From: Chlamydiota bacterium
GTDB lineage: Bacteria; Auribacterota; JACPWU01
Reading direction: 5' to 3'
NCBI GenBank assembly: GCA_016196885.1
Contig: JACPWU010000026.1
Location: 10,082 to 42,081, forward strand
DNA length: 32,000 bases
Shown here: piece after piece, positions 1 to 32,000 of the stretch
Layout: each line of letters begins with the position of its first letter
How positions within the stretch are numbered: position 1 is the first letter of the stretch
Notes under the pieces: model-generated
What the model saw: the letters and a program-made list of their open reading frames with translations, nothing else
The model's database searches: none
What the model was told of the DNA's origin: nothing
Translations under genes and position numbers: made by a program

Positions 1-251
1 CTAAAGTGATGATCAAAGAGCCTGGCCTTTCCCAGGAGGCCCTTCTCAAAGAAATTCAAAGCCTTCCTCAGCCTCCCAAACCGACCCAGCATGTGGTCAA
101 AAAAGGTGAGTGTCTTTGGTATATTGCAGGATATGATGAAATTTACGCAAATCCCCTCAAATGGCCTAAACTCTACAAGGCCAATCGCGATAAAATTAGA
201 GATCCTGACTGGATTTATCCAGGGCAGGTTTTGATTGTCCCGAGGGACTGA
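1..251 (+). CDS. LysM domain-containing protein, C-terminal part (5' end lies outside the window)
   Basis: Frame 3 is open from the window edge to TGA at 249-251. HVVKKGECLWYIAGYDEIYANPLKWPKLYKANRDKIRDPDWIYPGQVLIVP fits the LysM pattern (V.kGdtLw.IA......W..l...N.....d.I.pGQ.L.iP). Confidence 0.7.
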   Translation, partial: KVMIKEPGLSQEALLKEIQSLPQPPKPTQHVVKKGECLWYIAGYDEIYANPLKWPKLYKANRDKIRDPDWIYPGQVLIVPRD

Positions 252-263
252 AAAAAATCCAAG

Positions 264-319
264 AATCAAAATGAAAAACCAAAATCTAAAATGACTGCAC
301 AGCGACCATTTTGGATTTT
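264..319. repeat. Heptamer-periodic tract plus hairpin
   Basis: AATCAAA ATGAAAA ACCAAAA TCTAAAA (264-291). AAAATCTAAAATG (281-293) pairs with CATTTTGGATTTT (307-319): 13 bp with one G.U pair and a 13-nt loop. Confidence 0.75.
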
Positions 320-404
320 CTTCTTGCCTGTGCCTTCCGTGAAGAATCAAAAATCAGTGATCTTTTCGTCTTTTTAAGATATAATAATAAGGAGAGGAGA
401 TGCA

Positions 405-1457
405 GTGGCAAAAGAAACTCTTCATTTTGCGGATACTCATTTTGCGAGGTCTTTATTTGCTCATGACGACGAGAATTTAGAGCTCGTTGGCCGCGCCTTG
501 AAAGTCAAGGTCGTGTCGCGTGGCGATTTCATCAAAATCATTGGAGATCAAGAAGGGGTCAGAAAGGCCAGACACCTCTTTCAAGATTTGGCCAAGATGA
601 CGAGTTCTGGAAAAACGATTGAGCAGGCTGATATCATCCATGCCTTATCCAATCATGCGGAAAATGGAAGTGAACCTCACGTCATAGAAAATCTTCCTTC
701 GAACGTGATCCACGTTTCATCTCGAAAAAATCTCATTTATCCCAAATCTAAGAGTCAGTCGGATTATATCCAAGCGATTCAGAAATATGATTTGGTTCTT
801 TCGGTGGGACCTGCCGGAACGGGTAAAACCTATTTGGCTATGGCGATGGCGGTTTCTTGGCTCTTAGAAGACCGCGTTCGCCGTGTCATTCTGACACGAC
901 CTGCCGTGGAGGCGGGAGAGAGCCTAGGTTATCTGCCGGGGGATCTTTATGAAAAAATTAATCCTTACTTGCGACCTCTTTACGACGCCCTTTACGACAT
1001 GGTAGAGGTGGATCGTATTCAAAGGTATATAGAGCGTGGTATTATTGAGATTGCGCCTTTGGCCTACATGAGAGGTCGAACGCTCAACGACTCTTTCATT
1101 GTGATGGACGAAGCCCAAAACAGCACGGTTGAACAGATGAAAATGTTTTTGACCCGATTGGGTTTTAATTCCAAGGTGGTGATTACTGGAGATATCACCC
1201 AGGTGGATTTACCTGCTCATAAGCTTTCAGGTTTGGTGCATGCGAGCAAGATTTTAAGCGACATTCGCGGCATTAAAATTGTAAAATTTTCGGACAAAGA
1301 TGTGGTGAGGCATGCCCTGGTGAGGAAGATCATTCGCGCTTATGAAAGGGATCGCTCACCCCATCCACACAGTGAGCCTTCTCGAAAGAGGGCAGCGAGG
1401 ACTTCCAAAGGTGCGGAGTTTACTTCTGAGAATCAGGATGATTTATTGGCAACATGA
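405..1457 (+). CDS. phoH: PhoH-family ATPase (PhoH/YbeZ)
   Basis: GTG start preceded by GGAGAGGAG (391-399). Walker A GPAGTGKTYLAMAMA, then VMDEAQN and ITGDITQVDLP as in PhoH-like proteins. ATGA overlap with the following ybeY matches the conserved phoH-ybeY pairing. Confidence 0.9.
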   Translation: MAKETLHFADTHFARSLFAHDDENLELVGRALKVKVVSRGDFIKIIGDQEGVRKARHLFQDLAKMTSSGKTIEQADIIHALSNHAENGSEPHVIENLPSNVIHVSSRKNLIYPKSKSQSDYIQAIQKYDLVLSVGPAGTGKTYLAMAMAVSWLLEDRVRRVILTRPAVEAGESLGYLPGDLYEKINPYLRPLYDALYDMVEVDRIQRYIERGIIEIAPLAYMRGRTLNDSFIVMDEAQNSTVEQMKMFLTRLGFNSKVVITGDITQVDLPAHKLSGLVHASKILSDIRGIKIVKFSDKDVVRHALVRKIIRAYERDRSPHPHSEPSRKRAARTSKGAEFTSENQDDLLAT

Positions 1458-1930
1458 CTTCACCCAAGAAGGGGACTCCCCGTTTTTTTATTAACATCAT
1501 CAATCGTCAATCAAAATTTAAAATTCATCCTCGTAAAGTGAAGGCTTTGGCCAAGGCTGTTTTATCTCATGAAAAGGTGTTTTCCAAATGGCCTGTGGAG
1601 TTGGATATCTCTTTCGTAACGGATCGTAGAATTCGGACTTTGAATCGCCGATTCTTAGGGCATGAGGGGGCCACCGACGTGATTGCTTTTCCGGTGGATG
1701 CCCTAGCGCCCCAGGGAGCGCCTTGGATGCTGGGAGAAATCGTGGTTTCTTTGGAGAGGGCGAAGGCGCAGTCAAAGACATGGAAAAGAGATTTTCACGA
1801 GGAAGCTCTACTTTATATCATTCATGGCATTCTTCATCTCTTAGGATATCGGGATGATCGGCCTTCCTTGAAAAGAAAAATGTGGGAGAGACAGGATGAG
1901 ATTTTGAAAAAAGTTTTTCAGGGGATTTGA
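1454..1930 (+). CDS. ybeY: rRNA maturation endoribonuclease YbeY
   Basis: 158 aa with the zinc motif HGILHLLGYRD (H-x3-H-x5-H/D class). Start overlaps the phoH stop by 4 nt. Confidence 0.9.
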   Translation: MTSPKKGTPRFFINIINRQSKFKIHPRKVKALAKAVLSHEKVFSKWPVELDISFVTDRRIRTLNRRFLGHEGATDVIAFPVDALAPQGAPWMLGEIVVSLERAKAQSKTWKRDFHEEALLYIIHGILHLLGYRDDRPSLKRKMWERQDEILKKVFQGI

Positions 1931-1942
1931 AGTAAAAAACAA

Positions 1943-1970
1943 GCACGAAATTCGAAGCACGAAGCACGAA
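1943..1970. repeat. Tandem heptamer tract GCACGAA ATTCGAA GCACGAA GCACGAA (one-armed)
   Basis: Direct reading, immediately downstream of the ybeY stop. Confidence 0.8.
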
Positions 1971-2031
1971 ACAAATTCAAAATTCTAATGTTTCAATATG
2001 AAAACGTTATATTTGTGATAAAGAGGCGACA

Positions 2032-2733
2032 ATGTCTTCAAAATGGGTTCAAAGTCTTAACAATGCCGCAGAAGGTTTAATCTTTGTATTCAAGAGCCAG
2101 CGGAACATGAAGGTTCATTTTATCTTCTGTCTGGTGGTGCTTTTAGGGAGTATGTTTTTAAAGATTCATTTTCATGACTTTTTGTTTCTTGCCTTTGCGA
2201 TGACCTTTGTCTTGGTGACAGAGATGGTGAATACCTCATTAGAATTGATGATGGATATGATCAGCGAAAGTTATCATCCGCTGATTCGGGTTGCCAAGGA
2301 TGTCAGCGCAGGAGCCGTTTTGATTGCGACCCTCAACGCCTTGATCGTCGCATATTTGATGATGGCCAAATATCTGAGGCGGCCCTTCTTTTACGGCTTG
2401 GGTCGTGTGCTTCAAACCCCGTGGTATATTACCTTGATTGTGCTTCTTTTGGTTTTGGTTGTTGCCATTGGGATTAAGATTTTTATTGGGAAGGGGACCC
2501 CTTTTCACGGAGGGATGCCCAGTGCCCATGCAGCCATCGCCTTTTCGATTTGGACGGTGGTAACAGTTCTTTCTCGTGATCCTTTGATTATGACACTCAC
2601 TTTTCTGACAGCTCTCATGGTGGCTCAAGGGAGGCTTGCGAGCGGGGCCCACCGCTTTCGCGAAGTTTTCATGGGTGCTGCGTTGGGGATTCTCATTTCG
2701 CTTTTGGTCTTTCAATATATTCATCATCGGTAA
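2032..2733 (+). CDS. Fusion protein: DgkA-type diacylglycerol/undecaprenol kinase (N-terminal) plus PAP2-type lipid phosphatase (C-terminal)
   Basis: aa 1-115: TEMVNTSLELMMDMISESYHPLIRVAKDVSAGAVLIA matches the DgkA core (E.lNSaIE.vvD.i....h.l...AKD.gsaAVl). aa 125-233: GGMPSAHAAIAF and GRLASGAHRFREV resemble PAP2 motifs PSGH and SR-x5-H-x3-D. The protein is hydrophobic throughout. Confidence 0.75.
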   Translation: MSSKWVQSLNNAAEGLIFVFKSQRNMKVHFIFCLVVLLGSMFLKIHFHDFLFLAFAMTFVLVTEMVNTSLELMMDMISESYHPLIRVAKDVSAGAVLIATLNALIVAYLMMAKYLRRPFFYGLGRVLQTPWYITLIVLLLVLVVAIGIKIFIGKGTPFHGGMPSAHAAIAFSIWTVVTVLSRDPLIMTLTFLTALMVAQGRLASGAHRFREVFMGAALGILISLLVFQYIHHR

Positions 2734-2744
2734 AGGGATGCTCC

Positions 2745-3386
2745 ATGTTTTTAAAAGAGGCTCAGCTAGGGTCGCACAAAATTCGGGTGTACTTTCTGAC
2801 CGGATTGGTGGTTTCTTTACCTGTCTTGGGGTCTTTTTGGATTTTATCGCTTCTCTTTGTCAAACTCACAGACTTTATTTTTCGATATGTTTCTCCCGAA
2901 GGTGTGAATTCGGTCTGGGAAAAAATGATGTGGCGCTCGGCGGCTCTGGCCATTTTGTTTTTTGGCGTGGTCTTCATCGGACTCATCGCCCGCAATTATC
3001 TGGGCAAAAAATTGATTCAATGGGGGGAACTCATCTTAGGAAAAATTCCTGTTCTGAATAAAATTTATTCTGCCTTGAAACAAATTTTTGAATCCTTTTG
3101 GGGAAAAGGAAATTCCTTCCGAAGTGTGGTCTTGGTTGAGTTTCCGCGTGATGGGGTCTATTCTGTAGGCTTCGTGACCTCAGAGGGGCGTAATGCAATT
3201 CAAGAGAAAATAGGCCCTGATCGGGTGAGTGTTTTTATTCCAACGGTTCCAAATCCTACGTCTGGTTTTTTTATTTTTATTCCCAAAGACAAGTTAATCA
3301 AGTTGAATATCTCCATCGAGGATGCTTTTAAAATGATCATTTCCAGTGGAATGGTCACGCCTGTGGAGAAAACAATGAAAAATTAA
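2745..3386 (+). CDS. DUF502 family membrane protein
   Basis: Two N-terminal TM segments, then LGKIPVLNKIYSALKQI and IPTVPNPTSGFFIFIPKD, which are characteristic of DUF502 proteins as I recall them. Confidence 0.7.
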   Translation: MFLKEAQLGSHKIRVYFLTGLVVSLPVLGSFWILSLLFVKLTDFIFRYVSPEGVNSVWEKMMWRSAALAILFFGVVFIGLIARNYLGKKLIQWGELILGKIPVLNKIYSALKQIFESFWGKGNSFRSVVLVEFPRDGVYSVGFVTSEGRNAIQEKIGPDRVSVFIPTVPNPTSGFFIFIPKDKLIKLNISIEDAFKMIISSGMVTPVEKTMKN

Positions 3387-3444
3387 GAATGTAAAATGAA
3401 AAATTTTAAAAGGAATTACATTTTTCATTCTTCACTTTTCATTT
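3374..3444. repeat. Heptamer-periodic inverted repeat (AATGAAA type)
   Basis: Left arm: AATGAAA AATTAAG AATGTAA AATGAAA AAT. Apical segment: TTTAAAAGGAATTAC. Right arm: ATTTTTCATT CTTCACTTTTCATTT. The DUF502 stop (3384-3386) lies inside the left arm. Confidence 0.8.
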
Positions 3445-3450
3445 AAAAAT

Positions 3451-4227
3451 ATGACTCCATCCGTCGTTCGAACCTCTGCGATTCTACTCAAAAAGCACGA
3501 CTATTCAGACACCAGTCTGATTGTCACTTTCCTTACTCGCGATTTTGGTAAGATTCAATTTATCATCAAAGGGGCAAAGAAAAAGGGGACGGCTTTTGAA
3601 TATGGATCTTGCTATGAAATTCTCTTCCGGTATCGCCAAGGCCATCGAGGGTTAACCCTTCTAAGAGAGTCCCATCTTGTCAATGGCTTTCCCGCCCTTC
3701 GTAAAAGTGTCTCTCTTTTTTATTGCTCTTCTTATGCGATAGAGCTTCTGGATGCCTTTACAGAGATTGAAGATGAGGATGTCGTGCTTTTTGAAATGAT
3801 GATGATGTTTTTAACTCAATTAGGCATATCACGAGATTTAGAAGAGGTGATACGATCTTTTGAACTGAGGCTGCTTTTGCATCTGGGATTTTTGGGGGAG
3901 ACTTCTTTTTGCCAGGCTTGTAAACAATCCTTTAGATCCAAAGTTTTTTTGGAGGAAAAGAACGGCCGTCTCTTCTGCGAAAATTGTGCTCGGAATCGTT
4001 CGGAGGTCTTTCCCTCAGAAGTGTTCACTACGCTCGAAGACTTGAAAAAGGGCCGTCCTGTGAAGTGGAGTGAAAATCTCAAAAAAGAGATGAAGCGCCT
4101 TCTCTGGTTTTATATTGACTTTCATTTGGAGAAGCCTTTAAAATCGCGAAAATTCTTAACAGAGAGCAATGGGCGTTCAGTCATCAGCATTCAGCTGTCA
4201 GCTGACAGGAAACGGGTTTTTTACTAA
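3451..4227 (+). CDS. recO: DNA repair protein RecO
   Basis: N-terminal OB-fold pattern (SAILLKKHDYSDTSLIVTFLTRDFGKIQFIIKGAKK) and Cys4 zinc finger CQAC...CENC. Sits upstream of glyQS as in many bacteria. The last ~17 codons are read through a heptamer-repeat hairpin element. Confidence 0.85.
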   Translation: MTPSVVRTSAILLKKHDYSDTSLIVTFLTRDFGKIQFIIKGAKKKGTAFEYGSCYEILFRYRQGHRGLTLLRESHLVNGFPALRKSVSLFYCSSYAIELLDAFTEIEDEDVVLFEMMMMFLTQLGISRDLEEVIRSFELRLLLHLGFLGETSFCQACKQSFRSKVFLEEKNGRLFCENCARNRSEVFPSEVFTTLEDLKKGRPVKWSENLKKEMKRLLWFYIDFHLEKPLKSRKFLTESNGRSVISIQLSADRKRVFY

Positions 4228-4252
4228 ACGCTGATTGCTGAGAGCTGATGGC
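4176..4252. repeat. Heptamer-periodic inverted repeat (TCAGC/GCTGA type)
   Basis: Left arm: TTCAGTC ATCAGCA TTCAGCT GTCAGCT GAC. Right arm: CGCTGAT TGCTGAG AGCTGAT GGC. Pairing is 7+5+5 bp with 2-nt mismatches between blocks. The left arm and apex are translated as the RecO tail. Confidence 0.75.
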
Positions 4253-4263
4253 TCCTAAAAAAT

Positions 4264-5157
4264 ATGACAAAAACAAAATCACGAGCAAAAACTTTCACCC
4301 TTCAAGAGATGATTCTCTGTCTGGAATCCTACTGGTCCAGTCAAGGCTGCGTCTTGGGCCAGGCCTATGATGTAGAAGTGGGGGCCGGGACTTCCAATCC
4401 GCTCACCTTTTTTAAGGTATTGGGAAGTGATCCTTGGCGGGTGGCCTATGTACAGCCTTCTCGCCGTCCGGCCGATGGTCGCTATGGCGACAATCCCAAT
4501 CGCGTGTATCAGCATCACCAATATCAAGTGATTTTGAAACCTGCTCCTTTTGATGTTCAGGATCTCTATTTGGCCAGTCTCGAGGCGATTGGAATTGATC
4601 CTTACCAGCATGACATTCGATTTGTGGAGGACGATTGGGAATCTCCCTCTTTGGGCGCGAATGGCTTGGGTTGGGAGGTTTGGTGCGACGGGATGGAAAT
4701 CACTCAATTTACTTATTTTCAGCAAATGGGTGGGATTGAACTTCATCCCATTTCTGTGGAACTCACCTATGGCTTAGAGCGTATTGCCATGTATCTTCAA
4801 AATGTAGAAAATGTTTTTGATTTAAAATGGAATGAAAAATTTTCTTATGGGGAGCTGCGTAAACAATGGGAATATGAATTTTCGCGCTTTAATTTTGAAG
4901 AGGCAAGCGCGCAAAGTTATTTTCATCTTTTTGACGAGAGGGAGAAAGAAGCCAAAAAACTTTTGGAATTGGGATTGGTTTTCCCGGCTTATGACTCCGT
5001 GCTCAAGTGCTCTCATATTTTTAACATCCTAGATTCAAGGCGGGCCATCAGTGTGACAGAGAGAACGGGCTTTATCACAAGAATTCGTGGGATTGCTAAG
5101 GGGTGTGCGCAGAAATACTTGGAAAATCAAAATGCAAATATCAAAATGCAAAATTAA
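4264..5157 (+). CDS. glyQ: Glycine--tRNA ligase alpha subunit
   Basis: Strongly conserved GlyQ blocks: [88 protein letters not shown]. Confidence 0.95.
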
Positions 5158-5193
5158 GGAATTTTTTATTAATAAAACTACATTAATTTTGCT

Positions 5194-5268
5194 ATGAAAG
5201 TTCTTTTTGTAGTCGCCCGATTCATCGGGCAGCCCCATAAATGGGGCGACTACAAAAAGAACTTTCAT
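5194..5268 (+). repeat. REP-doublet (REPIN-like) element, copy 1
   Basis: GTAGTC GCCCGAttcaTCGGGC A GCCCCAtaaaTGGGGC GACTAC (5209-5253) is extended by a perfect 15-bp outer stem, ATGAAAGTTCTTTTT / AAAAAGAACTTTCAT. It lies between glyQ and glyS. Confidence 0.85.
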
Positions 5269-5370
5269 CGCACACGATGATCTCGAAAGATCATTGAAAT
5301 TGATATTTGATTTTTGAATTTAAACCATACGATTAAGCAGTTGTTTATGACTAGAAAAATAACCAAAGAA

Positions 5371-7485
5371 ATGAAAAGAGAAAATCTGCTTGTAGAAATC
5401 GGAACGGAAGAAATTCCAGCCCGTTTTTTAAAAGAGGCTTCGCTTCTTTTTAGAAATCTTCTGGAAGCTTTTCTCAAAGAAAATCACATTTCATATGACG
5501 AAAAAAATGTGAAGAATCTTTTCACGCCTCGACGTCTGACTCTTTTTATTCCGGAAATGATTTTGATGCAAAGTGAAAAAGTCGAAAAAGTAAAAGGGCC
5601 GCCTGTTTCAATTGCCTTAGATGCCCAGGGTGTTTGGACACAGGCCGCGCAGGCGTTTGCCTCCAAGAATGGGGTATCTCTGGATCAATTGATTCGTGAA
5701 AAAACAGAAAAAGGGGAATACCTTTTTGCCGAAAAGAAAATCAGGGGGCGTCTGACGGCAGTCCTTCTCAAAGAAAATTTGGGAACCCTTGTTCAAAAAA
5801 TTCGATTTCCCAAATCCATGCGCTGGGAGAATCGCGACATTTATTTTGCAAGACCCATTCGGTGGCTGATCGCCTTGTTGGGTTCAAAAGTCATTCCCTT
5901 TCAAGTGGGGGACCTCACGGCGGGTCGCGTGAGTTGGGGCTATCGCTGGGCTCAAAATCCGAAGGTGACGATTCCTCGGGCTAATCTTTCTCTTTATCAA
6001 AAGCTTCTCAAGTCAAAAGGCGTTTATGTGGATATTGCAGAAAGGTTAAATTTGATTCACCAGAATGCAAAAAAGGTTTTGGGAACTTCTTTAAAAATTT
6101 CTCCAGATGACGAGGATCTCTTGATGGAAGTCGCCAATTTGGTGGAATTTCCGAACGCGGCCGTTGGCCTTTTTGAAAAAAGATTTCTCTCGCTTCCTCC
6201 CCAAGTTCTTTCGATGGCAGTGAAGTATCACCAAAAGTATATACCGATTTATTCGAATGGAGAATTGACGGACCGCTTCTTGACGGTTTTTAACGGGCCC
6301 CGTTCCATTGTTCGCACGGTCCTTCTGGGGAATGAACGTGTGTTGAGGGCGAGGCTCACCGATGCTGCCTTTTTCTGGGAGCAAGATCAGAAGAAGAAAT
6401 TGTCGGAAAGGGTAGAGGATCTTAAACATGTTGTCTTTCAAGAGAAATTGGGGACTTATTTTGATAAGAAAGAAAGATTACTTCATTTTGTTGATCTCTT
6501 GAAGGATCAGTTAAAAAATGAAAATGAAAGTAACTCCCCCAACCCCTCTTCATTTGAAAAATTAAAAAGAGCTATCAATCTTTGCAAGGCTGATTTAGTG
6601 ACCTCCATGGTGGGCGAGTTTCCTGCGCTCCAGGGGATTATCGGTTCGGAATATGCGCATCTATCCGGAGAAGATCGAGAAGTGGCCCAGGCCATTGGAG
6701 AGCATTACCTTCCCCTCAGTGGCTCGGAGGGAAATTTACCCAAGACCCTTCTTGGATCGTATCTTGCCTTTCTGGATAAATTAGACAGCGTCGTGGCTTC
6801 TTTTAAAATGGGGCTGATGCCTACAGGTTCTCAAGATCCCTACGGTCTTCGGCGTCTGGGTTCAGGGCTTTTGAGAATCCTTTATGAGAAGGGGATTTCT
6901 CTCACTCTCACCCTCTTTATTGAACGGGGTTTAAAGCAGGCCCCTATCAAGGATATTTCACCTGAGCCCCTTCTTAAATTCTTCGCAGAGCGTCTTGAAA
7001 ATTTATTTTTATCTTTGGGATTTCACCACGATTTGGTTCGGGCCGTTGTGGCTCAGCAATCCCAAAATCCTTCTAAGGCTTATCAGATTTTGAAAGAGCT
7101 GAAAGGTGTTCAGGAAGAACCCTTTTTTCAAGAGGCGATCACCCTTGTCGAGAGAACTTCCAATATTTTAAAGGGAGCCCCAGTTCAAGATGGCTCGGTA
7201 GATGAGACTTTGCTCAAAGAACCTCAGGAAATAGAGCTTTACAGGACCTATCAATCCAACTATGATAGCGTGTTTCATTTGGCCCAAACGGGGGCCTTTG
7301 CCAAGGCGACTTCAGAGTATGCAAGGATTTTTGGTCCCTGTGTTCATGCCTTTTTTGACAAGGTATTGGTGAATGTGAAGGAAGAGCCCGTACGTCAGAA
7401 TCGTTTTCGATTGTTGAAGAAAATTCACGGGCTTTATGCAAATCAGATAGCAGATATTTCGAAATTAGGGAAAATACTGTCGTGA
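5371..7485 (+). CDS. glyS: Glycine--tRNA ligase beta subunit
   Basis: MKRENLLVEIGTEEIPARFL is the canonical GlyS N-terminus, so ATG 5371 is preferred over the TTG at 5314 used in the ORF track. The size (about 700 aa) and position after glyQ fit. The TGA stop lies inside the first heptamer of the downstream repeat. Confidence 0.9.
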   Translation: MKRENLLVEIGTEEIPARFLKEASLLFRNLLEAFLKENHISYDEKNVKNLFTPRRLTLFIPEMILMQSEKVEKVKGPPVSIALDAQGVWTQAAQAFASKNGVSLDQLIREKTEKGEYLFAEKKIRGRLTAVLLKENLGTLVQKIRFPKSMRWENRDIYFARPIRWLIALLGSKVIPFQVGDLTAGRVSWGYRWAQNPKVTIPRANLSLYQKLLKSKGVYVDIAERLNLIHQNAKKVLGTSLKISPDDEDLLMEVANLVEFPNAAVGLFEKRFLSLPPQVLSMAVKYHQKYIPIYSNGELTDRFLTVFNGPRSIVRTVLLGNERVLRARLTDAAFFWEQDQKKKLSERVEDLKHVVFQEKLGTYFDKKERLLHFVDLLKDQLKNENESNSPNPSSFEKLKRAINLCKADLVTSMVGEFPALQGIIGSEYAHLSGEDREVAQAIGEHYLPLSGSEGNLPKTLLGSYLAFLDKLDSVVASFKMGLMPTGSQDPYGLRRLGSGLLRILYEKGISLTLTLFIERGLKQAPIKDISPEPLLKFFAERLENLFLSLGFHHDLVRAVVAQQSQNPSKAYQILKELKGVQEEPFFQEAITLVERTSNILKGAPVQDGSVDETLLKEPQEIELYRTYQSNYDSVFHLAQTGAFAKATSEYARIFGPCVHAFFDKVLVNVKEEPVRQNRFRLLKKIHGLYANQIADISKLGKILS

Positions 7486-7564
7486 GTCGTCGGTCGTGAG
7501 TCGTGAGTTTTAAAGGTGTTATTTTTTACTCACGACTCACCCCTCACGACTCACGACAGTATTT
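7472..7564. repeat. Heptamer-periodic inverted repeat, family B (GTCGTGA type), full copy
   Basis: Left arm: 4 units GTCGTGA/GTCGTCG (7479-7506). Apex: GTTTTAAAGGTGTTATTTTTTAC. Right arm: 4 units TCACGAC/TCACCCC (7530-7557). The outer arms AAATACTGTCGTGA/TCACGACAGTATTT are perfectly complementary. The glyS TGA lies in unit 1. Confidence 0.9.
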
Positions 7565-7584
7565 AAAAACGGAGGATTTTTTTC

Positions 7585-10251
7585 ATGCAGAAGACGGAAT
7601 CGGTGGCAACAAAAACTTCAAATCAATCCGTGAAATTTGTCTATTTTTTTGGGGGCGGCAAAGCTGAAGGCGATGCCAAAATGAAAGATTTGCTCGGCGG
7701 CAAAGGAGCCAATCTGGCCGAGATGACCCATTTAGGAATTCCTGTTCCGCCGGGTTTCACGATTTCGACTCAAGCCTGCCAACTCTATTATGAAAGGTCT
7801 CTTCAGTTTCCGCAGGGGCTCAAGGGAGAAGTGGAATCTGCCTTGCATCATTTAGAAGGCCTCATGGGGAAGCGCCTGGGCGATCCTCAGGATCCGCTTC
7901 TGGTGTCGGTGCGTTCAGGGGCTGCCGTTTCCATGCCTGGAATGATGGACACGGTTCTTAACTTGGGACTCAATTCTCAATCGGTGAATGGGCTTGCCAC
8001 CAAAACTGGGAATGAACGCTTCGCATGGGACTCTTATCGCCGCTTTATTCAAATGTTTGGAGATGTGGTGATGGAAGTAGAGCATCACCGTTTTGAAGAG
8101 GCCTTGACTCAGATCAAGGAGAAAAAGGGGGTTCATTTCGATCATGAATTGGACGCCGTTGATTTAAAAGAATTGGTCAGTCAATATAAAAGAATCGTCC
8201 GAGAAATCAGGGGCCAGGATTTTCCAGAAAGCCCTATAGACCAGCTTTGGCTGGCCATCAGTGCTGTGTTTGGATCTTGGAACAATTCTCGTGCGATTAA
8301 ATACCGTCAATTGAATGAAATTCGAGGCCTTTTCGGAACGGCCGTCAATATTCAGTCCATGGTGTTTGGAAACATGGGAAATACCTCCGGTACCGGCGTT
8401 GCCTTTACACGCAATCCTTCCACAGGAGAGAATAAACTCTACGGCGAATTTTTGATGAATGCGCAGGGTGAAGATGTGGTAGCCGGCATTCGTACGCCCC
8501 TTCCTTTGGCGGAGTTGAAAAAAGTGATGTCTCAAGTTTACGATCAATTCATGGATATTTCTAAAAAGTTGGAGCAGCATTACAAGGACATGCAGGATAT
8601 TGAATTCACCATTCAGGAAGGGAAGCTCTATCTTTTGCAGACCCGTTCTGGGAAAAGAACCGCTCATGCGGCGGTCCGAGTCGCGGTGGAGGCTTTTAAG
8701 GAGGGGCTCATTGACCGAAAAACTGCGATTCTTCGTGTCAATCCGACCCAGCTTGATCAGCTTTTACATCCCATGATTCATTCCAAGACAAAATATCAAG
8801 TGGCCGCGAAAGGTCTTCCCGCCTCGCCCGGCGCTGCCGTGGGGCAAATTGTTTTTTCAGCCTTGAAAGCTGAGGAATGGGATGAGCAAGGTAAAAAAGT
8901 GATTTTGGTTCGCTCCGAGACTTCTCCCGAAGACATTGGCGGAATGGCTGTGGCTCAGGGGATTTTAACCGCTCGCGGTGGAATGACTTCTCATGCGGCC
9001 GTGGTCGCTCGAGGCATGGGGAAATGCTGTGTCGCTGGCTGTCAGGACTTGGCGGTGGATGAGAGTGGCGAGAGTTGCCGCATAGGCAAGAAGGTTTTAA
9101 AGGAAGGGGATGAAATTACCCTCAATGGTTCCACGGGAGAGGTCATTTTGGGGGCTGTCCCTCTGGTGAGTCCCGAATTTAGCGGTGAATTCGGAGAACT
9201 CATGAAATGGGCCGATGAAATCCGCCGCCTCAAGATTCGCACCAATGCAGATACGCCCAACGATTGCAAAGTGGCTCGCCGCTTCGGTGCAGAGGGAATC
9301 GGTTTGTGCCGTACTGAACATATGTTTTTTGAAGGGGATCGCATTGACCCTGTTCGAGAGATGATTTTGGCGGAAGATCGGGTCGGCCGGGAAAAGGCTT
9401 TGGCCAAACTTTTACCTATTCAGAAGGGAGATTTCATCGGAATTTTTGAGGAAATGGAGGGACTCCCTGTCACCATCCGTCTTCTGGATCCCCCCTTGCA
9501 TGAATTTATTCCTCACACGGATGAAGAAATTCGAAATCTTTCTAAAAAAATAAATGTCTCTGCGGAAAAACTAAAGGCCAAGAGTGAGTCCTTGAAAGAA
9601 TTTAATCCCATGTTGGGTCATCGAGGATGCAGACTCGGAATCAGTTTCCCAGAAATTTACAAGATGCAAACGCAGGCCATTTTCGAAGCGGCCTGTGAAG
9701 TCTCCAAAAAAGGGGTTCGAGTCATTCCGGAAGTGATGATTCCCTTGGTGGGAGACGTGAATGAATTAAAGGTGCTCAGAACGGATCTGGAAGAAGTGGC
9801 CAGGGACGTGATGGAAAAGGCCCATGCCAAAATAGAATATTCCTTTGGCACGATGATTGAAATTCCCCGGGCAGCTTTAACGGCCGATGCCATTGCCGAG
9901 GTCGCGCAGTTTTTCTCTTTTGGAACCAATGATCTGACCCAGATGACATTCGGTTTCAGCCGGGACGACGCCGGTGTTTTCTTGAAGGATTATTTGGAGA
10001 AGGGAATTTTACAGGATGATCCCTTTCAGGTCCTGGATCGAAGCGGAGTCGGAGCCATGATGAAAATTGCCATTGAAAAGGGCCGATCTACCAATCCCAA
10101 GATTAAGCTCGGTATTTGCGGAGAACATGGTGGGAATCCTCCTTCGATTGAATTCTGCCATATGTTGGGCATGGATTATGTTAGTTGCTCCCCTTACCGG
10201 GTTCCCATTGCCAGGCTTGCAGCGGCTCATGCGCAGCTTAAAAATGGTTGA
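7585..10251 (+). CDS. ppdK: Pyruvate, phosphate dikinase
   Basis: 888 aa; GGAGG 10 nt upstream of the ATG. Contains ATP-grasp [10 protein letters not shown], phospho-histidine loop [15 protein letters not shown] and C-terminal PEP-utilising motif GICGEHGG. Confidence 0.95.
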
Positions 10252-10366
10252 TTCGTTCTTGGGATCGTCGTTTGTCGTTCGCTATTGGTATTTCGTGAAA
10301 TACAAATAAATAAGTGATAGAATAGCCTTCATACGAAATACGAATGACGAGATACGAGCGACGAAA
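10252..10366. repeat. Heptamer-periodic inverted repeat (ACGAxxx type)
   Basis: Right arm: CGAAATA CGAATGA CGAGATA CGAGCGA CGAAAA (10334-10366). Left arm: TCGTCGT TTGTCGT TCGCTAT TGGTATT TCGT. The core GTATTTCGT/ACGAAATAC pairs perfectly and the rest imperfectly. The element fills the whole ppdK-sigma gap. Confidence 0.75.
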
Positions 10367-11203
10367 ATGTCAGAATCGACAGCGGATCCCGTACAGATCT
10401 ACTTGAAGCAAATCGGAGAGATCTCTCTTCTTTCTCGCGAAGAAGAGCAGAATCTGGCCCGGCTTTCTCAAAAAGGCAATGAAGAAGCCCGACGTGCGAT
10501 GGTCAAGGCTAACTTACGTTTGGTTGTGACCATTGCTAAAAAGTACATGCATTTGGGCCTCTCCTTTTTAGACCTCATTGAAGAAGGCAATCTCGGACTT
10601 ATGAAGGCGGTTGAAAAGTTTGATGTGGAAAAAGGTTGCAAGCTAAGTACCTATGCTTCCTGGTGGATCAAACAAGGGATTATGAGGGCGCTTGCCAATC
10701 AAGCCAAAATGATTCGCCTTCCTGTTTACATGGTTGAAAAGGTGACCTCGATTCACAAGGCTTCAGAGACCCTCTTTAAGAAATTAGGTCGCAAAGCCAC
10801 CCCTGAAGAAATCGGAGGTTATATCGGGGTGGCTCCTGAAAAGGTTTTGGAGCTTCAAAGTATATCCAAAAATCCAGAATCTCTTCATGAAACTGTGGGA
10901 GAAGATGGGGTAAGCGAGCTCATTGATATGATCTCAGATGAGGGAACTGCCAGCCCTCAAAGGGCCCTTGCGGTTCAGATGGTACAGGACAATATCATGG
11001 AACTTTTACATGCGATGGACGACCGAGAAGCTAAAATTGTGACCTGGCGATTTGGTCTTTTTGGAGATACTCCGAAGACATTAGAAGAGATTGGGCAAAA
11101 GATAGGAATCACTCGAGAAAGGGTCCGTCAGATTTGTGAGTTGGCGATTGGAAAAATGCGTGAGCTTTTGAACGCGAAACATCTGAAATACGAAGATTTT
11201 TAA
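10367..11203 (+). CDS. RNA polymerase sigma factor, RpoD/SigA family (short, 278 aa)
   Basis: Region 2: [12 protein letters not shown]...[20 protein letters not shown]...[12 protein letters not shown]. Region 4.2: [28 protein letters not shown]. No region 1.1. Whether it is the primary sigma factor cannot be decided from this window. Confidence 0.85.
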
Positions 11204-11749
11204 ATGAAAACGCTTGAAATTCCTCAAGACCTCACCCAACCATTAAAAGACATCATTCGAGATGTACCAGATTTTCCCAAGAAGGGGATTTTGTTTAAAG
11301 ACATTACACCTCTCTTGAAAGAGGGCCCTCTTTTTCGAGAAGTGATTCAGCATCTAGCCCAGAGGTATCGTGATGCAAAACCCGATGTGATTGTGAGTGT
11401 AGAATCCAGAGGTTTTTTTCTGGGGGCTCCCCTGGCTTTTGAATTGGGAGTCGGTATTGTCCCCGTTCGAAAAAAGGGAAAACTTCCTCGAAAAACAAAA
11501 TCTGTCAGCTATGAGCTTGAATATGGGTTGGATCATCTTGAAATTCATGAAGGCGATTTAAAAAAAGCTCATCGTGTTTTAATTGTGGATGACGTTTTGG
11601 CCACCGGTGGAACCATTTCTGCTGTTGTGAAATTGGTAGAAGATTCGGGGGCCCAAGTGATGGGCATTGATTTTCTCATAGAACTTCTCTTTCTTAAGGG
11701 GCGAGAGAAGTTGAAGAAGTATGAAGTGTTTTCGATGGTGCAATACTAA
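11204..11749 (+). CDS. apt: Adenine phosphoribosyltransferase
   Basis: DFPKKGILFKDITPLL N-terminal block and PRPP loop VLIVDDVLATGGT. 181 aa. The start codon immediately follows the sigma-factor stop. Confidence 0.9.
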   Translation: MKTLEIPQDLTQPLKDIIRDVPDFPKKGILFKDITPLLKEGPLFREVIQHLAQRYRDAKPDVIVSVESRGFFLGAPLAFELGVGIVPVRKKGKLPRKTKSVSYELEYGLDHLEIHEGDLKKAHRVLIVDDVLATGGTISAVVKLVEDSGAQVMGIDFLIELLFLKGREKLKKYEVFSMVQY

Positions 11750-11753
11750 TAAA

Positions 11754-11853
11754 GCAGGGATTAGGGTTAAGGGTGTAGGGTTTTAGGGAGTAAGGATTTT
11801 TATTAATGAAATGCTTATGCCCTACACCCTTAACCCTAATCCCTATCCCCTGC
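11754..11853. repeat. Heptamer-periodic inverted repeat, family C (TAGGGTx type), copy 1
   Basis: TTAGGGTTAAGGGTGTAGGG (11761-11780) pairs perfectly with CCCTACACCCTTAACCCTAA (11820-11839). The outer arms are GCAGGGA.../...CCCCTGC. The apex contains TTTTAGGGAGTAAGGATTTTTATT. It lies between apt and tRNA-Arg. Confidence 0.9.
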
Positions 11854-11861
11854 CTTAAATC

Positions 11862-11936
11862 TGCCCCCGAGACGAGTCGAACGTCCGACCTAGGCTTTAG
11901 GAAAGCCTCGCTCTATCCAAGCTGAGCTACGGGGGC
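11862..11936 (-). tRNA. tRNA-Arg (anticodon CCT)
   Basis: The reverse complement folds by hand into a cloverleaf: acceptor GCCCCCG/CGGGGGC, D arm GCTC..GAGC, anticodon stem AGGCT/AGCCT with loop TTCCTAA, T arm GGACG TTCGACT CGTCT, discriminator A. No encoded CCA. Confidence 0.9.
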
Positions 11937-11981
11937 GTTATAAGTTTCACTAATCTAATACAAAGCGGAGCAGGTGAAAAG

Positions 11982-12629
11982 ATGAAAAATAAAATTTTGC
12001 AAAAGAAAAATGTTCTTCTCCCTCCCAAAAAATCCCTTTCCATTCAAGTTTGGAAATGGTTGGTTTCTTATCGTTCCTCTTTGCTGGGGTTGACTTCGAT
12101 GGTCTTGCTTGTAGGATTGATGGGGGGAGGATGGTTCTCTTATCAAAATTGGCGTCAGGACAAGGCCATGCGTTTATTATCTGACGCAAAGGACGATAAC
12201 GTATTGGATCAAGTCATCGAAAAATATCCTAAGACTCCCGCAGCTCTCTATGCCCTTATTGGACAGGGTGCAAGTAAAGTAGAGCAAGGCAAGATGTCGG
12301 ATGCCATACAAGCTTATGAAAAATTTTTGTTTCTCTATCCCCGTCATCTTTTTGTGCCTTGGGTGAAAAATGCCCTTGGAGAGTGCTACCTTCATGAGAA
12401 GCGTTTTGCCGAGGCAGAGGTTCTTTTCAAGGCGCTTTCTCAAGCCCCAGATTCTTCTTTTCTAGAAATCCAGGTCAAGATGAATTTGGCTCGGCTAGAG
12501 ATTATGAAAGGTCGGGTGAACCAGGGAGTAGAGGAGATTAAGAAGTTTCGCGAGAATCATTCCACTGCGATATGGAAGGACAATTTTGAAGCTTTTGTAA
12601 GATTTAATTCTAAGAATGTCCAGAAATGA
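11982..12629 (+). CDS. Membrane-anchored TPR-like protein (YfgM-like architecture)
   Basis: One N-terminal TM helix (LLGLTSMVLLVGLMGGGWF) followed by helical repeat sequence with TPR-like A/Y/L spacing (AIQAYEKFLFLYP, ALGECYLHEKRFAEAEVLFKAL). The family assignment is an inference. Confidence 0.55.
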   Translation: MKNKILQKKNVLLPPKKSLSIQVWKWLVSYRSSLLGLTSMVLLVGLMGGGWFSYQNWRQDKAMRLLSDAKDDNVLDQVIEKYPKTPAALYALIGQGASKVEQGKMSDAIQAYEKFLFLYPRHLFVPWVKNALGECYLHEKRFAEAEVLFKALSQAPDSSFLEIQVKMNLARLEIMKGRVNQGVEEIKKFRENHSTAIWKDNFEAFVRFNSKNVQK

Positions 12630-12669
12630 GCTATTTTCCTTGTTTCAAAGGGGTTACGGAAAATTTTTC

Positions 12670-12698
12670 TTGACCTATTACAGTCAGTTAGATAAACT
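12670..12698 (+). promoter_or_regulatory. Possible sigma70-type promoter (TTGACC-17-TAAACT)
   Basis: TTGACC at 12670-12675, 17-nt spacer, TAAACT at 12693-12698. It would give a roughly 260-nt leader ahead of the beta-barrel gene. The -10 element is weak. Confidence 0.3.
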
Positions 12699-12966
12699 GG
12701 CCTTGCTTATCATTAAAGGGGGTTTTGGGTTTACGGCATTTCTTTTTGAGAGGCTGTTCAGAAAGAGACATTCCAAAAGGTGTCCGGACGTGTGTCAGGA
12801 TGACTTTAGGCGGTCTGTTTTTCAGCAGCCCAAACATCGCAAACAACATCATAGGCAGCTTTAGTCAGGCAAGAAAGGGGGGATGGTCTTTATTTTTTCG
12901 CCTTGAACTGCCCAGGTGATGATGATCATAAATCTAAGTGAGAAAACAAGATAAGGGAGGGTATAG

Positions 12967-14283
12967 ATGAAAAAGATACTTTCGAGTATCGTATTCTTGC
13001 TCGTCCTCTCGGTATTTGCATCTGCTGAAGTTCAGAATGTGAAGGTGTCTGGTGAATTGAGAAATCGTGGTATTTTCTCCACCAGCGTGATTGACCTTAC
13101 AGATAATGAAGATACAGTACCAGATGACGACATCGGCTATTTTGCGCAACGGGCGCGGATCAATGTTGAAGCCGATCTAACGGATAATGTCCTAACGGTG
13201 ATCGAGCTGGAGGCTTCTGGCATTGTGGGCGATAAAGATGTGGTCCGCAATTCCGATGGCACCACCGACGTCGAGGGCAGTTTCCACACAGATGAGAATA
13301 CTGTGAATGAAGGCAGGCGCCAGAAAGATGGCTACGAGGTTAGGGTGAGCCAAGCTTATGTCCAGGCAAGCGAGCTTTATTATACGCCGCTCACGGGTAA
13401 GATTGGCCGTCAGTATCTTAACTTCGGCAAAGGTTTTCTCATCAGTGATAATGAAAATGAAATTAATTTCGATGCCATTCGTACAACATTAGACTTTTAT
13501 CCCATTATTGTGGATGCAGTCTATGCGCGTTTGGCAGAGAGAAGTTCTCAAGAAATCACGGCCACGGATGCAGATGATGCCAGTCTGTTTGTTGTGAACG
13601 GGCATTATGCTGCAGACCGGTGGAATGCGGAAGGCTATGTCATAGGTGTGGTAGATGGGGATACCCATTATCAACCTGTGACTGTCGGTTTAAGAGGCGA
13701 TGCCTCTGTGATGGAGCCTCTGCAGCTCTGGGTTGAAGGAGACTATCAATTCAATCAGTATTCTTCAGTACAGGATTTAAGTGCTTGGGCTGTGAATGTC
13801 GGGGGAGTTTACACCTTTGACTTCACATGGCATCCTTCGTTGAACGTTGGATACACTGTTGCCTCTGGAGATGAGGATCAAGGGGATACAACGGACGATT
13901 ATGAAGGATTCCAGGAACTCTTTGAGTATAACTACTATGGTTATGCTTATAGTCCAAGACTGGAGAATATTCAATTCGTTAACGCCAAACTCAGCGTTCT
14001 TCCGATGGAAAATCTGACATTGGCTTTCGACTACTATCATTACTGGCAGTTGGAAGATGCAATTCAGTCCATGGGGGATCCTTTCCAGGACAATGGGGGT
14101 ATTCCTACATTGACCAATGGGACTGACAGTAACTTGGGCGATGAGTTTGACCTGATTGCCGCGTATGATTACACCGAAGATGTCAGCACTCAGCTTTATT
14201 TGGCTTGGTTCGTGCCAGGCTCTGCTTACACTCCGGATGATACAGCTTTTGAGATCAGAGGTGAGATCTTGGTAAGCTTCTAA
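12967..14283 (+). CDS. Outer-membrane beta-barrel protein (porin / alginate-export-like)
   Basis: GGAGG RBS and signal peptide MKKILSSIVFLLVLSVFASA. Alternating hydrophobic beta-strand pattern, many Y/G/D residues, and the C-terminal strand ends in Phe (EILVSF), which is typical of BAM substrates. A strong terminator follows. Confidence 0.65.
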   Translation: MKKILSSIVFLLVLSVFASAEVQNVKVSGELRNRGIFSTSVIDLTDNEDTVPDDDIGYFAQRARINVEADLTDNVLTVIELEASGIVGDKDVVRNSDGTTDVEGSFHTDENTVNEGRRQKDGYEVRVSQAYVQASELYYTPLTGKIGRQYLNFGKGFLISDNENEINFDAIRTTLDFYPIIVDAVYARLAERSSQEITATDADDASLFVVNGHYAADRWNAEGYVIGVVDGDTHYQPVTVGLRGDASVMEPLQLWVEGDYQFNQYSSVQDLSAWAVNVGGVYTFDFTWHPSLNVGYTVASGDEDQGDTTDDYEGFQELFEYNYYGYAYSPRLENIQFVNAKLSVLPMENLTLAFDYYHYWQLEDAIQSMGDPFQDNGGIPTLTNGTDSNLGDEFDLIAAYDYTEDVSTQLYLAWFVPGSAYTPDDTAFEIRGEILVSF

Positions 14284-14308
14284 TCAGGAAAGTTGTTTCG
14301 AGTTTCAA

Positions 14309-14345
14309 ATCCCCCCCGACGTTACGTCGGGGGGGATTTTTTTTT
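14309..14345 (+). terminator. Rho-independent terminator
   Basis: ATCCCCCCCGACG tta CGTCGGGGGGGAT forms a 13-bp GC-rich stem followed by a T9 run. Confidence 0.9.
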
Positions 14346-14347
14346 GG

Positions 14348-14376
14348 CTGACAGAAAGTAAAGTTAAAGATATCAT
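14348..14376 (+). promoter_or_regulatory. Possible promoter for the tRNA-Gln/tRNA-Glu pair (CTGACA-17-TATCAT)
   Basis: CTGACA at 14348-14353, 17-nt spacer, TATCAT at 14371-14376, about 40 nt upstream of tRNA-Gln. Confidence 0.35.
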
Positions 14377-14414
14377 GTTGCGCGCAATGGCTATGAGTGA
14401 GCCATAGACTTTTC

Positions 14415-14485
14415 TGCCGGATCGTCTAATGGTAGGACCGCAGACTCTGGATCTGTGTATCTAGGTTCGAATCCTAGTCCGGCAG
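14415..14485 (+). tRNA. tRNA-Gln (anticodon CTG)
   Basis: Hand-folded cloverleaf: acceptor TGCCGGA/TCCGGCA (a U1-A72 pair is typical of tRNA-Gln), D arm GTCT..GGAC, anticodon stem GCAGA/TCTGT with loop CTCTGGA, T arm CTAGG TTCGAAT CCTAG, discriminator G. Confidence 0.9.
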
Positions 14486-14493
14486 CTTTTAAA

Positions 14494-14594
14494 GGTAGGG
14501 GTTAGGGATTAGGGTGTAGGGTTTAGGGAGTAAGGATTTTTATTCAGTGAAAAACCTTGTCCCTTCACCCTAAACCCTATACCCTAATCCCTGC
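14494..14594. repeat. Family C inverted repeat, copy 2
   Basis: GGGATTAGGGTGTAGGGTTTAGGGAGTAAGGATTTTTATT shares about 38 nt almost identically with copy 1. The right arm is CCTTGTCCCTTCACCCTAAACCCTATACCCTAATCCCTGC. It lies between tRNA-Gln and tRNA-Glu. Confidence 0.9.
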
Positions 14595-14601
14595 ATTTTT
14601 C

Positions 14602-14674
14602 GGCCCCATCGTCTAGAGGCCTAGGACATTACCCTCTCAAGGTAGGGACACGGGTTCGAATCCCGTTGGGGCTA
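14602..14674 (+). tRNA. tRNA-Glu (anticodon CTC)
   Basis: Acceptor GGCCCCA/TGGGGCT, D arm GTCT AGAGGCCTA GGAC (typical of tRNA-Glu), anticodon stem TTACC/GGTAG with loop CTCTCAA, T arm ACGGG TTCGAAT CCCGT. Confidence 0.9.
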
Positions 14675-14683
14675 GTTTATAAA

Positions 14684-14724
14684 GCAGGGATGAGGGAGAA
14701 GGGCGTAGGGTTTAGGGATTTTTA
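14684..14724. repeat. Family C, left arm only
   Basis: GCAGGGA TGAGGGA GAAGGGC GTAGGGT TTAGGGA TTTTTA, directly after tRNA-Glu. It begins with the same AAAGCAGGGA as copy 1, and no complementary arm follows. Confidence 0.8.
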
Positions 14725-14774
14725 AACTATAGATTATAGATCTTTGGTTGTATAGATTTTTTCATCGAGAGTTT

Positions 14775-17501
14775 ATGTCCTTTCATGAATCTTCTTCCTT
14801 AAAGAAAGATGTTCGTTTTCTGACGACGCTCTTAGGCGATGTGATTCGAGAGCAGGAGGGGGAAGACCTTTTTCTTAAGGTCGAAGAAATTCGAAAACTT
14901 GCCAAGAAGATTCGAGAATGTCCTACAGACGAGAAGATTTCGGAGCAGAAAAGAATCATTCATCAACTCACCCTTGACGAAGCTTATAAAATTGCCAGGG
15001 CCTTTACGATTTATTTTCAATTGGTGAACATTGCTGAAGAGCGCCATCGGGTTCGCAGGATCCGGTCTTACGAAAAGGACTTGTCGCTTTTTCAAGAGAT
15101 GTCCCTGCACAAGCTTTTTCGGGATTTGTCGGAGGCATCTATTTCGAAGGAAGATGTTCAAGGTCTTTTGAAGGAATTGGAAATAGAATTGGTTTTAACC
15201 GCTCATCCGACGGAAGTCAAGCGCAGAACAGTTTTGGATCATCTCTTGAGAATTTCTTCCGTCTTGTCTTCCCTGGAGAGACTCGATGTGACCTTCCCTG
15301 AGAAAGAAGAGGCCGTGAGCCAAATCAAGGAGACGCTTGAGATTTTATGGCAGACAACAGAGGTGCGTCAAAAAAAAGTTGAAGTTTTGGATGAAGTCGA
15401 GCAGACCCTTTTTTATTTCCGGCATACCATTTTAGAATTGATGCCTCGTCTTTATCAGAAAATAGGGAGAGAATTCGAAAGGTTTTATCAGAAGGAATTG
15501 CTTTTATTTCCTTCTCTTCGCTTTGGGTCCTGGGTCGGGTCTGACCGGGATGGGAATCCGAACGTCACACCTGTTGTAAGCCTAAAATCCGTCATGCTTT
15601 ATCGCAGGTTGATTCTGAGACATTATTTGGGCGTTGTCGAAGATTTCATTCGAAGATTTAGTCAGTCTTTGCGCCGCATTTCTGTGAGTGAGGAGCTTTT
15701 GAGCTCTTTGAAAATGGACAGAAAAAAGATGCCTTCTTTGGCTCGCGAGATGGAGCGTTTTGAGCCCACAGAAGTTTACCGGAAAAAATTCACCTTCATC
15801 CATCGGCAGCTCGAAAATACCTTGAATCAGAAAAAGTCTGCTTATCCGAGTGAAGAGGTGTTTTTGAAAGATGTTTTGATCGTGAAAAGGAGTTTAGAAG
15901 CTCATCAAGGACATTTTGCTGCCCGAGGGGATTTGGATGACTTGATTTGCAAGATTAAAATTTTTGGTTTTCATTTAGCAAAACTTGATTTCAGGGATCA
16001 CACAGGAAAGATTCGGAAAACGCTCCAAGAGCTTTTTCCAAAAGAAGCTCTCAATGAAGAGATGATTTTGAAAAAAATAAAATCGGGTGAAAAAATACCT
16101 TCTCGCTCTTCTCTTTCACCTGACGCCAGAGATATTTTAAGTCAGTTGGCGACCCTTCAAAAAAATCAGGAGCTCAACACCCAGGCTTTTGAAAATTATA
16201 TTTTGAGCATGACAGAAAAGGCATGCGATGTGCTTTCTTTTTTCTATTTGGCCCAAGGGAGGAAATTGATCAAGGGGGTCGCAGGGCGTGTCAGGGAATC
16301 TCGCGTGGGGATTGTCCCTCTTTTTGAAACGATTGAATCTTTGGATCATGCGCATGAAGTGATGGATCATCTCTTTCAAAATCCGCTCTATCGCTCTTAC
16401 GTGACATCCAGGGATGATATTCAAGAGGTGATGCTGGGTTATTCTGACAGTAGCAAGGATGGAGGATATTTTGCGGCCAATTGGAAAATTTATGAAGCTC
16501 AAAAAAGATTGGTTGAAGTGGCTGAAAGGCATCGGGTCAAGCTTCGTCTTTTTCATGGTAAGGGAGGTACCATTGATCGTGGGGGAGGGGAATCCCATAA
16601 GGCCATTTTGGCTCAACCGGAGGCGGCCGTAGGAGGCCGTATTAAAATGACAGAACAGGGAGAGGTGGTCTCGCAAAAATATGCGAATCCTGTCATTGCC
16701 GAGAGAAATTGGGAGCAGCTCGTCAGTGCGGTGATGGAGGCCCAGCTTATTTCAAGGAAAAAACTCGAGGCAGAGCCTCGCATTGCGGTTTGGGAATCTC
16801 GAATGAATCACTTAGCGGATTTGTCTTTCCATTTTTATCGGGAATTCATTCTTGGGACTCAGAATTTTTTAGATTTTTATCACCAGGCAACCCCGATTGA
16901 AATTTTGAAGGAGACTCGAATTGCGTCGCGGCCTCCCTCTCGGATGGATCAAAAGAGTTTCGGGGCCCTTCGGGCCATCCCTTGGGTTTTTAGCTGGGTG
17001 CAATCCAGATACATTATTTCTGCTTGGTATGGGATCGGTCATGCCTTGGAAGCTTATTTGGATGAGCGTGGGAAAGGAGGTCTTGAGGAGCTTCGAGAGA
17101 TGTATCGCGAATGGCCTTTTTTTTCTTCCTTGCTAAACAATGCGCAAGTTTCTTTGGCCAAGACGGACCTTTACATTGCTGAGCAATATGCATCCTTGGT
17201 AAAAGATGAGAGTTGTCGAGAGAAAATCCATGAGAAAATTGCCTTAGAGTACAAACGTTCTGTGAAATATGTTTTAGAAATTGCACAGAGTGACGAGCTT
17301 CTCAATTTTCATCCCGTTTTGAAAGAATCCATTCGCTTGAGAAATCCGTATGTGGATCCCTTGAATTACCTTCAGGTGAGATTCTTGAGAGAATCCCGTT
17401 CAGAAAAAGATCGCAAGGCTGAAGGCTTACAAAATAAAAGGAATGAAATTCTTCTTTTGACCGTGAATGGCATTGCGTTTGGAATGAAGAGTACGGGATA
17501 A
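14775..17501 (+). CDS. ppc: Phosphoenolpyruvate carboxylase
   Basis: VLTAHPTE, FHGKGGTIDRGGG and C-terminal NGIAFGMKSTG are the hallmark PEPC motifs. ATG 14775 (MSFHESSSLKKDVRFLTTLLGDVI) is preferred over the TTG at 14748 in the ORF track. Confidence 0.93.
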   Translation: MSFHESSSLKKDVRFLTTLLGDVIREQEGEDLFLKVEEIRKLAKKIRECPTDEKISEQKRIIHQLTLDEAYKIARAFTIYFQLVNIAEERHRVRRIRSYEKDLSLFQEMSLHKLFRDLSEASISKEDVQGLLKELEIELVLTAHPTEVKRRTVLDHLLRISSVLSSLERLDVTFPEKEEAVSQIKETLEILWQTTEVRQKKVEVLDEVEQTLFYFRHTILELMPRLYQKIGREFERFYQKELLLFPSLRFGSWVGSDRDGNPNVTPVVSLKSVMLYRRLILRHYLGVVEDFIRRFSQSLRRISVSEELLSSLKMDRKKMPSLAREMERFEPTEVYRKKFTFIHRQLENTLNQKKSAYPSEEVFLKDVLIVKRSLEAHQGHFAARGDLDDLICKIKIFGFHLAKLDFRDHTGKIRKTLQELFPKEALNEEMILKKIKSGEKIPSRSSLSPDARDILSQLATLQKNQELNTQAFENYILSMTEKACDVLSFFYLAQGRKLIKGVAGRVRESRVGIVPLFETIESLDHAHEVMDHLFQNPLYRSYVTSRDDIQEVMLGYSDSSKDGGYFAANWKIYEAQKRLVEVAERHRVKLRLFHGKGGTIDRGGGESHKAILAQPEAAVGGRIKMTEQGEVVSQKYANPVIAERNWEQLVSAVMEAQLISRKKLEAEPRIAVWESRMNHLADLSFHFYREFILGTQNFLDFYHQATPIEILKETRIASRPPSRMDQKSFGALRAIPWVFSWVQSRYIISAWYGIGHALEAYLDERGKGGLEELREMYREWPFFSSLLNNAQVSLAKTDLYIAEQYASLVKDESCREKIHEKIALEYKRSVKYVLEIAQSDELLNFHPVLKESIRLRNPYVDPLNYLQVRFLRESRSEKDRKAEGLQNKRNEILLLTVNGIAFGMKSTG

Positions 17502-17503
17502 AA

Positions 17504-17567
17504 ACAGTCGTGAGCCGTGAGGGATGAGTCGTGAGTTTTAAAGGTGTTATTTCTTACTCACGACTGT
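17504..17567. repeat. Family B inverted repeat, truncated copy
   Basis: GTCGTGA GCCGTGA GGGATGA GTCGTGA, then GTTTTAAAGGTGTTATTTCTTAC, then a single TCACGAC unit. ACAGTCGTGA (17504-17513) is perfectly complementary to TCACGACTGT (17558-17567). A 41-nt stretch matches the 7472-7564 copy with two differences. Confidence 0.9.
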
Positions 17568-17616
17568 CTTAATTCCTTCTGCTCAAAAGAGTTGTGTAAC
17601 TATTTCTAACCTCTGT

Positions 17617-17645
17617 TTGACATTTCAGCTTTTTCGCGCTATAAT
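17617..17645 (+). promoter_or_regulatory. Consensus sigma70 promoter TTGACA-17-TATAAT
   Basis: TTGACA at 17617-17622, exactly 17 nt of spacer, TATAAT at 17640-17645. It lies 31 nt upstream of the ATG of the 1039-aa ORF and just downstream of the ppc hairpin element. Confidence 0.65.
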
Positions 17646-17675
17646 TTACTCTGTCCGTGATACATAGGCGAAAAT

Positions 17676-20600
17676 ATGCGCTTATCTTTTCAAGGCTATT
17701 TCCTTCGCATGTTTTTTTTCTTTCTATCCTTCATTTTTATTATCAAACAAGGCTACACCGAAAAAATTGATTTCCCCGAAGTTTTTGGAAAGGTGAATGA
17801 ATCTTACGAAGGTCATTCTCAGCGCACGGTGATCATTATTCAGGACACTCACCGCAATGATGAATGTCAGGTGAACGCCGTTCAAATTCTGAATTCCATT
17901 TCTACGCGTGAGAGTATTCCTTTGATTGCGTTGGAGGGAGCCAAAGGACCTTTTTTGACTTCTATGATTCGAAATCTTCCAGATAAAAATTTGAATCAAG
18001 AAGTTGCAACTTATTTTTTAAGAGAAGGACGAATCACGGCGCCGGAATATTTTGCGATGGTGAGCGAGTGGGCTCTCCATACAGAACTTTTGGGTGTGGA
18101 GGATCGAGACCTTTATTTGAAGGATCTGGATCTTTTTAAGAAGGCTCATGAAGAGGCCAAGGGGTTGGAGAATGCCTTGTCCACGTTGGATAAAATGCTG
18201 ATTCAGCTCAAGGCGGAGGTTTATTCCGGGGAGTTAAAGGATTGGGACGTTTTGGTGGATGAATATCAGAAGGGGAGAATCCCTTTCAAGGCCTATTTTA
18301 GAAAATTATTTCAGGGGGCTCAAGAAAGTCCTCAGATTTTGCAGGATTATCCAGAGGGGGTCAGTCAAGGTGAGATTTTTAAACTGGAGGAGAAAATCCA
18401 ATTTTTTGTCCTCGATCAAGAACGATCTAAAATGATCACGGCCTTAAGCCAGAGGCTTTCTTCCAAAATGCTTTCGAAACTTTTGGTCCGTAGCCTTGAC
18501 TATCGTATGAGAAGAATGTCTTCTTACCTTTATCATCGTCTCTTGTGGCGTTTGGCCCGAGGCGTTGGACTCAAGCCAGAGGATTATCCTAATTTAGACC
18601 TTTATGAAACGTACATTGAGAGGATTCACGGTCTTTCAGAGAAAAAGCTTTTTAAAGAATTGAGTGCCCTGACAGAATTCTTCCAAAAGAAGTCTGTTCA
18701 GAGTGAAGGTCAAAGAGAGTTGGTGGACATCTCTCGCCGGTTGAGTCTGATTGAAAAGATGATGCAATTGAGAATTTCAAATGAAGATTTTGAGGATTTC
18801 TTGTCTCATGAAGATACTTATCGCTGGGAGAAAATGGTACGCCCACTTGAAGATCTGGCCCATTCCTTGGAGATCCATTTTGTCTTGCCTGAGGAATTGA
18901 AACAGTTGGATCAAACTTTACCACTTTTTAGATCTTTTTATGAAGCGGCGCTCCAGAGAAATCAGGCCATGGTCCGGAATCTTCTTGAGCGGATGGATAT
19001 TTTAAATGACCGCTTCGCTGTTTTATTCATCGGCGGTTTTCATATTCAGGGGGTGAGCGCATTGTTAAAAGAAAAGGGTGTTTCCTATTTTGTCATCACG
19101 CCTCGTGTGACCACGTTACAAACGGGTGAGTCTCTCTATTTTCCTTTGCTTCTGAATGAAAAAAATATTTTTGAGAAATGGTCTACCCCCATTTCCTTTC
19201 TTCCATCTGCATTAGAGGCCCCCCACGTTTTGAATGATCCCCCTTTGGCCTATCCGGATCAGCAGGTGGCTGTGTTAAGGCTTTATGCCCTTTTCTTTGA
19301 AGGGGTTAAACTTTTGGATCATCTTTCTGAAGAAAAATTGAACGGTGTCCCATGGCTGGAAAAAGACCGGGTGTGGGGTTCCTTGGAGAAGATAGTTGAA
19401 AAGGCAGGAGGCGATACTTTTAAAATGTGTTTTTCATCCAGCGTTTTGAAGGAAGGGGTATTGGAAGTTCCTGTGTATTTTCGAAATGAAGAGGGAGAGG
19501 AGTCGGCGGCCAGTGTCTTATTTAGAGAGGGTCCGTTTGCCGAGGTGAAAATGGATGATCGGGTCATGACACAAGAAGGGTCCTCCCTTCTTGCCTTAGA
19601 GACTTTGCATTTTTCCCAGAGGGATATTCAGGTGTGTGTGGTTGAAAGAAATTCGGCTGAGATGAAGATTCACAGAGAATGGAGGGATCGGGTTTTGAGG
19701 GAGAAGCTCCAGGATTTGGGTTTTTCTAAGAGATTCTCCCAGGATTTGGCTTTTCAATTGACACACGCATGGAGATCTTCGGGAGAAAATTTAGAACGAC
19801 TTAAAAAAAATTTTCGGGAGGAGTTTAAAGATAAAAATTTAGATGGGAAGAGGGCTTTAGAGATTTTAGAAGCTTTTCACCAAGCAGCGGTCAGCCCCTT
19901 TGATTTTTTAACCTTGGAAGATTGGGCGAAAGCCTTTCTAGAGGCAGGCCTTTACGAGAACGGGGCTGAAGGGAAACAATTTGAGGAAATGAAGGCGATG
20001 GCCTCTCTGGAGCGTCGTTCCTGGAATGAGTTTCAGGATTTTGGGGATGATTTTTTGAATCAGGAACTTCTGATGAAAAAGCCAGTGGTGATGGGCGTGG
20101 AATGGGAAAGCCTTTTCGACGTGCAAGAGAAGGATCCGAACACTTTTGAAGTGAGATGGATGGCTCCCGAATTGGGACAGATTCTCAAGTGTTTTTGGGC
20201 TTATTCTGGAGAGAGGGGGCAAAGGGGAAAAGGTTTGAAATTCGTTTTTTTCAGTTTTCAACCAACCGTGGATAAGGCGTTGATGCGTCAGGTGCTTATT
20301 TCTGCAGGCATTCCTGAAGAGGGACTTCAGGGGTGTCTGATAGATAGGAGCGATCTTCAAAGAGTGGAAAATCCTAATCAAACCTTGTATCGTTTGATTC
20401 AGGATCAAACAGGAATTTCTCCAGAACGGGTGGCCTTGATTTGTTTGGAAGAAAGTCCTTTAAAATTTAAAAAGGTGAATCAAGTGGTTGCGAGACTCCA
20501 AAGGCCAGGGCTTGCGACAGGTAAGAGGGTTGATTTTTGTGATGCCTTGGCGACGGCGATGGTTCTTTTAAATGAGTCTATTGATAAAAAGGGAGACGGG

Positions 20601-20795
20601 ATTTTAAATTCTTTTGTTCAGGTCTTGGCAAAACGATTGGGAAAGACCGAAGAAGAGGCATCAAGGGTTTTAAGATCGGTGATGGCTGCAAAGGGTTATA
20701 CCTTTTCCGCTGAAGATGATTTGACAGGAGCGAGTGAAATGGAGAGAATAGGGGTCCAAAAGGAAAACCCGGCGAGAGAAAAGGAGAAGGGATGA
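17676..20795 (+). CDS. Large secreted/membrane-anchored protein of unknown function; N-terminal half has TraB/GumN/Tiki-like motifs
   Basis: 1039-aa uninterrupted ORF with N-terminal hydrophobic anchor FFFFLSFIFII. TVIIIQDTH(59)RND...IPLIALEGA and FAVLFIGGFH(456)IQGVSALLKEKGVSYFV resemble the GTxH...E...GxxH(l)xG...L...Gy motifs of the TraB/GumN/Tiki superfamily. I do not recognise aa 500-1039. Confidence 0.6.
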   Translation: MRLSFQGYFLRMFFFFLSFIFIIKQGYTEKIDFPEVFGKVNESYEGHSQRTVIIIQDTHRNDECQVNAVQILNSISTRESIPLIALEGAKGPFLTSMIRNLPDKNLNQEVATYFLREGRITAPEYFAMVSEWALHTELLGVEDRDLYLKDLDLFKKAHEEAKGLENALSTLDKMLIQLKAEVYSGELKDWDVLVDEYQKGRIPFKAYFRKLFQGAQESPQILQDYPEGVSQGEIFKLEEKIQFFVLDQERSKMITALSQRLSSKMLSKLLVRSLDYRMRRMSSYLYHRLLWRLARGVGLKPEDYPNLDLYETYIERIHGLSEKKLFKELSALTEFFQKKSVQSEGQRELVDISRRLSLIEKMMQLRISNEDFEDFLSHEDTYRWEKMVRPLEDLAHSLEIHFVLPEELKQLDQTLPLFRSFYEAALQRNQAMVRNLLERMDILNDRFAVLFIGGFHIQGVSALLKEKGVSYFVITPRVTTLQTGESLYFPLLLNEKNIFEKWSTPISFLPSALEAPHVLNDPPLAYPDQQVAVLRLYALFFEGVKLLDHLSEEKLNGVPWLEKDRVWGSLEKIVEKAGGDTFKMCFSSSVLKEGVLEVPVYFRNEEGEESAASVLFREGPFAEVKMDDRVMTQEGSSLLALETLHFSQRDIQVCVVERNSAEMKIHREWRDRVLREKLQDLGFSKRFSQDLAFQLTHAWRSSGENLERLKKNFREEFKDKNLDGKRALEILEAFHQAAVSPFDFLTLEDWAKAFLEAGLYENGAEGKQFEEMKAMASLERRSWNEFQDFGDDFLNQELLMKKPVVMGVEWESLFDVQEKDPNTFEVRWMAPELGQILKCFWAYSGERGQRGKGLKFVFFSFQPTVDKALMRQVLISAGIPEEGLQGCLIDRSDLQRVENPNQTLYRLIQDQTGISPERVALICLEESPLKFKKVNQVVARLQRPGLATGKRVDFCDALATAMVLLNESIDKKGDGILNSFVQVLAKRLGKTEEEASRVLRSVMAAKGYTFSAEDDLTGASEMERIGVQKENPAREKEKG

Positions 20796-21277
20796 TGAGA
20801 ATGAAAAAATTTTGTTTGAGCGTGTGTTGGATTTTTTTGATTTCTACTTTTTTAAATGCGGAAAATACTCCAGTCAGTGCTAAGGCAGAGGATCCCGTTT
20901 ATGAAAAGGCATATGATCTCTATAATCAGGCCAAATACGATGATGCGATGGCTCTTTTCAAACAAATTTTGGAGAAGGATTCGAAAAATTTAAAGGCCCA
21001 GGTCTATTATGGGGTTTGTTTTATGGGGAAAGAGGAGTTCGATCAGGCGATTGTAGAGTTGGAAAAAGCCTTGAGTTTGGATGCAAAATTCCCTCTCACG
21101 AATTATGCCTTGTCCGTGAGTTATGCTCGAAAGTCTTCGCCGGATGCGATGAAGGCGGAAGAATATTTGGGGTTGGCCAAAAAATATGGATATCAAGTGC
21201 CTGCCTGGTTTGAGCAGTATTTGGATCGCTTGAAAAAAGGGAAGGTTCCTGCCCAGAAAGAAGAGAAAAAACCTTAA
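20792..21277 (+). CDS. Secreted TPR repeat protein
   Basis: ATGA overlap with the upstream stop. Signal peptide MKKFCLSVCWIFLISTFLNA, TPR-like units (AYDLYNQAKYDDAMALFKQILEKD; AQVYYGVCFMGKEEFDQAIVELEKALSLD) and a lysine-rich tail. Confidence 0.7.
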   Translation: MMRMKKFCLSVCWIFLISTFLNAENTPVSAKAEDPVYEKAYDLYNQAKYDDAMALFKQILEKDSKNLKAQVYYGVCFMGKEEFDQAIVELEKALSLDAKFPLTNYALSVSYARKSSPDAMKAEEYLGLAKKYGYQVPAWFEQYLDRLKKGKVPAQKEEKKP

Positions 21278-21319
21278 GAATTTTAAGACTTAAAATAACC
21301 TATCCCATTTTTTCTTTCA

Positions 21320-21530
21320 AGTGCTGCGGTAGTGGGTCCTGTCCCTCCTCACCCAGCAAAGGAGGCCCGCTGCCTGTGGAAGAAAAAGGGCCGACTGCGG
21401 TAGTAGATGTTTTCTTACCTTATACTGAGACGGCATCGGTCTCGTCAATATTTTAGTCTAGGTGCATGGAGTAATGTCTCGACCTGCTGGCGCTCGATGG
21501 GGGACCCCCAGTCGGGCCACCCACTATTTT
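21320..21530 (+). ncRNA. Candidate structured RNA or structured leader (class unknown)
   Basis: No ORF of 60 aa or more in any frame. 117/210 G+C by hand count, against visibly AT-richer flanks. Nested long-range pairings: TAGTGGGT 21330-21337 with ACCCACTA 21519-21526, and GGGCCGACTG 21388-21397 with CAGTCGGGCC 21509-21518 (one mismatch). Local hairpins CCTCC/GGAGG 21344-21365 and GAGAC/GTCTC 21427-21443. The strand is not established. Confidence 0.35.
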
Positions 21531-21554
21531 GAAATATAAGCATAAGGAATTTTT

Positions 21555-23822
21555 ATGATGAAACTCGAAAAAGATATGTCCCTTTCCGATCTGGCTCGTG
21601 ATTTTTCAACGCGGCTTTATTTTCCTAAGGATGCAAACTGGGAGGAATTAAGTGAATTTCTTTCTGGCCAGATTTTTCAAAGGGCTCAAGGACTTCACGC
21701 GCAGGGGATGAAGGAGGATCGTTTTGGCTATAAGAGTCGCATCAGTGGGATTTTTGGCGATGCCTCGGCCAAGGATCGTAAGGCAATTGATGAGTATTTG
21801 TGCTCTCAGGAGGAAAGGGGAGCCCGTGTCATGATTCACGCAGGGATTGGGGGGCAGGCCTTGGGCAGTCGCGCCCAGATTGAGTCTGTGGGGGTTCGCG
21901 AGGGGTATCGGGTGTACGTGTTGGAAAAGATAGGCATTGATTTCGCCAAACTTTATTCTGAAATTGAAGGAAAGGGTTTTAAGGCAAGCGAGATCTTGAT
22001 TCATGCGAGTTCTAAATCGGGGACGACCGATGAGACCATGATTAATTTTCAGAATGCCTTGAGGGCTTTGATTCGGGGCTTGGCTCAAGGGCGAGGACTT
22101 TCTTCAAATGTAGCACAAGACTTGATTTCGAAATATGAAGGCAAGGGGGATTTGGCGAAAATCAACTTGGTGTCTTTGGGTCTTTCGCTCGATCAAAAAA
22201 AATTGCTTCAAGAGGCGTTTGATCATGTTGTTTTTACAACCACGCCCGATTCAAAACAGAGTCGAATTTATGAATTGGCCCAAAGCCCTTTTGTGAAAGA
22301 ACTTTCGCAGGAGGTTGATGGTCAGACCCAAGGGCTTTTGACTTTCCCTATCCCAAACAATGTGGGTGGAAGATTTTCTAGGCGCAGTCAGTCTGGAGAA
22401 TTGAGCGCTGGTTTTGCAGGGCGGGATATTTTTAAAATTTATGAAGGGGCTTTGAAAATTCTTCCCCTGTTTGAAACATCAGATATTCAAGTTAATCCAG
22501 CTTTGAAGTTGGCCCTTTTAATTTATCTTTCGAAAGTAGATTTTATATGCGCCTCTGTTCAATCTTCGAATCAAATGGCGGTGGCCGATGCCTTCCGCCA
22601 GCTTTTTCCTGAAAGCAATGGGAAGGATGGTCAGGGACCCTTTGTCGTGAGCTCTGTTGGACAAAAAGAGTTAAACGATCGAATGCATTCTCTTTTGAAT
22701 ACTTTCTATATTTTAATCAATGTCCAGGGCGATCAAGGAAAGAATTTAGAATTGGTTCGCCCTGTGGATTCAAAGAGATTTTGTTTTGAATATCGTCAGA
22801 AAAATCTGTCTGAAGAAGAAGAAGCCATGAGGGATTTATTCTTTGATGAAATGACGGTGTGGTTTGGCCTCTTGAGTGCGGCAGAGATTGCGACGGACAT
22901 TCATTCGAAGGAATATGAAAAACGAGACCCTCAGAATCAACCTTTTGTCGAGCATGGGAAGAAATTAATGAGGGTATCTGCAAAGAATTTAGATCGGGCT
23001 AGCGGAGCTGCTCGAAGACGGTGTGAAGAAGAATCTAGAAAAGTAAAGAGCGGCCCTATCATTGATTCTATTCATTTGTTCGAGAATAAAAGAAAGCTGA
23101 ATGCTGAAGAGGGTGAGGGGCGTATTCAAAAAATTCTTTCGAAAATGATTTTTCCTTCAGGAATATCTCAGAATGATCAGGAGCTTGAACATCTTTTGAA
23201 GAAAGTTTCAGCTTTAAGAGTTAAGCGACGTTTAACGAGGGCAATGGGAGAGGTTGCTCAACTGGACCAGGAAATAGAAAATTTCTACACTCGATTTTCT
23301 GATTTTGGTCGAGCTTCTTTACCGGATCCATCAGAAAGGCAAGCTCGTATTTTGGCAGCCTTGATTTGTGAAGAGCATCAAAAAGGTAAAATGGTTTTGC
23401 CGGTTTTTTATACGGCTTTAGAACAGGCTGAGATTTTGGGAGAATGGTGGAGATTTGTTGGGGGAAGATACTTGCACGATTTTGGATTGGGCACGCGAGA
23501 ACAGCATTCTCATTTTCAAAGTCTTTTGGATGGGAAAGAGGTGGTTCTCCCCTTGCTCATAGATTTTGTAACTCCTTATGAAGAAATGGGTCGTCGAGAA
23601 GAAAAAATCGAATCTTATGGACTGGCCAAGGATTATTTAAAGGGTTTGTATCCTGATGAGGTGCGCCGTCTTTATTTAGAAGCCGAGGCCAAGACTTTTG
23701 TCAAGATTACAAAGAGAAGTTGTATGGTGTTGAGAATGAAAGACTTAGGATCTAAAGAGGCTGAGTTAGAGGCGTGGCGATTTTTTACAAGGGTTTGGGG
23801 TATTTTGCATGCAACGGGTTAA
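21555..23822 (+). CDS. Glucose-6-phosphate isomerase family protein, atypically long (755 aa) with a C-terminal partial repeat
   Basis: PGI/SIS motifs in canonical order: HAGIGGQALGSRA, SSKSGTTDET, NNVGGRFS, FPE(353)SNGK, MH(378)SLL, NQPFVEHGK(469)K. aa 610-755 then repeats the EWW...GT.EQH(651)SHFQ...G segment. AAGGAA RBS. Confidence 0.75.
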   Translation: MMKLEKDMSLSDLARDFSTRLYFPKDANWEELSEFLSGQIFQRAQGLHAQGMKEDRFGYKSRISGIFGDASAKDRKAIDEYLCSQEERGARVMIHAGIGGQALGSRAQIESVGVREGYRVYVLEKIGIDFAKLYSEIEGKGFKASEILIHASSKSGTTDETMINFQNALRALIRGLAQGRGLSSNVAQDLISKYEGKGDLAKINLVSLGLSLDQKKLLQEAFDHVVFTTTPDSKQSRIYELAQSPFVKELSQEVDGQTQGLLTFPIPNNVGGRFSRRSQSGELSAGFAGRDIFKIYEGALKILPLFETSDIQVNPALKLALLIYLSKVDFICASVQSSNQMAVADAFRQLFPESNGKDGQGPFVVSSVGQKELNDRMHSLLNTFYILINVQGDQGKNLELVRPVDSKRFCFEYRQKNLSEEEEAMRDLFFDEMTVWFGLLSAAEIATDIHSKEYEKRDPQNQPFVEHGKKLMRVSAKNLDRASGAARRRCEEESRKVKSGPIIDSIHLFENKRKLNAEEGEGRIQKILSKMIFPSGISQNDQELEHLLKKVSALRVKRRLTRAMGEVAQLDQEIENFYTRFSDFGRASLPDPSERQARILAALICEEHQKGKMVLPVFYTALEQAEILGEWWRFVGGRYLHDFGLGTREQHSHFQSLLDGKEVVLPLLIDFVTPYEEMGRREEKIESYGLAKDYLKGLYPDEVRRLYLEAEAKTFVKITKRSCMVLRMKDLGSKEAELEAWRFFTRVWGILHATG

Positions 23823-23939
23823 GATTTTTTGACATTTTTTTGTTTTTTCGTGTCTTTATCTATGGTAGACTCGAGCCACATCTTGCTTTCTAAGGGGATG
23901 GATTCATAACATTAACATCAGCGCCGGAAGGGGGCACTC

Positions 23940-24536
23940 ATGATGCGTGGATTCTTCTTTTCCTTGTCTTTAATTTTATCTCTCTCGTTCGTTCCTCAAC
24001 TGTTTGCCGTTTCTCAACTATTTGCAGACAAACTTGTTCTGACCGATTTTAACACTGGAGAAAAAACGTCAGAGAATGTTTGGGATTTTGGGGGATGGGA
24101 TAGAGGTCAAGATTTTCCAAACCAGTCTTGTGTTCAGAGCTTTGAGGCGGATCAAAGGTATGGTGAAACGGGATTAAGTCTGCGACTGGATTATGATGTG
24201 GAAGATAGAGCACCTGCTTACAATGGTTTTTGGATGAAGTTGAAGGACCTTGACTTGTCTAAATCTAAGTACCTCAACTTTTGTGTGAAAGGGGATGCTC
24301 AAAAAGGTTTTCCGAAGGTGATCAAATTGGAGTTGAAGAATGGGACAGAGGTCGGTCGTTATCTTTACACAGAAGTGAGTGGAGATTGGAAACAAGCCAA
24401 GGTTGCTCTGGCTGATTTTAAAGGTTTGAAGGATTGGACGACCATGACGGAGTTTGTTATTGTTTTCGATGATATGAATTCCAAACCGAAAGTCGGGACT
24501 CTTTTTGTTGATGAAATTGCGTTTACAACCGAGTAA
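23940..24536 (+). CDS. Secreted stand-alone CBM-like beta-sandwich protein (paralogous to the N-termini of the three downstream enzymes)
   Basis: Signal peptide. Shares LSLRLDYDV...NGFWMKL...LDLSKSKYLNFCVKGD...GFP..IKLELK...W...V.L.DF....DW....EFVIVFDD......GTLFVDEIAF with ORFs 24540, 26762 and 29267(-). The pattern resembles CBM11/CIA30-type modules (inference). Confidence 0.7.
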   Translation: MMRGFFFSLSLILSLSFVPQLFAVSQLFADKLVLTDFNTGEKTSENVWDFGGWDRGQDFPNQSCVQSFEADQRYGETGLSLRLDYDVEDRAPAYNGFWMKLKDLDLSKSKYLNFCVKGDAQKGFPKVIKLELKNGTEVGRYLYTEVSGDWKQAKVALADFKGLKDWTTMTEFVIVFDDMNSKPKVGTLFVDEIAFTTE

Positions 24537-24539
24537 TCA

Positions 24540-26564
24540 GTGTCGTGGTTAAAAAGTTTTCTTATCTTTTTTCTGGCCTTTTTGTTTTCTCCTCAATTTG
24601 GCCGATCTGAGGGCTCGTCTCTTTTGATCCATAATTTCGATCAGGGCGAGCTCTCTAATCCTTTTGGGGGAGGAAGCGGGGCCTGGATTCTCAATCCCGA
24701 TGATGGGAATCAGTCTTGCAATGTCTCTTTGGATACCGAGATGAGACATGGTGAGAGGGGATTCTCATTAAAGTTGGACTATGATTTAGACTCTCCCGTT
24801 CAGGCTCAAGGTGGCTTCTGGACCCAACTCCTGGGCCAAGACTTGTCTAGCTATGACCATCTTCAATTTTTCGTTCGCGGCGATCCTCAGGCCGGTTTCT
24901 CCCATCGCTTTCGTATCGAATTTAAAAAGTCCAAAAATGAGAGAGGTGTTGAAAAATTAGTGGGGAGTTTCACGGTGGAGGGAGTCAGTGGCAGTTGGCA
25001 AGAGGTTAGCATTCCTCTCTCTAAGATGACAGGAATTCTGGATTGGAAGGATATTGAGGAATTGGTGATTGTTCTTAAAGATCGCCTGAATACGGATGCT
25101 AAAAAAGGAACGCTTTATTTTGATGATTTCCGATTGGTAACGACCGGGGATCGGGGTCCCGGCATTTCAGATCCTATTCCCAAGACGATAGAGAAGGCGT
25201 CCGATAAAGTCGAAGGCGTTGAAAGAGCAAAGGTATTAATCAACCGCCTCTACGGTTTCCCGAAGGAGGTTTTGCCGAAAAGGTCTTTTTCTGAAGATGA
25301 CAATGCCTTTTTAAGGCAAGTGGCCCAGGATACCTGGGGTTATTTTAGAGACATGGTGGACGAGGAAAGTGGTTTACCTCTCGATAATTTTTTCTTTCCC
25401 AAAGAGGCGTTGCTCAGTTCCAAAACTTTTATTGGGGACTATACCAATGTGACCAATGTTGGACTTTATCTGATGTGCGTGGTGGCTGGGATGGATTTTG
25501 GATTTATTCAAAAAGAAAAAGCTGTTCAGAGAATTTCTAAAGTTTTGGATACCGTAGAACGTTTAGAGTCCTATCATGGGTTTCTTTACAATTATTATGA
25601 TACGACCACGCAGGAGAGGACCAGCAATTTCGTTAGTTATGTAGATGAAGGGTGGCTCACCATCGGAATGATCGTGGTTAAAAACGCTCTTCCAAACGAA
25701 TTCAAAGAACGCTGCGAAAACTTGATTGGGCAAAGGAATTTTTCCTTTTTCTATGATCCCGTCGAAGGTCAAATGTTTCATGGTTTTTATACGAATGCGG
25801 GCGTGTACGCCGAATATCATTATGGAGCCTTTTATACAGAGCCCCGTGCGATCAGCTTTATGACAATCGGCCGAGGGCAGGCTCCGGATGAACATTGGTT
25901 CATGATGGCAAGAACTTTTCCCGAATCTTACACTTGGCAGACACAGGTCCCCCAAAATCGCGTGAAGAAGGAGGTTTTAGGTCATTCTTTTTATGGCGGG
26001 TATTATACTTATCGGGATATTCCTCTGGTGCCCAGTTGGGGAGGGAGTCTCTTTGAGGCTTTGATGCCGACGATGGTGATTGATGAAAAAAATTTGGCGC
26101 CGCAGGGGTTGGGCCTCAATGATGAGCGTCATGTGGAATGCCATATTCTTTACGCGAAAGAGGATTTGAAATACCCGGTGTGGGGCATGTCTCCTTGCTC
26201 TATCCCTCCAGGGGATGGTTATTCGGAGTATGGAATGCCGAACCTCGGCTTGAAGGGTTACGGACCGGGGGTGGTGACCCCTCACGTAACGTTTCTGTCT
26301 TTAGAATTTGCACCTCAAAAGGCTGTAGAGAATTTAAGAAAAATGATCGAGCTTTATCCTATTTATGGGGAATATGGTTTTTACGATGCTGTAGATGTGA
26401 AGACGGGAACGGTTTCTTATAAATATCTTTGTTTGGATCAGGCCATGAGTTTCATTGCGTTGGACAATGCCTTGAATGAAGGGGCGATCCGCAAAAGGTT
26501 TATGGCCGATCCTTTGACTGAGAAGCCGAAGAAGTTTTTAAAGGAAGAGAAGTTTTTTGATTGA
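24540..26564 (+). CDS. Secreted CBM-like module fused to a glucoamylase-like/DUF3131-like (alpha/alpha)6 domain
   Basis: GTG start 3 nt after the upstream stop; signal peptide. N-terminal module LKLDYDLDSP..GGFWTQL..YDHLQFFVRGD..GF..RFRIEFK...GTLYFDDFRL. The C-terminal region has YTNVTNVGLYLMC, GFLYNYYD and SWGGSLFEALMPTMVIDE. The last resembles the (S/G)GSMFE.LMP block that I recall from beta-1,2-glucan-active enzymes. Confidence 0.65.
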   Translation: MSWLKSFLIFFLAFLFSPQFGRSEGSSLLIHNFDQGELSNPFGGGSGAWILNPDDGNQSCNVSLDTEMRHGERGFSLKLDYDLDSPVQAQGGFWTQLLGQDLSSYDHLQFFVRGDPQAGFSHRFRIEFKKSKNERGVEKLVGSFTVEGVSGSWQEVSIPLSKMTGILDWKDIEELVIVLKDRLNTDAKKGTLYFDDFRLVTTGDRGPGISDPIPKTIEKASDKVEGVERAKVLINRLYGFPKEVLPKRSFSEDDNAFLRQVAQDTWGYFRDMVDEESGLPLDNFFFPKEALLSSKTFIGDYTNVTNVGLYLMCVVAGMDFGFIQKEKAVQRISKVLDTVERLESYHGFLYNYYDTTTQERTSNFVSYVDEGWLTIGMIVVKNALPNEFKERCENLIGQRNFSFFYDPVEGQMFHGFYTNAGVYAEYHYGAFYTEPRAISFMTIGRGQAPDEHWFMMARTFPESYTWQTQVPQNRVKKEVLGHSFYGGYYTYRDIPLVPSWGGSLFEALMPTMVIDEKNLAPQGLGLNDERHVECHILYAKEDLKYPVWGMSPCSIPPGDGYSEYGMPNLGLKGYGPGVVTPHVTFLSLEFAPQKAVENLRKMIELYPIYGEYGFYDAVDVKTGTVSYKYLCLDQAMSFIALDNALNEGAIRKRFMADPLTEKPKKFLKEEKFFD

Positions 26565-26611
26565 TACAAACGCGTTAAGTACAGTTACAAAAATGCTGTT
26601 ATTCCCGAAGG

Positions 26612-26698
26612 TTCCCCGATTTAAACATTCGGGAACATGTTTAAGCGGGAATCCAGATTTTTGGAACTGTATGGATCCCCGATTAAAACACTCGGGGA
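26612..26698 (+). repeat. Two related hairpins: TTCCCCGA-tttaaaca-TTCGGGAA and TCCCCGA-ttaaaacac-TCGGGGA
   Basis: Direct reading: 26612-26635 and 26676-26698. An upstream ATTCCCGAA (26601-26609) can pair with TTCGGGAA (26628-26635) instead. They lie in the gap between two glycoside-hydrolase-like genes. Confidence 0.7.
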
Positions 26699-26761
26699 TG
26701 ACAAAAACAGTGTCATAACGTATACTGCATTTGTATGCTAGATCTTTAAGGAGCATGGATC

Positions 26762-29014
26762 ATGTTGAAACTTATCAGTTTCCTATTTTTCTTTTTCTTA
26801 TCCCTATTCTCTTTTGCCCAGGACGAGGGACAAAAGGTTTTGGTGCTCAATGATTTTGATCGGGGTTTTCGTTTCAATCTTTTAAAGGGGTTGCAAGGCG
26901 GTGATGGAGAAGAACCGGGTCTTTGTATGCCAGGGATGGGTTATGAAAAAGAAGGAGATTCGGGCCTGACGGGTGAGAATTTAAAACTTTCCTACAATGT
27001 GAAGGCGGGCGGGAGTTATTCTTTTTTTTGGATGAAGCTGGGCCCTTTTTTGAAAGGGATGGAGGGACCGACCCGCGCCTTGGATCTTTCGGATTATCAT
27101 TATTTGAGCTTTTGGGTGAAGGGAGAAGAAGGCAAAGAGCGATTTAAAATTGAAATCCATCAAGATTCCGATGGGGATGGAATTTATGTTGCAGGGAAGG
27201 ACATTTCAGGCTTTGTGTATGTGGATGCTTATTTAATCCATGGAGTGGGCAAGCACTGGTCGAAGGTGACTATTGCGCTCTCGGATTTTAGGAGAGTCAC
27301 CGATTGGAAAAATATTCTTGAACTGGTTTTTACTTTTGAGAATTTTGCAAATGTTCATAAGATGGGAGCCATTTATGTAGACGATCTTGTTTTTGGAACC
27401 TTTCAAGGAGTGGAAAAAGATCCGCCTGGAGATTTTCCCTTTGCCCTGATGAGGGATTCCCTGAAAGTAGAGGGTTCTTTATTAAAGGAGGGTTCCGAGC
27501 TTTCCTCTTTGAAAGAAGGTTCTCTTTCTCTCTCGGGTCATCTTCCCTCTTTCGAATCTCTTCGGTGGATGATTTCTTATGATGGTGTTTCCTGGCAGAC
27601 TTTGGGGAAGGCCTTTTCTTCAGGTGATCTGGAGGTGACAACCTCTCTGGATGATTCGAGGATTGATCGCACCCGGAGTTTTATGCTAAGTGTTTTGGCC
27701 TTCGATGCGAAGGGGCATTTGGTTTCTCTTGAGAAGCCTATCAAAGACTTGAAGTTGAAAGAGAAGAACGACGAGCAATTTTTAGATGAGCTTGAGAAAA
27801 AAACCTTTCAATATTTTTGGGATCATGCGAGTCGAGAGACGGGACTCATTCTCGATGCGAGCCACAATGATTTTGCAAGTATTGCGGCGACGGGCTTTGG
27901 AATTTCCGCCTATTGCGTTGGAGTTGAGCGAGGCTGGGTCCCGAAGGAAGAGGCCCAGGGGAGAGTTGAGAAGCTTCTCGATACCTTGCTCAACAGGGCT
28001 GAAAGTAAATCCGGATTCTTTTATCATTTTCTCGATATGAATGATGCGAGCCGCTTTGGCGGTTGTGAAATTTCTGTGGTGGATACGGCGATTCTCATGT
28101 GGGGGCTTTTAACGGCGGAGGAATATTTTGGGGGCAAGATCCAGGAAAAGGTTGAAAAAATTTATGAAAAAATTGCTTGGCAGGATTTTTTGGTAAAAGA
28201 TCCTCAAGACATTCATTACAATATTTTTAAAATGGGATGGCTTCCAGAGGGCGGACCCGAGGGGCAATTTTTAGATGCCTATTGGGATTATTATTCGGAT
28301 GAGGCGATTTTGATCAGCTTACTTGCCTTAGGTTCATCCACTCATTCTGTGGAGCCAGAGGTTTTCTATGCTTGGAAGCGTGAGAAGGCTTCTTATCCAG
28401 AAGGGGGATCCTCCTTTGTGCAAGCCTGGAGCGGAGGTCTTTTTGCTTATCAATATGCACATGATTGGATTGATTTTAGAAATCGGGTAGATCGTGCGGG
28501 TGTTGATTGGTGGAAAAATTCGGTAGATGCCACAGTGGCGAATCGTCAATATTGCATCGACCAAATGGGAAAGTTTAAAAGTTACAGCCCTTACAGTTGG
28601 GGGGTTACTTCGATGGCCTGTCCCAATGTGAATGAGATCGGTGGATGGACCCAGGTGAGCGAGGATTATACGATGAATTATGGGACCTTGCCATGCGGTA
28701 CGGGTTTTCCCCTGCAAGATGGAACGGTGGGTCCTTCGGGGCCGGCAGGGTCTCTCGCCTTTTTGCCAGAACAGGTGATCCCCACTTTGCGCCACATGGT
28801 GATGGAGCATCCCGAGGTGTGGGGAGAATATGGTTTTCGCTCCTCTTATAATGTAGATTTAAATTGGTTTTCAACGAGCTATTATGGGATTGATTTGGGG
28901 GCGAGTTTATTGGCGATTGAAAATCATCGCAGTGGGCTTGTTTGGAAACTAATCATGAAAAATCCTCATGTCGTGGCGGCCCTCAAGAAGGCGGGGTTTA
29001 AGGAAAGGACTTAG
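26762..29014 (+). CDS. Secreted CBM-like module plus middle beta-rich region plus GH144-like (putative glucoamylase, PF10091-type) domain
   Basis: Signal peptide. N-terminal module NLKLSYNV..FFWMKL..YHYLSFWVKGE..RFKIEIH...GAIYVDDLVF. The catalytic region has TFQYFWDHASRETGLILD, ASIAATGFGISAYCVGVERGWV, GFFYHFLDM, EISVVDTAILMWGLLTAEEYF and WGEYGF, as in the glucoamylase-like/beta-1,2-glucanase family. Confidence 0.7.
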   Translation: MLKLISFLFFFFLSLFSFAQDEGQKVLVLNDFDRGFRFNLLKGLQGGDGEEPGLCMPGMGYEKEGDSGLTGENLKLSYNVKAGGSYSFFWMKLGPFLKGMEGPTRALDLSDYHYLSFWVKGEEGKERFKIEIHQDSDGDGIYVAGKDISGFVYVDAYLIHGVGKHWSKVTIALSDFRRVTDWKNILELVFTFENFANVHKMGAIYVDDLVFGTFQGVEKDPPGDFPFALMRDSLKVEGSLLKEGSELSSLKEGSLSLSGHLPSFESLRWMISYDGVSWQTLGKAFSSGDLEVTTSLDDSRIDRTRSFMLSVLAFDAKGHLVSLEKPIKDLKLKEKNDEQFLDELEKKTFQYFWDHASRETGLILDASHNDFASIAATGFGISAYCVGVERGWVPKEEAQGRVEKLLDTLLNRAESKSGFFYHFLDMNDASRFGGCEISVVDTAILMWGLLTAEEYFGGKIQEKVEKIYEKIAWQDFLVKDPQDIHYNIFKMGWLPEGGPEGQFLDAYWDYYSDEAILISLLALGSSTHSVEPEVFYAWKREKASYPEGGSSFVQAWSGGLFAYQYAHDWIDFRNRVDRAGVDWWKNSVDATVANRQYCIDQMGKFKSYSPYSWGVTSMACPNVNEIGGWTQVSEDYTMNYGTLPCGTGFPLQDGTVGPSGPAGSLAFLPEQVIPTLRHMVMEHPEVWGEYGFRSSYNVDLNWFSTSYYGIDLGASLLAIENHRSGLVWKLIMKNPHVVAALKKAGFKERT

Positions 29015-29073
29015 CCCGCATTTCATCTGAAAATAGTCTTTACTCTTTCTTATACAATGACTCATGATGACTT

Positions 29074-29145
29074 GTAGTCGCCCGATTTATCGGGCAATGC
29101 CCAATGCCCCAATGTCATAGACCGCCCCATAAATGGGGCGACTAC
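29074..29145 (+). repeat. REP-doublet element, copy 2 (28-nt insert between the two REP hairpins)
   Basis: GTAGTC GCCCGAtttaTCGGGC [aatgcccaatgccccaatgtcatagacc] GCCCCAtaaaTGGGGC GACTAC. It lies in the convergent gap between the two GH144-like genes. Confidence 0.85.
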
Positions 29146-29266
29146 AAGGGTGCAGACGAGGCGGAATCGGCGTTCGCAGCAGAAATGTGATGAGAAATGC
29201 GGGCTAGCCCTCATAACCCCTTCATTATGACTCAGATCAGCCGAGTCGAGTCGGGGGGGAATTACA

Positions 29267-31210
29267 TCACATGGATCTTGCAGCATCTCTGTGAAACTTC
29301 GCTCTTGTCATCCCTCTTTGAATGGCGGGATGGGCTGTCATGTGTTTCCAAACCGTTTCATCCTCGAAATTTTCAATCATGAGTATCATGATCCCTTCGT
29401 CGATTCCAACATATTCTGACGAATACCAGTTTTTATCGACATTGTAGGCGCTGGTGGGTCCGTAAGGGCCCCAAATTTTTTCCCCCTGTTCGTAGAGCAT
29501 GTGGCGGAATGTCTGTAAAACAATTTTGGGTTCTAGAGGGAGGGATGCGATCACCGCATAGGGAGTGAGGGTTCCATCCTGGGACTTTTCTTGGGCTCCA
29601 TAGGCTCGATAACCCTGTGGCCCATCGGAGGCTGAAAGTCCCCATCCCCAGGGTCCATAACCCTTGTGTTCGTTTTGATGTGTGATGCAAAAATTGCGAT
29701 TGGAAATCACCGCCTTTTGGGCATTGGCCCAATAGTTGAGGTCACCCTCTTTTTGATTTCTTAAATCGATGAAGGCCTGTGTGTAGAGTTGAGTGAAAAG
29801 CGAATGATTCGGGTCAGAAATGAATTTTAGATCTTGATCTTGGGTCCATTCCCTTTTCCATTGTGACCAGGCCGAAGGGGGGAGGGGGTGTGTGGGAGAT
29901 CCCATCGCCAAAAGATAAAGCATCATTTCCTCAGCGGTCATATTCCATACTGCAGATCCCTCGAAATCTCTTTCGGGGGTCCACTCCATGAAAAGAAGTC
30001 CTTGAGGGTTCTTGCTCATCCAAGGCCATTCGACGCGTTCATAAATTTTTTGGGCGAGGCTTTCAATTTCTGTCCCTTTGAAATATTCGCCTGCAAAGAG
30101 AACACCTGAGATTAAAAGGGCTGTGTCCATGGAGGAAACTTCCGAGTTTCCCCATCGCTTTGCCCTTTGAGGTGTAAGAAAGTGGTAGAAATATCCATGC
30201 TCTTGGGCGGCGTTGTCGTTGAGCGTCTTCAATATTCTTAATATTTTTTGATAGGCCTCGGGACGGCTGAGCCAGCCGTGTTTTTCTCCAAGCGAGTAGG
30301 CGACCAACCCAAATCCTGTTGCAGCAATGCTGATGGGTGACCCAGACGTGCTTCGGTCTTTGATAAGGCCTGTTGGGAAATCCACCTCTTTCAAGAAGTA
30401 ATCGAATATTTTTCTCTGGAGAAAGGTCGCGAGTTCCTGATTTGTCATCTCCAGCATTTCAATGACTTGCTCATTGGTTTCTTGACGATTTAAGCGTTTT
30501 TGCTCTTCGAAGAGTGCTTGGGGTCCGACCAGGGCGATGTCATCAAAATAAAGAGTTCCAGTTCTAGGTTTGGCAACACGATCTTCAAAAACAATGGTTA
30601 ATTCGTCCGCTTGAAAAGAGTCAGGTAAACACGAAAATTTTTTGAGAGGAATAACGATTTCCTGCCATTGATCTTGGATGTTGTATATATAAGTGGAGAA
30701 GATCTTCGAGGAATTTTTCAGTTCTATCTTAAAGCTGCGTGTGAATCCTTCCTGGCGGTCTCCCTTGACCCGAAATCTGATTTCCTCGAAGCATTTGAGC
30801 TCTAGGTTAGAGAGTGAAGTCCAAAATCCATTGTAGCCACCTCGTGGGGAGTCTACATCGTAGTGAAGTCTCAGAACCTTGTTCTTGGTTTCGGGATGCT
30901 CAGGATCGTAAACAATAGCTTCGACGCATTCCTCGTCATTGTTTTGGGGATCTTTGTCCCAGGTTCCAGAGCTTCCTCCTAAATGGTTGAGCCTTGAGCC
31001 CATATCGAAGTCGTCAATCACAAGGCGCACATGCATGGGATCTTGGGCCCTGAGGGGAGGAGACGAATGGAGGGATTCAAAAGTTTCAGATGATTTTAAG
31101 GAGGGATGTTTAAGGGATGATTCATTGGGATTGAATTCTAATTCTAATTCACCCCACGCAACATGAGAAATAAAAACAAGAGATGTCAGAAAAGCGAGAT
31201 ACGTTTTCAC
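29267..31210 (-). CDS. Secreted CBM-like module plus GH144-like (putative glucoamylase, PF10091-type) domain
   Basis: GTG start with AAGGAG upstream; signal peptide MKTYLAFLTSLVFISHVAWG. N-terminal module LRLHYDVDSPRGGYNGFWTSL..FEEIRFRVKGD..GF..SFKIELK...GTLYFDDIAL. The catalytic region is paralogous to ORF 26762 (IFDYFLKEVDFPTGLIKD, ISIAATGFGLVAYSLGEKHGWL, GYFYHFL, EVSSMDTALLISGVLFAGEYF, WGPYGP). Confidence 0.7.
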   Translation of the reverse strand: MKTYLAFLTSLVFISHVAWGELELEFNPNESSLKHPSLKSSETFESLHSSPPLRAQDPMHVRLVIDDFDMGSRLNHLGGSSGTWDKDPQNNDEECVEAIVYDPEHPETKNKVLRLHYDVDSPRGGYNGFWTSLSNLELKCFEEIRFRVKGDRQEGFTRSFKIELKNSSKIFSTYIYNIQDQWQEIVIPLKKFSCLPDSFQADELTIVFEDRVAKPRTGTLYFDDIALVGPQALFEEQKRLNRQETNEQVIEMLEMTNQELATFLQRKIFDYFLKEVDFPTGLIKDRSTSGSPISIAATGFGLVAYSLGEKHGWLSRPEAYQKILRILKTLNDNAAQEHGYFYHFLTPQRAKRWGNSEVSSMDTALLISGVLFAGEYFKGTEIESLAQKIYERVEWPWMSKNPQGLLFMEWTPERDFEGSAVWNMTAEEMMLYLLAMGSPTHPLPPSAWSQWKREWTQDQDLKFISDPNHSLFTQLYTQAFIDLRNQKEGDLNYWANAQKAVISNRNFCITHQNEHKGYGPWGWGLSASDGPQGYRAYGAQEKSQDGTLTPYAVIASLPLEPKIVLQTFRHMLYEQGEKIWGPYGPTSAYNVDKNWYSSEYVGIDEGIMILMIENFEDETVWKHMTAHPAIQRGMTRAKFHRDAARSM

Positions 31211-31351
31211 AAGGTGTCAGGCTCCTTTAAGTTTTTAACTGTAAAGTTTGCCTTCCTCGTTCACCTTGTTTTGCTATCAATGTGGATCTCGAAAATATCT
31301 TTTTCCCCTCAGACTGTCCGAAAATTCCCTCCCCCTTGTGGGGAGGGTTTT

Positions 31352-31396
31352 GTAGTCGCCCCATTTATGGGGCTGCCCGATGAATCGGGCGACTAC
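31352..31396 (-). repeat. REP-doublet element, copy 3 (inverted orientation)
   Basis: GTAGTC GCCCCAtttaTGGGGC T GCCCGAtgaaTCGGGC GACTAC is the exact reverse complement of the copy-1 core. It is preceded by the hairpin CCCTCCCC cttgt GGGGAGGG (31327-31347). Confidence 0.85.
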
Positions 31397-31419
31397 ACAA
31401 GCTTGAACGAGAGAGAGGA

Positions 31420-31454
31420 ATCCAACATCCATCATCCATGATCCATCATCCACT
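31420..31454. repeat. Tandem heptamer tract ATCCAAC ATCCATC ATCCATG ATCCATC ATCCACT (one-armed)
   Basis: Direct reading, adjacent to REP-doublet copy 3. Confidence 0.85.
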
Positions 31455-31620
31455 TTCACAACAAGAGGGGAATACAAGGAATCTAAAAATCATTTATCAA
31501 TTTCGAGATTCACGTTATAAAAGAAAAAAACTCATTCCCCTGATTGGTTTTTTCTCTGATGCCAATGTCATTAGGTGGTATGCCTTTCAGGTGAATGAGC
31601 CTTGAAAATAAGCCTAAAAT

Positions 31621-31657
31621 AAAAAAAGCCTATTCTCGACAATGAATAGGCTTTTTT
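31621..31657. terminator. Bidirectional rho-independent terminator
   Basis: A7 - GCCTATTC tcgacaat GAATAGGC - T6. It most plausibly ends the minus-strand transcript coming from the truncated methyltransferase gene. Confidence 0.75.
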
Positions 31658-31713
31658 GCACCTCTAACGGCAGCTGACTGCCCCGACGTTACATCAGGGC
31701 TCTTAAGCTTTGC

Positions 31714-31732
31714 GTCGCCCGATTACTCGGGC
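31714..31732 (+). repeat. REP singlet (half copy)
   Basis: GTC GCCCGAttacTCGGGC has the same stem as the first hairpin of the REP doublet. The GTAG head has degenerated to GCG and the second hairpin is absent. Confidence 0.6.
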
Positions 31733-31766
31733 TTTGCCTTGATCATTAGAGAATCAAAACCAAAAA

Positions 31767-32000
31767 TCATTTTAAAAGATCCATTTCCAGAAGAACTTCT
31801 AACAGTATCTCACCCCGTTGTATGTTCGTCAAGGATTTTTTGAATATTTTTTGAATAATTTTTAAAAATCTTTTTTTGCTTATTTCGATGGCTACAATTT
31901 TTTTTTGAGGAACTTGTTCCGCATGAGAGAGGAGAAGATCACCACGGCCGGGGCCAATTTCGAGAATATTACCAAAAAATTCAGACGGGACTGCCGGATA
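31767..32000 (-). pseudogene. TrmB-like SAM-dependent methyltransferase, N-terminal portion only (start outside the window, premature end)
   Basis: The minus-strand frame is open from the window edge: YPAVPSEFFGNILEIGPGRGDLLLSHAEQVPQKKIVAIEISKKRFLKIIQKIFKKSLTNIQRGEILLEVLLEMDLLK*. The EIGxGxG...P....vaIEi...........l.Ni pattern follows tRNA (m7G46) methyltransferase TrmB. The frame stops about 25 aa after motif II, before the expected FPDPW block. This ORF is not in the supplied track. Confidence 0.45.

Follow-up and report, generated by a model that had tools for sequence, protein, structure and literature searches.

The window, the whole 32,000-nucleotide stretch of DNA that was analyzed, holds at least twelve foldback repeat elements, with arms made of three to six degenerate heptanucleotide units and about seven unit types within 17 kb. 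These heptamer-armed foldbacks are a dense example of an already known, unexplained kind of bacterial repeat. We hold with modest confidence that they are selfish or neutral DNA rather than a dedicated regulator, shaped by slippage, templating of one arm by the other, MITE/REP/IVS-like spread, and the incidental formation of RNA stems.

Period-7 tracts and foldback elements in the window

The initial annotation had noted that most spacers in the housekeeping half of the window carry hairpins with heptamer arms; this observation was confirmed. Using a threshold of at least 15 matches out of 21, we detected 16 period-7 tracts in the 32-kb window, compared with a mean of 0.36 (maximum 2) in 100 dinucleotide-preserving shuffles. 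Other periods (4-6, 8-13, and 15) remained at background with 0-3 tracts each, and period 14, a multiple of 7, gave 7 tracts. Tandem Repeats Finder reported period-7 arrays at positions 254, 1941, 3374, 3419, 5123, 5300, 7479, 7528, 10331, 14496, 14567, 17506, and 31420. The tract density is 0.5 per kb in the window and 0.046 per kb in 1.36 Mb of unrelated genomes, a control set found with PPDK in which all of the matches listed are at most 67% identical and belong to many phyla. The same period-7 excess is present in relatives and in 504 kb of metagenome contigs (0.363 tracts per kb, counted away from the search anchor) and is thus not confined to the window.

Although only 9.9% of the window is intergenic, 12 of the 16 tracts fall wholly in intergenic DNA; of the other four, two extend across stop codons, one is in the RecO tail that an element encodes, and one (1496-1527) is located inside ybeY. 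The first 17.7 kb has 14 spacers of more than 25 nt, of which 11 contain a tract, compared with none of the four between-gene spacers in the second half. An inverted partner within 250 nt was found for 13 of the 16 tracts and for 17 of 300 random segments. The arrays have at least three head-to-tail copies, exceed both chance and other unit lengths, and are mainly non-coding, as is typical of heptanucleotide tandem repeats. All hairpins listed below fold strongly (z = -2.4 to -9.0), with stems of 25-40 bp and apices of 19-40 nt across the window, and both arms and copies differ among themselves by whole units.

254..319, + strand: short copy of family K (ATCAAAA-type units), 3 nt past the stop codon of the preceding ORF
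1941..1975, + strand: one-armed GCACGAA array in the ybeY-dgkA spacer
3371..3446, + strand: AATGAAA hairpin running across the DUF502 stop codon (3386), with its end 5 nt short of the recO start codon
4176..4257, + strand: TCAGCxx hairpin, left arm and apex encoding the last ~17 recO codons
5121..5154, + strand: family K left arm, encoding the C-terminal tail of GlyQ (11 residues)
5294..5325, + strand: family K right arm, TTGATTT units
7472..7564, + strand: family A copy 1, the focal hairpin, in the glyS-ppdK spacer, arms each of about four GTCGTGA-type units
10267..10366, + strand: ACGAxxx hairpin (left arm TCGTxxx), right arm abutting the start codon of the sigma-factor gene
11751..11856, + strand: family B copy 1 (TAGGGxx units), flanked by prt and the convergent tRNA-Arg; -56.9 kcal/mol
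14307..14349, + strand: canonical intrinsic terminator (for contrast) after the Alginate_exp gene, with counterparts in relatives
14492..14597, + strand: family B copy 2, between tRNA-Gln and tRNA-Glu; -64.4 kcal/mol
14683..14721, + strand: family B copy 3, left arm alone, straight after tRNA-Glu
17505..17566, + strand: family A copy 2, after ppc, GTCGTGA units, right arm of one unit only
31416..31458, + strand: one-armed ATCCATC array of 4.7 copies, upstream of a minus-strand glucoamylase-family gene

Two assignments of the initial annotation were revised. The hairpin reported at 10252-10366 is present, although its left arm is weak; its loop contains a promoter-like site (10295-10323). The repeat at 29096-29117, described as a one-armed heptamer tract, is a mixture of 7- and 8-nt spacings (period 8 in Tandem Repeats Finder) inside a different, REP-like element. 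A second REP-like feature, a double hairpin at 5190-5272, sits inside the pair of family K arms of the glyQ-glyS region, and an exact-pattern scan of viral contigs with the REP-like element gave no match.

Families A, B, and K are represented in the window by two, three, and two copies, respectively. Identity between copies of one family is no higher than 71-86%, and thus there is no sign of recent movement. As dispersed multi-copy families with terminal inverted repeats, the elements resemble REP sequences and MITEs, and the inverted repeats are long and form a stem, as in rRNA IVS elements. No transposase, RAYT, or other mobilizing gene is present in the 32-kb window. In family B, each of the three copies lies 8-10 nt past a tRNA 3' end. 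The core of copy 1 (11756-11780 / 11820-11844) consists of 25 bp with 100% complementarity and contains three different unit variants in mirrored order, and its right arm has one additional 7-nt unit. None of the hairpins reached an Rfam gathering threshold, and the only sub-threshold matches were to generic miRNA-precursor models. The Rfam models that pass in the window are those of the tRNAs and of one c-di-GMP-I riboswitch.

The glyS-ppdK hairpin and readings based on termination or binding

The focal hairpin is a 93-nt foldback: an arm of four GTCGTGA-type units leads into an AT-rich apex of 19 nt, and a mirror arm follows. Its left arm (7472-7508) reads CTGTCGTGA GTCGTCG GTCGTGA GTCGTGA G, the apex (7509-7527) reads TTTTAAAGGTGTTATTTTTTA, and the right arm (7528-7564) reads C TCACGAC TCACCCC TCACGAC TCACGAC AG. 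The arms are 89% complementary across 37 nt and the fold has a free energy of -56.6 kcal/mol (z = -9.0). The locus reads as it had been described. The glyS stop codon TGA (7483-7485) lies inside the first unit of the array, the GGAGG of ppdK lies 12 nt past the stem, and the 3' side of the hairpin continues as TATTTAAAAAC, with no U-run. The second copy of the family has the apex TTTTAAAGGTGTTATTTCTTA in common with the first and is 86% identical to it over the 66 nt compared (7472 versus 17500); its basal pair is CAG..CTG, compared with CTG..CAG in copy 1, which is a compensatory change. Exact-pattern scans with the family A apex gave no match in viral contigs or metagenome contigs, and the focal hairpin had no match in the plasmid database. 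The resemblance among apices, noted earlier for several loci, is mostly explained by family kinship (7472 with 17500 and 11751 with 14492); across families it is limited to a purine-rich AGG followed by a T-run.

An assembly artifact was considered and rejected: over 7528-14633, a region that includes three of the hairpins, the window is matched at 100% identity by an independent Logan assembly. Logan contigs end within hairpins at window positions 5292, 7506, and 7528, and the hairpins may break short-read assemblies. Since two of these ends flank the focal apex, the sequence of 7509-7527 rests on one assembly.

The location of hairpins downstream of stop codons would be compatible with unusual, U-less transcription terminators or attenuators. 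A U-run (TTTTT) comes after copy 14492-14597 (GCATTTTTCGG) and after no other copy, convergent transcription units flank copy 11751-11856, and family K apices from metagenomes contain G+C-rich mini-hairpins followed by (TTTTGAT)n, similar to an extended U-tract. However, a consensus terminator scan flagged none of the heptamer hairpins but did flag 14307-14349, a canonical example whose 15-bp stem is G+C-rich, closes on a 3-nt loop, and precedes a T9 run, which indicates that the organism uses ordinary terminators. Of the seven two-armed window copies, six have no U-run, and their long stems and apices are unlike those of intrinsic terminators: none has a short G+C-rich stem with a 3- to 8-nt loop, and none except 14492-14597 has a U-run within 0-2 nt. 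Nor are the elements positioned at ends of transcription units, as they occupy the glyQ-glyS junction (two subunits of one enzyme) and the recO-glyQ and glyS-ppdK junctions, which measure 4-12 nt in some relatives; further junctions that hold hairpins measure 8-40 nt in relatives. We agree with the initial annotation that these are not ordinary intrinsic terminators and regard termination or attenuation of an unusual kind as improbable.

The strict periodicity of the arrays could also reflect a platform with a 7-nt register for an oligomeric RNA- or DNA-binding protein (HutP- or TRAP-like, S1/CSP/CsrA-type, or an Sm-like ring). The units combine a conserved core with approximately two adjacent variable positions, and in 130 of 232 arrays the two columns that vary most are neighbors, against an expectation of one third, although this statistic is inflated by related arrays and 14-nt super-periods. 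Family B has a UAG every 7 nt, and a protein-binding role was proposed for the TAACTGA repeats (PMC4679880). In contrast, the units vary by locus and by genome (136 tracts yield 80 distinct canonical units), base pairing locks the repeats into the stem, and no candidate gene for the binder is present in the window. HutP- or TRAP-type arrays have one conserved triplet (UAG/GAG) at fixed spacing in a single-stranded leader upstream of the operon they regulate; in the window, UAG with a 7-nt period is found in family B only, in stem-paired arrays beside tRNA genes. A HutP-like or other sequence-specific oligomeric binder, suggested earlier, therefore has little chance of being the explanation. 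The same diversity of units excludes a templated origin from a single telomerase-like template, which had been suggested as well.

For family B alone, the G-rich arm carries five GGG tracts, one every 7 nt and spaced by 4 nt in all three copies, which might fold into a G-quadruplex that modulates transcription or translation; similar heptamer repeats form a quadruplex in vitro (PMC4692102). This reading covers one of about seven families, and in two of the three copies the presence of a complementary C-rich arm strongly favors the duplex, making a quadruplex function very improbable. The arrays were also considered as suppliers of stop codons in three frames, an idea that was rejected because only 5 of the 11 left arms do so.

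Equivalent junctions in relatives

The gene order phoH-ybeY-dgkA-DUF502-recO-glyQ-glyS-ppdK-sigma is common to five relatives, and most of the window hairpins are missing from the equivalent junctions of these syntenic genomes. The glyS-ppdK spacer is 99 nt in the window, compared with 12 nt in L083, 42 nt in L086, 20 nt in L090, and 95 nt in L088. The glyQ-glyS spacer is 156-189 nt in the window and 4-8 nt in L083, L086, and L088, and the ybeY-dgkA junction in relatives is 6 nt or an overlap. In L087, the glyQ-glyS spacer (244 nt) is taken up by a K-type hairpin of its own together with a 51-aa ORF call; L086 and L088 also carry heptamer hairpins, with other units. Operon spacers and gene 3' ends have gained the elements in a lineage-specific manner, and some of the 3' ends have been overwritten: RecO has a tail of 19 aa that is absent from relatives, GlyQ has an array-encoded tail, and the glyS stop codon is in unit 1 of the focal array. 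Transposition of the elements is putative: the relatives are too diverged (GlyS 56-60% identical) for insertion boundaries, target-site duplications, or an empty site to be defined at these junctions.

The same junctions bear on the proposal that the hairpins are selected post-transcriptional stem-loops that set the abundance of neighboring cistrons by blocking 3'-exonucleases or by RNase III cleavage, with the heptamers being a mere mode of building and tuning them. A precedent is provided by SRPS operons, in which U-less intergenic stem-loops stabilize upstream cistrons and their free energy sets the transcript ratio (PMC4423207). These stem-loops are the closest model for how the window hairpins might act in RNA, although they are shorter (-7 to -32 kcal/mol), orthologous across species, and not repetitive. 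The stems in the window are very stable and located at gene 3' ends, where they leave the downstream ribosome-binding site free, as for ppdK. A heptamer hairpin occupies the DUF502-recO spacer of L086 as well as that of the window, the units of the two being unrelated. The position of the tRNA-Gln/Glu hairpin (family B copy 2) is kept in L088, where GlyS is 56% identical and the hairpin has related TAGTG units, suggesting selection on at least that copy. Folding of the sense strand is slightly more favorable than that of the antisense strand (-36.8 versus -33.3 kcal/mol, p = 0.027), a strand bias that is confounded by strong GC and AT skew; the asymmetry of G·U versus A·C, tried as a test of selection on RNA, was rejected because its sense-strand bias is weak and similarly confounded. 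Against this proposal, most hairpins are missing from the equivalent junctions, gene ends are damaged by them, and a genuine non-coding motif is conserved in sequence in these genomes while the hairpins are not. A dedicated regulatory role of this kind is thus unlikely for the elements as a whole.

Known repeats, a gene-carrying cassette, and the proposed origin

Cyanobacterial STRR sequences were reportedly described by Mazel et al. in 1990 as heptanucleotide tandem repeats, and Elhai et al. are said to have treated small dispersed repeats in Nostoc in 2008. Heptanucleotide simple-sequence repeats of prokaryotes are intergenic and over-represented compared with other unit lengths (PMC4692102, PMC4679880), and both the heptamer excess and a polymerase-slippage proposal are summarized in PMC4679880. 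The window resembles these SSR and STRR sequences in having tandem 7-nt units of several types per genome in intergenic DNA. In contrast to them, its arrays are mostly hairpin-paired, nearly every locus has its own unit, the operon spacers are saturated, and the host is a PVC-type metagenome-assembled genome (MAG) labeled Chlamydiae rather than a cyanobacterium. Xanthomonas GGGAATC and Nostoc GGGGA(C/T)T arrays are located between co-oriented ORFs within 50 bp of a stop or start codon (Rehm et al., 2015; PMC4692102). Their unit number varies between species while the single or inverted type is preserved, 70-75 convergent heptamer pairs per Xanthomonas genome are able to form stem-loops, and a quadruplex role was proposed for the GGGNATC repeats in both genera (PMC4692102). 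Family B has the same G3N4 quadruplex potential; however, Xanthomonas uses essentially one unit genome-wide, whereas the window has many unrelated units, most without G-tracts. Beggiatoaceae TAACTGA arrays lie directly upstream of start codons (PMC4679880), as do 10331-10366 and many family K loci, and Geobacter metallireducens has arrays of four or five heptanucleotide units, some paired on opposite strands (PMC2700814). Both have one or two units per genome, mostly in direct repeats rather than hairpins.

The elements share with REP/BIME/REPIN sequences and MITEs (PMC3116915) the properties of short intergenic palindromes that are multi-copy, often nested, and transcribed in operons, but their arms have an internal 7-nt period and no associated RAYT or transposase was found in the window. 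The intervening sequences (IVS) of 23S rRNA are selfish stem-loops that are cut by RNase III, have ~28-bp inverted repeats with or without a small ORF, and spread horizontally (PMC4990558, PMC11270868); heptamer-structured arms are not described for IVS in these two sources. The family K arms of metagenomes flank exactly the gene family of the 23S IVS, which encodes the S23p/23S_rRNA_IVP four-helix bundle. A 123- to 124-aa PF05635/TIGR02436 gene is enclosed by such arms in five loci (L092, L094, L104, L132, and L143), with its first ~12 codons within the left arm. Homologues of the gene number more than 4200, with the nearest ones in Patescibacteria; in L189 another ORF with the same MQNDN start takes its place, and L099 has a heptamer hairpin inside a 23S rRNA insertion. 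A 22-mer of the window (5127-5148) is present in 110 metagenome stretches and in L087. Family K (ATCAAAA) thus appears to be a miniature of a widespread gene-carrying metagenome cassette, which partly supports the mobile origin put forward in the initial annotation, together with the multi-copy families, their absence from syntenic relatives, and the overwritten gene ends. In contrast to the IVS, the window copies are in mRNA spacers and not in rRNA, and none of them contains an ORF. Families A-E have no demonstrated link to the IVS and no known cargo-bearing relative, including the focal family A, for which no link to the PF05635 ORF was found; the family K cassette had no match in the plasmid database. 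The apex was also considered as the leftover ribosome-binding site and spacer of a lost cargo gene, given that AAGG...TTTTT resembles the ribosome-binding context of this clade, but the idea is unsupported, as the start codon of the family K cassette is in the arm and no such site is present.

Foldback repeat elements of probably selfish or neutral nature remain our preferred explanation. The arrays would grow and shrink by replication slippage in 7-nt steps: arm lengths differ by multiples of 7 nt both between arms and between strains, and strain pairs from metagenomes, which are not the source organism, have indels of 21 nt, 7 nt, and 14/15 nt inside arrays. Variant units follow one another in the same order in both arms. 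Arm complementarity may be kept by intramolecular templating, either hairpin-mediated template switching or arm-to-arm conversion. The families would spread to further sites as small non-autonomous elements, much like REP, MITE, or rRNA IVS elements, the ATCAAAA family at least being a putative miniature of the cassette with the PF05635 four-helix-bundle gene. When transcribed in operon mRNA, the elements would form 25- to 40-bp double-stranded stems. RNase III usually needs ~20 bp, and the stems in the window are longer; most plausibly they would be incidental barriers to 3'-exonucleases or RNase III substrates and would thereby uncouple the stabilities of the cistrons on either side, in the way known from selective RNA processing and stabilization. 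We infer all of these RNA-level effects. A minority of the elements may have been recruited for termination or processing; the candidate is the TAGGG family beside tRNA genes, whose copy 14492-14597 is followed by a U-run and has an equivalent at the same position in a distant relative. The foldback model gives no reason for the step of 7 nt.

A broader and more tentative possibility is that the heptad-armed foldbacks constitute one coherent, widespread, and undescribed class of IVS-like selfish cassettes. Full-length members would have a small gene starting in the left arm, gene-less members would be miniatures, and both would reside in operon spacers, gene ends, and rRNA of Patescibacteria, the PVC lineage, and elsewhere; the 7-nt register would come from the copying or mobilizing mechanism and not from generic polymerase slippage. 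Sporadic heptamer cases were found in Phycisphaerae, Paceibacterota, Clostridia, Bacteroidales, and Heliomicrobium.

The bacterial preference for 7-nt tandem repeats, often as inverted pairs, has been unexplained since the first cyanobacterial descriptions. The window is an unusually dense and varied case, with mirrored unit variants, unequal arms, and relatives that supply element-free junctions. Annotators of MAGs should be aware that these elements overwrite gene ends, as in RecO and GlyQ. The link of a heptamer family to the 23S-IVS-type four-helix-bundle cassettes abundant in Patescibacteria, for which a comparable set of a gene-bearing form, miniature forms, and rRNA insertions is on hand, may be of greater importance than the window itself.

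Heptamer-armed hairpins in the operon spacers

Tandem Repeats Finder reported period-7 arrays at 13 places in the window. A period scan requiring at least 15 of 21 positions to equal the base one period away, with low-complexity sequence removed, detected 16 period-7 tracts, compared with 0.36 on average and at most 2 in 100 dinucleotide-preserving shuffles. Periods 4-6, 8-13, and 15 gave 0-3 tracts each in the same scan, and period 14, a multiple of 7, gave 7. Control sequence totalling 1.36 Mb and drawn from 80 unrelated genomes contained 0.046 period-7 tracts per kb versus 0.5 per kb in the window; its dominant periods were 6 and 9, and it included isolated heptamer hairpins on Phycisphaeraceae, Paceibacterota, Clostridium sp. 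N3C, Bacteroidales, and Heliomicrobium contigs. Twelve of the 16 tracts are wholly intergenic and two more run across stop codons, with intergenic sequence making up 9.9% of the window. A reverse-complement partner within 250 nt was found for 13 of 16 tracts versus 17 of 300 random segments, and of the 14 spacers that exceed 25 nt in the initial 17.7 kb, 11 carry a tract, versus none of the four inter-gene spacers of the second half. Thus, the period-7 intergenic hairpins described in the initial annotation are real. They fall into three multi-copy families and several single elements:

7472-7564 and 17505-17566: family A (GTCGTGA type), two copies, 86% identity over 66 nt with a common apex
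11751-11856, 14492-14597, and one-armed 14683-14721: family B (TAGGGxx units), three copies
254-319, and 5121-5154 with 5294-5325: family K (ATCAAAA type), the latter two halves separated by a nested REP-like element
3371-3446: single-copy hairpin, AATGAAA units
4176-4257: single-copy hairpin, TCAGCxx units
10267-10366: single-copy hairpin, ACGAxxx units
1941-1975 and 31416-31458: one-armed arrays

The focal family A hairpin between glyS and ppdK has a foldback architecture, with the left arm AAATACTG TCGTGAG TCGTCGG TCGTGAG TCGTGAG, the apex TTTTAAAGGTGTTATTTTTTA, and the right arm CTCACGA CTCACCC CTCACGA CTCACGA CAGTATTT. The 37-nt arms (7472-7508 and 7528-7564) are 89% complementary, interrupted only by a single variant unit per arm, GTCGTCG in the left and TCACCCC in the right. 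The computed RNA fold is a 34-bp stem of -56.6 kcal/mol (shuffle mean -25.9; z = -9.0). The first unit of the left arm contains the glyS stop TGA (7483-7485), and the stem ends 12 nt upstream of GGAGG, the ribosome-binding site of ppdK. An independent Logan assembly matches window positions 7528-14633 at 100% identity. The Logan contigs L082 and L001 (SRR12113387) end or start exactly inside hairpin arms, at window positions 5292, 7506, and 7528, and the focal apex (7509-7527) lies outside both; heptamer palindromes may be breakpoints of short-read assemblies.

The second family A copy has four left units and one right unit, and its basal pair is CAG..CTG versus CTG..CAG in the focal copy, so that both sides have changed and pairing is kept. 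Downstream of it, a perfect sigma-70-type promoter match (TTGACA-17-TATAAT, 17617-17645) precedes a 1039-aa open reading frame at 17676-20795 (+) with no Pfam family above threshold. The family B copies begin 8-10 nt past the 3' ends of tRNA genes for Arg (minus strand) and for Gln and Glu (plus strand). In the copy at 11751-11856, the variants ATTAGGG, TTAAGGG, and TGTAGGG follow in identical order in both arms, 25 bp are perfectly complementary, and one arm is longer by one unit. The mirrored order and the extra unit show that each arm is a copy of the other and that lengths differ by whole units. The five GGG tracts of family B, with 4-nt spacers, have quadruplex potential, as do the GGG tracts in the heptamer repeats of Xanthomonas and Nostoc (PMC4692102). 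Pairing with the complementary arm is favoured over quadruplex formation.

The proposal that these hairpins are not ordinary intrinsic terminators was borne out. The terminator scan flagged no heptamer hairpin but did flag a G+C-rich stem followed by T9 at 14307-14349; in the relatives, a canonical terminator of the same kind likewise follows the Alginate_exp gene. A U-run follows the hairpin at 14492-14597 only, and several hairpins are placed where termination would split co-expressed genes. An Rfam search of the hairpins reached no gathering score and returned only weak matches to generic miRNA-precursor models. The sense strand folds slightly more stably than the antisense strand (mean -36.8 versus -33.3 kcal/mol, p = 0.027; 62 versus 43 G·U pairs), a bias that the pronounced GC and AT skew across the window could cause without selection. 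The suggested comparison with a HutP-type binding site does not hold, as the units differ between loci, the arrays are paired in stems, and the UAG period is confined to family B. The apices do resemble one another as first noted, mostly reflecting family relationships, and the ACGAxxx element initially placed at 10252-10366 is present with a weak left arm. The supposed one-armed heptamer tract at 29096-29117 proved to be a mixed 7/8-nt tract within a separate REP-like element:

5190-5272, 29071-29148, and 31348-31400: three copies of a REP-like double hairpin, GTAGTCGCC-CGATTCATCGGGC-A-GCCCCATAAATGGGGC-GACTAC
31666-31748 (-): c-di-GMP-I riboswitch aptamer, 63.5 bits versus a gathering score of 35

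One REP-like copy is nested in a family K hairpin and one carries the 7/8-nt tract mid-element. Part of the riboswitch (31709-31733) is similar to one arm of the element, which had no match in the viral contigs searched.

Spacers and gene ends in syntenic relatives

The window GlyS is identical to that of an NCBI MAG named 'Chlamydiae bacterium'; identity drops to 56-60% in the next relatives and to ~40% in the more remote anammox Planctomycetes, which places the source among uncultured bacteria of the PVC group. The gene order phoH-ybeY-dgkA-DUF502-recO-glyQ-glyS-ppdK-sigma-...-Alginate_exp-tRNAs is common to the window and five contigs of relatives (L083, L086, L087, L088, and L090), in which the spacers are often far shorter.

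Spacer lengths in the window and syntenic relatives
glyS-ppdK: window 99 nt; L083 12, L086 42, L090 20, L088 95 nt
glyQ-glyS: window 156-189 nt; L083 8, L086 8, L088 4 nt; L087 244 nt, holding a K-type hairpin and an ORF call of 51 aa
ybeY-dgkA: window 101 nt; relatives 6 nt or overlap

Protein alignments revealed that the hairpin at 4176-4257 codes, through its left arm and apex, for a 19-residue RecO tail (…ESNGRSVISIQLSADRKRVFY), and a family K array for an 11-residue GlyQ tail, indicating that the hairpins overwrite gene 3' ends. Among the syntenic genomes, a non-coding motif upstream of Alginate_exp is conserved at the sequence level, whereas the heptamer hairpins are not. Together, the short spacers, overwritten gene ends, and contrasting conservation indicate that most window hairpins are lineage-specific insertions rather than conserved regulators.

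The ~90-nt motif, CATCATAGGCAGCTTT..GGCAAGAAAGGGGGGATGG..CAGGTGATG, lies just upstream of the Alginate_exp-family porin gene in four of four genomes (window 12848-12935, L083 ~17775-17865, L086 ~17632-17720, L088 ~14177-14265); other spacers are not conserved. Its consensus hairpin has two compensatory pairs, and it had no Rfam match at E <= 1, making it a candidate new cis-regulatory RNA.

The relatives have heptamer hairpins of their own. L086 carries an AGGGCTA-unit hairpin in the DUF502-recO spacer, where the window has the AATGAAA hairpin, and a TAGGG-type hairpin adjoining tRNA-Gln. In L088, TAGTG-type hairpins flank tRNA-Gln and tRNA-Glu; one ends ...CCCTAGCTTTTCGGCCCC and its window counterpart ...CCCTGCATTTTTCGGCCCC. 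It is the positional counterpart of the window copy, preserved across a deep split, and its two arms have both switched to another unit. L087 contains 12 period-7 tracts in 22 kb, mostly of family K, and a GCTCGAA hairpin of -56.8 kcal/mol.

The tRNA-Arg(CCT) gene is on the minus strand in the window (11862-11936) and L088 (13206-13279) versus the plus strand in L083 (16423-16496) and L086 (16290-16363), and a family B hairpin sits at the junction of the inverted gene in the window. Each tRNA gene of the relatives is followed by a ~200-nt structured insert (…GGCCGACCGGAG…) closing with a duplicated tRNA 3' end:

L083: ~16497-16750, ~19463-19740, and ~19816-20010
L086: ~16364-16640
L088: ~15950-16140

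The insert, which the window lacks, had no Rfam match and might be an integrated or retro-type element with tRNA genes as its targets.

Family K and a four-helix-bundle cassette

The family K 22-mer TCAAAATGCAAATATCAAAATG, located at window 5127-5148 and shared with L087, was recovered from 110 JGI metagenome stretches, on contigs of 27%-64% G+C. These loci have a common conserved left arm, continuing as ...[C/A/T]AAAATGACAAT..AAAAT, and a variable apex, often with a nested G+C-rich mini-hairpin, followed by a (TTTTGAT)n right arm that frequently adjoins the starts of dnaJ, ssb, rpsM, or rplP or codes C-terminal tails of housekeeping genes. Away from the anchor, the contigs contain 0.363 period-7 tracts per kb (183 tracts versus 70, 51, and 65 for periods 6, 8, and 9). 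The 136 tracts in the first 80 loci represent 80 distinct canonical units, and two thirds of the tracts in the metagenome loci have an inverted partner.

Five loci are cargo-bearing, with a gene of 123-124 aa between the K arms. The heptamer array itself supplies the start codon and the first ~12 codons of this gene (MQNDNVKFKNEFK). The product belongs to PF05635 '23S rRNA-intervening sequence protein' (E = 1.4e-18) and TIGR02436 'four helix bundle protein', with >4200 homologues, the closest (80-100% identical) being Parcubacteria, Wolfebacteria, Beckwithbacteria, and other Patescibacteria by name. At 208-850 of the metagenome contig L189, K arms surround a 117-aa ORF that starts MQNDNAKSK as in the four-helix-bundle genes and has a different body (…YVNHS…), which suggests that the arm-encoded N-terminus stays fixed while the cargo following it is exchanged. 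The 23S rRNA gene of another metagenome contig (L099, 1346-4803, minus strand) is 3458 nt long versus the 2925-nt model, with insertions of 60 nt near model position 228 and of ~170 nt near position 312, the latter holding a heptamer-armed hairpin.

Intervening sequences of rRNA genes are described as selfish stem-loop elements, bounded by terminal inverted repeats of ~28 bp and with or without an S23p ORF; they spread by horizontal transfer, and RNase III excises them (PMC4990558); CPR rRNA genes contain both 23S_rRNA_IVP ORFs and short ORF-less insertions (PMC11270868). Since the K arms flank a PF05635 gene and the published elements have an optional ORF, the window K hairpins look like miniature gene-less derivatives of an IVS-type cassette placed in mRNA spacers. 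No comparable cassette link was found for family A, which includes the focal element.

Origin of the hairpins and their place among heptamer repeats

We consider it somewhat better than an even chance that the hairpins are foldback repeat elements shaped by slippage, arm templating, and non-autonomous spread. Indels inside heptamer arrays were found in a small sample of three near-identical or similar metagenome contig pairs:

L123 and L141 (98.8% identical): 21 nt, three units
L176 and L195: 7 nt
L161 and L176: 14/15 nt

Together with the whole-unit differences between window arms and copies, these indels fit slipped-strand changes in 7-nt steps, and replication slippage would thus alter array length. 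A published suggestion, as summarised in PMC4679880, is that the polymerase footprint favours slippage in this step. Heptamer units tend to have a conserved core and about two variable positions, since the two most variable unit columns are adjacent in 130 of 232 arrays versus the one third expected, a count inflated by related arrays and 14-nt super-periods. Arm complementarity would be maintained by hairpin-mediated template switching or conversion, and the elements would spread to new sites as non-autonomous passengers. Once transcribed within operons, the 25-40-bp stems may form 3'-exonuclease barriers or RNase III sites, as do U-less intergenic stem-loops in SRPS operons (PMC4423207). One copy, which flanks tRNA genes, is followed by a U-run and is conserved in position, may now serve as a co-opted terminator or processing hairpin.

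Heptamer repeats are already known, and Calothrix reportedly has three tandemly repetitive heptanucleotides. The heptanucleotide is the commonest long simple-sequence repeat in prokaryotes, as summarised in PMC4679880. Xanthomonas genomes each have 70-75 convergent, stem-loop-capable GGGAATC pairs (PMC4692102), Beggiatoaceae have TAACTGA arrays right upstream of start codons (PMC4679880), and Geobacter metallireducens carries heptamers in arrays of four and five units (PMC2700814). The window is a very dense new case, hosted by a PVC-group MAG; unlike the known genomes, it uses many unrelated units and saturates operon spacers. The association of family K with the four-helix-bundle cassette is drawn from loci outside the window and so far does not include the focal family A. 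This connection between a heptamer family and an IVS-type cassette has no precedent in the literature searched and is the most novel lead from the analysis.

Follow-up and report, generated by a model that had tools for sequence, protein, structure and literature searches.

A probable REPIN/MITE-like foldback repeat, with a second repeat nested inside it, in front of a PGI-like gene

Introduction

REPIN spacers differ in every copy and yet keep the hairpin (PMC3337134). The element that I will discuss in this article resembles REPINs in being short (~90-200 nt), extragenic and multicopy, in folding into a long imperfect hairpin with conserved end blocks around a spacer or stem that is copy-specific yet paired, and in sitting often at gene 3' ends and inside operons. 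It departs from them in three respects. Its hairpin has variable segments that remain paired, but the conserved blocks on the 5' and 3' sides make up an asymmetric loop and do not represent one REP in two inverted copies; the element does not border any RAYT gene; and the core hardly changes across several phyla, in contrast to the usual confinement of a REP family to one lineage. The likeness to prokaryotic MITEs (Correia/NEMIS, ERIC, BOX-like) is of a similar kind, the element being non-coding, small, multicopy, dispersed, modular, nested, polymorphic in its insertion and absent from orthologous sites, with TIRs of ~30 bp and 8-bp target duplications in a subset of copies; unlike MITEs, its "naked" copies have neither a shared TIR nor a direct duplication and are flanked by copy-specific inverted repeats, and an autonomous parent was not found among the half-sites and loci searched (see below). 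Membership in the REPINs or the MITEs therefore fails on defining points, because there is no RAYT and the naked copies lack a shared TIR and a target duplication.

Two functional systems also deserve comparison. Integron attC sites are recognised by their fold and not by their sequence, and share with the element conserved extrahelical bases, covarying stems, a variable terminal structure and a similar size; in contrast to them, the element ends in GGGU/ACCC without R''/R' core motifs, forms no cassette arrays, has no integron integrase nearby and is dispersed between housekeeping genes. The small self-cleaving ribozymes (twister, hammerhead, pistol, hatchet, HDV-like) are likewise compact, multicopy and patchy, with conserved junction or loop bases and variable stems, whereas the element gives no Rfam ribozyme match even at E<=10, keeps to no consistent strand and contains no recognisable catalytic-core motif.

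Here I argue that positions 21326-21530 (+) of the window, by which I mean the whole 32,000-nt stretch of DNA that was analysed, are probably a non-coding, hairpin-forming foldback repeat, REPIN/MITE-like in character and inserted in a lineage-specific manner. The repeat is multicopy, patchily distributed across phyla, absent from orthologous spacers and built of nested parts, and a subset of its copies has moved by ordinary transposition inside a TIR-bounded MITE with 8-bp target duplications. A preliminary description had proposed a candidate novel structured RNA upstream of the PGI-like gene; what survives of this is a real, uncatalogued folded element with long-range pairings, and what does not is its specificity to that gene.

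The locus and its fold

The segment lies between two genes on its own strand. The upstream one (20792-21277, +) has Pfam TPR matches, and the element begins 48 nt past its stop codon; the downstream one (21555-23822, +) has a PGI-like product, and 24 nt separate its start codon from the end of the element. The PGI-like protein is 755 aa long with a Pfam PGI match that is weak and partial (27 bits, residues 92-190), and orthologs of ~765 aa are present in the family; a metagenome search for close relatives, intended to obtain an empty site, returned only a homolog that is 26% identical. A further ORF of 1039 aa at 17676-20795 (+), which belongs to no Pfam family, overlaps with its end the start of the TPR gene (20792).

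Several first impressions of the segment hold on closer inspection. It is richer in G+C than its surroundings (117/211 or 55.5% for 21320-21530 against 44.1% for the whole window), the ORFs that overlap it are only 41-43 aa long, and the two copies of a 10-nt direct repeat, at 21324 and 21395, match exactly, the second being part of the conserved tail of a nested module described below. The + strand of the window copy folds at -81.4 kcal/mol (z = -2.14 against shuffles) and the - strand no better than shuffles (z = -0.09); a promoter suggested for the minus strand is not called by a consensus promoter scan. Consensus features of SRP, 6S, tmRNA, RNase P, TPP and cobalamin RNAs had not been recognised at first reading, and Rfam 15 has no match in the region at gathering score or E<=10. 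A search with the whole window likewise brings up nothing at the element, the standalone module matches no family, and the short copies give only Xoo2, whose 26 bits, on the terminator-like 3' part, fall short of the gathering score of 45. An alternative local 3' hairpin, taken from the Xoo2 alignment, was rejected, as its two would-be pairing positions do not covary; HDV-like, hairpin-ribozyme, twister, SRP/4.5S and 6S folds misfit in helix order or hallmark motifs, and no model of them matched.

A covariance model built from short copies of the element, R1, covers 21326-21530 at full length (55.5 bits, E 5e-12) and has no other match in the window. The window copy is a long form, in which the core hairpin repeat is combined with the nested module, and the core is more easily understood from the short copies, which when read side by side define a unit of ~116 nt. 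All positions given below for the window copy are on the + strand.

Architecture and covariation of the core

The core opens with a closing stem, of which the inner part (4 bp, GGGU/ACCC) is constant throughout the family, while the outer pairs (5-17 bp, depending on the copy) differ in every copy and yet stay complementary. In the window copy the 5' arm at 21328-21337 pairs with 21519-21528, the outer 6 bp being peculiar to this copy; the 3' arm runs on into a U-rich tail (21519-21530), as seen in the sequence and in the R1 match. Within this stem, the originally proposed pairing of 21330-21337 with 21519-21526 is a perfect 8 bp, and the helix drawn from a single copy turns out to be the closing stem of a whole family, backed by covariation between copies.

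Inside the closing stem follows the conserved 5' strand of the core (21338-21354), whose columns vary little or not at all among 40 copies taken from several phyla. It consists of an invariant 3-nt CCU bulge (21338-40), one half of a 5-bp helix that contains a fixed pyrimidine-pyrimidine mismatch (21341-45, paired with 21514-18), a tandem pyrimidine mismatch of UC with CU plus 2 bp (21346-49), the dinucleotide CA (21350-51) and the start of a C run (21352-54). The small, asymmetric, C-rich loop (2x6) then leads to stem B, 10 bp made up of a C/G run and five variable pairs, and to an apical arm that is lineage-specific; in the window copy this arm occupies 21431-21492 and has conserved flanks and a variable tip in alignments of short and long copies. 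On the return strand, the 3' half of stem B (21493-21503) is followed by the conserved 3' strand of the core (21504-21518), in which conserved columns and pair statistics delimit a variable base, a C run, AGUC and the other half of the 5-bp helix.

Pairs of this structure were counted in an alignment of 40 short copies. Changes on both sides of a pair occupy 152 cells, compared with 62.8±7.2 in shuffles (0/500 reach the observed value) and 29-45 when the partners are slid, and 80.9% of the cells are paired as opposed to 41-50% with slid partners. One pair of the 5-bp helix exchanges C-G, A-U and G-C across copies, and the neighbouring position is nearly always U·C or C·U and hardly ever U·U or C·C; this exchange of U·C for C·U is an unusual covariation, and would read as G·A for A·G on the opposite strand. 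Stem B is more variable still, its 3' strand in short copies pairing over 10 bp in at least 10 different covarying sequences, and about 12 different, perfectly paired stem-B sequences occur within one genome. Conservation lies instead in the bases of the bulge, mismatches and loop, which form an asymmetric set and hardly vary between phyla, and unpaired bases that stay put while the stems change freely imply a specific reader, be it an enzyme or an RNA fold.

A chimera of two repeat families

The window copy is a chimera of this core and a 76-nt module from a second repeat family (21355-21430), which begins directly after the third C in the C run of the core and interrupts stem B. On contig C63 a sister copy retains the two halves of stem B, one on either side of the insert; in the window copy the 5' half has been displaced by the insertion and has decayed. 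The module contains GGAGG at 21361-65, a hairpin of its own at 21364-92 that covaries between copies, and a conserved tail at 21393-21409, after which come a U-rich stretch and the decayed junction. It also stands alone, at about 12 loci in the window's own genome (G000) and in G001, a third genus of the same family, where the module is present and the core absent; conversely, four genomes with the core lack the module, namely G002, G003, a Nitrospira MAG and a Patescibacteria genome. Loci L006, L002 and L012 of G001 show the module embedded in a different, larger repeat with flanks shared on both sides.

The nesting accounts for the two-domain appearance of the segment, because the juxtaposition of module and core produces both the apparent 5' domain and the helix between 21388-21397 and 21509-21518. 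That helix is 9/10 complementary in the window copy, is lost in other long-form copies and is in competition with the hairpin formed within the module (21364-21368 with 21388-21392). It is one of two helices of the preliminary description that sister copies do not conserve. The second is the GAGAC/GTCTC hairpin, which is broken there, the pairing kept instead being that of 21438-21441 with 21481-21484. The CCTCC/GGAGG pairing is present in the window copy, and its sequence is invariant in all long forms, hence the lack of a covariation signal.

Further small inserts sit in loops of the core. Copies L027, L043 and L050 of the Nitrospira MAG, for example, carry a palindromic insert of ~22 nt in the conserved 3' loop, directly after AGUC.

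Copy number and distribution

When the segment is compared by BLAST with its own assembly (G000; 2.23 Mb, 66 contigs), seven full-length copies of 70-85% identity appear together with dozens of partial and modular matches, and R1 raises the count to 45 matches in this 2.2-Mb genome. Across the phylum, 3/79 genomes have R1 matches, namely G000 and the two genomes of one sister genus, G002 (39) and G003 (12); there are none in the other 76, G001 included. Beyond the phylum, a Nitrospira MAG yields 25 copies with R1, a Patescibacteria genome of only 0.4 Mb yields 7, and a Saccharibacteria MAG and a gammaproteobacterial MAG yield 4 each; in a sample of other Patescibacteria genomes, 4/150 have matches. 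An exact-pattern scan of species genomes adds complete elements in Saccharibacteria, Parcubacteria, Levyibacteriota and other Patescibacteria, where copies take a minimal form of ~75 nt, and in gammaproteobacterial MAGs, a Pseudomonadota MAG and the Nitrospira MAG; its matches in GC-rich genes of Streptomyces and others were set aside as chance, lacking the 3' half. The element was not found in viral contigs, phage records or plasmid records, and literature searches by motif and keywords returned no description of it. Among the gammaproteobacterial MAGs, L047, L021 and L070 show the element at the same flanking site in three assemblies, in one of which the interior is deleted between the two C runs and the conserved ends remain.

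The surroundings of these copies bear directly on the question of a PGI leader. G001 keeps the TPR-PGI gene order, with TPR proteins that are 57% identical, and has a spacer of 88 nt between the genes without the element; the corresponding spacer of G002 measures 151 nt and also lacks it, and nothing of the kind precedes the PGI-like orthologs of G001, G002 and G003. In other phyla the neighbours are unrelated housekeeping genes (pheS, purB/purA, atpA/atpG, gatC, tsaE), next to which the element lies in both orientations. The segment is one of ~45 copies in its genome and occurs in distant phyla, and so it is not a regulator dedicated to the PGI-like gene; nor is it a sugar-phosphate sensor.

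A carrier MITE and naked copies

In eleven G000 copies and most of those in G002, the core occupies the exact middle of a MITE that has TIRs of ~30 bp and is flanked by direct target duplications of 8 bp. In G000 this MITE is found on contigs C2, C13, C27, C30, C32, C35, C53, C62, C63 and C64; the homologous carrier in G002 is abundant and contains a variant core. The carrier also exists without its cargo, since at G000:C61:21225-21283 the two TIRs are joined tip to tip into a perfect palindrome of 44 bp that is still flanked by an 8-bp direct repeat. This subset alone has the shared TIRs and direct target duplication of a classical MITE. The naked copies, that of the window included, are bordered instead by inverted repeats private to each copy, complementary at 5.7/10 positions against 2.9 in cross-copy controls and sometimes overlapping the upstream stop codon.

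The machinery behind the naked copies was sought in several ways. Autonomous long copies, in which an ORF would separate the 5' and 3' halves, were not seen among the unpaired half-sites of G000 or in 95 fetched loci, bearing in mind that MAG assemblies may lack IS copies, and no transposase, RAYT or other protein was found linked to the naked copies. The single Y1_Tnp (IS200/RAYT-type) gene of G000, encoding 333 aa at L162:862-1863 (-) on contig C7, has no element beside it, and none was present in G002, the Saccharibacteria MAG or the gammaproteobacterial MAG; a link to RAYT/Y1 transposases was thus not found.

Competing explanations

Under the foldback-repeat reading that I consider probable, the conserved unpaired bases would serve as a recognition surface for a copying machinery that acts on the folded single strand, and the complementary, copy-specific flanks would stem either from insertion at the tips or centres of palindromes or from hairpin extension by template switching. 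The inverted flanks and the insertions at hairpin tips point to mobility or hairpin extension of this sort and not to textbook cut-and-paste with direct duplications. At the window locus the element would be co-transcribed between the TPR and PGI-like genes and act at most as a generic stable mRNA hairpin. Several observations run against the reading: the near-identical unpaired bases and replaced stems look like site-by-site constraint and not like neutral decay; orientation in G000 is strongly tied to transcription, with copies placed directly after stop codons; the naked copies have no linked transposase or RAYT and no direct target duplication; and the element is missing from the collections of phage, viral and plasmid sequences in which a vector might be expected.

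One rival suggestion is that the core is a cis-acting structured RNA family, for instance a processing or stability element of mRNA 3' ends and intergenic regions or a candidate new small self-cleaving ribozyme, in which the conserved bulge and loop bases would form a putative active or protein-binding site and the stems would be free to vary. Conserved unpaired bases combined with covarying stems are a signature of functional RNA, in the window copy a fold better than that of shuffles is confined to the + strand, and no Rfam family matches the element. Its scatter among genomes also fits, as a patchy, multicopy, cross-phylum distribution is typical of small ribozymes such as twister, hammerhead and pistol. 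In G000, moreover, co-directional contexts are 24 sense to 1 antisense, the copies usually start 2-20 nt past a stop codon, and divergent promoter regions contain not one of the 23 copies found outside the TIR-bounded MITE. However, the bias does not travel with the core: sense and antisense number 7 to 7 in G002 with its variant core, 2 to 8 in the Nitrospira MAG, where the preference is reversed, and 7 to 10 in other genomes, and an ordinary MITE carries copies in both directions. A strong G·U excess is the norm in RNA helices under selection, whereas in the helices of the core G·U (34) does not exceed A·C (42), which fits complementarity at the level of DNA; and the fixed mismatches join two pyrimidines when read on the G000 sense strand, the other strand offering G·A pairs. 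The evidence for DNA as against RNA is mixed, and an RNA family is a live but somewhat unlikely rival.

A related suggestion is that the core is a folded single-stranded DNA site for a host or mobile enzyme, like integron attC sites, IS200/IS605 ends or REPs, with the asymmetric mismatches and bulge marking the strand and the position of cleavage, and insertion taking place at the tips of other hairpins. The attC-like architecture (conserved extrahelical or mismatched bases, covarying stems, variable tip) would suit such a site, as would mismatch statistics that are equal for both strands, the location of the core at the very centre of a palindromic MITE, of which there is a coreless form too, and the small elements inserted in the core's own loops. 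Yet attC R-box motifs and cassette arrays are missing, the element is not accompanied by an integrase or Y1 transposase, and the mixed orientation over short distances in G002 contigs argues against a simple lagging-strand rule. The suggestion also overlaps the foldback-repeat explanation and differs from it only in the class of enzyme; I regard it as a live but quite unlikely rival. A dedicated leader or riboswitch controlling the PGI-like gene, for which one could cite the 24-nt distance to the start codon, the shared orientation and the well-folded + strand, is extremely improbable in view of 45 copies beside unrelated genes, the absence of the element upstream of orthologs and a proposed fold that in part is not conserved even among sister copies.

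Significance

For the PGI locus, the outcome is the removal of a false lead, in that nothing points to a sugar-phosphate riboswitch before the PGI-like gene. In its place stands an undescribed repeat family whose unpaired bases are near-identical across very distant, mostly uncultured bacteria with small genomes. In these genomes the family accounts for a noticeable part of the intergenic DNA and is therefore likely to be a recurring confounder when such MAGs are searched for structured RNAs.

It is tempting to go further and see in the 75-120-nt core a new class of functional folded nucleic acid, either a small RNA that cleaves itself or recruits a protein, or a strand-specific recombination site in single-stranded DNA. 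I consider this unlikely; if it were true, an activity conserved across Patescibacteria, Nitrospirota, Gammaproteobacteria and the PVC-like lineage of the window would recognise the invariant bulge, the tandem mismatch and the asymmetric C-rich loop, and the element would spread by insertion into hairpin tips, creating inverted and not direct duplications of the flanks.

Other features of the window

The window also holds features of known kinds. Three tRNA genes lie at 11862-11936 (-), 14415-14485 (+) and 14602-14674 (+), two of them just upstream of a full-length PEP carboxylase gene (14748-17501), and a c-di-GMP-I riboswitch aptamer is present at 31666-31748 (-), scoring 63.5 bits, well above the gathering score.
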